Shown: in pieces, positions 1 to 64,000 of the stretch
How the letters are laid out: every line of letters starts with the position of its first letter
Position numbering within the stretch: position 1 is the stretch's first letter
Assembly (NCBI GenBank): GCA_036630325.1
Contig: CP142727.1
Coordinates: 1,178,001-1,242,000, forward strand
Origin: Vairimorpha necatrix
Taxonomy: Eukaryota
DNA: 64,000 nucleotides
Direction of reading: 5' to 3'
Made by a program: the position numbers and the translations under genes
Notes under the pieces: generated by a model
What the model was told of the DNA's origin: nothing
The model's database searches: none
The model's input: the letters and a program-made list of their open reading frames with translations, nothing else

Positions 1-1960
1 CTCGACCCATCTATTAATTCTAGCATTCTTAAAGTCGGGCTTGTTTCTTATTTCGCCCAACGCTTTATGATCAGTTTCTATTCTAAATTTCCTACCTCTT
101 AATTCATATTCAAACTTTTTAACGCCCCAAAAAACTGCGTACATTTCTTTTTCTGATATACCATAATTAACTTCCGTAACGGTAAACTTCTTAGACGCCC
201 ACTGTACTGGCACCCATTCTCCTTGATTATTTTTCTGTAACAGTACTGCGCCCATGCCTACATTACTAGCGTCAGTCCTCAACAAAAATTCTTTATCATA
301 GTCTGCTATTTGCAGCTTTCCTAGGCCTTTCAATACTTCTTTTAAATTATTAAACTCGTTTTTCATATCATCCGTCCACTTCCAATTATCATTCTTCCCT
401 TTTAAACTATCTGTCAACCTAACTGTCAATCCAGCGTAATTCTTAATAAAATCTCTGAACCAACCCGTCATTCCTAAAAATCTTCTTACATCTGACACGC
501 ATGTTGGTATCGGAAACTCTAGGGCTTCATTTTTCTTTATCTCTGACGGTATTATATCTTCTCCATTTAAAGTGACTCCCAATAATTTAACTTCCCGTTG
601 ACAAAACTGAACTTTATTTGCATTCAGCTTCAAATTGTTTTCCTTCAGTCTATTTAATACCCTTTTCACTAATTGCTCGTGTTCTCCTATCGTTCGGCTG
701 TACAACACAATATCGTCCATATACACCTCTACTCCTTTGCCTTTCATATCTCTAAAAATCCTATCCATAATTCTCTGCAATATCTGCGGGCTATTCTTAT
801 ATCCCATAACCATAGAGTTCCATTCATAAACCTTGCCATTAAAATCAAACGCCGTCTTATGTTTATCCTCCTCCTCTATCTCAATACTATAGAAGGCCTC
901 TTTTAAGTCGAAAACCGTCATATATTTTGCACCTTGTGTAGCTCTTACAACATCTCTTATGTTAGACAATCTATACTCGTCCTTTTGTACAATATCGTTC
1001 AATGCCATCAAATTACTAACCAGTCTTATCTCACCATTTGGCTTTCTGATTGACCTTATAGGATTCTCCAACTTGAATTTGACTCTCTTATCACTTTCCT
1101 TTTTAATAAATCTTCTAGATGTAGCTCTGTATCTTTTATCAACGCCTGCGGAACCATTTGTCCCTTTTTAAATACCTTCATACCCGCTTCAGTATTAATT
1201 TTACATTTTTCCAGTTTACAATATTTTATCTCCTCTTTTCCTAACTTAAAAACCTCTCCAAAACTCTTAGCATACTTATCTAAATTTAATCTGATTCTCT
1301 TACTCTCCTCTTTAACGGCATATTCTTTTTGATTTTTCTCAAATTTGACTCTAAGTCCTCTTTTTGATCTTCTAAAATCTCGCTCCTGACTTGACTCTGA
1401 TTCACTACCTACTTCCATTTTGCAACTGTTATCCTTGTTATTCTTTTTATAATAATTATCTCTATTAATCTTCAGTCTGCATTCAAACACCCTATGCCCT
1501 TGTCTATCACAATAGAAGCATCACGGTACTCTCGATTTTTGTCTTGGTTGTTCTCTACTAATTTCTTCATTTATAGTCCTAGAAATAATTTTTCTCATTT
1601 CCTCATATATCTTTTCTTTTTCCTCTACTTCCTTAATCCTTAACAATAGCTTCTTCCTTATTCCTTCAATATTTTCTTCCTTTTTGATATTTCTCACAAT
1701 AAAATCTTTTAAATCCATCGAAGCCAACTTGAACAGCTCACTCTTCCATTTCACTCTATCTACATCTCTCAAATCCAATTCATACAATATACGCTCTAAC
1801 TCCTGTAACATCTTTCTGACCACTTGGCCACAGTCCTCTCTTGTGAACTCTTCTTTAGGTATCGCCCCCATATAAGTGCTTAACATAATTGGGGTTTAAT
1901 ATTATTACTGATTATAACAGGATATAATAATACACTACATACAGCAATAAAATGTACGCC
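1..1960 (-). mobile_element. Defective Ty3/gypsy LTR retrotransposon (gag - RT - RNase H), running off the left edge of the window
   Basis: Gag starts at 1886 after AAACCCCAATT-ATG. An in-frame TGA at 1521-1523 lies just before a CFYCDRQGHRVFEC zinc knuckle (CX2CX4HX4C). There is a 1-nt frameshift near 1066 (WRIL* versus WRNPIRSIRKPNGEIRLV). RT motifs DLKEAFYSI, MGYKNSP and VYMDDI (~712-723) and RNase H motifs TDASNVGMGAVL, EKEMYAV and ETDHKAL follow. No aspartic-protease D(T/S)G motif was seen, suggesting an internal deletion. Confidence 0.92.
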
Positions 1961-2482
1961 GATGGAAGCGTGGAGAGATCAAACTGCTGAAGTTATAATT
2001 GAAAATGATGAAAATGGAAAATATGCTGGTCGGTTCAAGAGAAGACACAGAGAGACATTTACAGTAGGCCAAGAGGTAAGAATCGCTAGGAGAGAAAATT
2101 TAGGTACACGTGCGAAAACAGACAAGGGAAGATTCACGGGTCGCGGAAGGATCGTAGCTATAAGTGAAAATGATTCATATATTGTGAGACTACTGGATGG
2201 TAAAATTGTTAAAAAGAGGCATTATGATTTGAAAGAGATAAGGAAGAGTTGTTTAGAAGATGGAGAGACTACCCGTCTGGAGGGGGGATGTAGGGTTTAG
2301 AACCCTTAATAAATAAATGGTTAACATATTATAAAAAATGGTCAGTAATTTCTGTCCCTTTCTTGTTCCTTCTTTTTGATTTTATTTTTTTTTGAGGGGG
2401 GCAAAAAAAAAAAAAATAAAAATGAACAACCCAAAATGCGTATACTGTAAATATTTAAACTCTATTCGTAATTCTTTATACA
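1961..2482 (+). mobile_element. 3' end of a gypsy element in the opposite orientation: integrase C-terminal fragment, polypurine tract and probable ~194-bp LTR
   Basis: ORF 1962-2300 (FTVGQEVRI...GRFTGRGRIV...SYIV...KRHYDLK) resembles a gypsy integrase C-terminal SH3-like/GPY-F region. GGAGGGGGGA (PPT) is followed directly by TGTAGGG at 2289. The candidate LTR ends TTATACA at 2482 (TGTA...TACA termini). Confidence 0.65.
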
Positions 2483-2801
2483 TAAGGAAAAACATACTCT
2501 TTGATGTAAAAGTTTTACGTTTTTGTTAGATCATTATAAATAAACCATTTATTTAATCATTTTACCTTGTATGTAATTAGCAATAAAGTTCCTGCGAAAT
2601 TGTTAAGGGAATAGGTTCAATTGAGAAAAACAATCTGAAGCACAAACAGATTTCTATTCACTGATAAAATTCTACTTAATTTTAATTGTGTAGCTATATT
2701 GTATCAAACAATTTTTTTATTTCATTATAAGAATAACATTTATAAGCTTCCTTTAAAATTTACACAAAATATAAAAAATTAAATTTTTTAATGCATCTAA
2801 T

Positions 2802-4952
2802 CTAACTGTTTAATATTCGTATTAAATTATCATGCAATTTAATCCCAGAATTGTCATTTAAAGCTTCAAAAAGAGCATTTTCTTTTAGAATAAGTCTCAT
2901 ATTTTTTAAACATTTTTCATATTTTGATTCTTCAACTGAAATATTTTGATATTTATTATCAAAGATGATTGTTAAAGTTTGTAATGCATATTCCATAGCA
3001 TTATTTAAAATATTTTTATTTATATTTTCTCTTAGTCGTTTTAGATAAATCGTTTCCAATTCTTTTTTATATTCTAGTATTGAATCTTCTTGTATTTCCT
3101 TTTTCATTGGATATTCATTAAATTTCATATCGATAACTTTAATTACCTCGTTATTTAATATTTTTATGAAATTATTTACCACTTCCTCATCAAAAAATAA
3201 TTCATTATAGGTATTTAAAGCATCTGACATGATTTTATTTAACTCGTCGTAGATTGTGGTTAAAAGTATTATTTGGTCAATTCTTTGCCTTTCGAAGGCT
3301 TTTAGATTTCTTTTCTGTTCATATTTTCTATCTTCCTCGATGTTTTCAAAGATATTTTTTTTTATAAATCTAATGCTTTTTTCTACTTCAAATTCATTTA
3401 AGCATAAGTTTGTGATAATTTCATCTTTTGTGTAATGCTCCTTACCCTTTTCAGAAATCAATGTTGTACTGATTGATTCTGTAAATAGCATATTAATTTT
3501 ATTGATGTAATCTAAAATATCCTTTTTATGTTCTATAATTCTTCCAATGTGAGTTTTTATTTCTTTCAATATATCTATTATATCAATGTATTCATTTTCA
3601 TAATTTTTCGTCTTGAGATGATCATTGATGTATTTTAAAGATTTTAAGATAGGTTCATCAGTTACATCATTTTCATTTAAAAATTCTTCTGCTTCTAGAA
3701 TTAAAAGAATTTTCATTAAATACGATTCAGAGTCATTAAAACTCAATAAATAATCTAATAATTTTTTTGTAAGCTCATTCTTATCAATTTCTATTATGTT
3801 TTCAGTATATTCATTTATTCCCGTTATTATATCAAAATCTTCTTTTTCAATCGCTTTTATGAATAGTAGTAAATACGCAAATATTAATTTTAAAGGCGAT
3901 TTTGGTCTATTTAAAAGTCCTAAAATGAGGAATTCAACCTTATTATATCTAAAAAACAATCTGTATAGAGATTCTACGACGTTATCTGCATCAATATCTT
4001 TTATATATTTTATTATCTTAATTTTTTTTTGAAATTTTGAATAAAAATTTTTATTACGATTAGATTTATTTTCAAAATTATATAAGTTTTCATGAAATCG
4101 AATATAATTGGGGCCTATTTCAATTTTAAATGTACCTTTAGAAACCAATTCGATTTTATCTAAATAACAATCTAAATTTTTACTGCAGAATCTTGTATTA
4201 AGATATTCAATATCAACGATTTTATATAATTTAGACAATACATAAAATATTTCTAGATTCATTTCATACATATTTTCTGTTTTTATCTCCATCGATTCCT
4301 CTATTTCTTTAGTATTTAACATAAAAAAGTAAAGTATCTTGTCTATAACGAGATATAAATTAAAATAATAAGCATCATCTTTTTTTATATAATGAGTATG
4401 TGATTTATGTATATCAATCTTGCCGTTTTTGTTGTAATTATATTTTTTTATGTCGGCAAATATTTTATTTATTGACATACAATTAGCACAAATGTTTTCA
4501 TAAAAAATCTGGTTAATTCGGGGTGATACTCTTCTTTCATGATTGTCTTTTTGAATAGATTCAATGATTTCTTTGATAATGGGGTATTTTTCATATTGCG
4601 AAGCGTAATATAATAACACAAAGGAATTATTGTTTGGTGTTTTGAAGATCTCTATTAATTTACTTTCTATTTCTTCTGTTATATCTTTTATAGATTTATC
4701 AACATAATTAACATTTAGAGAAATACTTATATATTTATTGTTTTCATCATATAAAAGATCTTCAAAAGTAAAACTAATATGTTCCCTGACTTCCCATAAA
4801 TAAATATTTATTTTGATATAATTTTTTTCATAATTAAACACAAAATAATCTCTTTCTTTTATTTTCATAGTGATATTGTCTTTTAATAAGTTAAAAATTG
4901 TTTCATTAGAGATCACAAAAGTCATAAACAACAATATTGTAGAGATATTCAT
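2802..4952 (-). CDS. Lineage-specific secreted protein, 716 aa; paralogue of 34734-36941 and 44405-46714
   Basis: Long intact ORF with ACCCTC-ATG context and a hydrophobic N-terminus (MNISTILLFMTFVIS). Shares blocks with the paralogues: KIKERDY, NKSIxDITEEIE, RYNKVEFL, FDIITG, SYLMKILLILEAEEFLNE. Confidence 0.9.
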   Translation of the reverse strand: MNISTILLFMTFVISNETIFNLLKDNITMKIKERDYFVFNYEKNYIKINIYLWEVREHISFTFEDLLYDENNKYISISLNVNYVDKSIKDITEEIESKLIEIFKTPNNNSFVLLYYASQYEKYPIIKEIIESIQKDNHERRVSPRINQIFYENICANCMSINKIFADIKKYNYNKNGKIDIHKSHTHYIKKDDAYYFNLYLVIDKILYFFMLNTKEIEESMEIKTENMYEMNLEIFYVLSKLYKIVDIEYLNTRFCSKNLDCYLDKIELVSKGTFKIEIGPNYIRFHENLYNFENKSNRNKNFYSKFQKKIKIIKYIKDIDADNVVESLYRLFFRYNKVEFLILGLLNRPKSPLKLIFAYLLLFIKAIEKEDFDIITGINEYTENIIEIDKNELTKKLLDYLLSFNDSESYLMKILLILEAEEFLNENDVTDEPILKSLKYINDHLKTKNYENEYIDIIDILKEIKTHIGRIIEHKKDILDYINKINMLFTESISTTLISEKGKEHYTKDEIITNLCLNEFEVEKSIRFIKKNIFENIEEDRKYEQKRNLKAFERQRIDQIILLTTIYDELNKIMSDALNTYNELFFDEEVVNNFIKILNNEVIKVIDMKFNEYPMKKEIQEDSILEYKKELETIYLKRLRENINKNILNNAMEYALQTLTIIFDNKYQNISVEESKYEKCLKNMRLILKENALFEALNDNSGIKLHDNLIRILNS

Positions 4953-5680
4953 GAGGGTAATGCTATAAAAAAATTTATATTTTTTTCTAAATTAAATAAA
5001 AAATAAGCACAGTTTTTTATACTTAAAAAACATTTTTTTTTCTGTTTTTTTTTCAAATTTAATTAAATGTTAAAAAGTGAATCAATGTTACTCAACTGCT
5101 TATGAATGTAAAACTTATGTTTAATTAATGGATTAACAAAACACTTGACAATTATAAAAATTAAATGTCAAAACCATCGATATCTATCAAAAACAATGTC
5201 AAATATCTTACTTGGAAAAATATTTGACATATCTAAAATGAATAACAAACTAATTAAATACACATATTATTGTATTGGTCATTACAGAAAAATTTCAATG
5301 ATCATGTTTATTGAAAATTTGTGTTTTGCAAATCATTTAATTTTATACCTTTTTTATTTGCCCACAAACTAATTATATCTATGAAGATCTAAACTTCTAC
5401 ATTTTATTTTTAATTATTGAATTCAACAAGGTCTGCAGGAAACAGTTCATGCAATATGTTTCTTTTTAAGTCCGTAATTAAATATTAAATGGTCGATTCT
5501 TAAATTATATTTAACAATTAGAATATACATAGAGTCAAAACAAATTTCTTGTTTTTGCATAGAATAACAAATAAGACCCGTTTGTTTATACATTCGTTTA
5601 CAATATTACTTGCAAATTTTATAATCACTGAATATTAAAATATGGTAAGAAAAATAATTATGTTAAAACATTTATTAGTT

Positions 5681-6013
5681 TTAGGGATGGTTCCACTTGC
5701 TTATTAAATCTTGAAAATTATAAGTCCGTATATCTTTGCTATTGTGGTTTTTACTTGTATATTGTATCGGATTTGTCTCAATCTCCATCTTCTTACTGGC
5801 CGAGATTTTTAGATTCTCAAAGAACTTCACTTTATCATCGAATAACATTTTAAAGTTCCTCACATCTTTTGTACTTTCGTCCTTCAGTGGTTCAACTTTA
5901 GTTTCATTGGGGTTGTCTGCCATACTAGTACTGAATAACCATTCTAAATTTGGAAGTATAAGTATCGTAGGTAATCTTATGTAACTCTGTAGTATTATAA
6001 AATTCAAACACAT
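5681..6013 (-). CDS. Small hypothetical protein (110 aa, or shorter from the internal Met of MADNPNE)
   Basis: ORF with a hydrophobic N-terminus and a charged body. No recognisable domain and no clear CCC motif. Confidence 0.4.
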   Translation of the reverse strand: MCLNFIILQSYIRLPTILILPNLEWLFSTSMADNPNETKVEPLKDESTKDVRNFKMLFDDKVKFFENLKISASKKMEIETNPIQYTSKNHNSKDIRTYNFQDLISKWNHP

Positions 6014-8376
6014 TTTTATTTGTTTTTAGCAAAAAAATATATATATTAAAAACAATGACTTCAATTTGTTTCATTCATATAAACAAAGTAAAACAAAACA
6101 GGTTAGAGCATTTAATAGTGCATTTAGGGGTAAAGAACAATTTTTTATTTTTTTGAGTCATTTTCATATACAATTTGATCTTCATAAACTATGAAATGAA
6201 ATTTTACTTGATCATTGATTACTTTTTATATGTAAGAATATTCATTATATTAGTTTGTCTTGGTTAACTTCGATATTTTGCCTTAATTATTGTAAGGTAA
6301 GGTAATATGTAATAAAAATCGATAATCATAAATTACAATTTATTAATTGAAGTAACATATGATTTAAGGATAATCAATGCTTTTTATGTTTTGAAATTAA
6401 GACTGTTTAGTTCGAGCTAAATTTTTGAATTTTTTTTCTAATCAGAAGATCAAGATGAAGCTCCTAAAAAGCGACTCTGAGCGGATCATCGAAAATCAAT
6501 TTCTTATGTCTTACCTTATGTTAAGAAAAAATAAATTTTGTATTATTACATTATTATCAAAAAATTATATATTTTTGATCAATCCTAGATAATTTTTATC
6601 AATAAATTTTAATATTTATCTTTTTTGCTTGATTTTTAAAAACACAAACAAATTAGTTTTTATAAATCTAAGAAACCCCTACTTTATTATTTTTTTTTTT
6701 CATATACAATAAATCTAGAGTGATTGTGCTGTAAAAATTAATTATGAACAAAGAATATTCAATACGCCTTAGATTTAAACTTTTCTAAACTTTTATAAGA
6801 ATAAATATAACAATATATGATCATTATATTTCTGGTTTTGATTCAATAAACAAAAAAAAAAACAACGCTTTACAGTTTTTTTTCAAAACCTTTCAAATAT
6901 CAAACAATACAAAGTTTTTTTTATGGTAGATTATATGTTTGTTAACTAAATTATAATTATTATGAGGACACTAATGTGAAAATTAAATTTAGTATTATCT
7001 TCTAAAGTTTCACATGAGTTAGTTGATAAATTAAATAATAAAAATGGTAGAATCGATTACACACGATTTTATTGTTTTTGACTTGATTGATACATTTATT
7101 TTTGTAAAATTATTCTCAATGTATCTGTCATTTAATATTTTCATTGTGGTCAATGTTAATAGAACACAGTTTATGCATTTAATAATTAATTACAGATGAT
7201 TTTACGTATAATATAGTCTTAGTTTGTTTCTCGAATATTAAGGTAATTTTTAAGACATTTAATAAATTAAATTTAAAAATTTTATAAATCTATGTCTATG
7301 AAATTACGACCACGAACTTAGAAACTATAGCATATTTTAACACAAACTACATTTGTTTTTTATGAGATTTAAGTTTATTATACAGAATGTAACTACACAT
7401 AAAAAGAAATGCGGATAAACAAGGTTTTCGTTTTATAATTCGTAAAAAAAATATATTCTGCTATTGTTTAGCAGTACTAACATAAATTTTGTCACACAAT
7501 ATTGTAAATATGTCATTTACGAAGACATTTTAAAGAATCTTTACGAAAGTCTTTAAGGCTACTTGAATGAAGTATTGAAAACATAACAGGCAAATAGTTA
7601 GAAGATGTTGCTATATTAAGGATGTTTTAACAGTGTAAAGCATATAAACTAACATGAAATTAGTTCTAATAATTATGAATTAGGAATATTTTATTTAGGT
7701 AAAAATTAAGTCGCGTTATTTTTTTATAATACTTCAAATAGATTGTATTATAAGACCTTAAGCTCGGAATTTCCTTATACTTGGTGATATAATGTTTTAT
7801 ATTTATAAAATTTTTAGATGTTTTATTTTTAACATATAGGCTGTCTTAGACGATCTATTTTAAATATTTATTATAACATAAAGCTCAAAGTGAAATGAAG
7901 CTGAAAAAGTGAAGTTGGAAAGTATTAATAATTCTACAGAAACCAAAGTCTGGGAATAGCTGAATCCTATGAGCGATGCCGGGAAAGATGTGCTATGAAT
8001 TTCTAAGCTTTATGATAAATAACTCAATAAATCTTTTATAAATTTTAACATAAAGCTTGTAGCTTATTCATTGTTGTGCTGAGAATTTTTAGTTTTTTTT
8101 ATTTTTTACCCCTCAATCTTCTCTACATTTTTAGAGACAAATCTTTGTAGGAAAATTAATCCTATACGCCAAAGTATTATGGTCTACATTTCTTGCTTTG
8201 CCTTATTACATTTTTTATATGTGCAGTCAAGAATATGCACACAATTTTTCTATGTTTAAGGAGCATGATCTTCCTTTAACATTATATTTGCGCTTTAAAA
8301 TATAATTTAATCATATTTACCTTGTCTGTTTACATTTTCTTTCTCTCGTCAAATACGTTTTATTTTTTGACCCCGA

Positions 8377-9462
8377 ATGAAGGAAATATTATTTACAGGG
8401 AAAATACAAATATATTCCTATGATGAACAAATCCCTACAAAAATGAAATGTGATGTAATAAAAGAAGGGGACTCGCTTATTATAAAATTAATAAACTTAA
8501 CTGACGTCTTCTCTTTTTATATTTGTACCATAAATAATGATGATTTTTATATTTTAAAAAGGGAACAAGACTTAATTGTCGATTATCATAAATTTATAGA
8601 AATAATTATCAAATTATTTCATATGGTACAAAATAACTCACTTTCGGCATATTTTCTAGATTTAAAATTTATGTTTGTAGAAAAAAATGAATTCAGGAAT
8701 ATTATAAAATTAGAACTAAAATTTAAAGAACCAACAGATTTAGACTATAAATCATACATAGGCGACTTTATAAATAGGTTAGAAAATGATAATATTAAAC
8801 TTATAAAAGAAAATAGTTTACTAAAAGATTATAATAATAATACTCTACATAGAAAAATAAGAAATTTAGAAGAAAATCAAAATGCACATATAAACAAAAT
8901 TAACATGTTAAACAAACAAACTGACGAATATAAATATAAATTAGAAAAAACTACATTAGAAATGAAAAATTTAAATAATCAAGTTTACGAATTAGAAAGA
9001 GAAAATACAAAATTAAAACTAGAAAATGATTCTAATATGAAAATCAGAGAAGATTTTTCAAATTTAAATTTAAAAAATAAAAATTTAGAAAAAGATTTAG
9101 AAGTAGCAAATGAGATAATAAAAAAAATTAGATCTGAAAATTTAGAATATAAAAATAAAATAGAAGAAATAGAAAATAATATAAAAAAGAGACATGATGA
9201 AGTAGAAAAATATGAGAATAATTTAGAAGAAATAAAAAAGAAAAATAAAATTACAGAAGAAAAATATAAAAAATTTCAAAAAGAAAATAAAGAAATAAAA
9301 AATAGAATTAAAGAGTTAGAAGTAGAAAATCAAGCATTAATAAGGAAATTAGAGAATGCTCAGAGTGTATTTAATCATTTTTCAAATAATAAAGAAATCA
9401 AAGAAAAATATAGTAGTGATAGTATTAGTGAATATTCTATACATCCTGAGGAGAAACCTTAA
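8377..9462 (+). CDS. SAS6: SAS-6-like protein (SAS-6 N-terminal head domain plus long coiled coil), 361 aa
   Basis: ACCCCGA-ATG start. DVFSFYICTINNDDFYILKREQDLIVDYHKF matches the PISA motif (DPFFLY...EEDFQSLKxQQGLLVDFxxF). VEKNEFRNIIKLELKF matches VETNPFKHLTHLSLKL, with the head-head Phe conserved. About 200 aa of heptad-rich coiled coil follow. Confidence 0.8.
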   Translation: MKEILFTGKIQIYSYDEQIPTKMKCDVIKEGDSLIIKLINLTDVFSFYICTINNDDFYILKREQDLIVDYHKFIEIIIKLFHMVQNNSLSAYFLDLKFMFVEKNEFRNIIKLELKFKEPTDLDYKSYIGDFINRLENDNIKLIKENSLLKDYNNNTLHRKIRNLEENQNAHINKINMLNKQTDEYKYKLEKTTLEMKNLNNQVYELERENTKLKLENDSNMKIREDFSNLNLKNKNLEKDLEVANEIIKKIRSENLEYKNKIEEIENNIKKRHDEVEKYENNLEEIKKKNKITEEKYKKFQKENKEIKNRIKELEVENQALIRKLENAQSVFNHFSNNKEIKEKYSSDSISEYSIHPEEKP

Positions 9463-10367
9463 GAAAATATCAAATAAATATTTTAAGAATGTATTTAATC
9501 TTTTAAGAACCCAACAATAAATAATTGCGGATTTATCTAATCTTTTGAGAACACAACAGTAAAATGCTTATGAATGTCCTTACAAATTTTTAAAATATTT
9601 TAAGAATAACTTAAAATTAAATTTTGTATTTAAAAAAAATTGCAAATTTATGCTGGTCTATCTTTGGACAGAAGGAAGTAATAAAAACAAAGAAGTCATT
9701 AATTTAGAATAGTAATTGAACATGTGCAATAATATTGTAAATGACTAAAGTCAGCTTTAGCTATGACATCATTATATGAGGGGTTATTTGAAATTATTTT
9801 TTTATCTTACTTTTAACTTACAATTATCTTTATACATCTATTAATATTGAGATTTACTAAAATATGACATTAATTGTTTTAAACTTGGCCCCATAGACTT
9901 AAAATTATGAAATAAGGTAAGTCAAAATAAACATATTTAGAAATTACGACCAAGTAATATTAAACCTTGCTTGATTTAGAGGAATGTATAAAAAGACTGT
10001 GGATCATTTAGCTACCAAGTGTAATCAAAAACATAATGATAAAATTTATCTTTCATCTCTTACTACGTATTAAATAAGGGCTAAAAACATGATTTCATTT
10101 TATCATGATCCCATGCAAATTAAGGCAAACAACAAAATCTGACATAATATTATGATCGACAGGGTAGGCAATATAATTGTATAATGTATAAGACATTTAT
10201 ACAGTAAAGCTCAAAAACCAAGATTTATTGCAATAGCAGAGGATAAAAACCGAAAATAGTTAGAATAAACAATATTTAGTGAATCTCAAATTGTAAAAAA
10301 ATGCAGACCATATTTTTTTAATATTTTCAAAAATATGACAACAATCAATTATATTTAAAACGTCCAA

Positions 10368-11258
10368 TTAATTTATTTTTATTTGATTTATGATCTTTAT
10401 AAATTCCATTTTGTTGATCAACCTTTTGTTGTAAAACAAATATACAAATTCTAGTCTATCTTCTCTTGTAATGTGTCTTTCTATAAATTTCAATAAAAAA
10501 TCGTGTAATGATTTTTCATTCCTTAAAATTTCATTATTCCATTTCATCATTATTTTTTTATACGGACTCTCTATTTCTTTACAAAGATGATTACCTAAAT
10601 ATTCACTTAAAATTTCTGGTGGATTTTTTTGGTATTTAATGATTTTCCCTCTACTGTAATTTTTAGAAAAAAAATTATATTTCTCCAGTAGGCTTTTATT
10701 ATTTAATTTATTATCGTCATCCATATCATTTATATTATCCTTATTTTTCTTCTTAATTATAGTTGTTTTATTATCTAAATCGTATAATTTTATTTTATTA
10801 TTTTGTATATTTAAATGTCGGTTGGTTTTTTCAATTACTTTATATTTAATTGTTAAAAGTTCGTTATCGTCTTCTATTTCGATTTTATTCCCATTTACTA
10901 ATTCACATCCTGTAAAAAATATTTTAAAAATCTTTTTTGTTCTTTTAGAATACAAATAAAAATATAAAAATGTAGACTCAGTACAATTCTGAATTACAAA
11001 AGTCAAGTCTATTCTGCCCATCTTTCCCTTCTTCATATTATAAGTCATAGTTTTATAAAAACTATTTGTTGTGTAACCAATAAGTCTAAATTCTTTATAT
11101 TTCTTACTAGAACATGTGATAAGTTTAAATTTTACAATACAACAAGTAGGCAAACAAGGAAAATCGACTTTTCCTTTAAAATGCACTGACTTTTTAATAT
11201 TTCTATATAAAAATGGAGGATTAATCTTCATTTTATTCGAAAAATATGTCTCATCCAT
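10368..11258 (-). CDS. Putative miniature SUZ12/Su(z)12-like protein (N-terminal NPxFLxR motif, beta-rich middle, C-terminal VEFS-box-like region), 296 aa
   Basis: TCCCCC-ATG start. INPPFLYRNI resembles the SUZ12/EMF2 N-terminal motif (APIFLHRTL / NPLFLQRCL). The C-terminal YKKIMMKWNNEI...LKFIERH...LFYNKRLI resembles the VEFS-box EKEVMKLWNLHV...MLFVENY...SMHDFNLI. Confidence 0.6.
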   Translation of the reverse strand: MDETYFSNKMKINPPFLYRNIKKSVHFKGKVDFPCLPTCCIVKFKLITCSSKKYKEFRLIGYTTNSFYKTMTYNMKKGKMGRIDLTFVIQNCTESTFLYFYLYSKRTKKIFKIFFTGCELVNGNKIEIEDDNELLTIKYKVIEKTNRHLNIQNNKIKLYDLDNKTTIIKKKNKDNINDMDDDNKLNNKSLLEKYNFFSKNYSRGKIIKYQKNPPEILSEYLGNHLCKEIESPYKKIMMKWNNEILRNEKSLHDFLLKFIERHITREDRLEFVYLFYNKRLINKMEFIKIINQIKIN

Positions 11259-11347
11259 GGGGGATGAAAAAAATATTTTATATGATAATTAAAAACTGAA
11301 AAATTATTATTATAAAACTTATTAATTAAATAACTGTCACATTTAAT

Positions 11348-11776
11348 TTAGCGCTTTTTTTCTATTTTAGACCAGTAAAGTAAAAGTTCTTTAAATTGGA
11401 AATTTCTACATCCAATATTCGTATATTTATAATTTTCAGAACTTTGTTTGTTTATTAGATTTGCTCGTTCTGTTATATATTCTTTTTGTGGTTTTTTATT
11501 AGTTTTTTCTTTTTGTGCTGTTTTATTGTTAGTTATGTGAGGTAATTTACTATCTGATCCAGGATATTCAATATGTTTTAATCCTTTGTTTATATCTAAT
11601 TGAGTTATGGTGTTGTATGAGACATGATGTTTCTTACGTAGTACATATGAAAATACTTTATTTTTATTAGATAATGTCTCATAAAAATCTATAAGGTATT
11701 TAATGGATCTTAATTTAAAAGATCCTCCTTCTATTTTACTCAAGATTATTTCATTATTTATATTATTATCTTTCAT
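11348..11776 (-). CDS. Hypothetical protein, 142 aa
   Basis: ATCCCTTAATTA-ATG start context, intact ORF and tight spacing to the next gene. No domain recognised. Confidence 0.7.
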   Translation of the reverse strand: MKDNNINNEIILSKIEGGSFKLRSIKYLIDFYETLSNKNKVFSYVLRKKHHVSYNTITQLDINKGLKHIEYPGSDSKLPHITNNKTAQKEKTNKKPQKEYITERANLINKQSSENYKYTNIGCRNFQFKELLLYWSKIEKKR

Positions 11777-13739
11777 TAATTAAGGGATAGATTTTTAATA
11801 TCAATAAATATAAATTAAATAAATAAAAAATTTAATTACGAAGTTTCTATTTTTTATTTAATTATAGTTGTTTGATGTAAATTATATTTTTAAGAAGTAA
11901 AAATTAAAATTTAATTTAGATCGTATCGTATAATTTTATGATATTTAATATCAAATTAAAAATTACAACAAAAAAAATATTATTGGTATTATTATATAAT
12001 TTTTTGATAAAGATATGCATAGTGTATGAACTTCAATACTTTTTATCTTGTAAATTATACCAATGAGTTCCTTTATGATTTATAGTTAGAAAGGGGTTGA
12101 CATGAAACACTTTGGGTTTTCATTTGGACTCTTAGTTCATTCAGTATGATTGTTTAGAGAAGTTTCTGATTTTACATAGTATATATAAGTACAATTCTAT
12201 TAACGTTTCAAGAATTATATAAGCGATATATATATTTCTCATTTTTTAATGACAACTATATATTTATGAACTATGATTATAACTTGCAATAATGATTTAT
12301 TTTGACATATCCGTTAAGATGCTACATTTTTTTGTAAGTTGACACATTTAATATAGATATGAAAAAAGAAAATGCCTCAAAAGACTACGAACATAATCGA
12401 TACATTGCTGTAAGAAATATTATAGAGACGACTAATTAACAAAAAAGGCAAAAAGTTTATATTAGATTTTAAATATAGACTTTAAACAAATTACTCGCTC
12501 TAATCAAATCTCAAACTAATTTTTATTTAGTATTTTGTTATACAAATTTACTATAAATTATTTTTAATATTGCTAGAACATTACTAAGGATAGATAAATT
12601 TGTTAAAAACATCATTTTTTAAAACTCACTCGTAATTTTACATCTAACTCTCTGGAATTCTAGAGTGATGCTTATGAAAGTATTCTTGCAGGCCATCGAT
12701 CAATATAAGCTTGATTTTGATGATAAATTTTACGCACCCCTATGTTTAACGATTAGTACTTAGTGACTATACAATCATGTTGGACATATCTATAGTTATT
12801 TTGGTTTTACATGGATTATCATGCCAATTTATAGCCAAATGTTTCCTATGTAATTATTCCAAATTTACAACCGAAGTTTGGCAATCGATGCAACGTCTAG
12901 TTCTACTATCAAAAAAATTTTATTGCATTATACATAACTACTCATCATGATTCTTTCTATTCTTATACACTTTTATTAATATAATTTCCATTGAATTCTA
13001 ATCACGCTATCTCAAATTGGTATCAGTGTGCGAGCGGTGTTCATAAAGGCTTAGTTTGACACCAACAGCACTAATATTGTAGATATAATGTCTTAGAGTT
13101 ATCACACAGTCTATATAAAGTTTATAGATAAATAATAAAGTATATGACATTAAGTGAGACTATATATTGTCGTAAAGTTTTAGGAGTAATAAACACGTTG
13201 GTTGTTATGAGAAATATCCGTAGATATATTGCAAACAAAATCCTATAGGAGAACTCTGTCGAATAAGAATATTAAAAAACAATATAAAACAATTAAACTA
13301 GAATCACTATATTTTATTATAACGTGTCGCGAATACAACTACAAGTACAGCGAACCTTTCTAAAGCAGACTATTGGCTTTAATTCCAGTATGTACAACCA
13401 ATTTTAAATATAATTTTATTTTAAAATGATATTTATATACTTAGACTTCTTAGATAGAGGCTCTTTTCATCATAGATGAGGTTTGTTGAAATAATATATA
13501 GATAATCCGAGATTTAATTTGTTATGATGACGTGAAAGTGAATATATAAACATAATAAATATATCTGAATACTGCAATTACTCAATAAAAAACAACATTT
13601 AGAAAATTATCTAAACGTTTTGTAATCCAATTAAATCGTTTTAAAATATATTCTTTAATATCATAAATAATAAGATAAATGGTTATAAGTATAATCGCTT
13701 AAACAATAAAAATCAATCTACAAATTAAAAATCAAAGAA

Positions 13740-14445
13740 TATATTTCAACGAAAACAATTCGATATTTGGCTATTATTAGCAATATCTTCATCTTTTTTT
13801 GTATCAAATGTATTTATTTTATGGAGTAAACATCGAAATCTCTTGCGTGATTTGGAATCATCATTTCATTTGTTCGTTTAATTTTTGATTAAATTTCTTA
13901 TTTCGTGAATTAAATTTGCATTTCAATCGCGTTTATATTGGCATCTTTATCATCAATTAATTTAGTGTCTTCGTCATTAATGGCAATAGTATCTTCATCA
14001 TCAATAACTCTAGTCGTGTTTTTTGTTTCATTTGTATCTTCTTTGTGGTCAGTTTAACTAAACTCTATACATGGTTCCCCGTTGCAAGATTTACGTTAAT
14101 GAATTACATTATATTTGATTGTCCATCATTATAATAATTTCACCTCTTTTGTGTGTTGACAAAATATTTTTTTTTTTAAAGAAATATATATTAAGTTATA
14201 TTTAATGCATATAGTTGATGTTTCAACTCTTCATTATTAAAAGTACTAAATTCAGATTTTATAAAAATTTTTACACAAAATAATTGGTACTTAATTGTTA
14301 GAGATACGCGAAGTTCGACAAATGAATTTTCTTTTGAAAGATTCATCGTCTAACACAAGAGCAGCAATTATTTGGCGCTGATTATGTACATCATATAAAT
14401 ATAAAGTACTACAAACAATTCCAATATAAACTATAAAATCAACAT
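13740..14445 (-). pseudogene. Degraded paralogue of the 15877-16608 surface-protein gene
   Basis: High nucleotide similarity to 16280-16608, e.g. shared GAGATACGCGAAGTTCGACAAATGAATTTTCTTTT, AGATTCATCGTCTAACACAAGA and CACCTCTTTTGTGTGTTGACAAAAT. Has the same CCC...ATG context but carries frameshifts and stops. The left boundary is approximate. Confidence 0.85.
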
Positions 14446-15876
14446 ATATAAAAGGGTGTTTTTTGTCCCACATTAAGATTTTTATAACAAATACTAGCAT
14501 TCTAAAGTCATTTATATGAGCTATCAAAATTGATTCATTGTTTATGATACAGAAAGTAAAATTTTATTACAAAATATTATTTGCACAACGACGAAACAAA
14601 AAATATAAATATTAAGTAAACCTCCAAAAATATAAAATAACAACTATTTTGTCTCTCTTAAATTTGTATTAATATTATTAAAGTGAATATATGTTGAAAT
14701 TTACCATATATTAAAATTCATCAAAATAATAAAACTGTGTGAGTATAATACATATCCTGGTTATATATATAATATAATGATTCTGCAATATAAATAAAAA
14801 TATGAGTTATTTAACATCTTATAACAGAGACAGTTCGAATTGTTTGTGAATTCTAAAAAAGTTTCAAAATAGCGACACTTATGTTGGTAAAGTGTCGATA
14901 TAATTCTGATAACTTTTGATTTTTATTTTTTATAAGCAAAGACATTGGGGGAAACGAAACATTGATAAGCATATATCGATATTGTTTTTTCATAAATGAG
15001 ACTATGAGAATTTATTTAAACAACAGTCTTCCTTGTAAAAGGGGGACAATGGAGAATGTTCAGACTGCAAATTACACAAGGCAGGGGATTATCGTCAATT
15101 ATATATATATTATATTTAGCATATAATGAAAAATTTATTATCGGGTCGAATGATATGGTTACTAATATTTCACACTATAAATTAAGTTCTATTATTTTAT
15201 TCACTTTCAATTTTCTCACCACTAATGACATCAATACTATCGCACTCTTAAGCAACCCTGATCACTTATATATCACAAGCCACTATGCTCATATTGGAAT
15301 TATTATCGTAAATTTCAGTTACTTTTATGTTTCTCATACTCTTTCTAAGCTAAAACGGCCAACATATATTTACATCAATTTATTTCTTTGTTGTTACTTT
15401 TAATAGATTATATCCGTTCGGTTAGATAGTTCTTACGTCGTTCCCGGGTTTTTACTTTTTTTTCTGTCAATCGCTTTAACAATTAAAGCAAGAAATTCCT
15501 ACATACCATCTAAAAAATTTGATGCCGTTTTGAGACAATACAGAAATTATATAAAAAAGAAACGGGATTAATCATTAGAAGTTAAATTGTTGTTTTTAAT
15601 ATCAATGAACCAACCCAATATGGTCATTTTATCATACTTTTATGATTTTTCTGTAATGATCTTAAAACAGGACAATACTTGTTTATTTTTTGAATTTTCC
15701 AAATACAAAACGACAATATAAAATTGTAAATACCATTTTTTATGCAATTATAATAGTTTGTTACCAATTAAATTGATTTTAATTTTTATTAAGGACGTCT
15801 TTATATGGAATTTGTTTTTTTTTGGACACATTACGCCGTAAAAAATATTATAAAAATATTGAAATTTTTTATTTGA

Positions 15877-16608
15877 TCAGATATATTGTTTATGATGCAA
15901 ACAAAAAATAACGTGCATAGAAATGGAAATAAAAAATAAAATAGTACTCGTAGAAAAAGAAGAATTGTTATTCTCTGTTGGATAATCATGAGAAGTACTT
16001 TTTGATTCATTGTTTTTAGTATCAGATTCGCTTGAATTTATATCATGAAAGTCTTGTTTCTCGGATTGTTCTGTTATCATGGTATTGTATGAATCTTCTA
16101 ATAACATAACTTCTGTATTTTCAATTTTATCAATTACATTAGTATTTTCTTTCTCGGATTTTAGTACCTTGTTAAGTGCTTTCAAAGATTCTGCTTTTTT
16201 GGCCAATTTGACTGAACACCAGACTTTGTTCTTAATGTTAAGATCTACATTATTGTATATTACTTTATGATAATGTCCATAATTTATAATAACTTCACCT
16301 CTTTTGTGTGTTGACAAAATGTTACTATTATAAAAGAAAATGGTATTATTTTGAATATAATGAACACAAAGTTGCTGTTTCAAGTCTTCATTATCGAAAG
16401 TACTAAATCCGATTTCTTCATTAAAATTTTTACAATGAAATAATTGGTACTTAGTTGTTGGAGATACGCGAAGTTCGACAAATGAATTTTCTTTTACTGC
16501 AGATTCATCGTCTAACACAAGAATAGCAATGGTTTGGGGTTGATTATGTACATTATATAAATATAAAGTACTAAAAACCATTTTAATATGAACTAGAAAA
16601 ATCAACAT
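15877..16608 (-). CDS. Putative surface or membrane-anchored protein, 243 aa (signal peptide, globular domain, S/T/E/N-rich linker, C-terminal hydrophobic segment)
   Basis: ACCCTTAATATATAT-ATG start, N-terminal MLIFLVHIKMVFS and C-terminal ILFFISISMHVIFCL. Confidence 0.8.
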   Translation of the reverse strand: MLIFLVHIKMVFSTLYLYNVHNQPQTIAILVLDDESAVKENSFVELRVSPTTKYQLFHCKNFNEEIGFSTFDNEDLKQQLCVHYIQNNTIFFYNSNILSTHKRGEVIINYGHYHKVIYNNVDLNIKNKVWCSVKLAKKAESLKALNKVLKSEKENTNVIDKIENTEVMLLEDSYNTMITEQSEKQDFHDINSSESDTKNNESKSTSHDYPTENNNSSFSTSTILFFISISMHVIFCLHHKQYI

Positions 16609-16976
16609 ATATATATTAAGGGTGAAATTTTATTATAAAATATAAAAAACATGATGTGTTTTTTATTAAATTTGCACTTGTTCCTGTTAAAACTTGACAT
16701 AAAAGATCTAGTGTCATTTGGTAAATCCACGTCGACCTTCAGAATTCAAAAAATAATGATTTTTGACATTAATTACAGACAAATGAAATATTTGACATTT
16801 TTTAATATACAGATAATTTTTTTAAACGTGTGTGCAGCACATATTTCTGCATTTTTTGTTATTTTTTATTTCCATCAAAATGCACCATTTTAGTGTGAAC
16901 AATTTACTAAAGTATTGAAACAAATTACGTAAAAATGGTAATATTATTAATCAACAGCTTTAAAATAAGAACTATT

Positions 16977-18018
16977 GGCTAAAACAGCAATAGTGTAAAA
17001 AACATGGGGGTCCAAATTTTTAAAAAATTGCCCCTTTTTTAAAAAAGAAAGTGAATGCTGAGTAAGGAAGAAATTGAAAATTTTTACGAACGTCTACTAA
17101 ACAAGAATATAAGCAGAAATGTACAATGTTTTGTTGGAATACATCTAGAGTATCTAACGAAACGGCTTATTTGAGATGCAAGTTTCCCAAATGAAGGCTC
17201 GGATTTTTCAATTTGGAATAATACTTTATTTTCAAATAGTAAGATAGATCATCTTATTATTTGAAAATTTTTAATCTTAGGATATTGGGACTTTAAATAG
17301 CGCATATTTCTAAAATTTTGGACTGTAATATTCAAAATGTAAGTTATACACTTGAGAAATTATATAAATTAAAAATTTTAAGAAATATTTAAATAAGACA
17401 AAACAAATAGGAGGTGAAAATATTATAGTGGAGATCGATGAAAGCAAAATAGGTAAGAATAAATACCACAGCGGAAGATTGGTCAAAGGTTTTTGGTGTT
17501 TCGGGATGGTAGAAAAACAGTAGAAAAGAAGATAATCTTTGTCATAATAAATAAAAGAAACAAGGATACATTGCTGCCAATCTTATTTAAGCATGTAAAT
17601 TTAAAATCCATCATTCATTCCGATATGTGGAAGGCATATATGACTTTAAAAAGCCATTATGCGGACCATAGAACTGTTAATCACAGTCAAACATTTAGAA
17701 ATAATGAAACAGGTGTCCACACAAACACCATCGATTGGAATTAGAGATCTTTGAAAGCCTCTCTTCCCAATAGGTGTAAGAACATAGGAACTTTCAGAAA
17801 TCTATTTAACTTTGTATATGATTAAAAGAAATGAGAGTCAAGACACCTTTGAAACATTATTAAAATTGTGTTTTTGATATATTTTACCTATTTTAATGTT
17901 TATTTAATTACATTTTATTTTTTTTCTGAAATTTTCTCTTCCCTTCCTTTTTTAAAAAAGGGCAATTTTTTAAAAATTTTGATCCCCCATGGCTTTTACA
18001 CTAATGCTGTTTTTAGCC
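16977..18018 (+). mobile_element. Merlin (IS1595/ISXO2-like DDE) DNA transposon with pseudogenised transposase
   Basis: Imperfect ~70-bp TIRs (GGCTAAAACAGCAATAGTGTAAAA... / ...TTTTACACTAATGCTGTTTTTAGCC). Motifs IIVEIDESKIGKNKYHSGR, IHSDMWKAY, HRTVNHS and GVHTNTIDWN* occur with frameshifts and stops. The TSD is not clearly preserved. Confidence 0.9.
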
Positions 18019-18399
18019 ATTTTATTGATAGTGATATTTAAAAAAATTTAGAATAATTTTTAGACAATTTCTTTAATCAAATATACAATTATTTACAACT
18101 TGTAAAACCATAAATGGTCCCAATTTCTGCCCTTTTTTACTCTTAATTTCTTGAATTTCATTTTAAGGGTAGAAAAATAAAAAAGAACGGCCCTCCAATT
18201 ATGGGTTGATAATACTTCTTTTTTAAAATATCAAATAGATGATTATAATTATATTTATTATGCATTATCTAAAATTTTTATTAATAAACAATTAAAAAGA
18301 ATAATATTTTTCATAAAAACTTATTCATATTCAAGTCAAAAGATCTTTAAAAAAACCAAAGACATCTTCTTTTATTTTTCGGTTTAACTTACCCTGTTC

Positions 18400-19446
18400 A
18401 TGAATAAAAAATATCTCAATTGGACTGAGAAACATAAGCCGCTTAGATTTACAGATCTTGTTTTTGCAGAAGATGTTCATATCAAATTGTTGAATATATT
18501 TAAAGGATTAGATGACAAATCTGTAATAATCTTAACTGGTCCCGTGAGTTCGGGCAAGAGTACTCTAGTTAGAATAATGTGCGATCTTTTCAAGTATAAT
18601 ATAATAGAAAGTACTTGCTCTAGTAATACTATCGATAATAAAAAGAATATTATGGTTATAGAAGACGTAGAACAGAATTATAAACTTCCAAGTTATAAAA
18701 AATTTCCATTAATCATAACTTCGACATATAATTTGAGTGATAGAAATTTACAAAACATTTATAAAGCCAAAGATTTGAAAATTAATAACATCCATATCAA
18801 AAGACTAGACTACGATCTAATTAGGATTATAATTGATAAAATATACAAAATAGAAAAAATGGATTTCAAATCTTACACAAAACTAATAAAAAATTGTGAT
18901 TATGATCTTCGGTCAATTATCAATAACTTACAAATTAGGAATTTGAATTTAGTCAGTAAAGAATTTATAAATCCATATGATATTTTTACTAAACATCTAA
19001 AATGGAATCAATTCGATAATAAAAATATAAACTTTGTGTATTCTGCCTATATAAATGAAGCAACAAGCGTGGCATCAGACGCCTTTTCTTTATATGACAT
19101 TTTAGGCGAAAAATATTATTATTTGCCACTTAGCAGAGTTAACCAGAAAAGAAATAAAAATGTACAAATAATAAAAAACACTGAAAGCAAAAAAGAAAAT
19201 GTTTCTTACAAAGATCACTACTCTTATTTATTAAATGTAAAGACAAAAAGCCCCAAAAACATATTGTATTTAACTGAATCTATAAAAAGAAAATGTGTAG
19301 GCTTTACAATTGACGAAATACAAAATATAAAAAAACCAAAAGAAGAAGTTAGGGAATCAAACGAAAAATTTAGTTTTATTTATAAAAAAGGCGTATCTAA
19401 ATGTTGTAAGAGATATTTGTCTTTAGAGGAATTTATTAATTTGTAA
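18400..19446 (+). CDS. CTF18: CTF18-like alternative RFC clamp-loader large subunit (AAA+), 348 aa
   Basis: WTEKHKPLRFTDL (RFC box II), Walker A GPVSSGKST and CDYDLRSIINNLQ. The C-terminal FIYKKGVSKCCKRYLSLEEF resembles the Ctf18 tail YxEGFSNAVRKxV. ACCCTGTTC-ATG start. Confidence 0.8.
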   Translation: MNKKYLNWTEKHKPLRFTDLVFAEDVHIKLLNIFKGLDDKSVIILTGPVSSGKSTLVRIMCDLFKYNIIESTCSSNTIDNKKNIMVIEDVEQNYKLPSYKKFPLIITSTYNLSDRNLQNIYKAKDLKINNIHIKRLDYDLIRIIIDKIYKIEKMDFKSYTKLIKNCDYDLRSIINNLQIRNLNLVSKEFINPYDIFTKHLKWNQFDNKNINFVYSAYINEATSVASDAFSLYDILGEKYYYLPLSRVNQKRNKNVQIIKNTESKKENVSYKDHYSYLLNVKTKSPKNILYLTESIKRKCVGFTIDEIQNIKKPKEEVRESNEKFSFIYKKGVSKCCKRYLSLEEFINL

Positions 19447-19777
19447 GCATAAAATATAATTTATTTTGACATACAATTTTTTTTAAAAATGTGCAAACAT
19501 TAGTAATGTTGTTTAATATGTTATTTAAGATTTTTTTGAATATATCGCATCACAAAGAGAACGCCGTTATGATTTCTTTTTCATCAGAATATGTCTTCAT
19601 ATTTCTTCTGATTATCGCGACAGAAAAATTTATATTGTCAAACTGTTTATTATAATTTTCCATCCCCTCTTTTGGAAATGTTTTTAAATAGTTTTAGTAG
19701 CCAATCAAATACTTACATTTGTCGAAAGATGATTGGCTAGTTTTTGATGGGCTACGACATATATGTTTTATAAACTA

Positions 19778-20295
19778 CTAGCGTATGCTTTCCCGTTTTG
19801 AAAACGGGATAAATGTGTTTGTTTTATAATATGTCCCGTCTCGGTAAATTTTGTAAAAATTCCATTTTTGGCTGATTAAATTTGACAGAGTTTAGACATG
19901 ATTTTTAAAAATACTTTTTAGTGACATATAAGGAGTAATGTTGTTGTAAAACACTTAAAAATCATAATTAGATAATTTTGAATACTTCTAAGCTCAATTT
20001 TTGACACTTACATGTAAGATCTTCATTGGTTATATGTTTTTGCAATTTTTCTAGAAGGGTTAAATAAATTCTAAAAAACGATTCTGACGATATTTTGGAA
20101 CTGAGTTATACAAAAATAATAAATCTAATAAAAATGCATTAATATATATTATACGCACTTACAATTATCAAATTTAAGCACTGAGTTTAAATTTGATATT
20201 ACAATGACACAATAAGCTATAATAAGAAGTTTAATATTTTTAAAACCACAAAAAAGAGGGGTAAAAAATTAAATAAAATTCTTTTATATATATGA
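19778..20295 (-). mobile_element. Non-autonomous Helitron, unit 1 (518 bp)
   Basis: Minus strand starts TCATATATATAAAAGAATTTTATTTAATTTTTTACCCC, the same 5' end as the autonomous element. It ends with hairpin TCCCGTTTT-C-AAAACGGGA, 9 nt and CTAG, followed by T. Confidence 0.92.
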
Positions 20296-20298
20296 TGA

Positions 20299-20821
20299 CT
20301 AGCGTATGCTTTCCCGTTTTGAAAACGGGAATTAATATGTTTTGTTTTATAATATGTCCCGCCTCGGTAAATTTTGGTAAGTTTCCATTTTGGGATGATT
20401 GAATTTGGCAGGGTAAAGGCATGTTTATTAGAAATACTTTTTAGTAACATATAGAGAGTAAAGTTGAGTTAAAAACACTTATGAGTTATATTTAAAAAAT
20501 TTTGGGAAGTTCTAAGCTCAATTTTTGACACTTACATTCAGCTTTTTCTTTGGTTAATTGTTTTTTGGATTTTTCGTGGAAGGGTTAAATAAATTCTAAA
20601 AAACGATTCTGACGATATTTTGGAACTGAGTTTTCTATAAATAATAAATAGTTTAGAAAGGCATTAATATATAGTATGCGCACTTACAATTATCAAATTT
20701 AAGCATTGAGTTCAAATTTGATATTATAATACTTTAATAAGACCAAAAGTAATAGTTTAGAAATTTCAAAGTCACAAAAAAGAGGGGTAAAAAATTAAAT
20801 AAAATTCTTTTATATATATGA
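20299..20821 (-). mobile_element. Non-autonomous Helitron, unit 2 (523 bp)
   Basis: Same 5' TC terminus and hairpin-CTAG 3' terminus as unit 1; the interior is clearly diverged from unit 1. Confidence 0.92.
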
Positions 20822-20913
20822 TATACTAGTGTATACAGACCCGTTCTTAGAACGGGTTGTTTGTGTTTGCATGGGTACATGTTTTAATTTTATCACATTA
20901 TGTTTATTCTTTA

Positions 20914-21030
20914 AAAAAATGGCATAGTATCTGTACGCTCACGCCGCATTTTACCATCTTTTATCTCATCCTTATTGGAAAAAATGGCATAGTTCTTGTA
21001 CGCTCACGGCGCATTTCTCCATCTCTTGGC
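20914..21030. repeat. Tandem duplication (~65-bp period, 2 copies) in the Helitron 3' subterminal region
   Basis: AAAAATGGCATAGTATCTGTACGCTCACGCCGCATTTTACCATCT and AAAAATGGCATAGTTCTTGTACGCTCACGGCGCATTTCTCCATCT. Confidence 0.85.
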
Positions 21031-21032
21031 TC

Positions 21033-24000
21033 TTATGGGCCAATTAGTTCACGTAGAATTACATTTTTGACATTGCCCCCGTTTCCCCCCAACTTGACTC
21101 TCAAGTTTTCACTCTTCTTCACTCTTGACAAAGCTACGTATAATTGACCATGAGAAAATACATCCTCAGGCAAATACACTCCCACTTTGTCAAAAGACTG
21201 TCCCTGTGCTTTATGTATTGTCATAGCATATGACAATACCACAGGAAACTGTCTTCTTTTAAGTACAAACGGAAGAAGAGTGTCACTTGGCATCATGTCT
21301 ATCTTTGGTATAACAGCAAGGGTGCCCCTTCCCCTTCCTGTTATTATTTCACCTAAGATGTAATTATCTCTGAGACTTTTTATCTTCAATCTGGTCCCAT
21401 TTAATAATCCATTCTTAGGATCAATATTGCGTAACAACATCACTATTGCCCCTATCTTCAGTACTAACTTATGTGGAGGAAGTCCTGATGGCTGTTGCAT
21501 GTTCAAGAACTCAAGAGGAAATCTCAGTTGTTCTTCGATATCCTCTGATTCTATAGCATCAGAACTCACATATACCCTAGAAGATCCATTAAGTAGGTTT
21601 AACACTTTGGCATTCAATTCATTTGCATGTTCATTTTTGCTCGTTAAGATAATCTTATCAAACAAAGAATCATCACCTGCTTCAATTTTGATTGTTCCAA
21701 AAATGCTATCGACTATGTCTCCTTCTTCAAGATATTCTTTGGGTATCTCCACACATCCTTTACTATCTCTAGTACGCCCCTCACCTATATCTAACAACCA
21801 CTTATTAAACTCCAATTGATTGTAAGATCTCATATTCGTTTCAAGCTTCAGTACACAGACATGTACCCAAAGCCTTGAACTAATTAATGAGTTCTCGATG
21901 ATATCATTTGGAGTACCCTTCATTACAATGGTTGATGTCTGTCTAAAATCACCACCCAACAATAGAGTTTTCCCTCCAAAGATATCATCATTGTTACAGA
22001 GTCTTTTAAGCACCTCATCTATTGCGTTCAATGCATGTTTTGACATCATTGAAACTTCATCTATTAGCAATAAAGAGGCCTTTATTATTTTCTCTGCTTC
22101 GGGAGTATTTCTTTTTAATCTAGATACGCTGGTCTCTGTCAAAGGAACAGGAAGTTTCATACAACTATGCATTGTTCTTCCATCCTTTAATAAATCTGCA
22201 GCAATACCTGTGGTTGCCATCTGTATTGAAGATTTTTTATTCTTGTTTAAATACTCGGTCAGGACATTATATAGATATGTCTTCCCCGATCCTGCTGGTC
22301 CATCTAAAAAGAATAAATTGCCCTTTTTATCAATATTATCTGTTATTTTATCAAAAGCATCCCTCTGCTTTGCATTTAAAGAGGAGATCATCTGATCTAG
22401 ATCTTTTCCATTATCAGAGATAGTTTTTGCCTTCTCGATATAGTTAATCGGCTCATCTAAACCCAGAGCATTTAGACTCCATCCATGAGCATTAACTATA
22501 TCTTTTAATCTACTAATAACTTCGTCTCTACTATTCTGATCTAGATCTTCAGACATATCTCCAAGATACTTATCAAAGAGTTCTTTGGTATTTTTTGGCT
22601 TATTAAAAGCACAAATATATCCAAACAATGCTCTTATTATTGCTGGGGATTCGGTTGCTACTGCCTCATCCAAAGTCCTTTCCCATTCTTTGTCATCTTG
22701 AAGAAGTCCTCTTTCTTCAACCGCTTCTGCAAAAGAACTATAAACTATACCATTTACAGTTCTCAAATCATCATATGATCTAGCCCCCTTTACATTGATC
22801 AATAGGACTCTGAGGCTAAATCTTTCCTTCTCTGTAGGAGATACAGAATAAAGTCTAGTAATTATCTTGCTGTACTTATTCTTTCTCCTTATCCATTCTC
22901 CCCTTTTATATGTATAGTGATAGGGTATCTCACTATATGCAAATTGATTTGCCTCTTCATCAACTTCATTCAACTTGAAGTAGGCTAAAAGAGGGGTCTG
23001 TCTAAGATCAGATAATCTAACAGCTTCCTCTTCTTTCCCTTCTTCGAAAGTGATCAAGTGTTCTTGTGGAAGATGCACAGGAAGTCTATGGATCTTATGA
23101 GATCTCCCATGCATCTTGTATTCCATTAATCTCCAGGTAGCCTCTGGTGCTGAAACATATCTGGAATTCACAAAATGATCAATTTCATTGTTGTCGGTTA
23201 TTCTCATTTCTGCACAATCAAATCCCTTGTAAATATACTTGAAAATATACTTTACTGACTTGATAGAAGTACAAACTTCTACATTGATATGACAGTTGTA
23301 TTTTTCAAGCAAATAAGCATTATAGGGGACCACGTTAGCATTAGTAACAATGTTTCCCCTTACATTGTACTCGGTCCCTCTTATTCTTCGGTATTCAGGA
23401 TATCCGTCATTATTTATCTTTGTTTCAAAGTTATATTCTTTGGGATATTCTTTCGTGCAGACACCATTTTCCATGCATGGACTTGTCAAGTTACTTAGTC
23501 CACATGGTCCATGAATCATATGTTTTGTTACACAGTTGTGTAACATCTCATTGTCCATGGGTGATGGTATTTCTGCACTCACATACTTATCTATTCTTTC
23601 TTCATCCCGAATCTTATCCTTTAACATTATCAATATGTGAGCATGAGGAAGTCCACGTTTCTGAAACTCAATAGAATAGACATGAGCCTCAACTTCCCCA
23701 AATACTCTTCCTGACAAAATCTCCTCCATCATGCTTTTTAATTTTAAGTTGAAGACCTTTGCTACCAAATCAGGCCTATCAACTGCAGTTTGTCCCTCAA
23801 ATAGATTCTCCTTTATCTCCTTCCAATTTGGATTGCAAGTCATAGTAATGAAAAGATCGGGCTTTCCGAAATTTCTTACAATTGACATTGCATCATGGTA
23901 TCTCTCTCTCATATTTCTTGGAGATCCTTGGAAACTTGATGGTAAAATTACAGGCTTAGCATTACTTTCTATTCCATTATTTACATAATCTACTAAGCCT

Positions 24001-25337
24001 TTGTAAAGATCTACTCTCAACTTCTTCTGATTTAACTTTATGAAGTTTAAGTTATTTGCTTCAACTTGTAGATATGAATCTACAATCCATTGTTGAAATA
24101 ACTTTCCTCCATAAAGCAAAGGGTTGAATCTATCTTTTCTTATGGATATCTGTGCTACTTTGTATTGTAACAAAGATATCTTCTGTGATTCCCCATGATA
24201 AGACTCAATCCTTAAATTTGCATTCCACCCAGCTTCCCCATATGGATAGAACAAAGTATATGTCATGGGATCTAGATGGGGACTTAAAACATCCAAATGT
24301 AAATTATCAGAACTAAGACCCTTGCTATATACTTTAATGTCCCTCTCAAATGGTGGTTCTCCATTTGGATCAGTGAAAATCATTGCGATTTCACTTGTAG
24401 AGGGAGCGTTATATCTTCTCTGATCTCTTTCTAAATTCTTATTAAAGACCATAGAAATGTCTTTAACTTCTTTCCCCATTTCCTTTTGCTCCTTTACTAT
24501 TTCAGACATATTTTTATACGCATTGGAATATGGATTAGCAGATCTTATAAATCCATCTAATTTGCTCATGATATATATATCACAATTTCTATTAGATGGA
24601 TTCGTCATTCTTTGGGCATTTGCCATATCACTATCTACTACATATAATTGAGCATACTTCTTTGGTGTATTAGAGTCCATATTATTTACATTATAAGTGT
24701 TATGATACACTTGACCATGTATTTTAAATACATATGGTCCATTGGATACAGTTTCTATTTGAGCACCAAGAGAAGCAAAAGAAAGAGCAGCATTGTAGGA
24801 CCTAATATTGTCTCTGAAGTTTTTTGCATCTTTATTTTTTCCTATATATAAATTCTTAATGTCATCTGGGAAGTCTCTTGTTCTTTGTAATTTAACTTTC
24901 CCAAAATGACAGCAGCTTTTGTATAATCCATTGCTGCTTGCTTCTCCAGCAAAATGTAATGCACCACAAAAGCCACATTCTTCTTTCAGATCTCCACAAT
25001 AATGTTCGGCATGGTTTCTGCTAGTAATTCTGCATGCTACATCTAGTTTTTCTGTCAAGGTTTCTATTGTTGTGTTGTCTGCTAATCTAGCTGTTTTTTC
25101 TGTGTTGTTTGTTGGATTAAGAATTGTTTTGTTTTCGCCAGAGAAACTGAATATAAAATTCCTTTTTTTTGTTTCACCGACATTTGTTTTTTTATTTTTT
25201 GTGTTATGTACAGAGGCATTGGCCCCATAGAAAATAACATTGTCATTTTCAGTATTACTACATATCTCCTGAGAGATAGTGATAGTTGCTTTTGGTTGTT
25301 CACTAAAATCGCAATTTGTTTGATTTTTCGTAAGCAT
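21033..25337 (-). CDS. Helitron RepHel transposase (Zn-finger-like region, HUH/Y2 Rep nuclease, Pif1-family SF1 helicase), 1434 aa
   Basis: CGFCGALHF...CCHFG; LPSSFQGSPR; PDLFITMTCNPNW; HUH motif EFQKRGLPHAHIL; KYIFKYIYKG; Walker A GPAGSGKT; LLIDEVSM; GGDFRQ; GLLNGTR; RRQFPVVLSYAMTIHKAQGQS; HGQLYVALSRV. TACCCCCATT-ATG start. Confidence 0.97.
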   Translation of the reverse strand: MLTKNQTNCDFSEQPKATITISQEICSNTENDNVIFYGANASVHNTKNKKTNVGETKKRNFIFSFSGENKTILNPTNNTEKTARLADNTTIETLTEKLDVACRITSRNHAEHYCGDLKEECGFCGALHFAGEASSNGLYKSCCHFGKVKLQRTRDFPDDIKNLYIGKNKDAKNFRDNIRSYNAALSFASLGAQIETVSNGPYVFKIHGQVYHNTYNVNNMDSNTPKKYAQLYVVDSDMANAQRMTNPSNRNCDIYIMSKLDGFIRSANPYSNAYKNMSEIVKEQKEMGKEVKDISMVFNKNLERDQRRYNAPSTSEIAMIFTDPNGEPPFERDIKVYSKGLSSDNLHLDVLSPHLDPMTYTLFYPYGEAGWNANLRIESYHGESQKISLLQYKVAQISIRKDRFNPLLYGGKLFQQWIVDSYLQVEANNLNFIKLNQKKLRVDLYKGLVDYVNNGIESNAKPVILPSSFQGSPRNMRERYHDAMSIVRNFGKPDLFITMTCNPNWKEIKENLFEGQTAVDRPDLVAKVFNLKLKSMMEEILSGRVFGEVEAHVYSIEFQKRGLPHAHILIMLKDKIRDEERIDKYVSAEIPSPMDNEMLHNCVTKHMIHGPCGLSNLTSPCMENGVCTKEYPKEYNFETKINNDGYPEYRRIRGTEYNVRGNIVTNANVVPYNAYLLEKYNCHINVEVCTSIKSVKYIFKYIYKGFDCAEMRITDNNEIDHFVNSRYVSAPEATWRLMEYKMHGRSHKIHRLPVHLPQEHLITFEEGKEEEAVRLSDLRQTPLLAYFKLNEVDEEANQFAYSEIPYHYTYKRGEWIRRKNKYSKIITRLYSVSPTEKERFSLRVLLINVKGARSYDDLRTVNGIVYSSFAEAVEERGLLQDDKEWERTLDEAVATESPAIIRALFGYICAFNKPKNTKELFDKYLGDMSEDLDQNSRDEVISRLKDIVNAHGWSLNALGLDEPINYIEKAKTISDNGKDLDQMISSLNAKQRDAFDKITDNIDKKGNLFFLDGPAGSGKTYLYNVLTEYLNKNKKSSIQMATTGIAADLLKDGRTMHSCMKLPVPLTETSVSRLKRNTPEAEKIIKASLLLIDEVSMMSKHALNAIDEVLKRLCNNDDIFGGKTLLLGGDFRQTSTIVMKGTPNDIIENSLISSRLWVHVCVLKLETNMRSYNQLEFNKWLLDIGEGRTRDSKGCVEIPKEYLEEGDIVDSIFGTIKIEAGDDSLFDKIILTSKNEHANELNAKVLNLLNGSSRVYVSSDAIESEDIEEQLRFPLEFLNMQQPSGLPPHKLVLKIGAIVMLLRNIDPKNGLLNGTRLKIKSLRDNYILGEIITGRGRGTLAVIPKIDMMPSDTLLPFVLKRRQFPVVLSYAMTIHKAQGQSFDKVGVYLPEDVFSHGQLYVALSRVKKSENLRVKLGGNGGNVKNVILRELIGP

Positions 25338-27237
25338 AATGGGGGTAAAGGAAAAAAAAAGTATTTATAGTTTTTAAAATTAAAATTCCATTTTGGGAAA
25401 GAAGAAAACAAAAATGAGAAAATGATTTTTTATAAATAGCTTTGATATTAGTCTAAATATTAATTAATTGAGTTTGTTATTCAGTTGATAAATTTCTAAT
25501 GTTTGTAAATCAACTTTATTATGTTTATTTATTTTGATCGTATTGATTTTGATTTTCCATTTCGGAAGGAAGAATTAAAAAGGAGTAATGTGATTTTTAA
25601 AAATTAAGTATATTATCGAATTAACATTGCAGTGGTAAAGTTAATTCAGAAACAAATATAAATTCAATTGAGTTAATTTCACACATTAGCAACCAATTTT
25701 TTAATATTTGTGTCACATTGTTTTTGTTTTCTTTTTCTAAAAGAAATAAATTAAAAAGGAGAAAATCATATTTCTAAAAATTTCAAAAATGATTTATAAA
25801 TAAAATGTAAATATTGAAAGTGGTTGAAAATTGTCTATAAAATACAATTCAAGTATTCAAAATCATTTTTAAATCAAAATTAGCAATTTTATTTTTTTAC
25901 CATTTTTTATATTTTAGGGGTAAAAAATTAAATAAAATTCTTTTATATATATGATTTGTCTAATAAAAATATATATCACATTGGTAAAATTTGTTCAAAG
26001 TTTTTTTAATATAAATATATGCGAATTCAATTTTTCTTTCCACACTATAAATAAAGCAATTTAGGTAAAATTGTAATCTGTTGATTTGATATAAAAGATT
26101 TTGGTTTAGATTTCATGCCTTTCTGTAATTTGCTATAATTTATCATTGGTTTTTTCTCAAATTCGTTCGTTTTAGTATTTTTTGATATACATCCAAGTAT
26201 TAAACATAATTTATATATTTGTTGTACATAATGTATTATTAATTATCTATCTGTATTACACTTAAAAAATTTACTAAATTATTTTTGAATATAAATAATT
26301 TTGAAGAAAACCAATAACCTATACATATATACATATAAAAAACACAATTCGACTCAACTAAACACAATCCATGTGTAAGTAAATTTCATATATTTTTAAT
26401 TTTAATTAAACTACCATTAATATAAGAAAAATGACTTATTTTAGTTATTCGAATTAAAGATTACACAATAAATAAAAGAAAACGGCATTAGACAATTTTT
26501 GAAGCCCCCACTAATTTAAAAGCAAAAAAAATTGCATTGAAAAAATCTATTAAAATGAATTGGATTAGTTTTTTAAGATCAATAACAATAGTAATTACAT
26601 AAATATAGGTTCTAAAATTTTTTTTATACGCTATATAAAAGCTAAAAACTGCAATTTCTCACAAAAAACTGATACATAGTCATAAACTAAGCAAATTTTT
26701 TTTTCAATCTTATACACCAATAAGAGATAAAACCAAACAATTACATCTTTAGTATTGAAATTGAATATATGATTTTGAAAAAACTAAGCGTATAGTATTG
26801 AAAATATGTTTGTCTACCATTCAAACAAAAAAACGAGGTATCAGCAAGAATATGTTCCAAAATTTGGTTGTGTTTTAAACCGAATAGCTTGTATCACATA
26901 GGTAAAGAAAACGTATTTTTACAAAAATTATTTTTAATGTAACGACAAGTAAAAATAGCATCAAAACAATCAAAAATAGAATGATTTTAATTTAATGTCG
27001 ATACTTGGTATATCAATACAAAATTAGAGTCAAAATAACAGAAATATGAAATATATGTTGAAGCTTTACTAAGTTTTTATATTAATAGGTTAAAGATATT
27101 TTAAAAAAAACTAGAGCTCTGAGATGGTTTTTTAGCTTAAGCGCGTAACAAAAAATACTTTATTTTTTGTTATAAATAAAGTCTAATCATAAACTTTTCT
27201 ATATTAATTTTTTTTAATTCAATTTATTTTAAGCTTT

Positions 27238-28283
27238 GACTAAAATCAGCATTAGTGTGAAAAATTAGGGAGCCAAAAGTTTTAAAATCTTACCCTTTTT
27301 TTAAAAAAGAAAGGAATGCTGAGCAATGAAGAGATTGAAGATTTTACGAAAGTCTACTAAACAAGAAATATAAGCCGAAATGTACAATTTGCGGTTGGTA
27401 TATAGCTAAAGCATCAAACGAAACTGCGTATTTAGCTTAAGTATCCCAAATGCAAGCACTGATTTTTCAAATTAGAATAACACTTTAAGATCAAATAGTA
27501 AGATAGATCGTCTGCTTATGTTGAAAATTGTTAATTTGTGGATATTGGGACTTAAAAATAGCGCATATTTCAAGAATTTTGAATTATAATGTACAAAACG
27601 TAAGTTACACTGTGGAAAAATTACATAATTTATAAATTTATGACAACTATTTGAATAATCTAGGACATTAGGAGGCTAAGAAATCATTGTAGAGATAGAA
27701 GAAAGTAAAATGGGTAAGAATAAATATCATGGGGAAGATTAACTTTTGTGGTAACGGCATGGTGAAAAGAACTGAAGAAAAAAAAATAGTTTTCTTGATT
27801 GTAAAAAAAAAGCAGGAAATTATTGCTTGCGATCTTATTCAAGCACGTAAAGTTTAGATCCTTCTTTTATTCTGATATGTGGAAGACATATATAAATTTA
27901 AAGGATTATTTTAGGGACCATGAAATTGTAAAATATAGTCAAACATTTTGAAATAATGAAACGGGTGTCCATACAAACACCTTCGAAGGGGATTGGAGGT
28001 CATTGAAAGCCTCTATACCCATTGGACGTAAGACATATGACCTTGCAGATATATATTTGACTCTCTATATGATTAAGAGGAGTGAGAATCAGAATACCTT
28101 CGAAACATTGTTAAAATTATGTTTTTATTATTTTATCTGTTGAAATCTTATTTCTGCGGCGTTTTTTATACATATCCAGTTTTAGGTTTTTCTGAAGCTT
28201 TCTCTTCCTTTCCTTTTCTTAAAAAATAAATATTTTATTAATTTTGACCCCCTTATTTTTTTACACTAATGCTGATTTTATCC
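27238..28283 (+). mobile_element. Second Merlin transposon copy (same family as 16977-18018), pseudogenised
   Basis: TIRs GACTAAAATCAGCATTAGTGTGAAAA / TTTTACACTAATGCTGATTTTATCC. 8-bp TSD TAAGCTTT / AAAGCTTT (7/8). Motifs IIVEIEESKMGKNKYHG, YSDMWKTY and GVHTNTFEGDW. Confidence 0.92.
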
Positions 28284-28486
28284 AAAGCTTTATTAAAAAT
28301 GACGTATTGTTATGTTTAATTAATAATAATAATTCGTTTATTTATTTATCATTTATCAAATATATAAAACATTATAGTTAGACATATCTAAGTTAAGTGG
28401 TATTTATTTATAAAATATTGATTTGGATATTCAATCCACAACAATTATAAAATATGTATTTATAAGAATATATAAAATTATGATAC

Positions 28487-29302
28487 TTAGTTGAAATTTA
28501 TTGTTCCTAAGGCAGTATTTTCAGTTGGTAAATGTAATGAAGAAATTCTTGAATTAATATTTGAACAATCAATCCATTTGTTTTTACAAAATATTTCTTT
28601 ATCCATATTCGGATTATAAAAGAAATTCGAAAAATGGGAACTATTATAACAAGAATATTTAGGTTCTTGAAGTTTTACATTAAATATATTTTTTAGTTCT
28701 TGATTGATTTTCTGATTCACATGAAAAAATCGTATTACTTGATCTTCATTGGCCTTCTCAAAAGTAAAATATTCGATGCCATACTTCTTTAACATTTTCT
28801 TGATTTTATATGCTTTTTTAATTACAATTTTAATAATTCCTTGATCAAAATCCGGCAGAAATTAAGTAATTATAGATGATTGATAATTAAGAGATTGAGC
28901 CAAATCATCAACTAATGTTAATATATAAGGTCCATTAATATGATTACTGAAATCAATAAAATGACTAATATTATACATTGCTCCATAAAATTGATGAGCA
29001 TTTACATTTGTAAATTTGTATAATCCAGACAAATCACCTTTATATACACGATCGTTACCTGTGGACAAAGAAATTATAAAATCTGACCAAAATTCGTATA
29101 TTGGCTTATCTGAATTCCATCCGTTTTTTTTAACTTCTGAGTTAATAATTTTATTAAAAATATCAATTTTCTTGGCAGATGACCAAAATTCTCTGCATGC
29201 ATTTTCTAATCCATGCTTAGATATTTCTCTTAGATTACAGAATTTTAACTCCTTCTCAAGATCAGATGAGAAAACCTTTAACAGTAAAAATATAAAATAC
29301 AT
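28487..29302 (-). pseudogene. Secreted-protein gene (~271 codons) interrupted by one in-frame TAA
   Basis: AGCCCTT-ATG start and signal-like MYFIFLLLKVFS. ORFs 28862-29302 and 28487-28795 share a frame and read through as IIT*FLPDFDQGIIKIVIKKAYKIKKMLKKYG. Confidence 0.75.
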
Positions 29303-30309
29303 AAGGGCTTTTTATTTTTTTATTAAAATAAACAATTAATTAAATTAATTACAATTTAAAAAATAAACTTTTAAGAAATTCACAGTGTTTATTTTAAGTT
29401 ATGAGTTTATTTATTTTCTAACTTTCTAAGGATTTATCGTTTTTTACAAAGGGATTTCTTTTTATGACCAATAAAGTTTTTTTTTTAATTTATATTTCTG
29501 GAAGGAAAAAATTAAAATAAGAATAATGATTTAAAGAAAAAAATTAGGATACCATCATTATATATTAAAACGTTTTAAAGTGTGTAGTAAAATACGAAGA
29601 AAAAATTAGTGATTTTTGAACTATTTATTTTGTTCATTTGATTTATTTTAGGAGTAAGGTTAATTAATTTTTCATTATTTTTATGACACATTTAATATAC
29701 CCGTATGATGGCGTTTTAAATTATATTGCTGTTTTACACTCAAGGATATAAAAGTTCGGCCTTGCACGCTTCCAGCATATTTATAATATTACATATATTT
29801 TGTTAATCTTTTGGCATTATTTTTTAAGAAAATGCAATATAACATAATTTACGAGGTAAGTATTTTCAAAATTATGACAAGGCTTTTGTAAGTGAACATA
29901 ATTTTTAAATACACGTACATATTTAGTTTTTTCTTTTATTTTGCTCTAGTATGAGACTTGGTACATGTTGCATATGAATTACCACTAGACTTTTGAAAAT
30001 ATATTAAATTAACACTTTCTTGCCTAAACAATAAGAGATTTAATACTAGTATGGACAATGCTGCCTTTTTTCATAACAAACCTACTTTTTTTTAAAAAAC
30101 CTTTTGTGCCACATTAAAAATCATTGCAAAAAAATTGTAGTAAGAATTGAATTTTTGGCAATAATAAAGGCCGCTGCTCTTTCTCGGAATCTTATTTTTA
30201 TTTTAAACCTTCGCCATCATATTCTTAGTTTTTACTGTGCTTATTTTCCTCATGATAAATTTTTAATTTGGCTCTTCACCATCAGTTTCGCGCCGTAAAA
30301 GAGCAATCT

Positions 30310-30560
30310 TTTGACCTATGTTTCATAACAATATATTTAATAAACTTGGAGCAATAGATTTTCATTTGGATTTTAAAACAGAAGCATATATCCAGATAAG
30401 AGTTCTTTAAATGACTTTGAAAAGCATAATTCTTTCAATGAGACATAGGTTGATACTGAACAGTAAGGGGGATTCGAGAGTCTGTGTGAGACTTCAAAAG
30501 GAACTCCAGGAACTGTCAAAGGAGATTGTGAGTGCACCTTGTGAGAAGTAATTAGTAATT
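30310..30560 (+). mobile_element. 3' remnant of a REL-type non-LTR retrotransposon
   Basis: TEAYIQIRVL*MTLKS parallels TEAYIQSRVLKITLES at 48585. Downstream (A/G)CTCC(A/G)GGAACTGTCA is shared with 48712-48727. Confidence 0.6.
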
Positions 30561-31684
30561 AAGATACTATACAATTGAAATGTATTTACACCCATGGCGA
30601 ATTAAAAACATATCGGTTCATTACTTTCGATTGGTTATTGTATAAGAATCTTCTGAATATCTAAACTAGTTAAGTAAATATTCTACAACCCTACTTAGCA
30701 AGTAAAGAAGTTTTTATATTTGTGGTTTTGAGCAGATTACAAATACGATCTAAAAAATTTCTAAATCCATGTTTTTCTTAAATAGTAGTAATTTGCTATC
30801 CATTGACTCGTTTTGTACATTTTTTTGTGCATGTAGATTTTTCATATGATACATCTCTATTTGTGAGTTATCATTAATGACCAATGTTTGTATTTCATTT
30901 TATAAACTCAATGCTAATATTATAAAATTATTCAGTAAAAATGGCTCTTTTTTGGCTCTAAGTTTACTGAAAGTCTAAATTATACTTAATTCATAACTTG
31001 TGCCTGTGTTAAGAACTTTATTGTGTCAGAATCTGAGCTTTACAATACTTATTGACTATTTCTTCAAAATCACCGAGAAACAATAATGTATCATTCCAGA
31101 CATATGTCTTTCTTGAAAAAACACCCCAAGGATTTAATTCCGCCTTCAAATACAGATAAGGCCCCTTAAGCATGTGTGCATTATTATAAATTTTAATCTT
31201 TTTTTCCAATTAGCTTTTGAATTAATAGATTTCATCGGAATGCTTGATCTAATAGAGAAACAGGCAAAAATTCAAAAATCTTGTTCTTCTTTATGCAAGT
31301 AGATTTGATATTGAAAGGGACCAACTATGACATACATTTTCCACCTCAATTAAATTTTCAATGTATAAATTATAGAAGTAGATATTTTCTGTTCCCAAAA
31401 AGAGGTTCCATCCCAATTTAAATCATTACATTCTGGTAAATCGAGTCGCTTTGTTCTATATTTTTTTTTCAAAAGCCGCGTTTTTTAGAATTTTCTTCCA
31501 ATTTCTTCATGTAATTGGCTCAAGAATTTTTTTTGGTTTCTAATAAGCTACCACGATGTAAGTTTATTTTATAATACGTTAAACAAATGATTCTACAGAT
31601 CATGAACATCATTGGTGTTTTTTAACTAAAATGTGAGTTTGGATATATATATAACGAGCAAATGTAGTAAACCCCCAGTTGCCC

Positions 31685-32680
31685 AGTTAAAATCAACGTA
31701 TAAAAGACAACATGTATTCATTTTACGAATTACTCTTTTAAAATTAAAAAGAGATTTAAGGTATATAATACGAATCTCTATCTACATTTTATTGTTATCG
31801 ATAATATAAACGGAAAAACGGTCGGGATATAGATATTGAGAGAATGAAATTTTTTTGTAGATGTAAGTTCCGCAAATTAAACAATTTTCAATTTAAATAA
31901 TAATTTTTTGTAAAGAATAATATTGATCGTTTACTTAGGTAGTAAATGAAAATGCATGGATCTTAGGACTTATATTACTCATATTTTGAAAGTGTTGAGG
32001 TATAAGTACAAAACACATGTTAAATGCCAAAAAGTTATTTAAATTAAAGATCTTATGGGTATTTGAAAGCTTGATAGATAGATGAAAGGAGAGGATATTG
32101 TTTTAGAGATCTACAAGAGTTGAAACAGTTGAAATAAAAATCTTAAGCAAAGTTGAATTGAATTTTTTTCGTATTTTGGTGTGTCAGAAGAATCGAAAAA
32201 AGAGATAGTTTTTGTGATAAAAAAAAGTACATAAGATAAAAAATTTAATCTTGTTAAACAGGTACATTTTAAATCGTCATTTATAAAAGGTTTAGGGCCT
32301 ACAAGCACCAGATATCATTATACTGATCTCAGAACAGGGTAAAGGCTAGACAGATAAGAAAGTTGAAAATTAGTCAATAAAAACACAATGAAGTTAAATT
32401 GGATGCTTTAAGCCTTTTTGACCAATAGGTGTACATGTCCAGTAACAGAAGGGTATTTTACATTATCATAGTATTTAAAATGAACTCGTTCTACATTAGG
32501 TCTTTATAGAAACCATGTTGCATATTAGTATTCTTCGACCCTAATTTTATTTTATTTTCAAATTAAAATTATTTTTAAAAAATTTCGGAATTTTTTTTTG
32601 CATTCACCTTAAGATAAAAGCTGCAATTTTTTTAAATTTTGACCCTTGTTGTTTTTTTACATTAATTTTATCTCAGCTAA
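31685..32680 (+). mobile_element. Highly degraded third Merlin-family copy
   Basis: Residual similarity to 16977-18018: GGAGAGGATATTGTTTTAGAGATC (GGENIIVEID region), AAAAACACAATGAAGTTAAATTGG (HTNTIEGNW region) and right-TIR-like AAATTTTGACCCTTGTTGTTTTTTTACATTAAT. Boundaries are approximate. Confidence 0.5.
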
Positions 32681-33299
32681 AAGTTCACTGGAATTGCGTT
32701 GCAAATTATCATGTTACAATTTTTTTTCGTGTTTTTTCTCTTAAAATTAGTAATATATTTATTGTACTTTGTAAGGTATCAGATGTTTGCCATTGTAACT
32801 TTTAAACTAATAGTATGAAAAAAGAATACTTAAGAGGTAATTTTATGAATACAATCTTTTCGTTATATTTCTTAGCATAACACAATTTCTAGTTATTATT
32901 TTGCAATTCTCTCTACTTCTCTTTTTCCATTATTCTTACAAGTAAATTAGTGATTTAGGTTTAAATTATTAAATACTTTTAGTTTGTAAATCTCTTTCTA
33001 ATTTTATATTTACCCAATAAAATCCATCAAATGTCTCTTTTCATTTTTATAAATCTTTACATGTTTCTAAGATTTTTGCTTATTCGTATGGAAGCTGCAA
33101 TACATTTTGGGATTTTATCGTTTACATAATATATTTATATATAACTACATAAAGGATAAATGTAAAAAACGTAACTTTTATTTAAGGACAATATATCCTT
33201 GTTGTTTATCTTAATAGTTCAAAACTTCTATTCCTTTCAAATAACACATATTATTTCTTTGGCTATTATGGCGGAGGTACATACTTCTACATTAATATG

Positions 33300-33950
33300 A
33301 CAATACATTTAGCCAACAAAAATAGTTATTAGAAACCCAAATGTCTTATTTTTCTAAAGTTCGGTAAACAAGTAACATCTACTTCTTCACTGATGAATTT
33401 TATTTCATTTATAGTAGTAATTTTGTTAAATATTTTTTTAAATTCTTAAGTAGAAAAACTTGATCGTATATAGATTAGTAGGTTAATAATTTCAGTTATC
33501 CATGTATCATGTCTCTTATAAGTTTCTTAGCAAAGGTTTATAGATTTTTCCTTTGTAAGAGGCGGTCGGAAAATCGTATGTATACGAATAATTGAGACTG
33601 AGCTCTTGTAAGGTCGAATTGTGTGATTCATAGCTACCATAACACTTTTAGTACTACTTGGAACAGCAAGCATCGCCTTATCCATTGGCCTTTGCCCCCC
33701 AAAAAATAAATTGTCATTTTTACTTTGTCGCGTCTAAAATTATTCACAGTAGAAATAATAATCGTACTAATAAACAACCTATAGAGATTTAACAGACTAG
33801 TTACATTGGGTTCCTACTTTCATTAGTATTTCCCATGGCCTTTTTGTCTCGCCACATCGTTTATCATATACTTTGGACTGCGTGGATCGTATGTCTTTAT
33901 AAGCCTCAGATAACGTAAAACATAATGTGATTTATAGGGTTAAGTCAATT
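33300..33950 (-). mobile_element. Possible degraded non-LTR retrotransposon C-terminal region
   Basis: Fragments DNLFFGGKG and NEIKFISEEVDVT resemble the QDRNxFxG...C and NEIILIEVGIT segments of microsporidian REL elements. Heavily disrupted. Confidence 0.3.
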
Positions 33951-34733
33951 GATTTTATTATTTTATTATTTCTAAATGAATGGCAGTATTATAAAAAAGT
34001 CACTAGAAAGAGCTTTTTTATAACTTGATAATATTTTAGTATTACAAAATATACCAACATTTACATTATTTCATGGTCAGCAAGTTTACGTTCTAGTCTT
34101 GTAACAGAAGCTTTACTGCATAAAGTTAAATTTTTTGACATAATGACAATCGTGTTTGCACTAAATTATTTTCCCGACATTTATTTCTTAAAAATGATAA
34201 CATGTGGATTTCTTCGAGAATGAAATTTTAGTTCTTTATGTATCAATATTTTTTTGTTTTGACTACAATTCAAAGTTTATTTGGTAAGATCTACTATTTC
34301 AATAAACCTGTCATTTTCTTTTTTTTCTAAATATATGCATTTAATCTTCTTTTTTAATTAACACTTTATAAATATCAGTTTTGAGTATAATTATGGAAGA
34401 AACGGTTTACAAGTTTGCATGAAACATTTCGTTTTTGACTAACATCTATGTTTGCATTTTTTTTTATTTGGCAGCTGCTAACACTAAAAGTCAGAAAATT
34501 TTTAATGTTTAGACCGTGTACAAAATTTTAAAATAAAAATCACAAAATCTAATTTTATTTTTATTAGTTTGTTTATAATTTTTCAATCAATAAAAAAAAT
34601 TTTGACATTTAGTTTACATATGTATATATGATCCAATTTTGACCATAATAACATTTAAAGTCGCAATAAGCAATATATTTTTTTTTTTAATCTAATTTTT
34701 TAAACTATAAAATATTTAAATTGTTTATCCCTA

Positions 34734-36941
34734 ATGATTACACCAAAATTTTTAATCTCATTTGGATTAATGGCGTCCAATCAGAATGTTTTTAATAATA
34801 TACAAAAAACGATACTTAGTAAAATACATAAAAGAGAATACGTTGTATTTGATTCATCTGCTTCTTACACTGTAATGGATATATGGATGTATGACTTTGA
34901 TAATACTATATCTTGCACGTTTACTGATGGATTTAGCGCTAGAAGAAAAAATGACGAGGTTGAAAATTTTAAAATATGTTATGAAAATAAATCTATTTGT
35001 GATATAACCGAAGAAATTGAAGCATATGTTAAAAAAATTTTACATTTTCCAGATAATAATCCCATCATACTAATATATCATAATTGTTATTGTGAGAATT
35101 ATTCCATCATGAAGAATGTTATAAATAATATTAAAAAAATAAATAGTGGAAGAAGAAAGAAAAAGAAAGGGAGTGAAATTTATTATGAAATCATTGCAGA
35201 ATCTGATTCTCACTTCAATACAATGTATAAGCATTTAAAAAAAACAAACACCAATGCTAGACATGATTCAGATCTTCCAAACTCCGCGGTTGATTATTTT
35301 AAATGCAATAATAATGACACTTATTATTTTAGAATTCGTATCATTGTATCGAAACTTTGCTATTTGTTTGAATTAAATATTAACGAACTCGATGTCAAAG
35401 AATTAAATTCCTTGGTTAAAATAAAAAAAGAAAATTATAAAAAAAATGACAAGGAAATACTTATCAATTTAATTAGCTTATTTAAAATACATGATCTTGA
35501 AAACATAAGCGAATCCCTTAAATTTGAGCATTGTACATTTAAAACAAATAAGATAGAAATAAAGTATTATAATTATTTTAAAGTAGAACTAAAAAATAAT
35601 GCTTTAATCTTTCAAGAAAATTCTAATGTACATTACAAATATTTAAAAAATAAGGAAAATCAGGGACATGAAAAAACATATATAGAAGAAAAAAACTTTC
35701 GTGATTTTAAAAATTTTTTAGATAAGGTTTATGAGATTAAAAACATAGACAATGGAAAAGGTGTAGAATTTTTTTACAGATTAATAAATAGACATAATAA
35801 AGTCGAGTTCCTAGTACTGAGAATTTTAAATAAACCAGGATCGGCTTTAAATTTGTTATTAGGATATCTTCTATTATTCGAAACCTTTATCCAAATGTAT
35901 GAATTTGATATCATTACAGGACAAGTTCGAGATGGACAAACTCAAATAGAAAATAGACAGGTCGTAATCACAAAATATATTAGTGGGAAAATATCGAAAA
36001 CAACATATGCAAAATCTTACTTAATGAAAATTTGTTTACTTCTTGAAGCAGAAAATTTTATCAACGAAGACGATCTAAGTCAAGATCTATTTTTCAAATC
36101 TCTAAAAAATATAAGTGTTCTAATGAATTCGAATTATGATGAAAATAATATTTTTATTGTGACGAAGATATTACAAGAGGTTCAAAATAAATATATCGAT
36201 GAAATCACAAGATATAAAACTGAAATTTTAGAAAATTTGTGTGATATCATCTCGAATTTAACATCTTTAAAAAGCACAGAATTCATAAATAGACAATTTG
36301 GCGATGGGATTATAACGAATATTAAGACTAATGAATTTGAAACAAGAGAAAATGTAAATCTTTTTATGAAAATCTTATTAAAAAATTCCAAACAAGATAA
36401 AAAATACGCAGAAGTGAGAAAAATAAATGAGAAGATTATGAAATATATCAAAGAAATCGCTGATAAAATAATATTATGCAATGAATCTAAACTAATAAGT
36501 TCAAAAGCTTTAGAAAAAAACAACATCAATTTATTAGTAGACGAAATTCGACAAAATCTCATTAAAGACTTAGTTAACGAAGGGATGAAAATGTTTGACA
36601 AAAAAATTCAAAGTTATGTTATTGAAGATGAGTTAATCAAGGACACGGTAAATAAGATAAAAAATGAATTTAAAAAAGGATTTACTCAGGAAATAAGAAA
36701 AAATGTAGTTGAAAATATAACAAATAATTTGGGGAGGTACTTGGTTAATCTGTTTTTTATACTTCTTGAGCCTAAGGCTAAAAATGAATTAAGTATCAAA
36801 TCTACGCAATGTAAACAAATGTTTGTAAATATACGGCCTATGTTAAGTAAAAATGTTTTAATGATATTAAATATGGAAATTGGTGGAAGGATTCATAATA
36901 TTTTAGTTGAAAAATTAGAAATATGTATAAATCAAAAATAA
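34734..36941 (+). CDS. Lineage-specific secreted protein, 735 aa; paralogue of 2802-4952 and 44405-46714
   Basis: ATCCCTA-ATG start and hydrophobic N-terminus. Shared blocks: RHNKVEFLVLRILNKPGSALNL, FDIITG and SYLMKICLLLEAENFINE. Confidence 0.9.
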   Translation: MITPKFLISFGLMASNQNVFNNIQKTILSKIHKREYVVFDSSASYTVMDIWMYDFDNTISCTFTDGFSARRKNDEVENFKICYENKSICDITEEIEAYVKKILHFPDNNPIILIYHNCYCENYSIMKNVINNIKKINSGRRKKKKGSEIYYEIIAESDSHFNTMYKHLKKTNTNARHDSDLPNSAVDYFKCNNNDTYYFRIRIIVSKLCYLFELNINELDVKELNSLVKIKKENYKKNDKEILINLISLFKIHDLENISESLKFEHCTFKTNKIEIKYYNYFKVELKNNALIFQENSNVHYKYLKNKENQGHEKTYIEEKNFRDFKNFLDKVYEIKNIDNGKGVEFFYRLINRHNKVEFLVLRILNKPGSALNLLLGYLLLFETFIQMYEFDIITGQVRDGQTQIENRQVVITKYISGKISKTTYAKSYLMKICLLLEAENFINEDDLSQDLFFKSLKNISVLMNSNYDENNIFIVTKILQEVQNKYIDEITRYKTEILENLCDIISNLTSLKSTEFINRQFGDGIITNIKTNEFETRENVNLFMKILLKNSKQDKKYAEVRKINEKIMKYIKEIADKIILCNESKLISSKALEKNNINLLVDEIRQNLIKDLVNEGMKMFDKKIQSYVIEDELIKDTVNKIKNEFKKGFTQEIRKNVVENITNNLGRYLVNLFFILLEPKAKNELSIKSTQCKQMFVNIRPMLSKNVLMILNMEIGGRIHNILVEKLEICINQK

Positions 36942-37429
36942 ACATCATTTTTTTGTATTAAAAAGAGTTAATTATTTTATTCGATTAGTTGCAATAAAAA
37001 AGTTTAATATCAAAAAGGCATTTCTTTTTTCAAAAAAAAATCATAGCTCAAAAAATTTTAGAACCGGTTTAATGTAATATGGCGCATAGTAATATGTATT
37101 TCATCTTATAGTATTAACAAATATCTAGACAGGTTTCCAAAATGTCTTGGCCTTTAAACCTGATCAAGATTTCTGTATGCAAACCATTATATATATTAGT
37201 AAATGTTTTTTTTCTTGTTTGTAAATTATCAAATAATATCGTTTTAAATTTTTATAAAATATGTTTTATTAAAATTCTGCTTATAAACTGCAACTGTATA
37301 TCTAATTAGAAATGGTTTTGTGTAAGATACTTCTTAAAATATGCTCTTATATTCACATAAAAATTTTTTAACTTAAAACTCAACTTAATCATGAACATTG
37401 TTTAAAAACGAAGATAATGAAAGGGAAAT

Positions 37430-38311
37430 AATGGCTCATTTAATCTTTGTACAAGGAATTCAAACGGATTGATAACAAGGCGTTTATTGTTTCTTACAGG
37501 ATGTAAATACAATCGGCGATAAAGGGAGACAATGAACCCTTTGTGTAGCTCATAGGAAGACTGTAGACCCTTTAACCACCAAATGCATTATTAAGTTTAT
37601 GTTTACTCATCAAAAATACTATGAGATAATTATATGTGCTCACTTTTGAGTATGATTTGAATATTCAGACAAGATTAATAAATGCTCATATAAGGTACAG
37701 AATTCCCTGAAACCACACTAGCGGGAAAGAGATGCTATAAGAATATAAAACAACAACTTAACTTTAATATTCTGATATATTTCCGTCAAAAATTGAAGAG
37801 GGGGGAAAAATATAAGTTCGCACGGACAACAAAATCAATTTACTATTATCTTGAAAAAACGTACAATTAGATATAATTTCTTGCAAATGAACTAATCTAA
37901 CACTTAAAGACCAATAAAATAGCTATGTTGATCTTTATATATTTACATCGGCATATTACGAAACGTACATTTGCAATAAGAAAATACAACCATTTATTTT
38001 AGCCTAATCCTACATAATTTCCATAAGAAGGCTTTGGAATATATCTCTTTAAACTAAAGACAATATACGATCAAAATGAGTTGTAAGCAAAAGATCTGTA
38101 TAGCTATAAGTGATTAGCTTGAAGAAAGATACTAAAAATGAGGGGGTGTAACGGAAAAATTTGTAATTATAGAGTTTAGAGCATATATATTCCAGCAGAC
38201 TTTTATGTAAGGAACTAATACACATAAACAAATCAAGAATGTGTACTAAAAATACCAGCATCTTATAAAAAACAATTTAACGTTTGAATATAATTTAGAT
38301 GATACAATAAC
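37430..38311 (+). mobile_element. Degraded gypsy integrase 3' region with PPT and probable LTR
   Basis: Purine tract GAGGGGG is followed directly by TGTAACGG at 38147; a candidate LTR end AATAACA lies at 38311. Upstream there are integrase-like fragments (IQT...DNKAF). Confidence 0.4.
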
Positions 38312-39887
38312 ATGTATTAATATATTCTTAGTTTCTTTTTGGAATTTTTAATTTTAGTCTAACAGCTTCTTTATATTTTAAACGGCAAATTGATGTATTT
38401 GACATAAAACTCAGTATTTTTTTTATAATTTATGTATAAATATGACTTAAATATTTAAAACTTTTATCTTCTTAATGAGCAATTTTTCAAAATTTTCGTT
38501 TTTTATATACATTAATAGGAGTATAAATTAAATGATTTTAGCCATATGAAACAAATAAAGAGTATTATAATTTTGATGATTTTGCTAGAGAATTTTGTAT
38601 GATATAAATAAAATTAAAAATTGAACCAATGGATTATTTTTTATACACATTTCCTTTGTTTCCCGATGCCTAATGAAATTATATATGACAATAATAGAAA
38701 TATACAAAAATAAAGACAAATGTTTATGTTCTATTTAATTTATCTATATGGTACACATTTATACATGTATGGTTGGAAGAAGGCGATAAAACAATTACAT
38801 ATGCATTTACAAGTTAAATAGTAAAAATAAAAATTAGTATTTAAAACGAATTAATCCGTGAAATTTTAGAAGCGGCCGAGAGAAATACAAAAATTTACCT
38901 TATAATTTTTTATAATGATGCGATTGTAATATATGTGACAGATGTGATCATAAGAATATTTCTTTTACGAAGTTTGTTCTCGAAAATTTTAAAAAATTAA
39001 ATAGTGGAAGAGGTCTGAAACTAAATGTAGTGAAATCAAATAAATAATTATTGTATAGATTGACGCTCTTTCGTTAAATTGTTCTAAAAACTAATAGAAA
39101 AAATTATAATCTTACATATGAAACATATATTCCTATTCTCTCAGTTACTCAGATTATCAACAACTATAATACATTTTGTTTTAGATTTATGTTGAAATAA
39201 ATAACGTCTGATATTTATTAAAATGAATCATACCGAATTTAATTTATTACATGCTATAAAACCGAAAATAATAATATAATAAGAAACTAAATTCTAAAAA
39301 TTGAAGAGATTATAAAAAATAAATGATCTAAATATCTTTATGAACTATTTGATTTGTCTCATTGCGAATTCATACAAGACAAAATTGTTCTAGATTATCT
39401 TAATGGCAGCTAACTAGAAATAAAAAATCATTTTTATATTTTTAGATAAGATTGAAAATGATTTTATTCTATAATTAATATTCTAATCAAATGAATAAAA
39501 ACCTCGTATATACTTTTTTTTAATATTTAAAGTATAGATTACGGCAAAGATGTTTTATCGCATTATAAAACGCAACAACAAAGTAAAGCTTTTTATAATA
39601 AAAATTTTGAATAAATCTGGTTCAATAATAATTGCCTGCTCGGCTATTTATTTATGATTATAAAAAAGTATGGATTTGATATCATACAGGAAAAATTAAA
39701 ACGTGGAAACTGATATAGAATATATTTATAAGGAAATCACAATTTATAACATATGGCTAAGCATATTTATTAAAAATGTTTACTTTTAGAAGTAGGAATT
39801 TTCATCTGCAAAAATAATGCAAGACAAGATCTATTTTTAAGAACTTAAAAAATATTTTAATTAAATAAAATTAATTTATAATTAAAA

Positions 39888-40399
39888 CTAGCGTATGCTT
39901 TCCCGTTTTGAAAACGGAATTAATATATTTTGTTTATGGCATGTACTTCCTCCTATATTTTTTGAGTTTCCATTTTTGGTTTGAATAAGAAAAAGAAAAA
40001 GTATGTTTTAAAAACACTTTTTATGAACATTTAAGGAGTACAATGAAGTTGAAAACACTTATGAATCTCAATGAGATATGTTTAAAACTATTAAATCTCA
40101 GTTTTTGAGACTTACAATTAATTTCTTCTTAGTTAATTGTTTTTTGGAATTTTTCTAGAAGGGTTAAATAAATTCAAAAAAACGATTCTGACGATATTTT
40201 GGAACTGAGTTTTACAAAACCAAGAATTAAAATGTAAATGCATTAATATATAATATATGCACTTAGAATAGTCAAAATCTTTCAATGAGTTTATATTTGA
40301 TATTACAATAACACAATAAGCTGTAATAAATAGTTTAGAAATTTCAAAGTCACAAAAAAGAGGGGTAAAAAATTAAATAAAATTCTTTTATATATATGA
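39888..40399 (-). mobile_element. Non-autonomous Helitron, unit 3 (512 bp)
   Basis: CTAG at 39888-39891 with an adjacent hairpin; conserved 5' terminus ends at 40399. Confidence 0.92.
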
Positions 40400-40919
40400 C
40401 TAGCGTATGCTTTCCCGTTTTGAAAACGGGATCTAAATGTTTGTTTTATAATATGCACCTCCTTTATCTTTTTGTGAATTTTCATTTTTTGATGAATGAA
40501 TTTGAAAAGGAAAAAACATGATTTTGATAAATACTTTTTAGTAACATATAAGGATTAAAGTTTAGCTAAAAACATTTAATAATTATAATAAGATAATTTT
40601 GGGAACTTCTAAGCTCATTTTTCGACACTTACATTCAATTTCTTCTTTTGTCAATTATTTTTGTGAATTTTTTCTAGAAGGGTTAAATAAATTCTAAAAA
40701 ACGATTCTGACGATATTTTGGAACTGAGTTTTACAAAAATAATAATATGAATTAAAATGCATTAATATATAATATACGCACTCACAATTATCAAATTAAA
40801 ACGTTAAATCTATATATGATATTTTATTAACGTAAAAGGCTTAAAATATATCGTTTAGAAATTTCAAAATCACAAAAAAGAGGGGTAAAAAATTAAATAA
40901 AATTCTTTTATATATATGA
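40400..40919 (-). mobile_element. Non-autonomous Helitron, unit 4 (520 bp), abutting unit 3 with no spacer
   Basis: Junction reads CTAG|TCATATAT on the minus strand. The pair is flanked by host A (39887) and T (40920) with no TSD. Confidence 0.92.
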
Positions 40920-43900
40920 TATAGATTTTTATTTGGCAAAAATATTACTTAAAGTATAAAAGGTCTAGGTTGATGAAATATATGGCAATAAAGTTGAGTA
41001 TATAACAAGTCTATCAAGAGATTTCAATATTTACACATTATAATAAATTAAAGGGTTTAAAGACATTGCAACGTAACCTATAACGAATATAAGACATAAT
41101 GAAAATGAGTTATAAGCATGCATGTTTCTTAAAAAATACAAACACCAAAGAGATACTAAAGAATATGCAACATATTAGAAAGAAGTAAATAAAAAGAACT
41201 TCATAAATTTTAGGTTAACAATTATAGACTTATCATTTAACAAAAAAATCAATGCCAAAAAGTAAAATAATAGAAAAAATGAAACTAAATTGTAAGATGA
41301 TGAGAAATTTCAGAGTTTTATGTATGAATTAATTGGAGTAGGCAAAAAATCGATTTAACAAAAATTTTTGATTACGTAATAAAGAACTAAACATACGAGC
41401 ATCAATTTAAAGACTGCACGACGCCCTTATAGAAAACTGGATCAAAAATACTGTCGTAACTAAATCAATTTATAATAGGAAATTTGTAAAAAAGGTTCTA
41501 ATATTGCTTTTTAGAGCCAATTCTGTTACATCTCTCCATGAGATTATATAGTGAAGAAACGCAAAGAATTTTATGTTTAATTTTTATTGATAAAAACTTC
41601 TAGAGATTATGTGTAAAATCAACAATTCAAATACATGATGAAATGTCAAAGTTAATCGGAAATAAATAAATTAGTTTAAATCATTGTATTGAAATTGAAG
41701 TATATTTATAAAAAGATCTTTTATTTACTCAAATAAAAATGAAATGTACGTGATATAAAGACTTATATATTTAAAAACCCCTAATTAGATTTAATTTTTG
41801 TTGCTACTTGCAAGATCAATGTTGTGATGTTTTTTGAAAGTTTTTTTGGCGTAAGTTTAGAGCAATTCAAGAACTTCATAATTTGACTTCTTATACATCA
41901 AAAATAAACATAATGCTTGTTTTGTGAACTTTTTTTAAATAAATTGGCGTAAATATGAAAACATAAATTATAATAAACAAGTTATTATGCGTTATATATT
42001 ACCTCATATACATTATTTTCATTCTGTGATTACTAATATGTAATTTTTTATCAAATTACTAATATTTTAGACAAGAAAAAAACTAATAAAACATACTATT
42101 CTTGAATAAAACGTTATCTTTAACAACGACTAAAGAATAAATAGAAACTATTGCGTAAGTTAGTTTATATTAAACAAATTTTATATGCTTCTATCTTGCA
42201 TTACACTAAGTGTTTTGTGTATAGTTCAATACGGCATCTTGTTAAGTGTTATAATAATATTTGATAAAAAAACATAGTCTCAAGACGAAATTATAAAAAT
42301 TTCAAAATAACTAATAACGAGTCTTTTTTGCAGATTTTATTCGAAATACTATAAATATTATTCTTTAAAATAGCTTAGTTATAACTAGAGTTAAGCTCAA
42401 AATTTTTTTTGCATATGCATGCATTATGACTGTTAAAATAATAGGAAGATATTTTTGTCTCGCAAGAATTTACATATAAAGTATTTAGTTTTGTATCATC
42501 ACTTCATAAAAACTACAAATTATCGTGTTAACATAATATTCTAAAATTTTTTAGATTATATATATCTATGCAATTATCTAGTATTTTAGGTTGTATTTAA
42601 TAAAAATTCATAATAGAAATATGTCTTGTGATATATGTTTGAATGATTAAAAAATAAAAGCTATGTTTTGGAGGTTTGCGTGTATATCTGGTAATGAGGT
42701 TCATATTGTGATATTAAAATTTTTGTGCCCTTTAACTTTTGTAGAACCCGATGTTACCAAGATCTTATATATTCTGACAGACATTTTAAAAAGCTCCAAA
42801 AAAATAAGATATATGCATTAAGAATATAGGCTTAGTGCTCCTACTCGTTGGATTGTAAGCAAGTCGCCAAACATTACACTTAAATTGTAAATATTGATTT
42901 TTAAATGCACAAAAGGTGATATTATTAAAAATGCTATAATAACTGTTTCCTAGTTCCCCTGGTTTTGAAAATCTAACCAATTTTACAGAATACTTCTTTA
43001 TCAAATTCTTCCTTTTAGTTATAGTCATCATGTATCCCCTGTTTTATTTTTATACCGAAATTATGAATGGATATTCGCTTTTCTAAATTAATCATGTATT
43101 ATATCACACATGCTATGTTCTGGTTATAGGGGAATACAAACTTAACGCAACAAAAGAAAGTTTAAGGACTTCTATCTGTCAAAATTGTCAGTGGTCTTAT
43201 AATTTCTTCTTCTTCACTCCTATAAAGATATTTTCTAAAGCTGTATTGGAAAATTATATATGTGCTTTATTTTTATTATTACATTTCGAAATCATTAGTG
43301 TGTTTTAAGGGATATATTGGGTCTATATTATTATAAATAGATGCTCAAGAAATAATCTTTTGTAATTTTTATGTATCAGCTATAATTCATTGACTTTTAG
43401 AAATACTATCAAGTAAAAGTTTATTTTAGAAAATTTTATACATGATATATCTGAGGTAGTCAATGGGTACATTGTCAAGTTAAAATATATTTCTAAATAA
43501 TATTTTATCAATGGTGCTTCTGGCCTGTATTAGTCTTTATTTGATTAGGGACTGTCGTGTTAGCTTATGACTCTTCTTCTCATAGCTTGTGCTCTTTTTA
43601 CAAAATAAAAAATTTATAAGGAAAAAATTATAGAAAAAATTTTTCTTAAAAAAATGAATTTCTTGACATGTAAGTAACACCACAATCTGCTCCACTATTT
43701 TAAGCAAAAATCTGTATGCAAAAAAGAATTAATACTAGCAATTACAACCTAAATGGTTTCATGTTATTGTTTTTTAACTTTGTATTCAGAAAATTCAGAT
43801 ATTTTTTTAAATGAAAGTAGTTTTGTGTATTTATTTATATAAAGTATTCGCAAATCAAGTTTAAGGAATTATAGATCAATTTTTTTTAAATTTTGCAATA

Positions 43901-44404
43901 TCTTTGTTTAATCTTTTCACAAATATTATACCTTCTTGTACACTAAAAATTCCAAATGTGTTTATATGAAGGATATTAAACTTGTAGTTTTTTTTATTAA
44001 TAAATTTTTTCTTTATATTTTTTGTTTGCTAAACGAGATATTACAAATTAACTTTAAACTATAATACGAAAATCAATTATATGCTATGAGAACATAATTA
44101 TATTTTTTGAATATTTTTATATTTTATTTAATATTATTTGCCAAAAATATTGACATAATTAACAAAAATTAATGTAATTTTTTAGTAAATAATAATATTT
44201 AAATTGTATACTGTTTTTTTACTATATAATACTTGGATTAATTTTGACATTAAAAGTGATGGACTAGAAAGTATTTTTTTGCCTGTCAAAAATTTTGCTA
44301 AAAAAATGAAATATTTATAATTGAAAGATTTGTATGTTTAAATATTAAATAATAAAAAAATATAAAATTTTTTTTAATATTTAAGAAAACATTTTTGTGC
44401 CCCT

Positions 44405-46714
44405 ATGAATATAATTAAATTAGTTTTGTCATTTTTAATTGTACAAGGATCGGATATAGTGTATAATAATCTGAAAACAGCTTTTTTAAATAAAATAGCT
44501 AAAAGAGATTATTGTATTTTGAGTAATGAAAGTAAATATTTATTTGTAATATTTAATTTTCACTTGCGCAAAAATATAATAAATGCAAAATTTAAGATAA
44601 AGACTTTTCCTTGGTATCAAGAGGAGTTTGAATGTTTGAACGTTGATATGGAAAACAAATCCATTGAAACAATCTTAAACGAATTCGAAGAAAAATTATA
44701 TATTATATACAAAAATAATGCAGCAGATTCTATAATATTAATTTATGATCAGAGTTGTTGTAGATTAAAACCAATTTATAAAGAAATTATCAAACATATG
44801 AAAATAAATAATGACGAACGAAAAGAAATGCATATACGTCATGATATCATTTATAAATATATAATTGATTCAAATGCTCTGTGGTATAGAATGACTAAAA
44901 TCTTAGAAATCGATTTGAGAGTATCTGATGGCGATCTAATCGAATATAAAATTCCGCTAATGATTGAAGAAACTTTAGAGGGAAATTATATAGTTATTAC
45001 TATTCAACTAAATAATATATATTATTGCTTTGAAATAGATGTTAAAGAACTTGACGAAAATGAAATTTTATTACTAATAGAATTTGATTTTCCACATGAA
45101 AATGAACGTCATAAAATGATTAGTAGGTTGTTTTGTGATTTGTATGCTTTTGTTAAAACTTGTGATCTTGGTTACTTTTATCAATCAGGCTTTTCAGTTT
45201 GTAAACCTAACGAGATTAAATTATCCGGAAATATCATACAAATTGAGATAAAATGTGATAAAATATGTTTTACTATAAACTTTTGTAATTTTAACTATAT
45301 TTTAAAAAAGAATGTAGATATGTGTGAAAATGAATTTAACATTTATCAAAAAACTTATCTAGAATTTCAAGAAGTTTTTAGAAAAATTTATGCAATAGAA
45401 CAAATAGACGAGGCAAAAAAAATTATTGAATTATTTTTTAGGTTGATTAGGAACAAAAACCAAGTAATATATTTAGTAAATAGAATTTTAGATAAAACAG
45501 GCACTGCTCTGAATATAATTTTTAAACATCTTATAGACTGTCAGGATATATTCAAAAAAAACGAACTTGGATTTTCAATATTAAAAGAACAGATCAATGA
45601 AAATGAAAGGAAATTGATCATTGAAGTACTACAGGATATATTCGGCGACTATGGATCATCAAGTACTTATCTAATTAAAATCTGTTTATTCTTAGAAGCC
45701 GAAGAGCTTTTAAATAAAAACGAGGTAGGCGATGCACCAATATTTGGAATTTTGAAAAGAATTACAGAATTAGTTATTTCACAGAAAAATTCAACGAACA
45801 TCACATCGAGCGAAGAAAATTCTGATTTGTGTAAAGCATATCAATATTTATTAAAAAATTGTCTTGCAGATATGGAAACAAATAAAAGAAATATTTGGAG
45901 GATTGTATATAAATTTGCGGCATTGTTTACAGGTTTAGAAAAGACTAAATGCAAGGATGATTATTATTATTATTATTATATCGTAAAAAGTAATGAGATT
46001 GCAAAATTGTGCCTCAGAGAGAAAGAAGTTACTAAAACTTACGATTTGATAAGTAAAAAAATATTAAAAAAACATTCAGAAGATATCAAAAAAGAAAATA
46101 TAAAGTATTTATATCGTATCAAAAATATTATCGAAAGTATAAACAAATCAAAAATGAGCGAAGAAGAAATAAAGATTAAAAGATATGAAATGACAACACT
46201 CTTAAATAGAATAAATATAAAAATATATAGCTCGAATTTAATACCCCTAAAAAATGAAGCTTTAAATGCAAATATTGAAAATTTGTATGATGACAAGACA
46301 AGAACTAAATTTGAAAATGATTTAAAAGAAAGGGGAAGAGAAGAAATTAAAAATATTATTATAAGTGATAAAGAAACTAAAGATTTGATTGAAATTATAA
46401 AACAATATGACAAAAATATTTTAAACGAATACAATAATACCTTTTTGACTAACTTTTTTGCTGAATTGAGTGTATGTATTGAAAAAAATGTGAAAAAATG
46501 TTCTGAAAGAGATTTGCCGAAAGTTTTTGTTTCCTTTTTTAAAGATTATTTAAATAATGATTTAAACAAACAAGAAGCTTGCGAAAATATTCTTAAAAAG
46601 ATAATAAACATATTAAGTGAAAATGGCATATTAAAAAGTTTAAAGCAATCAGAAATGACACTACATGATGATTTAGTAAAATCGTTAGAAGAAAAAGATC
46701 TTAAAGAAAAATAA
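44405..46714 (+). CDS. Lineage-specific secreted protein, 769 aa; paralogue of 2802-4952 and 34734-36941
   Basis: GCCCCT-ATG start and signal-like MNIIKLVLSFLIVQGS. Shared blocks: KIAKRDY, NKSIETI, RILDKTGTALN, TYLIKICLFLEAEELLN and LHDDLVK. Confidence 0.9.
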   Translation: MNIIKLVLSFLIVQGSDIVYNNLKTAFLNKIAKRDYCILSNESKYLFVIFNFHLRKNIINAKFKIKTFPWYQEEFECLNVDMENKSIETILNEFEEKLYIIYKNNAADSIILIYDQSCCRLKPIYKEIIKHMKINNDERKEMHIRHDIIYKYIIDSNALWYRMTKILEIDLRVSDGDLIEYKIPLMIEETLEGNYIVITIQLNNIYYCFEIDVKELDENEILLLIEFDFPHENERHKMISRLFCDLYAFVKTCDLGYFYQSGFSVCKPNEIKLSGNIIQIEIKCDKICFTINFCNFNYILKKNVDMCENEFNIYQKTYLEFQEVFRKIYAIEQIDEAKKIIELFFRLIRNKNQVIYLVNRILDKTGTALNIIFKHLIDCQDIFKKNELGFSILKEQINENERKLIIEVLQDIFGDYGSSSTYLIKICLFLEAEELLNKNEVGDAPIFGILKRITELVISQKNSTNITSSEENSDLCKAYQYLLKNCLADMETNKRNIWRIVYKFAALFTGLEKTKCKDDYYYYYYIVKSNEIAKLCLREKEVTKTYDLISKKILKKHSEDIKKENIKYLYRIKNIIESINKSKMSEEEIKIKRYEMTTLLNRINIKIYSSNLIPLKNEALNANIENLYDDKTRTKFENDLKERGREEIKNIIISDKETKDLIEIIKQYDKNILNEYNNTFLTNFFAELSVCIEKNVKKCSERDLPKVFVSFFKDYLNNDLNKQEACENILKKIINILSENGILKSLKQSEMTLHDDLVKSLEEKDLKEK

Positions 46715-48429
46715 AATATTTAATTTTACTAAATTGTCGTATTCTACATTAATTGCATACATCTTATATTGTTTTTGCACTTAAAAACGATTTAACTTCA
46801 TGATTGTGATTACGTATTTAAATCATCAACATACAATAGTTTTATAATTTTTTCAAAAGTATATAGTGTATGATCTTATTAGGTGACGGGCAGATTAGCA
46901 TTTTAAACATCTCGATTGTATATTAAACCATAATTTGAAGATCAAGGCAATGAATCAGAGGACAAAAAATTTTTGTATAAGCACAATATCGATATGATAA
47001 TAACATAATTTGTCAATTTTTAGCTTGTGTACAAAGTTAAAAAAATCTTTTGTATACATATAAATTTATTTTTAGAGTAATAAATTATGGCATTTGCATT
47101 CTTTTTATAATGTTTATGGCTCTACTATGAAACAAGTGCATCTCTTTTTGATATATTGAACATAAATCTATAGGTGTTGATGAAAAAAATTTTATTTAAA
47201 GAAAGTATAATTCAGAACTAAAAAATATATGAAAACGCTGATGTGAATAAAATATGAAAATAAAACTGTTCTTTTTTGATACAAAATGCATGATAAAGAA
47301 TAATATTAGATTCGTATTGTAAAACATATCAATTAGGATTTTTATACCTTAGAATTAAATACAAAAAAATACTTCTATTATTATAAAAATATTTTTTATA
47401 TATAAAAAATTTCAAAAGCAATTTTTCTAGATGTAAAACATCAAGTACAATTCATCAATGTTTGATATTTTATATGCTTATGATTTTACTACAACAAGTT
47501 TGAGATAACGAAATGTGTAAGGTATTTATTTTTTATTAATTATACTCTAAAAATAGTTGATGTAAATTTTAGATCATGTAGGCATTATGATTTTTATTTT
47601 GATATAGATTTTTAACGTTGACTGCCTTGTCAGCCATATATGAAAGACTTTTTTTTCTTATAAGCCAGTGTCTCCTATTTTTAAATTTATTTTTTGTTCT
47701 TGTCCTTTATTAATTATATGTAACTAATAGCGCAATGTAATGATTAATTTTATACCGAAAGGAGGTTAGATTTGACGGTCCCGTTGAAAAAAAGCTATTA
47801 AAAGAAATTTAATTTAGTTTGTTGTGGTCAACATGCTTATTTGTTATATAAAATAAAATATAGATTTCTTTTGGCTAACGTACACTAACAGACGATGCGT
47901 CTCATTGAAATTTGCGAATGTTTCAAAAGTTAAATTTTTTATTTGATTATTTATATTTACCTGCATGCTCCTACTATAGAGGTCTTTTCTTTTTATGATT
48001 TTTGTTTTTGAACAAAAAACATTTTGTGTCCGAAAGGACATCGACTGGAAATGAGTCTAGTGTCTCATTACATAAATTTATTGTGATCATTAAATTAGTA
48101 AAATGCTAATGTGATGATATTGCTTGTAAAAATTTGTTCACCTTGGTTTATTGAAAAGTCTGTGACGCTGGCTTTGACGCAAGCTTTGCAAAAATGACTT
48201 TACCATATGACGTGTTAATGTGATTAGTAAAATAAAGATATAAAAAATGCCAAAATTTACAACGGCGTGTCAGGGAAATATATATCAAGTTTTTGTTTTT
48301 ACAAACCCTCTCTATTAACCACCTATAATAAAAAACATTAATCAATGATTTATTAAAAATAGATTTTGTAACAATAAAACTATCAATATAAAACAATATA
48401 TATTCTATAGTGTAAATTTCAACCCATAT

Positions 48430-48760
48430 GAATCAAAATAGAAAATAAACTCTAATACAACTTGCTTGCAAATTATGTGGCTTCTCTTTTATAAATACAG
48501 GCAAATTATTCCTATAAAATGACTTGGAATGGAATAGTAACTAATTTTTTCGCACGAAATGAAAGAGCTTCGTCTAGACTCAGAACGGAAGCATATATAC
48601 AGTCAAGAGTCCTTAAAATCACTTTAGAAAGCTCTTCTATGTCAATCAGAAATGGGCTTGATACTTATCAGGAAGGGAGGTTGAAAGCTCAATATATGGA
48701 TTCCAGAAGGAGCTCCGGGAACTGTCAGAATAGAAGATAAGTTATCTTAAAAATTAATTA
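48430..48760 (+). mobile_element. 3' remnant of a REL-type (restriction-like endonuclease) non-LTR retrotransposon
   Basis: YNLLAN...IIP..MTWNGIVT...TEAYIQSRVLKITLES matches the KYDLLANE...IIPYVMTWDGIVT...IEAYIQSIVLKKTLES C-terminus I recall from microsporidian non-LTR elements. Confidence 0.7.
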
Positions 48761-48994
48761 GTAAGTAAGTTTTTTATCGTATAAATTATAAAGCCAATGT
48801 GTTCATTGAATAAAACAGAGTTACTGCTTCATTTAAGTGTATTTAATTTATTTTTAGTACGAAATAAGAACAAAAAATGCAAAGAAAGATCATGTCTGTT
48901 AAAAGGGCCACTTGGAACATCTATAGCCTATAAATATTCTTTAAATTAAAACCACCCTTTTTGGAAAGTAAAAACGACAAAAAAGAAAAAAATT

Positions 48995-49757
48995 GGTATA
49001 TGACCGTTTACAATTCGCTTTGGAAAAATGAACCCACTTTGAAAATTTTAAAAAAGGGAAAAATAAAAAAATAATGTTAAAAAAGACTTGGCAATTTTTT
49101 TTAAAAAATATAGATGATGATTTATAGGTTGATTCTTGAGTATTTGATAAAACTAGAGGAACAGTAAAAGGTACTGTGGTATCCTCACTGGGGAAGTATG
49201 TATATGTTCTTATTTTTTATCTTCTTTCCATTACTCCGTACCCCTCTCCGGATAAAATGACTAAATAAATGTTGGAGGGAAAGATTTTGGAATTTTATTT
49301 TATGATATTTGGTATATCATAGGTACTCTTTGTGTTGTCCTGGTTTATTCCATGTCTAGACCCCATATTTTCTTGATCAAAAACGAAAACTCTCAATTTG
49401 TATGGTATTGTGGCTCAGGAATCGTTAAAGTTCAGGAAATCGATGACGTGATTTAAAAACTGTGTTCCATCCCAGTGATTCGTTTAATTCGGCATCATAT
49501 TCTACCATTAGTAATGATCACAATAGAACCGATGATCCATATTGTATACTTCACAAGAAGAATAGCCGCATTTCTACTAGACATAAGACAAGTAAGGCAC
49601 ACGCTGGTTATGCATTATTCAATTTTTTAAAATGAATTTAAATTATTTCCATGTTCAAAAACACTCTATATTAACTAATTTTGTTCTTACCAATTTTGAC
49701 ATTTTTTTATAGGGGTCTTTTCGAATTTTAAAAGCGGGTTCCAAACGGTCATGTAAC
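48995..49757 (-). mobile_element. Internally deleted Merlin-like element of a different subfamily
   Basis: 15-bp TIRs GGTATATGACCGTTT / AAACGGTCATGTAAC (13/15 match). A-rich 8-bp flanks AAAAAATT / AAAAAATA. Frameshifted fragments GSIVI(T)NG, NH..DF and HTN.IES occur on the minus strand. Confidence 0.5.
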
Positions 49758-49789
49758 AAAAAATAAAATATTGGGAAATAACACGCCTT

Positions 49790-50500
49790 TATAAATACTT
49801 CTTAATATAATCTAATTAATTAACCAGCGTTTATTGTTCTCGTTCGTGCCTTGTTAACGTCTTATTTTTTTACTACACTCTAATTTCCTTCAATAGTGTT
49901 AGTATGCCAGCTATTGGAATTGTTTACAATTTTTTTGTGGAATAAAAACAGTTTTACGTACAGAAAAATACTCTCTTGACTAGTGGAATACTTAAAGCAC
50001 TATATGTGTATTATTGATCTACACTGAATTTTATTTTTAACTAGTTCTTTTGAAGTGTAAGCTTTTTACCTATCGACTGGAATCATTATTGTCTTTCTTT
50101 AAGCAACTATTTAACTATACCAACCCTCAGACACCATCGAGACGGAGTCCTTGTAGTATTTAACTTTACCAAATTTCCTTTCAACTATTTCTACTATTAT
50201 TCTGGTTCCTTTTATAAAGCAGTAAAAATTTTAAACTTTATTTAAGTAGAAATTGTTTTTTTATACATTATATGTCTTCCATATTTATAGTTAATACTCA
50301 GGAATTCACTTATGGCGTTCTGTTTAACTTTACAAGACTATAGTTTTTTACTAACAAAATATCTAAATCTTTTTTTTGCAATAAAATGGAGTGCTTTGGT
50401 TATTACACTGGTTCTACAAGCTATATAAATCTATATAGACGCAAATTTGTTTTTAGTAGTTGTGTTACAATCATCGTCACGTTTTGGATACTTTACAGCA
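49790..50500 (-). mobile_element. Degraded Merlin/ISXO2 transposase remnant
   Basis: Minus-strand fragments IIVEIVERKFGKVKYYK, RLDGV* and HTNTIEGN*SVVK appear in the expected order. Boundaries are approximate. Confidence 0.7.
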
Positions 50501-51309
50501 TTATTTTCATTGCTGTTGTAAGAATGTTCATGAGCTAATCCTTCGACTTTTCATTTTGAGGGCAAAAATGATTAATTTGCTTTAATACCATTTTTTGATC
50601 CAGTGGCCCAAAGCGCCGGTTATTTCTACTATGTACAAAAGGACAACCTCATCAACTTAAAAACAGGAATTAAGAAAAAACTAAATCTGTCTTTAAATTT
50701 AAGAATAAATGCATGGAAAATAGCTGATGCTTGAAGGCAAAACGGAAATTAAATTTCATTATTTTTGTCTAATTGATAATACAAAATAAAAGGTATCCTC
50801 ATGCGTTAACTTAGAATTTTTTTAAAAAATTGCATTGCAAACACTAAGAGCTTTTATTAGAAGCCCGAAAAGTAATATATATAAGGAGAAGCATGTTTAT
50901 GTTTATAAAAAACTTGAGTGTCAAGCATATCTTGAGATAATACTCAAGAAGCAGATCTAATCGATAACCGAATAGATGGGAAAAATAATTTTTAATTTTA
51001 ATGTCAAAAAGAGCGTATTCTGTTAAAAGTCAATCTAATGCAAGTTAATGCTCGTATAATATTGTTTCCGTCTACAACATCGTTTTTGTTGAGATATTTC
51101 ACGCAATGTCTCAAAAATACTATAAGAGACGCTAACAACAAAATAGCTGTTAAAAAAGCGTCTGATACTATTTAAACTTCTATAAATGAAATAATAATTG
51201 ACTTACCTATCCGGCTAGTCAAAGAAATATTTAAACTAGTGCTTTTTGAATTTATCGCTTCCTTTAAAATAAAATTCTTTTTCGATATTAATAAAGGAGT
51301 TGTTTAAAT

Positions 51310-51900
51310 GTTAATTAATATGGAATTATGGATCCTCTGGCAGAGAAGTGTGATCAAATGTTATGTCTTGATTAATATTAAAACACAACGAGATAATCTT
51401 GTATTCTTATCTTATTGTGTATCAAATATGATTATAAAATGAAACTCAAATGAAAAGATCATGGGAAGTTAATTAAATAAAAAGATTGAGCACGAGAATA
51501 TCTGCAAATACCCTTATATAGCATAATAAGCCAGAAATTTCTTGTGTTTGACATAAAAAACTGTTTCTTTTATCAAGGAAGAAATTCAACTAGAGCGCTT
51601 ACTCTGCAAAATGCAAACCTTGTTATTAATTTTTTTTAAAAACGAACTGATATAATACATGAAAATAAACAAGAATGGCATTAAATGCGAGGCTATGCAA
51701 TGAAGCTCATTTTATTAACAAAAAAGCACACCGAAAAGCTAAAAATTCTATTTAGATACATCCAGTGTATTATGACTAAGAAGATGCAAGGGTGTTTTGG
51801 AAACAAAATGAGAATACGACTAGAAAGCCGACGAAGGAGAATTTGTGGCCATGGTTGTACTGATCCAGCAGGAGAGGAGCAGCTGAAGAATTTGTTATTT
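51310..51900 (+). mobile_element. Degraded 3' part of a REL-type non-LTR retrotransposon
   Basis: Fragments DPLAEKCDQMLCLD...HNEI (compare DHLATRCDRML..DYTRRHNEV), HNKPEI (compare HNRPDI) and YIQCIMTKK appear in the correct order. Confidence 0.55.
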
Positions 51901-52453
51901 CACGTTAATGTTTATTATTATTGGAGTTTGCAGGCATATATACCTCCAAATAAACAATGTTTTATATGATATAATAACAATTTTGTTGCAATAATATAAA
52001 TAATCATTGCTCAGTTTTTAAAATTATTTTTACGCTTTTTCTTCACAAATTATTGTTTTTTATGACTTTGTTAGATCTTTATATTGTTACATATCAATTA
52101 CTTGTTTTCAAAGACCAGCTCTAAAAATAATAAGGTTTGAGCTTTAACTCTGGAATCCTAAAATGAAAGTTTTACGACAGAAAGAATATAAAACACATTT
52201 CTCAAGTCTTTATTAGAAAAATAGCCGAAAGTCGTTAAATTTTTTATAAGATTAACTTTAAAATTATTAATTAAAAACGAATTTCTGATATTAATCGAAT
52301 GTTCCAAAGAAACTTAAATTACCAGTACTATATGTAAACATTTCAAGTCCAATAAATAATTAATGAATTATATTGACATGTCAAAATTCAAATTTCGTTC
52401 TAATATTTCTAAGAACTCCAAATATTAAAATTTCTTGAAAAAAGAAACCCTTA

Positions 52454-53586
52454 ATGATTAGACTTCTATTGTTTCTTTGCATTGTAATATCTTCACATAT
52501 GGAAATAAATGTATTTATTGATTCTGTGTATCGTGTACAATTCAATGACAGTATTCCTCAATACCGTAAACATTTTATGGTACCAAACACGGCAATATTT
52601 AGAAATTTGACAAATACAAAAGGGCAAGCTTTAGTTTTTCAAAATTTCGATCAATTTATAGAAAAAAGAGTTTTTTTTTTAAAAAATTCAATCTGCACAA
52701 TTTTAATACGATTAAAGAAGAAATAATATCTCAGAATGTTGGTAAATCTAATGTGTTTAATTATTTATTGCCCCAAACCGATATTATCTTTATGACAAGT
52801 CAGATGATACATCTTAGATCATATAAAAATGACAACTCGGTTTTTTTCGATAATTTTTTCAAGTCATTTTATCAAAAAATTTTCAATGAAAAATTAAAAT
52901 ATATAAATTTGTGTTGTAAGATATTTGTAGCTTACGAATTCCCTGCAAATCTTCAAAATTTTTTAGAAAATGGCGATTTTGTTTATTTATTCTTTTTTGA
53001 TAGACATAAGACATTAAAAAGTCTAATGCTTGATATGATTTACACTTTATCTTCTCCTGAGTATACAAATGCCGAATACATAATGGGTTTTTTAAAAAAG
53101 ATCTTAGAAATTCATTTAAAATCGGGCGTTTTATTTCGATTAGTAAATTATACAAGAGAACGTAATATATTCGATGAGAAGCTATTATTATATTACATGG
53201 TCACAGATTTGAATAATATTTTTACTGTAAGCCAAAATCCAAATGAAAAATTTTTAATAACAGAATTTAATAATAAAACCGAGGATGTTTTTGGTATTTC
53301 GATGACAGAGCTAATATTAGAAATAAGAGGACTACATACTATTAATTTGTATAATATTTATATAAATGATGATAACAATAATATTATCTATTTTACAGAA
53401 TACGGAATGAATAAAAATTTTTTACACATTTATTTGAATGACACAGATTTGATAAACAATGACAGCAAATATTTGAATATACGAATAGAGGGCGGCGATT
53501 ATTCTTTTAAGAAAAACAAGATTTGTCTAAAACATTTAAAAAATTTTAAAATTAACAGCACAAATGGGTTATCAAATAAAATGTAA
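52454..53586 (+). CDS. Secreted hypothetical protein (~377 aa) split by a 1-nt frameshift at a T10/A6 run (52671-52686)
   Basis: AACCCTTA-ATG start and signal peptide MIRLLLFLCIVISS. The -1 frame is open from the T run (FFKKFNLHNFNTIKEEIISQNVGKSNVFNYLLP) into ORF 52753-53586. Confidence 0.7.
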
Positions 53587-53942
53587 TTAATTTATAAACT
53601 CACGCAATTAGATGAAGAAATTATAAATTTAAAAAAAATCAGCGTCATTTTTAATAGGTCAAATACTTTGAGCGTCAAAATAATGTAATTAATTTATAAA
53701 ATAACGTCATTGTATGATATAATTATTAATTTAATAAAAAAAAAACAAAATCTCAATAAATTTTTAATGCGTCAAATTCAAATGGATTTCAAAACAAATG
53801 AATTAATAAAATGACGTAATTATGTGAAAAAATTATAAGTTTGTTATTGAAATAAAGTTTTTGCATTTTTAATACATGTAAATTAAATTTAGATGATTAG
53901 GTATTAATTTAGAATCAATTTTTTATAAAAAATTTTATTTTC

Positions 53943-54551
53943 TTAAACTAATTTATTTTTTAAAAAAATCTCGAAATTTTCTACTGAATTTTTAATATCC
54001 CCACTATTATCTAATATAAGATCAAATTTAATTTCATTTTTCATTTTTTCAAATATTTCATATTTCTTTATTCTTTTATTTATATCTACAAGATCAGATC
54101 CTCTTTTCAATAATCTTTCTTTCATAATTTCTTTATCAATATCAATATAAATAAAAAGACATTTATCTTTAATATTATTAAAATATTTTACTCCTTCATA
54201 TTCAACATCAAATATCATAATTCTATCTTCTAGTTTTGGTGTACCATAATAATTATTATTAAACATTGTAAATTCTTCTAATTTATTTTTACAAATTAAT
54301 TCTTTGAATTCATTAACAGAGATAAAATGATAGTCTACACCATCAACTTCTTTAGATCTTTTATTCCGGGTTGTGTATGACACACTAAAAGGAATATTCA
54401 AGTTTGAAGATATTTGATGGATGATGGTGGATTTACCAGAACCACTTGGGCCAGTAATGACGATATGCATGATGGAGGGCACCACTTTGTTTGTTTTAAC
54501 AAACAAAATCATAAAGTTAAGAATAAAAACGAATTGTTGGATTGAAAACAT
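53943..54551 (-). CDS. GUK1: Guanylate kinase; catalytic part starts at Met 54470, with an optional 27-aa hydrophobic extension from 54551
   Basis: IVITGPSGSGKST P-loop, SVSYTTRNKRSKEVDGVDYHFIS, NYYGTP, FDVEYEG and RLLKRG. Confidence 0.95.
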   Translation of the reverse strand: MFSIQQFVFILNFMILFVKTNKVVPSIMHIVITGPSGSGKSTIIHQISSNLNIPFSVSYTTRNKRSKEVDGVDYHFISVNEFKELICKNKLEEFTMFNNNYYGTPKLEDRIMIFDVEYEGVKYFNNIKDKCLFIYIDIDKEIMKERLLKRGSDLVDINKRIKKYEIFEKMKNEIKFDLILDNSGDIKNSVENFEIFLKNKLV

Positions 54552-54699
54552 GGGTAATTATTTAAGAAATATTTATAAAAGTAACTTATCAATATATTAT
54601 AATATATCACGATATTTTTGACACATACCGTACTCCTTCATTTTATTCGTTTTTTTATCGCATGGAATTTATAAAAATTTGCGTTCAATTTAATTTAAT

Positions 54700-55145
54700 A
54701 AGATTATGCAAAAAACTGTTTGATCAGTATTTTTGTTCATATTTGCATTTAAATTGTTTTAACAAACAAATTTGAAAAATTATGCAAAAATCTACATATA
54801 TAGTATTTTTGTTCATATTTACATTTTGTCGTTTTAACAAACAAATTTATAAAATTATGCAAAAATCATAAGGTAATAGTATTTTTGTTCATATTTACAT
54901 GTTGTCGTTTTAACAAACAAATTTAAAGAATTTTAAGGTAATAGTCTTTTTGTTCAATATTTACATGTTGTCGTTTAAGCAAACAAATTTCTAAAATTAT
55001 GTAAAAATCTACTAATATAGTATTTTTAAGCCATTTTGTTTGTTTTACAAATTCATACAAAACTCTTAAAACAAGATTTTTGTTCCATATTTACATTTTG
55101 TTTGTTTTAACAAACAAATTCCAGAAAATTCATGCAAAAAACTAT
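54700..55145. repeat. Degenerate tandem repeat, ~76-bp unit, ~6 copies, in the divergent GUK1 / HECT intergenic region
   Basis: Units start AGTATTTTTGTTCATATTT(A/G)CAT...GTTTTAACAAACAAATTT...AAATTATGCAAAAA at ~54726, 54802, 54878, 54943, 55019 and 55074. Confidence 0.9.
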
Positions 55146-55243
55146 TTAATAAGTTTTTTCTGCATAAATTTTTAATTCGATGATCATGAAACCAAATATT
55201 TCATATTTTTAAAAATCTTGTATTTGACCTTACCCTCCTTTCA

Positions 55244-56932
55244 ATGAAGTTGATATTTTCCCGAATCCAATTAAAACAAAAAGGCTGGTTTTCCTGGTTA
55301 TTTAACAAACATTTCAAATTGAAAATCAATAATAAGTCTTTCAAGTTGAAAACAGGAAATATGTTTCTTTTTTATATAATAGATATTCCTTCATTTGATG
55401 TTAATATTAAGATAGATTTAGATAATATTTTGTATGATTATAGTAAGACTGTTCATTTAGGTCATAGTTTTATAGAAGTAGATAATAGTTGTTTTAAAGG
55501 GTTTTTATATTTTAATATTGTTCATGGGAATTTGATGACACATTTAGAAAATGAATTTTCTAAATTGAATGTTAAAGCTTTAAGTCGTAATTTACATAAT
55601 TGTACAGATATTTACACAGTAAGAGAAAGTTATGAAGATTTTAAATATTATGTTAATAAGGAGAATTATACAACTTCTTTAAGTAAATCTTTATCTAATG
55701 CTGTCTTACCTACAGGATGGGATACTACAGTTTTTAAGAATAAGATTTTGTATATAAATAATAATTTGAGGTTGTGTTATTGGAAATCTCCTGGATTTTT
55801 TTATAATGCGCTTAGAGATAAAATTGATCATTTTGAGAATATTTTGTTAAATTTGAATTATATTTCATTTAGAAATTTGATACCTTTAAAATTAGATGTA
55901 AAAAGAGATCACATTTTAGATTCTACAGCTTTTTATATTTTACAGAATCAAGATAAATTAAGGACAAAGAAGATTTATGTTTCTTTTGTAGATGAAATGG
56001 GACAAGATTATGGAGCTCTTTTAAGGGAGTTTATTTATGAGACAAGTTTAGAAATATTAAATGATAGAAGATTGAAATTTACAGAAGATTTTTTAGATGT
56101 GAATCCTGAAAATGATTGTAAAGAAGATTTGATAAAATTTACAGTTAAGGAAATTGGACTTAGACAAGTTTTCTTTGAAGATTTCCCTGAAGATTTAAAA
56201 GGGAAGAATAGATTGAATGATGAGTGTTTCTTTACTTATCTTGGGGTATTCCTTGCTTTCTTGATTATTAGTAATGAAAATATTGAATATTCATTTTCTT
56301 TATCTTTTTATGAGAATCTTCTTAAGAGGAATTTTAATTTGAGGCTTATTCAAGAAGTTCAATACCAGAAGTCTCTTTCATGGATGCTTAAAAATGAAGT
56401 CACAGGGGATCTCCTCCCAGGAGTCACTGATACAAATAAGGCAGAGTTGATATATTCGATTTATTATGATAAATTATTTCTACAGAAGAAGATCCCTTAT
56501 GAATATATTTATAAGGGATTTTATTCTGTCATACCCGAGGAATTTAGAGACATGTTTGAAAATGACGAGTTTTCTGTGCTTGTTAGCAATGAAAGGACTC
56601 TTGATATAAATAATCTTAAGGAATTTGTCCTTTACAATATGTGCGCCGAAGACACGGACGAAGTCCAGTGGCTCTGGGAAATATTAAAAACAAGAGATCA
56701 AGTTTTTATAAGGAAATTCTTAAAGTTCATTACTGGCTCAGGGAGTATTCCCATGCTCCTGAATCATTCCAGTTTCAGGATAGTCATAGAAATGACGAAT
56801 TCTAATGATATTTTATTTAGAGCCAGTGCTTGTTTAAATAAATTGTTTATAGGGAGATATAAAGACAAGAAGAGTATGGAGGACATATTAGATTTCAGTA
56901 TATTAAATACAGAAGGATTTCATAAAATATAA
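55244..56932 (+). CDS. WW-HECT E3 ubiquitin ligase (Rsp5/Nedd4-like), 562 aa
   Basis: WW-like LPTGWDTT...LYINNNLRLCYWKSP. HECT motifs FVDEMGQDYGALLREF, FLKFITGSGSIP, catalytic RASACLN and terminal NTEGF. ACCCTCCTTTCA-ATG start. Confidence 0.92.
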   Translation: MKLIFSRIQLKQKGWFSWLFNKHFKLKINNKSFKLKTGNMFLFYIIDIPSFDVNIKIDLDNILYDYSKTVHLGHSFIEVDNSCFKGFLYFNIVHGNLMTHLENEFSKLNVKALSRNLHNCTDIYTVRESYEDFKYYVNKENYTTSLSKSLSNAVLPTGWDTTVFKNKILYINNNLRLCYWKSPGFFYNALRDKIDHFENILLNLNYISFRNLIPLKLDVKRDHILDSTAFYILQNQDKLRTKKIYVSFVDEMGQDYGALLREFIYETSLEILNDRRLKFTEDFLDVNPENDCKEDLIKFTVKEIGLRQVFFEDFPEDLKGKNRLNDECFFTYLGVFLAFLIISNENIEYSFSLSFYENLLKRNFNLRLIQEVQYQKSLSWMLKNEVTGDLLPGVTDTNKAELIYSIYYDKLFLQKKIPYEYIYKGFYSVIPEEFRDMFENDEFSVLVSNERTLDINNLKEFVLYNMCAEDTDEVQWLWEILKTRDQVFIRKFLKFITGSGSIPMLLNHSSFRIVIEMTNSNDILFRASACLNKLFIGRYKDKKSMEDILDFSILNTEGFHKI

Positions 56933-57026
56933 AATTGTACAGAAAAAAAATAAACTTTAAATAATCTAATATACTTAGACAAGATATTTTATATATATAA
57001 AATTAGATATTTATATTGAAAGTTCT

Positions 57027-59867
57027 TTATTGAGTCAAATATCCAATTTCACATAAACTACAAATCTCCCCTTCTTGACTTCGTACATAACAAAATGAAC
57101 ACACTTTCCCCTCACTGAAAAAATCTAAAATATCATAGCAGAATATTCCCTCGGGAATATCAAACATATCTTCGGGGTCCTCAAGCTTGAGAGCCTTCCT
57201 GATTATTTTGGGCTTATTTTCTTCACTAAAAACAAGGGCCTGTTTTTTGGCTTCTTTATAATTCCCATTCTTCAGGCATACACTCACATATTCCTGCTGG
57301 GCCAGTTTCTTATGCTCAGGCTTCAAATTTAGGGATGCAAAATATTTGGCAAAAATTATCTGCTTTCTTGGGTCTTCTTCCTTTTTACGGTACAATTGTG
57401 TATTGAGGCCAGAAATATATTCGCCCAAATTAAACCTCAAATCTTCACTGGATTCTTGAGTCGCCAGGGTGTAGAGGCAATTTCTGAATATTTCCAAGGC
57501 CTCAATAAAATTCCCCAGTGTAACAAGTCCATACGCCTTTTCTAAGGATGAATTTATATCAACTTTCTCGTATTTGATATTCTCTAGTAAATCTTTATTG
57601 TAATCTTGAATATTCATTTTCTCTAAATGTTCATTTAATTCCTTAAATCTTATTTTTTCTTTACCTCCAACTAATTTCTCTTGATTATTACTATCATTTA
57701 ATTTTTTAGTATCATTTTTGCCTTTCTTATTTAATTTTTTAGTATCAATTTTGCTTTTCTCATTATTATATTGTAAATAGAAATATTTTGTATCTTCTAA
57801 ATATAATCTTATTATTTTCTCTGTTTGTTCATCACAAATTTCTATCAATTCTTTTAATTTCTCTTTTTTATTAGTACAAATATATAGTATAAATAATTCA
57901 TACCACTCTTGTAAAAATATTAAACATTTCTCAGAAATCTCAAAATTCGCATTTTCTATTGCCACTTGACATAATTTCTCATACATCTGATGGTCTTGTT
58001 CTTCTTCACAATATTTAAAACATTCTTCAAATTTCCCTGTACTCAAGCAGAGCTCAAATCTCTGCTTTATATTTTTTATATAAGGCAAGGCTATGTCACC
58101 CTTGTGCTTTTTTATTAAAAAAGACAAGGGACTAAGTCCAGGCAGAGATCCTGATTCTATAATATCTGTAATAATATTCATATCTCCATTAATTATGACT
58201 TGTTTCTTGAAATTTATCTCTGTAATGTCAACTTCCATACTTTCTATACCTTCGTCAGATATGAAAAATATCAAGTCGTCTTTATAAAAGAAAGGGTAAA
58301 TGACAGAATCTAAGCTGATCAAAACACCCTGTTCAGAAAAAAGATATTTCAAATGTTTAGAAGTCGCGTATATGAAAATATCTTCATAGAAGAAACCTCC
58401 TCTAATATTTACTATTTCATTTTCTTGATTTATCAAATTCATATTCTCGTCATACAAAGCGATCTTATTCTTGGAAATAAAGGCGTATTCTTTTCCTAAT
58501 TCGGAAATGTAAACATTTTCACAGGGAAATCCCAAATTCACAGAGTCGACTAAACCTTCTCTCGTGTATCTCAATAATAAATTATTATTTACTACGAAGA
58601 AATATTTCTCATTACCAAATAATAAATCCCCTGCACAAGTCTCAAAAGACCTTAAAATATTTTGATCTAAATCTTTTATGATAATTTCCTTATCTTTCTT
58701 TTCTACTATCACTAAATCTTCATATAAAAATATTCCTTGTCCAGATCCCTGAACGATCTTCTTATTCTTCTCATAAATTTCATATCCTTGATTATGTCTA
58801 ATTAATAAAATATTCTCTAAAGAATTAATAGACTTAATTTCTCCTTCTGCTTTGCAGACTTTTCTCTCTGTGTTCAAATCTGAAAAATAGAAAAAATTAT
58901 TTTTATAATAAAAACATCCTTTCTTATTCGCTGATACTAATTTTGGTTCAGAATATTCTAAAATTTCAAATCCATTATCATGTCCTAATACAAAAAACCC
59001 ATTTTTACATTTTATTGTCCAATATCTTGTATCTAGAAAATGCTTAGTAGATTTTTTAGTCTTTAAATCGAAAATACAAAATAAACCATCTTCTCCTACG
59101 CTACATACAAAATTATTATAAAGAACAGAACCACTAACACATCCTTGATGAGCGAAAACACTTTCCCTTTCTAATAATTCATGTCTATAATCCCAGATTT
59201 TTACTTCTCTGTCATCTCCACCAGATAAAATTAAAATTTCATTATTTTCAAAATAAATTTCTATGAAATTTACACCTCTATCATGACCATGTACAATTTG
59301 TTTGACTATGACGTCAGGGACGAATTTGTTTGTTTTTTCAAACAAATTCTTACAGTCCCAAATTCTAATAGAATTATCTAAAGACCCACTTATAATAGTA
59401 TTCTCATCTAGAAATTTCGCACTCATTACATAATGAGAATGTCCTGTAGCAGTCGTTAGACATTTCCCAGTCATAAAATTCCAAATTTTTATTGTTTGAT
59501 CATCTGAAGCACTAATAATCCATGGTTTTGTAGGATGAAAATCGCAACTCCTTATAAAATCAGTGTGTCCTTTAAAAATTTTTAGTAATTTTCTTTTTGT
59601 ATAATCCCACATTCTTATTAATTTGTCATCTCCACAACTTACAAAGAAATCTCCATGAGGATGAAAACAGACAGATCTTATAGATCCTTGTTCAAGTTTA
59701 TTTGTATCTAAGAATTCGAAGATACAAGCATTTGAGTTGTAATCCCAGGCTTGAATTCTACCATCATGTAGACCAATGATAAAGATTGGTTTTACGGGGT
59801 GGAAATCTACAGATTTTACCCGTGTAGTTTGTTGACTCAAAAGGACTGTAATTTTTTTATCGATCAT
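57027..59867 (-). CDS. COP1: Coatomer subunit alpha (alpha-COP)
   Basis: RVKSVDFHPVKP, WD40 repeats (GHTDFIR...FHPTKPWIISASDDQTIKIWN; GHSHYVM; GHDRGVN) and terminal CSFC...CSLCEIG typical of alpha-COP. ATG at 59867 is preceded by GAAGGGCAAG; the TTG start at 59927 in the ORF track is unlikely. Confidence 0.95.
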   Translation of the reverse strand: MIDKKITVLLSQQTTRVKSVDFHPVKPIFIIGLHDGRIQAWDYNSNACIFEFLDTNKLEQGSIRSVCFHPHGDFFVSCGDDKLIRMWDYTKRKLLKIFKGHTDFIRSCDFHPTKPWIISASDDQTIKIWNFMTGKCLTTATGHSHYVMSAKFLDENTIISGSLDNSIRIWDCKNLFEKTNKFVPDVIVKQIVHGHDRGVNFIEIYFENNEILILSGGDDREVKIWDYRHELLERESVFAHQGCVSGSVLYNNFVCSVGEDGLFCIFDLKTKKSTKHFLDTRYWTIKCKNGFFVLGHDNGFEILEYSEPKLVSANKKGCFYYKNNFFYFSDLNTERKVCKAEGEIKSINSLENILLIRHNQGYEIYEKNKKIVQGSGQGIFLYEDLVIVEKKDKEIIIKDLDQNILRSFETCAGDLLFGNEKYFFVVNNNLLLRYTREGLVDSVNLGFPCENVYISELGKEYAFISKNKIALYDENMNLINQENEIVNIRGGFFYEDIFIYATSKHLKYLFSEQGVLISLDSVIYPFFYKDDLIFFISDEGIESMEVDITEINFKKQVIINGDMNIITDIIESGSLPGLSPLSFLIKKHKGDIALPYIKNIKQRFELCLSTGKFEECFKYCEEEQDHQMYEKLCQVAIENANFEISEKCLIFLQEWYELFILYICTNKKEKLKELIEICDEQTEKIIRLYLEDTKYFYLQYNNEKSKIDTKKLNKKGKNDTKKLNDSNNQEKLVGGKEKIRFKELNEHLEKMNIQDYNKDLLENIKYEKVDINSSLEKAYGLVTLGNFIEALEIFRNCLYTLATQESSEDLRFNLGEYISGLNTQLYRKKEEDPRKQIIFAKYFASLNLKPEHKKLAQQEYVSVCLKNGNYKEAKKQALVFSEENKPKIIRKALKLEDPEDMFDIPEGIFCYDILDFFSEGKVCSFCYVRSQEGEICSLCEIGYLTQ

Positions 59868-60394
59868 CTTGCCCTTCTTGGGAAAATTATTTATAAAGAA
59901 AAACAACATCCAATAAAAAAGAAACAAAAAGACATTTCACATGTTAATCCAGGAAAATGAACCATAAATTTCTTAACTAGGAACAAAGAGACTTATTTTA
60001 TCTAATTAGATTATAAAATAAAATATCATTTTCCTATTTTGTGCAAATGTTTTTCTTCGTCCTCAATTTACATTAAACAAAATCCATTTTAGAAGCATCT
60101 TATTTTACATGGTTACCTGGTTGTATGCTTTATTTATATTGAGCACAATCTCTTCATGATATTCTTGACTGCCTCTTCTATTATTAATCTACTTAACACA
60201 TTTATGTATACTTTATTATAGTAATAATGAGATCATATTTCATAAACTTTTCACCATGAAATACTTTTCTTTTTTTCTGTATTTCATGCAATTTTTTTCT
60301 TATTTATGCTTTTTTGCATAAATAAATTTGACAGTTTGTTTCAAAAAAGAAACAAACTATTTTATACATAAATAAAAACTTTTTACCCATAAAA

Positions 60395-63300
60395 ATGCAT
60401 AAACAGGAAGACGAAAATTCAGAAAAAGTTGATCAAGTTGAAAATTCCTTAATAAGAAGAAATCTTTCTAAACCCATTTCTCCTCGTAGTATCCCAGTCA
60501 AGCACAAGTCTGCTTTACCTAAACATTACAAATCCAGTATAGTAGAATACCAAAGTGCACTTGATCTAGAACCTAAAGAAGGTCTTTTCTTTTATTTAAA
60601 AATTCCTTCTTTAATTTTTCTTGGAGTTTTAGGAGGATATTTTGTTGGTAGATTTAGATTTAGTTTTCTTAATGTTTTGTTTGTTGGTTATGCAGTTTAT
60701 TTTGTTTATAAAAGAAAAGTTGATAAATTTACTACTAGTCTTAAATCTTTAGTACATGATAATGCAAGAAGAGAGAAATGTAAATATTCAGGGGAGACAG
60801 TAGAATGGATGAATTTTATTTTAAATAAGTTTTGGAAAGTAGCAGAGCCTGTTGTTTCTTCTGATATTTATCAGAATGTTAATAGGGAATTATTAAAAGT
60901 CTGTCCTCCTTTTCTTAGAGATTTGAGATTGACAGAGTTTACTTTAGGGAGTCGTGCTCCTGTGATAGAGCAGATTACTTTTCATTCTAGTAAAGAGAAT
61001 AAAGTGACACTTGATTGTTCAGTGTCTTTTATTCCTCTAGAGGCTACTGTAGATGCTATAGAATATTATTTAGGAGAAGATAAGCAGTGGAATTCTAAGA
61101 TTATTTTAAAAGCGAGATTAGGTACAAGAAATAATTTAGGAATTAATCTTCCAATTTTAGTAAAAGAGATTTGTTTTAAAGGGAGAATTAGAGCCACTTT
61201 AAATTTGATAAATAAGAATAATTTTATAAAAGATGTAGAAGTTTGTCTAATGGAAATTCCTCATTTTGATTTTACTTTAGTACCTCTTAAGATTGTTGAT
61301 ATTATGGATGTACCAGGATTAAGTACATGGATAAAGAAGACTATTATAAATGAAATGTCCAAATTAGTAATAAATCCGAATTCTATTACTATTGACATAG
61401 ATAAGATTTCTCAATCTCAAGGGTATGAAATAGGAGTAGCCTGTTTACAAATATTAAATTTGGAGAATGAAGAAGATGAGAAATTAACAGGAGAAATAGA
61501 TGTGGACAATATTCCCTTGTATCAGACTAATCAGAAGACAGGAAGAAATTTAGTATTTAATGAATATTTTTATACAATTTTACAGAATGTAGATGAAAAG
61601 ATAGGAATAAATTTCTATGGAGAGGGGAAAATAACAGGGCAAATATTCCTGAATTATGAAAACTTAAAAGAATCAGAAAAAACTAAAACCTTAGAAGATG
61701 GAAATGAACAAAATACAAATGGAAATTCAATATCTACAAATTCAAAACAAAGTCGTATGAAGAGAAATAAATTCGATAAAGTCAGATTAATTAAGAATGA
61801 ACAAACATATGCATATCTAAATACTAATCTGATATTTTACCCTATTACAAATATAAGGACTAATTCTGCTATTGTCACATTGAAACTTATAGGAGTAGAA
61901 AATATGTTAAGTTTAGATAATGATAAATCCTTATACTCAAGTTATTGTTGTATAATAGTCTCCCCTTTACATAAAGATAAGAATAGTATCCCTTTTGAAT
62001 ATATAAAAAATACTTCTAGTGCCGCGGCCCTTGTAGTGTCTCATGTATTAAAGACAGATGATCATGATATAAATAATATTAAGACAGGGAATAATTCCCT
62101 GTCTTTGAAACTCCTCCCTTCTTCAGATAGTACATTTTACATATTTGAATCTAAAAGGGTTTTTAATAATAATAGTCCAAATTATAATGAAATTTTCAAA
62201 TTTTTCAGTAGAGATTTACAAGTTGATGTAGTATCAATTTGTATAATAAATGATAGAAATTCAGAAATAATAGGCAGAGTTGGAATAAATTTACAAGATT
62301 TAGTAGAAGGGAAACCTATAAAATATAAATTGAAAGATGCACGATCTGGTACTTTAGAAGCCCAGTTTGATTTTCAATATATAAATTTAGAACAAGAAAA
62401 TAATAATTTTATAAATTATATTTCTGTACAGAAGATTACAGTAGAGACAGTCAGTGAACAGGGAATATTTTATGGGGTAGTAGAGACGAGTTTAGATATT
62501 TTCAAGATGGATCCTTTTACATCTTCCTTGCCTATAAAGAAGAGTATATTTGTACCAGTACATGATAATGATAAGATGAAGTTTAAGTTGTATAAAGAGA
62601 CGAGTAATGGAGATGTCTTTTTAGGAGAAGAAGAGATTTCTATAAATTACACAGGAGAATCAAAAAGATTAGGCCTGATTTTACCAGATAATATTTCAGT
62701 GGTATTAAGAATAGAAGGGGAATTTTTAGAAGATTTTAAAGGGAGTCCAAGTAAGAAAGAGAATCTTAAGATAATACAAGTACAATTTGGGGAATTCGAA
62801 GGATTAAATGAAGAAATATTTATAGAACTACTTAAAATTGATACTAGATATAATAATAACGAAAATAGTAATAACTCATTAGATAATAGATATACTAGTT
62901 CTAATTATAGATTAGATTCTAAGGTTGCTTCTGCTTATAGTAGAAATAAAAAGATAAATAATGTCTTCACTATTTTATTAGGAAATGAAGACCTCTTGGC
63001 TTTAGTCAAAGTTGCAGATCAAGGAGAAAATAGAATCTTAGGGAGTTTATTTTTACCCTTGAGATTTACAAATGAGAAGATTTCTTTTAATGAATTCGGC
63101 CTATCAGCAGATATAAAAGTCCAAATCCAGACTTGTAATTATTTCTTACCTTTAAATCTCAAGAAGGGTTTCTTAGAAATTTATATAAAATCTGCTAAGA
63201 ATCTTAAGTCTTCAGAGAGAGGAAGAGTCAATGCTTATGTCAAGGTCTTAGTAAATGATAATACTGTGTATAAGACTAAGTCTGCTTCAGAGAGTAATGA

Positions 63301-63589
63301 TCCCATATTTTATGAATCTTTTGTTATGCCTGTAGATAAAATCAGGGATATATTCTGTATACAGATTTATGATCAATATTCCAGTAGTAAGAATTCCTTA
63401 TTATGTTTTGTAGAGTTTCCTCTTCATAATATTTTAGAAGGGTTTAGTGAAGTAGATTTTAAGATGATGGATAGTAAGAGTTTTAAGAGGAGTGAGAGTA
63501 GTTTAAGAATAGGGTTTAATTTCTGTAGGGATAGTAAGACCCTTAAAGTGAAGAAGAGGAATATACTTGGGGATTTCTTTAATTTTTAA
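60395..63589 (+). CDS. Tricalbin / extended-synaptotagmin-like protein (TM hairpin, SMP domain, C2 domains), 1064 aa
   Basis: N-terminal hydrophobic hairpin; ETVEWMNFILNKFW, EFTLGSRAP and DIMDVPGLSTWI (SMP); C2 domains, e.g. GFLEIYIKSAKNL...NAYVKV...YKTK...DPIFYESF. Confidence 0.93.
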   Translation: MHKQEDENSEKVDQVENSLIRRNLSKPISPRSIPVKHKSALPKHYKSSIVEYQSALDLEPKEGLFFYLKIPSLIFLGVLGGYFVGRFRFSFLNVLFVGYAVYFVYKRKVDKFTTSLKSLVHDNARREKCKYSGETVEWMNFILNKFWKVAEPVVSSDIYQNVNRELLKVCPPFLRDLRLTEFTLGSRAPVIEQITFHSSKENKVTLDCSVSFIPLEATVDAIEYYLGEDKQWNSKIILKARLGTRNNLGINLPILVKEICFKGRIRATLNLINKNNFIKDVEVCLMEIPHFDFTLVPLKIVDIMDVPGLSTWIKKTIINEMSKLVINPNSITIDIDKISQSQGYEIGVACLQILNLENEEDEKLTGEIDVDNIPLYQTNQKTGRNLVFNEYFYTILQNVDEKIGINFYGEGKITGQIFLNYENLKESEKTKTLEDGNEQNTNGNSISTNSKQSRMKRNKFDKVRLIKNEQTYAYLNTNLIFYPITNIRTNSAIVTLKLIGVENMLSLDNDKSLYSSYCCIIVSPLHKDKNSIPFEYIKNTSSAAALVVSHVLKTDDHDINNIKTGNNSLSLKLLPSSDSTFYIFESKRVFNNNSPNYNEIFKFFSRDLQVDVVSICIINDRNSEIIGRVGINLQDLVEGKPIKYKLKDARSGTLEAQFDFQYINLEQENNNFINYISVQKITVETVSEQGIFYGVVETSLDIFKMDPFTSSLPIKKSIFVPVHDNDKMKFKLYKETSNGDVFLGEEEISINYTGESKRLGLILPDNISVVLRIEGEFLEDFKGSPSKKENLKIIQVQFGEFEGLNEEIFIELLKIDTRYNNNENSNNSLDNRYTSSNYRLDSKVASAYSRNKKINNVFTILLGNEDLLALVKVADQGENRILGSLFLPLRFTNEKISFNEFGLSADIKVQIQTCNYFLPLNLKKGFLEIYIKSAKNLKSSERGRVNAYVKVLVNDNTVYKTKSASESNDPIFYESFVMPVDKIRDIFCIQIYDQYSSSKNSLLCFVEFPLHNILEGFSEVDFKMMDSKSFKRSESSLRIGFNFCRDSKTLKVKKRNILGDFFNF

Positions 63590-63742
63590 AAAAATAGTCT
63601 AATATTATTATATTTAATATAGTCATGATTATATTTAATACAGTCTAATATATTGTATAATTATATTTAATATCTATTATTATATGTAGTAGATATTAGA
63701 AGCTTTTTCTTCTTTATATTTTTCTGATCCCTTAATTTTATA

Positions 63743-64000
63743 ATGCCCTCGTCTTATTCTTGGAAACAAGATCTCAATGAAGTCCAAGTCTCTTTCCCTC
63801 TTAAGGAATCAGACAAGATCAGGATAAAATCCACTATAAAAGACAGGAATATAAAAATAAAGTACAATGGGGAGATTGTACTAGAAGGAGTACTCTTTAA
63901 GAGGATACAAGTGGGCTTTGAGTTCTGGCTTAAAAATGAAGAAGATCAGACTATTGACTTCTTCTTCCCTAAGAAGGCGAATGACTGGTGGGAGTCACTC
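63743..64000 (+). CDS. NUDC: NudC-like CS/p23-domain protein, truncated by the window end
   Basis: ATCCCTTAATTTTATA-ATG start. MPSSYSWKQDLNEVQVSFPL...IVLEGVLFKRIQV...FW...PKKANDWWESL matches the NudC pattern YxWxQxLxEV...GxL...WW. Confidence 0.8.
   Translation, partial: MPSSYSWKQDLNEVQVSFPLKESDKIRIKSTIKDRNIKIKYNGEIVLEGVLFKRIQVGFEFWLKNEEDQTIDFFFPKKANDWWESL

What the first reader, a model, noticed from the sequence alone, without database searches (positions are those of the whole stretch)
10368..11258. Miniature SUZ12-like protein hinting at a minimal PRC2 in a microsporidian
Seen: N-terminal NPPFLYRNI, a beta-rich middle, an N/D-rich linker and a C-terminal K-x-x-M-x-x-W-N...F(I/V)ExH...L-I pattern, all in only 296 aa. 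Known: SUZ12/EMF2 proteins have an N-terminal PxFLxR segment, a C2 domain, a zinc finger and a C-terminal VEFS box that binds EZH2 and EED; typical orthologues exceed 600 aa. Inference: two SUZ12-like motifs in the correct order suggest a highly reduced orthologue lacking the zinc finger. That would imply H3K27 methylation, possibly silencing TE-rich regions like this one.
Basis: inference. Interest (0 to 1): 0.7.

Follow-up and report, generated by a model that had tools for sequence, protein, structure and literature searches.

The report
Miniature SUZ12-like protein in a microsporidian
A 296-residue protein of a Nosema/Vairimorpha-type parasite looks like a half-size, very divergent version of SUZ12, the scaffold of the Polycomb gene-silencing enzyme, but its partner proteins could not be looked for here.

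Summary
It belongs to a small family of 288-296 aa proteins. One member is an uncharacterised Vairimorpha ceranae protein.

For SUZ12:
- The published RBBP4/7-binding motif FLxRx[VL] sits at residues 16-21 in all 4 members.
- A C2 beta-sandwich follows it.

Against:
- There is no Pfam VEFS-Box hit and no PDB sequence hit.
- The model is of low confidence, and the VEFS match is absent from a single-sequence model.
- There is no zinc finger.

No whole genome is held, so E(z) and EED could not be sought. One paper lists E(z)-type SET genes in Nosema apis and other microsporidia.

Verdict: a probable divergent, miniature SUZ12 (about 0.6). PRC2 activity is untested. This scan earlier noted a 381-aa SUZ12-like protein in Encephalitozoon, on other DNA.

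The parts
10368..11258 (-). Whole gene: 296 codons plus stop. Protein P0001.
   Evidence: Near-identical DNA is held by contigs of two public runs from two studies.
11259..11263 (-). CCCCC run directly upstream of the ATG, a start-associated CCC signal.
   Evidence: 13 of 14 long ORFs in the window have a CCC within 40 nt upstream. Its role as a microsporidian transcription/start signal is recalled from the literature and was not checked here.
11196..11222 (-). Residues 13-21, NPPFLYRNI. It contains FLxRx[I] at 16-21, which matches the SUZ12 RBBP4/7-binding (WDB1) motif FLxRx[VL].
   Evidence: Motif definition from PMC9253717. P14, P15, F16, L17 and R19 are invariant in 4 of 4 members.
10809..11153 (-). 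Residues 36-150: C2-type beta-sandwich.
10629..10808 (-). Residues 151-210: poorly conserved N/D/K-rich linker, with a 14-residue insertion unique to this species. It ends in a conserved NF-x-F-x-S patch (F196 and S198 invariant). No Cys or His, so no zinc finger.
   Evidence: mean pairwise identity 0.26 for 151-193; 18 of 43 columns hold gaps. pLDDT under 50.
10371..10628 (-). Residues 211-296: five-helix C-terminal domain, VEFS-like.

Best explanation
The gene encodes a highly divergent, miniaturised SUZ12-type scaffold for a reduced Polycomb repressive complex 2. Its three modules stand in the same order as in SUZ12.

(1) An N-terminal PPFLxRx[ILF] peptide would dock on the RbAp46/48-type WD40 histone chaperone.
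(2) A C2 beta-sandwich would form the body of the targeting lobe.
(3) A roughly 85-residue helical VEFS-like tail would wrap around the E(z) methyltransferase and EED and hold the SET domain in its active form, allowing H3K27 methylation.

The zinc finger and the long disordered inserts of animal SUZ12 have been lost.

Shown here: the motif, its conservation, the C2 fold, and the VEFS-like predicted fold.

Inferred: binding to any partner, the existence of E(z) and EED in this genome, and the histone mark.
For: - Motif: FLYRNI, FLFRRL, FLKRNL and FLKRNF lie at the N-terminus of 4 of 4 members. The published SUZ12/MES-3 RBBP4/7 site is FLxRx[VL].
- C2 fold directly after the motif, found on two independent models.
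- Long SUZ12 chains align over both domains in the right order: 8eqv_B, 7ksr_C and 7kso_C, model 37-296 to chain 154-684. Foldseek ranks 7ksr_C 12th and 8eqv_B 17th of 350,542 chains.
- E(z)-type SET genes are reported in Nosema apis, Antonospora, Pseudoloma, Trachipleistophora and Vavraia (PMC9692433: text, Table S1, columns as I read the tab positions). A SUZ12 partner is therefore expected in this clade.
Against: - No Pfam VEFS-Box hit at E<=10 for any of the 4 members or for their C-terminal parts.
- No PDB sequence hit to SUZ12 by phmmer or by profile.
- The AF2 model has mean pLDDT 52.6 and rests on 4 sequences.
- The Atlas feature search on residues 205-296 found nothing usable.
- The C2 part matches generic C2 domains better than SUZ12's own.
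- No zinc finger.
- No longer or intermediate relatives link the family to canonical SUZ12.
- Partners were not examined.
Confidence: 0.6

Rival explanations
1. A clade-specific C2-domain protein whose helical tail is unrelated to VEFS, for example a lipid- or protein-binding adaptor. On this reading the SUZ12 resemblance is a coincidence of a short motif plus a low-confidence helical model.
For: - The C2 fold is the only robust result on both models.
- All sequence-profile tests for VEFS are negative.
- The Atlas C-terminal search was blank.
Against: - Three independent features point to one family in the right order.
- The hypothesis was made from sequence before any structure search.
- FL.R.[VLIF] near the N-terminus arises in 0.2% of shuffles.
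Confidence: 0.27
2. A true SUZ12 descendant that no longer serves H3K27 methylation. It would scaffold the clade's sole SET enzyme with another specificity (the Encephalitozoon enzyme is labelled 'Clr4/EZH2' and read as H3K9 in PMC10158259), or act only with the RbAp46/48 chaperone.
For: - The Encephalitozoon genome paper lists 'Histone-lysine N-methyltransferase Clr4/EZH2' and argues for H3K9me (passages seen).
- Nosema apis has a single SET gene in Table S1 of PMC9692433.
- The residue-level equivalents of the activity-stimulating SUZ12 E610/K611 could not be confirmed.
Against: - PMC9692433 places the Nosema apis, Vavraia and other microsporidian enzymes in the E(z) group.
- VEFS-E(z) pairing is otherwise tied to H3K27 (established knowledge, not tested here).
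Confidence: 0.1
3. A chance ORF in AT-rich, TE-rich DNA that is not a gene.
For: No RNA run was available. The region is gene-poor.
Against: - Orthologues of the same length exist in at least three other sources, with domain-wise conservation and a variable linker.
- A named V. ceranae gene model exists.
- A CCC start signal is present.
Confidence: 0.01

Closest known systems
Human SUZ12 / Drosophila Su(z)12 (PRC2 scaffold; PDB 5HYN, 4W2R, 6C23, 8EQV)
   Different: - 296 aa, against about 739 aa (human length recalled).
- No C2H2 zinc finger.
- No detectable ZnB or WDB2 elements.
- No Pfam VEFS-Box hit.
- The aligned VEFS part covers only chain residues 586-684.
C. elegans MES-3 (PMC9253717)
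   Different: MES-3 is 754 aa and its membership of PRC2 is biochemically proven. Here nothing is known of partners, and the protein is less than half that size.
'Other VEFS-Box proteins' and divergent Su(z)12-like subunits of fungi and ciliates (Sharaf et al. 2022, PMC9018016)
   Same: Non-canonical proteins that lack SUZ12's zinc finger yet serve, or are proposed to serve, as the VEFS partner of E(z) (passages).
   Different: Those were found by the Pfam VEFS-Box profile, which this family does not hit. No microsporidian name occurs in that paper's text or in its 12 supplements held as text.
381-aa SUZ12-like protein of Encephalitozoon intestinalis
   Same: A half-size, uncharacterised microsporidian SUZ12 candidate.
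   Different: That note describes a zinc finger plus a VEFS box. The present family has no finger, is shorter, and was not linked to it by exhaustive phmmer. I could not compare the two sequences.
Generic C2 domains (cPLA2, extended synaptotagmin, perforin, Munc13)
   Different: No Pfam C2 hit. Sequence identity is 3-12%. Those proteins have no FLxR motif or VEFS-like tail.

Membership tests
SUZ12 / Su(z)12 / EMF2 (PRC2 scaffold) | Sequence match to the Pfam VEFS-Box profile (PF09733) | tested here: not met
   hmmscan at E<=10 gives no VEFS-Box row for P0001, for the 3 members of A1, or for the 4 C-terminal parts of A3. HMMER filters drop most hits above E of about 0.1. Profile-profile comparison (HHpred) was not possible.
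SUZ12 / Su(z)12 / EMF2 (PRC2 scaffold) | C-terminal domain with the VEFS fold | tested here: inconclusive
SUZ12 / Su(z)12 / EMF2 (PRC2 scaffold) | RBBP4/7-binding motif FLxRx[VL] N-terminal to the C2 domain (PMC9253717) | tested here: met
   FLFRRL and FLKRNL fit strictly (2 of 4). FLYRNI (this protein) and FLKRNF carry I or F at the last place. F, L and R are invariant. The motif lies 15-20 residues before the first C2 strand.
SUZ12 / Su(z)12 / EMF2 (PRC2 scaffold) | C2 domain between the N-terminal motif and VEFS | tested here: met
   C2 fold on both models. Long SUZ12 chains align from chain residue 154/155 onward. No specific closeness to SUZ12's own C2 was shown.
SUZ12 / Su(z)12 / EMF2 (PRC2 scaffold) | C2H2 zinc finger between C2 and VEFS | tested here: not met
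   P0001 has no Cys or His between residues 119 and 223, and no conserved Cys/His pattern exists in the linker of the 4 members.
SUZ12 / Su(z)12 / EMF2 (PRC2 scaffold) | Invariant activity-stimulating pair (human E610/K611) and assembly residues F639, I647, L652, F656 | not testable with these tools
   The structure tools give ranges, not residue pairs, and no SUZ12 sequence could be obtained. By recalled motifs, K/R234, W240-N241, F258, F271 and F275 would be the equivalents and the acidic residue would be missing. This was not verified.
SUZ12 / Su(z)12 / EMF2 (PRC2 scaffold) | E(z) and EED/ESC encoded in the same genome and bound by the protein | not testable with these tools
   No whole genome is held. 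There is no SET or EED-like ORF in the window. Literature only: E(z)-type genes in Nosema apis and four other microsporidia.
C2 domain (Pfam PF00168 clan) | Eight-stranded C2 beta-sandwich | tested here: met

The most novel reading that the evidence does not exclude
This is the smallest SUZ12 yet seen, at 296 aa. It would show that a PRC2 scaffold needs only a chaperone-docking peptide, a C2 domain and about 85 residues of VEFS. With a single E(z)-type SET enzyme, it would form the main or only histone-methyl silencing system of TE-laden Nosema/Vairimorpha genomes, including the honeybee pathogen V. ceranae. I found no microsporidian PRC2 scaffold in print.
Probability: 0.35. Interest if true: 0.7.

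Novelty: new variant of a known kind. Interest (0 to 1): 0.52.

Why it matters
If it holds, Polycomb-type silencing survives in one of the most reduced eukaryotic lineages. It would use a scaffold less than half the usual size and without the zinc finger, which defines a natural minimal SUZ12.

It would give a name and a testable role to an 'uncharacterized protein' of Vairimorpha ceranae. It would also bear on whether the lone microsporidian SET enzyme is an E(z) (H3K27) or a Clr4 (H3K9) type, on which two papers differ.

It illustrates as well that published PRC2 surveys, which omitted microsporidia and rely on the VEFS-Box profile, would miss such proteins.

Tried and rejected
- Pfam on P0001, on the A1 members and on the C-terminal parts: no VEFS-Box. 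Only sub-threshold noise appeared: Crinkler E 0.38, Ctf19_RWD2 E 0.003-0.007 in 1 member, CdiA_C_tRNase and PDZ_1.
- PDB sequence searches: none, or chance rows only. These were PsiD-like E 1.8, LINE-1 ORF1p E 1.1, and glucuronyl hydrolase E 0.42.
- Word-index search for longer forms (519-2000 aa): none at E<=10, which is weak evidence.
- Near-length searches found only the 4 family members.
- The exhaustive phmmer found 3 proteins at E<=0.001, the query included.
- Metagenome scan: 134 pattern matches, none a relative.
- Atlas on residues 205-296: no usable feature hit. Structure rows were integrase-, phasin- and SHOCT-type clusters, all under the bar.
- Single-sequence AF2 model: no SUZ12 row in either top-50 list.
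- Sequencing runs: no RNA holder listed. Contigs of two runs carry the gene with 3 single-base differences in total, too few for any test of selection.
- Earlier-notes look-ups by genome words and by sequence: nothing.
- Complex prediction was not used, because no partner sequence (E(z), EED or RbAp48) could be obtained.
- Literature: no paper with the V. ceranae locus tags. No paper on the parasite's own H3K27me3 was found.

Full report
**Observation.** The window is AT-rich (GC 0.22-0.36) and gene-poor. It carries retroelement and Helitron ORFs. Earlier notes of this scan call the genome a Nosema/Vairimorpha-type microsporidian. An ATG-to-stop ORF of 296 codons lies at 10368..11258 on the minus strand.

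- NPPFLYRNI at residues 13-21.
- A strand-rich middle.
- An N/D/K-rich linker.
- K234..M237..W240-N241, F258-I-E-x-H262 and L280-I281.

The ATG is directly preceded by CCCCC. 13 of the 14 long ORFs of the window have a CCC within 40 nt upstream, against about 4 CCC per kb overall. That fits the start-associated CCC signal I recall for microsporidia, which I did not check in print.

**Family.** An exhaustive phmmer over 1.84 billion representatives found 3 proteins at E<=0.001, the query included: P0002 (293 aa, 37% identity, E 6e-43) and P0003 (288 aa, E 1e-26). A profile search added P0004 (293 aa). P0002's cluster holds two named records, both 'hypothetical/uncharacterized protein' of Vairimorpha ceranae.

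No longer form was found among 519-2000 aa proteins, which is weak evidence. No metagenome relative was found either.

In the 4-sequence alignment A2 the invariant residues cluster in three places:
- P14-P15-F16-L17-x-R19.
- The block C92-x-E-S-T-x-L-Y-F-Y-L-Y103.
- The C-terminus: M237, W240, N241, D253, F258, F271, Y273-L-F275 and I281.

The linker 151-193 is the least conserved part, with mean pairwise identity 0.26 and gaps in 18 of 43 columns. The C2 region stands at 0.44. This is the pattern of a real two-domain protein.

**Sequence-level tests of the SUZ12 idea are all negative.**
- Pfam gives no VEFS-Box row at E<=10 for the protein, its relatives or their C-terminal parts.
- phmmer and profile searches of PDB chain sequences give nothing or chance rows.
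- The Atlas feature search on residues 205-296 was blank.

**Structure-level tests.** The single-sequence AF2 model is poor (pLDDT 45). The model from A2 reaches a mean of 52.6. Its sandwich is at about 60-70 and the five C-terminal helices at 58-80.

The middle domain is a C2 fold on both models:
- Foldseek gives probability 1.00 to cPLA2, E-Syt and other C2 domains.
- The protein-language-model neighbours of the whole protein are also C2-type clusters, at 0.79-0.83. That is a lead only.

That these chains are SUZ12 is my inference. Chains of 122-132 residues numbered about 586-684 in PRC2 entries fit the SUZ12 VEFS positions quoted in PMC9253717. EED is too short for that numbering (recalled).

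Results against this reading:
- Z stays under the tool's caution line of 8.
- The model is of low confidence.

[quoted passage not shown] The four family members have FLYRNI, FLFRRL, FLKRNL and FLKRNF at residues 16-21 (25-30 in P0004), just before the C2 domain. Composition-preserving shuffles put FL.R.[VLIF] in the first 35 residues 0.2% of the time.

**What is missing.** P0001 has no Cys or His between residues 119 and 223, so the C2H2 finger of SUZ12 is absent.

By motifs recalled from human SUZ12, which I did not verify with any tool, K/R234 would match K611 and the acidic E610 would be lost. W240-N241, F258-[IV]-E, F271 and F275 would match the W-N, F639-V-E, L652 and F656 positions. This register is compatible with the ranges the aligner reports. 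It remains a lead.

**Partners.** No whole genome is held, and the window has no SET or EED-like ORF.

From the literature:
- PMC9692433 states that E(z)-type genes occur in some Microsporidia (passage).
- By my reading of its tab positions, Table S1 of that paper puts one Group-2 (E(z)) gene each in Nosema apis, Antonospora locustae, Pseudoloma, Trachipleistophora and Vavraia, and none in Encephalitozoon or Nematocida.
- PMC10158259 lists a 'Clr4/EZH2' methyltransferase in Encephalitozoon and reads it as H3K9 (passages).
- The two large PRC2 surveys, PMC9018016 and PMC10638273, name no microsporidian in the text passages or supplements that I searched.
- I found no paper on a microsporidian SUZ12.

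This scan's own earlier notes, which are unchecked, report an E(z)-EED gene pair and a 381-aa SUZ12-like protein in Encephalitozoon intestinalis. One of those notes is marked 'part of it fell'.

By the Pfam criterion the protein is not a VEFS-Box family member. It is better described as SUZ12-like, in the same evidential class as MES-3 was before biochemistry. PRC2 assembly, H3K27 methylation and any role in silencing the surrounding transposons are inferred, not shown.

Noticed in passing
window 8377-9462 (+): The neighbouring gene encodes a 361-aa protein with a SAS-6 N-terminal head followed by a long coiled coil (Pfam SAS-6_N E 1.5e-15, 58 bits; PDB SAS-6 heads at E 1e-4). It is odd for an organism without centrioles, but PMC3697468 says SAS-6 in the microsporidian E. 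cuniculi was 'previously described'.
   Followed up: partly
window, 40 nt upstream of 14 long ORFs: 13 of 14 long ORFs have a CCC run shortly before the ATG, 12 of them within about 16 nt. The background is about 4 CCC per kb. The COPA-like ORF (57027-59909, minus) is the exception, so its true start may lie elsewhere.
   Followed up: partly
P0001 residues 39, 49, 92, 118 and 148 (window about 10815-11144, minus): Four cysteines and one histidine inside the C2 domain are invariant in all 4 family members. They could form a structural metal site or a disulfide pair. This was not examined.
   Followed up: no
window 11348-11776 (-): A 142-aa ORF lies 90 bp upstream on the same strand, with its own CCC signal. 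It has no family hit above noise (best: YLDV-IL18BP-like, E 0.005, below cut-off).
   Followed up: no
window 21033-25337 (-) and 1-1008 (-): An apparently intact 1434-aa Helitron Rep/helicase ORF (Helitron_like_N E 3e-62, PIF1 E 4e-55), and a Ty3/gypsy RT-RNase H ORF that runs off the window's start.
   Followed up: no
window 25.3-28.5, 29.3-34.7, 36.9-44.4 and 46.7-51.7 kb: Long stretches without any ATG ORF of 90 aa or more, unusual for the normally compact microsporidian gene layout. They may be decayed repeats.
   Followed up: no
window 10556, 10638, 10704: Contigs of two public runs carry the gene with three single-base differences. By my hand translation these are K235E, a silent change in I207, and L185F in the linker. 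That is too few to say anything about selection.
   Followed up: partly
window 2802-4952 (-), 34734-36941 (+), 44405-46714 (+): Three long ORFs (716, 735 and 769 aa) with CCC start signals have no Pfam hit at E<=0.01.
   Followed up: no

Follow-up and report, generated by a model that had tools for sequence, protein, structure and literature searches.

Head-to-tail chains of divergent Helitrons in a microsporidian genome, and the possible use of resident element ends as insertion sites

To our knowledge, target choice by Helitrons is poorly understood, and the end-to-end stacking of unrelated Helitron copies has so far been reported just as isolated cases. Tandem Helitrons are usually explained as rolling-circle concatemers; this is the account given for the Helibat arrays of bats (Pritham and Feschotte 2007, cited in PMC2267711 and PMC5876387), for centromeric Helitron arrays of plants (Xiong et al. 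2016, cited in PMC5876387 and PMC5148889) and for tandem Helitron arrays in Xenopus (PMC12001565). The initial annotation of the locus described here took this account as its premise, which is incomplete. For two divergent maize Helitrons lying head to tail, Du et al. (2008, BMC Genomics, PMC2267711) proposed consecutive insertion where a host A meets the resident element's T. In fungi, Chellapan et al. (2016, PMC5148889) noted end insertions, including a FoHeli4 copy lying 2 bp upstream of the 5′ end of another, and they also describe three tandem Helitron copies in Metarhizium acridum. The idea of end-adjacent insertion, published for maize in 2008 and noted in fungi in 2016, is therefore not new. 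In addition, maize Helitrons are reported to prefer sites near or inside other Helitrons (Yang and Bennetzen 2009, cited by Dong et al. 2011, PMC3288121). Purified Helraiser transposase cuts the plus strand of an RTS-LTS junction exactly at the junction point (Grabundzija et al. 2018, PMC5876387); Y727/Y731 and K1068 mutants of Helraiser are described in the same paper.

Anatomy of the two chains

In the window, by which we mean the whole 64-kb stretch of DNA that was analysed, from a Nosema/Vairimorpha-like parasite, the minus strand carries five canonical Helitrons, namely one autonomous element and four non-autonomous units of ~520 bp. In minus-strand order, chain 1 consists of the autonomous element, unit 2 and unit 1, and chain 2 of unit 4 and unit 3. 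The features are:

19778–20295, minus strand: unit 1, non-autonomous, 518 bp (terminus scans and blastn)
19791–19809, minus strand: 3′ subterminal hairpin of unit 1, 8-bp stem, −9.3 kcal/mol, z −5.7, 0/200 shuffles as good
20054–20107, minus strand: internal block, near-invariant in the four small units, alignment columns 190–243 (alignment)
20579–20632, 40158–40211 and 40677–40730, minus strand: further copies of the internal block (alignment)
20296–20298, minus strand: spacer TCA, 3 bp, between the CTAG of unit 2 and the TC of unit 1 (junction sequence)
20299–20821, minus strand: unit 2, non-autonomous, 523 bp (terminus scans and blastn)
20822–20825, minus strand: spacer TATA, 4 bp, between the 3′ CTAG of the autonomous element and the 5′ TC of unit 2 (junction sequence)
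20826–25954, minus strand: autonomous Helitron, 5129 bp, 5′ TC at 25954 and 3′ CTAG at 20829–20826 (terminus scans)
20835–20860, minus strand: 3′ subterminal hairpin of the autonomous element, −9.1 kcal/mol, z −5.7
21033–25337, minus strand: RepHel open reading frame, 1434 aa, uninterrupted (ORF list and Pfam)
39859–39887, minus strand: flank 3′ of unit 3, like the family 5′ terminus in exact-junction register, 23/29 (register comparison)
39888–40399, minus strand: unit 3, non-autonomous, 512 bp, 5′ TC at 40399 (terminus scans)
40400–40919, minus strand: unit 4, non-autonomous, 520 bp, its CTAG adjoining the TC of unit 3 with spacer 0 (terminus scans)

Scans of the window with the 38-nt 5′ terminus gave five matches, all with 0 mismatches, whose ends are at 20295, 20821, 25954, 40399 and 40919 (0 matches expected from 100 shuffles). 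The 30-nt hairpin-CTAG 3′ terminus occurs four times, likewise with 0 mismatches (19778, 20299, 39888 and 40400), and the autonomous element has a related 3′ terminus of its own, found once (20826). Because a blastn comparison of the five elements with the window revealed no additional copy or fragment, all five Helitrons lie in chains. They share a single orientation, none is nested inside another, and the spacers measure 0, 3 and 4 bp: the junctions read CTAG|TATA|TC and CTAG|TCA|TC in chain 1 and CTAG|TC in chain 2 (40400/40399), one of the three being without intervening bases. In both chains a host A precedes the outer TC and a host T follows the outer CTAG, and no target-site duplication is seen, as expected for A|T insertion; in chain 1, A|T is present at every junction too. 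These coordinates and junctions had been given in the initial annotation, which also placed all five Helitrons in same-orientation chains, noted that neighbours were visibly divergent internally and remarked that one chain mixes autonomous with non-autonomous elements. All of this is borne out when the locus is read on the minus strand, the small-unit neighbours being 84.2% (units 1/2) and 78.9% (units 3/4) identical.

Each of the five elements starts with TC and ends with CTAG, in agreement with the 5′ TC and 3′ CTRR of canonical (Helitron1 type) elements, and a GC-rich hairpin lies ~10–12 nt before the 3′ end, with z-scores of −5.7, −5.7 and −3.2 for the three 3′ ends that were folded (0/200 shuffles fold as well in each case). 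Units 2 and 4 have the hairpin sequence of unit 1 and its 30-nt 3′ end; the hairpin of unit 3, with its stem cut from 8 to 6 bp, is the sole weakened one. The protein of the autonomous copy combines a Rep (HUH, two Tyr) with a PIF1-like helicase and has Pfam matches to Helitron_like_N (2.7e-62), PIF1 (3.5e-55) and Pif1_2B (1.9e-17). Its translation contains H-A-H, Y-x-x-x-Y and GPAGSGKT motifs, the last a Walker A. Homologues account for 2816 of 7998 scored candidates at E ≤ 0.001, and the domain pair, or its helicase half, is common to all the homologues among the matches listed. In metagenome_contigs, three loci among 288 pattern-matching stretches were confirmed as RepHel relatives (32–36% identity, on short contigs); exact scans for the 38-nt 5′ terminus gave 0 matches in metagenome_contigs, genome_contigs and viral_contigs.

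Non-random stacking of separately derived units

A|T occurs at 12.8% of window positions, and by a hand estimate, with five elements in 64 kb, insertion at a random A|T would reach the 5′ boundary of a resident element in the same orientation with a probability of ~3e-4. Given this per-insertion expectation, three junctions of 0–4 bp are far beyond chance, and the stacking is non-random.

The four small units are 78.7–84.2% identical in pairwise comparisons. Neighbours differ at 15.8% (units 1/2) and 21.1% (units 3/4) of positions overall and at 18.7% and 24.9% of internal columns, and all four units agree completely over 49 nt at the start and 30 nt at the end. In the four-unit alignment, 0 of 79 terminal columns are variable as against 41.6% of 445 internal columns (P = 3.7e-19 for zero terminal variation at the internal rate; 0 of 200,000 column permutations). 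At the internal rate, 14.8 and 19.7 terminal differences would be expected for the two neighbour pairs, and 0 are observed. Because the termini are invariant while the internal columns vary, the units come from separate, already diverged sources; they thus belonged to diverged lineages and were transposition-competent on arrival. The autonomous element matches only itself in the window by blastn, its first 39 nt excepted, and those 39 nt are all that it has in common with unit 2. A tree of the units had been proposed as a check, with array neighbours as closest relatives counting against separate insertions. Neighbours are indeed divergent, but they group together (12|34) in 1435 of 2000 bootstraps, a weak and non-significant tendency in the refuting direction. 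Unit 3 has the longest branch of the four (12.2%).

The small units contain no conserved ORF, merely short, non-conserved ones of 36–77 aa. Two Rfam matches in 19400–21100 were dismissed as chance, because their scores are far under the gathering scores (23.5 vs 80, and 17.7 vs 34). The Lep1 Helitrons of Nosema bombycis (PMC4038834) are a possible identity for these units.

Contigs from two public runs (X1 and X2), produced in two studies of the same or a close organism, contain many variants of the family. Among the contigs listed, the exact junction (the form at 20292 without the 3-bp spacer) is present in five from X1 (depth 14,313 of 109,775) and four from X2 (depth 814 of 4,630). The exact CTAG|TC thus takes 13% (X1) and 18% (X2) of the summed 5′-terminus depth, depth not being the same as copy number; judged from contig depth, this suggests that most 5′ termini lie outside exact junctions. 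In two more X2 contigs the 5′ end continues directly into CTAGCGTAT. None of the contigs listed bridges a unit or a chain, de Bruijn contigs breaking at repeats, and the right flank, like much of the RepHel body, has little or no cover in X1, although holes in cover prove nothing. Listed joints with skips or returns of ~513–575 bp do not represent deletions but paralogous copies that map in part to unit 1 and in part to unit 2.

Insertion at resident ends and its alternatives

The best reading, to which we give about an even chance, is that both chains were built by separate integrations at, or within 3–4 bp of, the terminus of a resident Helitron of the same family, in the same orientation. 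The simplest mechanism for the exact junction starts from the normal RepHel nick, which lies where the host A meets the opening T of a Helitron 5′ end; the nick site of a resident copy could be taken by the enzyme as an A|T target and the incoming element joined there, with host-A/new element/CTAG|TC/resident element as the product. Since the new element would enter between the host A and the resident 5′ end, arrays would grow on their 5′ side. Short-spacer junctions might arise by integration at nearby A|T sites while the enzyme engages a resident end. A single RepHel could mobilise all five elements, because their 5′ ends are identical and their 3′ hairpins related, and the intact RepHel in the window would be an example of such a common mobiliser.

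We infer targeting of resident ends and 5′-ward growth. At the spacer-free junction of chain 2, a newcomer conforms to A|T only if it enters on the 5′ side, since entry on the 3′ side would require G|T; PMC2267711 reasons likewise about the side of insertion. In chain 1, either order of insertion obeys A|T because a 3–4 bp spacer is present at every junction. The initial annotation had proposed successive, independent insertions directed to a Helitron terminus, with the A|TC nick site itself serving as the A|T target. The first idea gains from the non-random stacking, the divergence of neighbours and their separate sources, but a junction at the nick site itself is found in just one of three cases (chain 2), and the second idea suits that junction while the spacers of chain 1 leave the order of insertion free.

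The likeness of the 3′ flank of chain 2 to the family 5′ terminus (23/29), a post hoc observation, is reached by 0 of 14,704 A|T sites outside Helitrons in the 29-nt control (maximum 21), and in a 38-nt control 16 of 14,699 sites score as well. The same flank has a weak alignment to a host paralogous gene. It would be a stub left by an older third unit, or else a founder target that resembled a 5′ end, and, taken with the long branch and weakened hairpin of unit 3, it fits an arrangement with the oldest unit at the 3′ end. Chain 1 has no counterpart: the flank of unit 1 matches at just 13/29 in register, an ordinary score that 3958 of 14,704 sites equal.

We are more tentative about a wider proposal, and put distinctly less than an even chance on it: that RepHel prefers resident 5′ nick sites, that arrays of unrelated family members grow 5′-ward by one unit at a time, that a substantial share of copies resides in exact joints, and that this amounts to true self-homing that spares genes, in line with the safe-harbour behaviour suggested in the initial annotation. 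If this were so, and if contig depth can be taken as a guide, roughly one-eighth to one-fifth of copies would be in exact joints, and a high-copy transposon would be kept out of genes in a compact genome.

It is also possible, although we consider it unlikely, that a heteromultimer was made before integration and then inserted whole at an ordinary A|T site. RepHel could join the CTAG of one element to the TC of a different element, with or without donor-flank bases, or bypass of a 3′ end could mobilise a composite. RepHel is described as yielding precise RTS-to-LTS joints as well as aberrant ones with DNA upstream of the LTS (PMC5876387), each whole chain is bounded by a canonical outer A and T, and joining of different elements prior to integration would leave an identical end product. 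The greater depth of exact-junction contigs, far above that of the single-copy flank contig, is also what a spreading composite would give. However, the pairs in the window are not one dimer: units 2/4 are 82.7% and units 1/3 79.2% identical, no better a match than is seen between other pairs, and their junctions are different. The distinct exact-junction contigs, five in X1 and four in X2 among those listed, imply several neighbour combinations, and in the parts of the cited literature that concern us joining between molecules is not reported for any Helitron.

A passive pile-up, in which ends exert no attraction and insertions accumulate at local A|T-rich hot spots, or survive selection only within a transposon island, appears improbable. 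The genome is compact and AT-rich (GC of 22–36% per 2-kb bin, with many long ORFs), the three insertion sites of chain 1 fall within one 7-bp host stretch, and chain 2 adjoins a pseudogene fragment. What such a process leaves unexplained is the 0–4 bp precision and uniform orientation, the absence of any nesting in ~2 kb of tolerant non-autonomous DNA, and the finding of exact junctions again in several contigs from both runs.

There is very little likelihood here that failed termination produced a rolling-circle concatemer whose identical units then diverged in place, even though a concatemer is the usual account in bats and plants, the chain 2 junction is of the exact circle type, and neighbours group weakly in the quartet. 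Neighbours are not near-identical copies with divergence spread over the whole unit. Change in place along the terminal branches predicts ~29 changes when the 79 terminal columns of the four copies are taken together, whereas 0 are seen (Poisson P about 2e-13), so the termini contradict divergence in place; spacers occur at two of three junctions, and chain 1 joins a 5.1-kb autonomous element to 0.5-kb units with which it has just 39 nt in common. Finally, an assembly artefact in a repeat-rich region is the slightest prospect of all, for although the units are repeats with identical ends, every unit of the chains has its own sequence, the window sits in a 1.49-Mb contig, and contigs of two runs, each from a different study, show the exact junction independently.

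Comparison with described Helitron arrays

If a small, compact genome really holds many intact-ended copies, and a sizeable fraction of these are joined exactly head to tail, RepHel targeting of resident ends could be measured there, in a convenient natural system, and set apart from concatemer formation. For the annotation of microsporidian genomes, the arrays also matter as stacks of separate elements rather than one long element or a satellite.

The closest parallel is the r1-type pair of maize, as described in PMC2267711: in both cases divergent neighbours share one orientation and are joined head to tail, and a perfect CTAG|TC (G/T) junction is present. The maize elements are large, carry gene fragments and number only two, whereas the units here are ~520 bp in a microsporidian host, with a three-element chain that includes an autonomous copy and with spacers of 3–4 bp at two junctions. 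Occupancy polymorphism was found by PCR across maize inbred lines; the chains here are known from one assembly. The broader maize preference (PMC3288121) is alike in that Helitrons cluster with Helitrons beyond chance. The fungal cases (PMC5148889) are similar in that insertion at, or within 2 bp of, a resident 5′ end was weighed against rolling-circle tandems, but they are isolated and concern Helitron2-type elements with terminal inverted repeats, in contrast to the canonical TC...CTAG elements and A|T targets described here.

The bat, plant and Xenopus arrays, as far as the sources above describe them, are likewise head-to-tail with a perfect 3′-to-5′ junction. They are interpreted as one repeated unit or as internal minisatellites, however, whereas the neighbours here differ by 16–21% but keep their ends intact, and an autonomous element stands beside non-autonomous ones in one chain. 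Lastly, the CTAG|TC of chain 2 has the form of the Helraiser circle junction, which the transposase cuts exactly (PMC5876387); the Helraiser circle joins the two ends of one element extrachromosomally, whereas chain 2 joins two different elements within a 1.49-Mb contig.

Organization of the two Helitron chains

The window contains five Helitrons of canonical type, all read on the minus strand and joined into two chains. Scans for the termini, together with the sequence itself, bore out the initial annotation in every detail of coordinates, junctions and chain layout, including its remark that autonomous and non-autonomous elements are mixed: chain 1 consists of an element encoding RepHel (the Rep-helicase protein) followed by units 2 and 1. 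The compact parasite genome of which it spoke agrees with the host, a microsporidian of the Nosema/Vairimorpha group. That placement comes from the coatomer-alpha protein encoded in the window, whose closest matches are a Logan protein (61%), Vairimorpha bombi (59%) and Nosema granulosis (48%), ahead of Encephalitozoon proteins at about 40%; the protein itself was recovered on a 1.49-Mb contig.

Features of the chains and of neighbouring repeats
25954 (5′ TC) to 20826 (3′ CTAG), minus: autonomous Helitron, chain 1, from sequence and termini
25337-21033, minus: RepHel ORF, 1434 aa, uninterrupted, with Pfam matches
Spacer TATA, 4 bp, minus: between the autonomous Helitron 3′ end and unit 2
20821-20299, minus: unit 2, non-autonomous, chain 1
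Spacer TCA, 3 bp, minus: between unit 2 and unit 1
20295-19778, minus: unit 1, non-autonomous, chain 1
40919-40400, minus: unit 4, non-autonomous, chain 2; abuts unit 3 (spacer 0 bp)
40399-39888, minus: unit 3, non-autonomous, chain 2
39650-39855: decayed fragment of the same family as the 735- and 769-aa ORFs, directly adjoining chain 2
34734-36941 and 44405-46714: pair of long ORFs (735 and 769 aa), paralogues of each other and unmatched in Pfam
16981-18013 and 27219-28302: ~1-kb element, two copies ~80% alike, with 75-98-nt terminal inverted repeats

The 38-nt 5′ terminus occurs five times in the window without a mismatch (0 expected, 100 shuffles), and the small units share a 30-nt 3′ terminus, found four times and likewise without a mismatch. 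The 3′ end of the autonomous Helitron, present in one copy, is related to that of the small units yet distinct; by blastn, the sequence that this element has in common with them is confined to the first 39 nt. A subterminal hairpin is predicted at the folded 3′ ends, as expected (z -5.7, -5.7 and -3.2). In both chains, a host A precedes the outer TC and a host T follows the outer CTAG. No further Helitron copy or fragment was found when all five elements were compared with the window by blastn.

The RepHel ORF matches Helitron_like_N (2.7e-62), PIF1 (3.5e-55) and the Pif1 2B domain, and its translation contains what we take to be HUH-type, double-tyrosine and Walker A motifs. Between its stop codon and the autonomous 3′ hairpin lies a 65-bp tandem duplication (20907-21032, 80-86% alike). 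Among the matches listed, the nearest named relatives are arthropod records, first Papilio xuthus (64%, covering 76% of the query region) and then Cordylochernes and Folsomia, and the best full-length match is 56%, on an ENA contig. Such relatives would fit horizontal transfer between host and parasite, a process that passages of PMC4038834 and PMC4202319 consider for Lep1 Helitrons and for transposons of microsporidia.

Other repeats lie in the same region. The fragment adjoining chain 2 is 74-75% identical, over about 110 and 69 nt, to the family of the 735- and 769-aa ORFs. The ~1-kb element carries a broken ORF containing VEIDESKIGKNKYH, a putative IS1595/Merlin-type transposase. Two copies of a ~300-bp segment, 80-89% alike, lie 2.16 kb from each other (14129-14438 and 16284-16600), and ~76-bp units cluster around a palindrome-like core, TTTTAACAAACAAA, at 54486-55138.

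Origin and growth of the chains

The stacking of Helitrons in the window is beyond chance: the three junctions have spacers of 0, 3 and 4 bp and a uniform orientation, and there are no nested insertions. A|T sites make up 12.8% of window positions, and with five elements in 64 kb, as in the window, the share of random A|T insertions expected exactly at a resident 5′ boundary in the same orientation comes by hand arithmetic to ~3e-4. The initial annotation described neighbouring units as divergent internally, and the four small units are indeed 78.7-84.2% identical in pairs, with 41.6% of 445 internal alignment columns variable. None of the 79 terminal columns (the first 49 and last 30) varies. 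At the internal rate, invariant termini would have a probability of 3.7e-19, and column permutations reproduced the invariance in 0 of 200,000 cases. Terminal-branch change amounts to 8.0, 7.8, 12.2 and 8.9% for the small units; under a model of in-place accumulation ~29 changes are expected in the terminal columns, against 0 seen (P 2e-13). The terminal columns likewise show no difference within either pair of neighbours, where 14.8 and 19.7 differences are expected. It follows that each unit arrived with intact ends, from an already diverged lineage. An internal block (columns 190-243) is also nearly invariant across the four units; no Rfam family matches it above threshold, and it contains no conserved ORF.

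We consider separate integrations at or beside resident Helitron ends to be the best reading, with about an even chance of being correct. The most likely cause would be that RepHel takes the 5′ nick site of a resident element as its target; according to a passage of the Helraiser paper, the purified transposase cuts the junction of the two Helitron ends, RTS and LTS, exactly (PMC5876387). Targeting of this kind might amount to the homing or safe-harbour behaviour suggested in the initial annotation. The main rival, that integration was preceded by the joining of different elements or involved a composite moving as a whole, is a real if rather doubtful possibility, and the aberrant joints with DNA from upstream of LTS mentioned in the same source could explain the spacers. 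Passive accumulation of Helitrons appears improbable. Decay of a former single-unit concatemer, to which such arrays are usually ascribed, is very improbable and is excluded by the arrival of intact-ended units from diverged lineages, as well as by the mixture of autonomous and non-autonomous elements in chain 1; on this point the reading of the initial annotation is supported.

At the exact CTAG|TC junction of chain 2, the A|T rule allows addition on the 5′ side alone; on the 3′ side a G|T target would be required. All three insertion sites of chain 1 are A|T and fall within a single 7-bp stretch of host sequence, and any insertion order is possible. Two features at or beside unit 3 are weak pointers compatible with 5′-side growth. 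First, the 29 nt directly 3′ of it match the family 5′ terminus at 23 of 29 positions in exact-junction register, a post hoc observation; none of 14,704 control A|T sites outside Helitrons scores as high (maximum 21). When the comparison is extended to 38 nt, 16 of 14,699 sites score as well as this flank, and the 29 nt also align weakly with a paralogous gene. The flank may be either what is left of an older unit, most of it deleted, or a 5′-end-like founder target. Second, the branch of unit 3 is the longest of the four and its hairpin is the sole weakened one. The initial annotation also raised the question of whether array neighbours are closest relatives; among the four units they grouped in 1435 of 2000 bootstraps, a weak result that points the other way, and a sample of four from so large a family says little.

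Junctions in two sequencing runs

The 5′ terminus had no exact match in three contig collections (metagenome, genome and viral). Logan contigs from two public sequencing runs of separate studies, X1 and X2, were aligned to 18400-27400 at 80% likeness. The left flank is nearly unchanged in X1 (one contig of 1128 nt differs at 2 positions over 18400-19484), so X1 comes from this species or from a very close relative; in X2 the flank is covered by short pieces with 1 and 6 differences. In all, 923 contigs of X1 and 783 of X2 aligned, up to 24-25 of them distinct at one place (20454); judged from these contigs, the Helitron family has many diverged variants in both runs. Summed word depth, which is not copy number, is 26,000-62,000 over the small units versus 275 over the flank in X1, and 266-1216 versus 2-4 in X2.

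The exact junction (three letters absent at 20292) occurs in at least five contigs of X1 (depth 14,313 of 109,775) and at least four of X2 (814 of 4,630); the contigs break at repeats, and their counts are no census. Two more X2 contigs among the matches listed pass from the 5′ end directly to CTAGCGTAT. Independent data thus show exact head-to-tail joints in several different sequence contexts, far exceeding random expectation. There are hints of frequent exact stacking, and an assembly artefact is scarcely credible. In other contigs the 3′ end continues into unrelated sequence, so solitary ends also exist, and exact joints are probably a minority of the Helitron termini in these runs. None of the X1 and X2 matches listed spans a unit or a chain.

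Within the autonomous element, summed depth in X1 is 3-215 over the RepHel body (21109-25021), under the flank's 275, and 1655-4652 over the 5′ non-coding part (25022-25954), depth being an unreliable measure for this comparison. The 5′ region may be shared with other non-autonomous derivatives; rarity or polymorphism of the autonomous copy is a further possibility.

The ~290 bp beyond the 3′ end of chain 1 (19485-19777) also look repeated in X1, where the single-copy flank contig ends at 19484 and the bin 19303-19603 rises to a depth of 4311 versus 275. This stretch has no other copy within the window; it holds a long-loop palindrome (19700-19740) whose plus-strand sequence ends in CTAG.

Relation to known Helitron arrangements

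The end-insertion mechanism proposed in the initial annotation is already in print. In the available text of Du et al. (2008), two divergent maize Helitrons form a perfect head-to-tail joint, and the pair is polymorphic among lines by PCR (PMC2267711); the chains here resemble it in having divergent neighbours placed head to tail. Dong et al. (2011) cite, in a passage of their paper, a preference of maize Helitrons for inserting near or inside other Helitrons (PMC3288121). An excerpt of Chellapan et al. (2016) describes FoHeli4 inserted 2 bp upstream of the 5′ end of another copy, and three tandem copies in Metarhizium attributed either to two insertions into the 5′ end or to rolling-circle replication (PMC5148889). 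Tandem arrays in bats and plants are interpreted as concatemers in work cited in portions of PMC2267711, PMC5876387 and PMC5148889. For microsporidia, RepHel ORFs and a Helitron load are reported in passages of PMC4202319 and PMC12558613, and the parts of the literature searched yielded no description of Helitron arrays in that group. The chains in the window are a genuine and clear-cut case that extends a known type of arrangement to a new group of hosts, and chain 1 is a three-element chain that includes the likely mobilizing element.

Follow-up and report, generated by a model that had tools for sequence, protein, structure and literature searches.

An internal 54-bp block is as conserved as the termini of four small Helitrons

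Four non-autonomous Helitrons located in the window, i.e. the whole 64-kb stretch of DNA that was analysed, contain an internal block of 54 bp that is as conserved as their two termini, while the rest of their interior has diverged. The four elements (A-D), all from this one window, were aligned using MAFFT and invariant columns were found at 53/54 positions of the block, 49/49 positions of the 5' terminus and 31/32 positions of the 3' terminus. In the rest of the interior only 53.2% of 389 columns were invariant and the pairwise identity was 62-83% per segment. The contrast that the first-pass annotation had drawn between a diverged interior and a block as constant as the termini was thus borne out. 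When the interior columns of the alignment were permuted, none of 20,000 permutations reached 53 invariant sites in a 54-column window (the maximum was 47), and the binomial probability of at most one variable column in 54 was 8×10−14. As judged from four copies, the conservation is a sign of purifying selection on a feature required for propagation, and it is probable that the block is a constrained cis-element of some kind.

The block was found by a scan of the window as exact matches at positions 20054-20107 (copy A, columns 199-252 of the alignment), 20579-20632 (copy B) and 40677-40730 (copy D) and with one mismatch at positions 40158-40211 (copy C), which agrees with the three exact and one near-exact copies reported earlier. 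All four lie on the minus strand of the window, which is the sense strand of the small elements, and the mismatch in copy C abolishes a TAG stop in one frame. No further match with three or fewer mismatches was present in the 64-kb window and 0/100 shuffles gave any match. The offset of the block from the 5' end of the element was 188-191 nt in 4/4 of the approximately 520-bp elements, and the distances between the block and the two nick sites are about 190 nt and about 275 nt.

Outside the Helitrons, the best match in the window to a profile of the core was at positions 49419-49467 (nhmmer, E = 0.41) and the best match to a profile of the full element was at positions 49418-49558 (nhmmer, E = 0.18). 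The region 49418-49558 was considered as a possible origin of the block outside the Helitrons and was treated as a chance match given these E-values (0.18-0.41). A comparison of the 54-mer with bacterial and archaeal genome contigs gave 0 matches.

The block-containing elements are canonical non-autonomous Helitrons located beside an autonomous Helitron

The four elements that carry the block are canonical non-autonomous Helitrons located beside an autonomous one, as had been proposed, and the TC and CTAG ends, the 3' hairpin and the neighbouring RepHel gene all support this assignment. Elements A (521 bp, positions 19778-20298), B (523 bp, 20299-20821), C (512 bp, 39888-40399) and D (520 bp, 40400-40919) are all oriented on the minus strand, where each of them starts with TCATATATATAAAAG (TCAT...) and ends with ...ACGCTAG, and they thereby have the 5'-TC and 3'-CTRR ends of Helitrons. 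The Helitron-type 3' palindrome is present as CCCGTTTTCAAAACGGG, 10 nt before the CTAG, with a folding energy of -9.3 kcal/mol (z = -5.84, 1/200 shuffles equal). In element A this hairpin, the 10 nt and the CTAG constitute the 3' terminal block (19778-19809, minus strand), and the 49-nt 5' terminal block (20250-20298, minus strand), which is invariant in 4/4 copies, holds a T-run plus ACCCC motif of the host type. When the true 3' hairpins were folded as DNA and compared with shuffles, z was -5.84 and -4.42. No ORF longer than 83 aa from stop to stop was found in the small elements.

The elements are arranged as two head-to-tail dimers, B-A and D-C, in which the CTAG of B directly adjoins the TC of A and the CTAG of D adjoins the TC of C. 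No relationship was seen between the outer flanks of one dimer and those of the other. A and C are followed by a T on the 3' side, and an A precedes the 5' end of D, of B (TATA before the TC) and of the autonomous element; judged from these outer flanks alone, the insertions are between A and T as in canonical Helitrons.

The B-A dimer abuts the autonomous Helitron (5,129 bp, positions 20826-25954, minus strand), the 3' CTAG of which is separated by 4 nt (TATA) from the TC that starts B. This element contains an intact RepHel ORF of 1434 aa (21033-25337, minus strand) with Helitron_like_N and PIF1 helicase, whose best database relative was 55% identical; among bacterial and archaeal contigs, 107 pattern matches to RepHel were obtained and 0 were confirmed. 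The first 40 nt are identical between the autonomous Helitron and the small elements. The 3' end of the autonomous element is also of the hairpin type but has another sequence, with 23/31 nt identical to the small elements (by hand count from the alignment; nhmmer E = 0.11), and this difference raises the possibility that the true helper is another element.

A search of the autonomous element with the core profile (nhmmer with the --max option) gave a single match with E = 97. The earlier observation that the block is missing from the autonomous element consequently holds for that one copy, and given that this copy may not be the true partner, absence from autonomous elements is established for it only. 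Since the neighbouring autonomous element is without the block, the block is not a universal requirement of RepHel.

The interior divergence is older than the insertions

The departures from the majority sequence in the 135 conserved-block columns numbered 0 in A, B and D and 2 in C, compared with private changes at 26-43 of 376 columns (7-11%) per copy elsewhere in the interior. Because the 135 columns are nearly unchanged, the copies must be young (upper 95% bound of 2.2% decay), and the 17-38% divergence of the interior must be older than the insertions, since decay after insertion would have hit the conserved blocks as well. Divergence that predates insertion in turn implies that the block was held constant in several distinct source lineages. 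The description of the block as a selected cis-element hence stood in so far as it behaves like a sequence under purifying selection (0/135 in three copies and 2/135 in one), and it failed in the attribute of a hairpin, as described below. A RIP-like process was also considered, and the transition/transversion ratio of 0.77 argued against it.

An explanation without any function would be that the segment has a recent shared ancestry through recombination, template switching or gene conversion, and that the apparent constraint results from having four copies. Four is a small sample, some mosaic ancestry is seen in the 3' interior, where the identity is 83% between A and B compared with 62-75% for the other pairs, and tandem neighbours are obvious partners for conversion. 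However, the tandem neighbours were otherwise no more alike than the non-neighbours. The pairwise identities were star-like and roughly equidistant, with no pairing of A with C or of B with D, and this equidistance together with the unrelated outer flanks indicates that the two dimers do not derive from one duplicated dimer. The four copies are found at two loci 20 kb apart and have the identical block with the identical abrupt left edge (4/4 copies in the alignment), and such a shared abrupt edge fits constraint better than it fits conversion tracts. Furthermore, the sole other regions with equal uniformity are the two functional termini, and at least three events would have had to coincide for four lineages that are 17-38% diverged to become homogenised over just this 54-nt tract. 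On these grounds an origin of the block without function appears rather unlikely. If the block nevertheless owes its uniformity to chance among four related copies, the present findings would amount to the ordinary annotation of a Helitron family.

The nucleotide sequence rather than a secondary structure is conserved

The first-pass annotation had drawn an imperfect stem-loop in the block and had suggested, among other roles, a single-strand origin for second-strand synthesis and a relic internal terminus. The stem can be drawn, but as plus-strand DNA it had a folding energy of -2.6 kcal/mol with z = -0.33, and 64/200 shuffles folded equally well. As minus-strand DNA the corresponding values were -0.4 kcal/mol and z = +1.07. 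The block folded as RNA gave z = +0.72 and +0.21, and with an 86-nt context and RNA parameters z was between -0.08 and +0.72. A hairpin identity of the block was rejected on this basis (z from -0.33 to +1.07 over both strands, DNA and RNA). The four copies were also examined for covariation with RNAalifold, and no compensatory pair was found in the block. Given folding z-scores around 0 and the lack of compensatory changes, it is the sequence rather than the structure that has been kept.

These results bear directly on the idea that the block might serve as a single-strand origin from which the complementary strand of the excised circle is made, or encode a structured or small non-coding RNA. 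Rolling-circle replicons do require priming of the complementary strand, and double-stranded circles of Helraiser are described (PMC5876387). RNAalifold also proposed a 7-bp long-range pairing between CTCAGTT in the block and a conserved AAyTGAG about 100 nt downstream. The covariation term was only -0.94 kcal/mol, however, with 0 compensatory pairs in the block, and no significant structure was found as DNA or RNA on either strand, so that the extensive conserved secondary structure of a single-strand origin was not seen and this candidate was rejected. The autonomous element would moreover need such an origin too, yet it is without the block. With regard to RNA, no Rfam 15 family matched the window at the gathering score (the best sub-threshold E-value in the region 19700-20900 was 0.52), and no tRNA was found. 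Taken together, an origin or RNA function seems very improbable.

A coding function was also rejected: no frame with a start codon stays open through the block in every copy, and on the plus strand each of the three frames is interrupted by stops. Further copies were sought through spurious ORFs in the protein databases: an alignment of three frame-3 ORFs over the block gave 42 word candidates, none with E ≤ 10, and the 79-aa ORF of copy C had 0 matches among 1.84 billion protein representatives.

The block could alternatively be a relic or alternative internal terminus, either an old 3' end consisting of the weak stem, 14 nt and CTAG, or the 3'-5' junction of an ancestral dimer that is still recognised by RepHel. 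A geometry resembling a Helitron 3' end is present in 3/4 copies, and the block contains an A followed by TC and then a motif resembling the 5' subterminal sequence. As a precedent, composite Lep1 Helitrons are described that have an internal old 3' terminus together with acquired sequence (PMC4038834). The T6 run noted earlier is indeed present in the block on the minus strand, and a CTAG follows in 3/4 copies, at a measured distance of 14 nt past the proposed stem instead of about 12 nt. But the CTAG site is outside the invariant block and reads CCAC in copy B, and the stem is no better than shuffled sequence; a hairpin of the 3'-terminator type was rejected for these same reasons. The similarity between the block and the real 3' terminus was not significant (P = 0.55), and the similarity to the real 3'-5' junction (P = 0.03) came from the 5' part alone. 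Comparisons of the 5' half with the 3' half of each element as a test for an ancestral dimer gave P = 0.21, 0.57, 0.35 and 0.33. No truncated element that starts or ends at the block was found in the window (nhmmer), and a relic would not be expected to stay invariant. The proposal of a relic internal terminus was accordingly not upheld, and such an origin of the block is improbable.

A protein-docking site is the leading, though tentative, explanation for the block

The mechanism that we consider most likely, though tentatively, is that the block is a docking site for RepHel or a host factor, with protein binding and an effect on transposition as its predicted consequences. According to this proposal, the block would be a sequence-specific cis-acting module of one non-autonomous Helitron family, kept by selection for propagation. 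It would act as a protein-docking site, either on the transferred strand (the minus strand of the window) or in double-stranded form, through which RepHel provided in trans, or a host factor on which RepHel depends, would be recruited to the parasitic elements. The action might be similar to that of the subterminal or accessory transposase-binding sites of other DNA transposons, or to that of rolling-circle satellites with their iterons and conserved regions. The iterons of geminiviruses, the conserved region of betasatellites and the subterminal repeats of Ac/Ds or En/Spm are short sequence-specific sites, sometimes present as direct repeats, that recruit the mobilising protein, and in the satellites the conserved region is absent from the helper. 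Unlike such accessory Rep or transposase sites, the block is next to neither nick site.

A more specific and more speculative version, which we put forward with considerable reserve, is that the block is a third cis-element of Helitrons in this lineage, internal and additional to the two termini: an iteron-like RepHel-docking module, without a counterpart in the autonomous element, that the non-autonomous elements evolved to capture the transposase and to out-compete the helper. Such a docking module may also steer new insertions precisely to where a copy already present has its 5' end, and thereby build head-to-tail arrays.

The block contains a direct repeat, ATCGT-N4-ATCGT (positions 17 and 26), that includes the only two CpGs of the block, and the pentamer AGAAT occurs twice (positions 23 and 36); these direct repeats were noticed post hoc. 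A shortened form of the 5' subterminal motif, AGAATTT(T)ATTTAA ... CCC(C)T, is present in the same orientation as at the real 5' end. The ATCGT repeat, the two AGAAT and the shortened subterminal motif are all motifs that would fit docking.

The last 19 nt of the block, AGAATTTATTTAACCCTTC, resemble the 5' subterminal sequence AGAATTTTATTTAA...CCCCTC in the same orientation, and the first 26 nt of the block have a counterpart in neither terminus. With one edit allowed, the 13-mer AGAATTTATTTAA was found in every core (4/4) and every Helitron 5' terminus (5/5), and also at 4 unrelated sites of the window when both strands were considered. Among 5,000 random 54-nt windows of the genome, 2.5-3.0% matched the 5' terminus equally well (P = 0.025-0.03), and other interior windows of the same elements scored equally high or higher. 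The resemblance to the 5' terminus that had been noted before does exist, but the echo is marginal.

Promoter-like features of the block

The block could also be an internal promoter or transcription-start module for the sense strand, given that it ends with A-CCC-T after an A/T-rich stretch, similar to the start-associated CCC motif of microsporidia, a C-triplet between a purine and a pyrimidine that closely follows a T-run and is expected no more than about 15 nt ahead of a start codon. Sense transcription would then leave the transferred strand and the 3' hairpin single-stranded and accessible to the HUH nuclease, and the block would replace the promoter of the RepHel gene, which the autonomous element carries in the same orientation. 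A CCC box was present 3-21 nt upstream of the ATG in 11/11 host ORFs examined, and in 12/13 when RepHel was included. The same start-associated CCC motif is described for Nosema ceranae, where a repeat of about 700 bp is reported to hold a "well conserved candidate polII promoter" (PMC2685015). Helitrons can carry captured promoters, for example HelibatN3 with the NUBPL promoter (PMC4778049), and single-stranded DNA is the substrate of HUH nucleases (PMC5876387). Upstream of its RepHel ATG, the autonomous element has a CCC box at 8 nt and a TATAAAT at 32 nt, and since it thus has promoter motifs of its own, a promoter function would explain why the block is absent from it.

Several results speak against a promoter. 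The CCC site of the core, TTTATTTAA-CCC-T in the copies, ranked 93-766 of 127,958 positions when scored with a matrix built from the 11 host sites, which is average among the 518 CCC sites, whereas with the same matrix the Helitron 5' terminus (T-run plus ACCCC) ranked 11-17 and the RepHel promoter 12. Neither an ATG nor an ORF is conserved downstream of the block; the nearest ATG in copy A is 33 nt away and opens a frame of 10 codons. A TATA-like box at about -27 is lacking, and the words common to the block and the host upstream regions were limited to 8-mers rich in A/T and a single AAAATATCGT run (upstream of 53943-54551). The link between transcription and mobilisation is, for Helitrons, itself a presumed one. 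A promoter function of the block is for these reasons doubtful, and it ranks second, behind the docking site.

Comparison with conserved cores of other elements

Conserved cores in non-autonomous rolling-circle transposons have a precedent, and the present case differs in that the core is found in a canonical microsporidian Helitron and is absent from the adjacent autonomous copy. The DINE-1/mini-me elements of Drosophila have a core of 33 bp, extended to about 90 bp, that was described by the authors as probably functional for transposition (PMC2374699). As described there, this is likewise a short block without ORF that is strikingly conserved among diverged non-autonomous rolling-circle elements. 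Compared by description, however, the DINE-1 core is located in the 5' block A and is also found in the autonomous consensus, and these elements are of the Helentron type, with subterminal inverted repeats and a TT target. The elements analysed here instead have canonical TC...CTAG ends, insert between A and T, and carry the block in the middle of the element, absent from the neighbouring autonomous copy.

The similarity to the Helraiser/Helibat system includes the 5'-TC and CTAG-3' ends, the GC-rich hairpin 10 nt before the end, the insertion between A and T, the head-to-tail insertions, and a presumed mobilisation of non-autonomous families via shared termini (PMC4778049, PMC5876387). This work also documents insertions in which a 5' end abuts a 3' end, and capture of promoters (PMC4778049, PMC5876387). 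For Helraiser, terminal sequences flanking a marker are reported to suffice for transposition, with no internal element needed (PMC4778049). The model presented in these reports includes no internal cis-element, and the promoter captured by HelibatN3 is presented there without evidence of constraint. Non-autonomous Lep1 Helitrons, including copies from Nosema bombycis, have a conserved and a variable part (PMC4038834). In the Lep1 description, a 5' unit that has a CTRY end of its own is conserved and sequence gained at the 3' end makes up the variable part, whereas here homology extends over the whole length and only three blocks are invariant. In the literature on microsporidian Helitrons, Nosema/Vairimorpha repeats and the DINE-1 core, no description of the block or of an internal cis-element was found.

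The cis-requirements named in the working model of Helitrons are limited to the sequences of both termini and the hairpin at the 3' end. A block that is as constant as the termini in diverged and recently active non-autonomous lineages suggests that this model may be incomplete for natural elements, or that parasitic Helitrons may have an extra device by which the transposase or the host machinery is recruited. A cis-role of the block would bear on how non-autonomous Helitrons come to outnumber their helpers, on the origin of head-to-tail Helitron arrays and on the expansion of Nosema/Vairimorpha microsporidian genomes by repeats.

The block may in addition explain the "conserved promoter" repeat that was left unexplained in N. 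ceranae in 2009. This dispersed repeat of about 700 bp is often found in tandem, has at least two subtypes and no ORF, and contains a conserved motif resembling a polII promoter, with a role that was given as unknown (Cornman et al. 2009, PMC2685015). The host clade, the tandem arrangement, the non-coding nature and the conserved internal motif are shared with the elements described here. The two differ, in a comparison by description, in length (about 520 bp here and about 700 bp in N. ceranae) and in that the N. ceranae repeat is not recognised as a Helitron in that description. By analogy, the repeat of about 700 bp may be the same kind of element. As to the host sequence that surrounds the Helitrons in the window, the genes are long intron-free ORFs in DNA with a G+C content of 22-36% (2-kb windows). 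The COPI-alpha protein places the host among the microsporidia of the Nosema/Vairimorpha clade, since it was closest to that of Vairimorpha bombi (59%), followed by Nosema granulosis (48%) and Encephalitozoon (approximately 40%).

Helitron junctions and array formation

The two Helitron dimers in the window, head-to-tail pairs of non-autonomous elements of about 520 bp, are both joined at an exact, spacer-free CTAG|TC junction (20295-20302 and 40396-40403), despite a per-segment identity of just 62-83% between the interiors of the dimer partners. At the neighbouring boundary (20820-20829), the end of the autonomous element is followed by 4 nt (TATA) and then by the 5' TC of the second small element. 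Where a Helitron is already in place, its initial T and the A flanking it would together provide an A|T target, and given that insertion at this position would yield the junctions observed, this suggests that incoming copies are directed to the 5' end of resident Helitrons, as opposed to the arrays having originated as rolling-circle concatemers.

Helitron termini

The 5' termini of the five Helitrons (20250-20298, 20773-20821, 25915-25954, 40351-40399 and 40871-40919, all on the minus strand) carry a T-run followed by ACCCC, which scores like a genuine host CCC box, the motif found upstream of microsporidian start codons (rank 11-17 of 127,958 scored positions). In the autonomous copy an ATG is located 14 nt after this T-run/ACCCC and its reading frame stops after 4 codons. 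The 5' 40 nt are identical between the autonomous element and the small elements, unlike their 3' ends (20826-20870 and 19778-19809, respectively), which have the stem CCCGTT...AACGGG in common but differ in loop and spacer, with an identity of only 23/31 nt. It may be that the small elements depend on a different helper than the neighbouring autonomous copy, encoded elsewhere in the genome.

Expression signals of the RepHel gene

Upstream of the RepHel ORF (25338-25420, minus strand) a TATAAAT is present 32 nt before the ATG and TTTACCCCC 8 nt before it, which together make up a host-type signal set. The transposon seems to have adapted to microsporidian expression signals, even though the closest protein relatives of RepHel are animal Helitrons. 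Directly 3' of the RepHel stop codon, within the autonomous element, there is a tandem duplication of 61 nt with 80% identity (family D20, 20907-21032).

A second conserved interior patch and a candidate source sequence

Apart from the near-invariant 54-bp block, the interior of the small elements contains a smaller conserved patch, TGTAAGTGTCAAAAATTGAG (columns 295-315 of the MAFFT alignment of the four elements, e.g. 19985-20005), about 45 nt downstream of the CCC in the block. The patch holds the splice-donor-like word GTAAGT, which is preceded by an ATG in 3/4 copies, and its AAyTGAG is able to pair with CTCAGTT of the block. The sole candidate within the window for a source sequence was a stretch at 49418-49558 (minus strand), which aligns colinearly but weakly with the element interior, block included (nhmmer E 0.18-0.41), and this similarity is probably due to chance.

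Host genes, spacer repeats and other mobile elements

The second dimer is located just after a decayed third copy (38931-39852) of a paralogous ORF pair of 735 and 769 aa without Pfam family (34734-36941 and 44405-46714), and all three copies have repeat families D7 and D13 in common. Between the gene for guanylate kinase and that for the HECT-domain protein, the spacer contains 4-5 tandem units of about 76 nt (families D5, D6 and D8, 54486-55138), each with the palindromic word TTTGTTTGTTTTAACAAACAAA. A 361-aa ORF on the plus strand (8377-9462) matched the SAS-6 N-terminal domain (E = 1.5e-15), a surprising match for a member of the microsporidia if this group, which is not known to possess centrioles, indeed lacks them.

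An element of about 1 kb with terminal inverted repeats of 75-98 nt is present in two copies that are about 80% identical (16981-18013 and 27219-28302), both containing decayed ORF pieces with putatively IS1595/Merlin-like words such as VEIDESKIGKNKYH. Finally, the reverse transcriptase and RNase H domains in an open-ended ORF at 1-1008 (minus strand) indicate an LTR-type retroelement, and the surrounding stretch has a higher G+C content (0.35) and a strongly negative GC skew.
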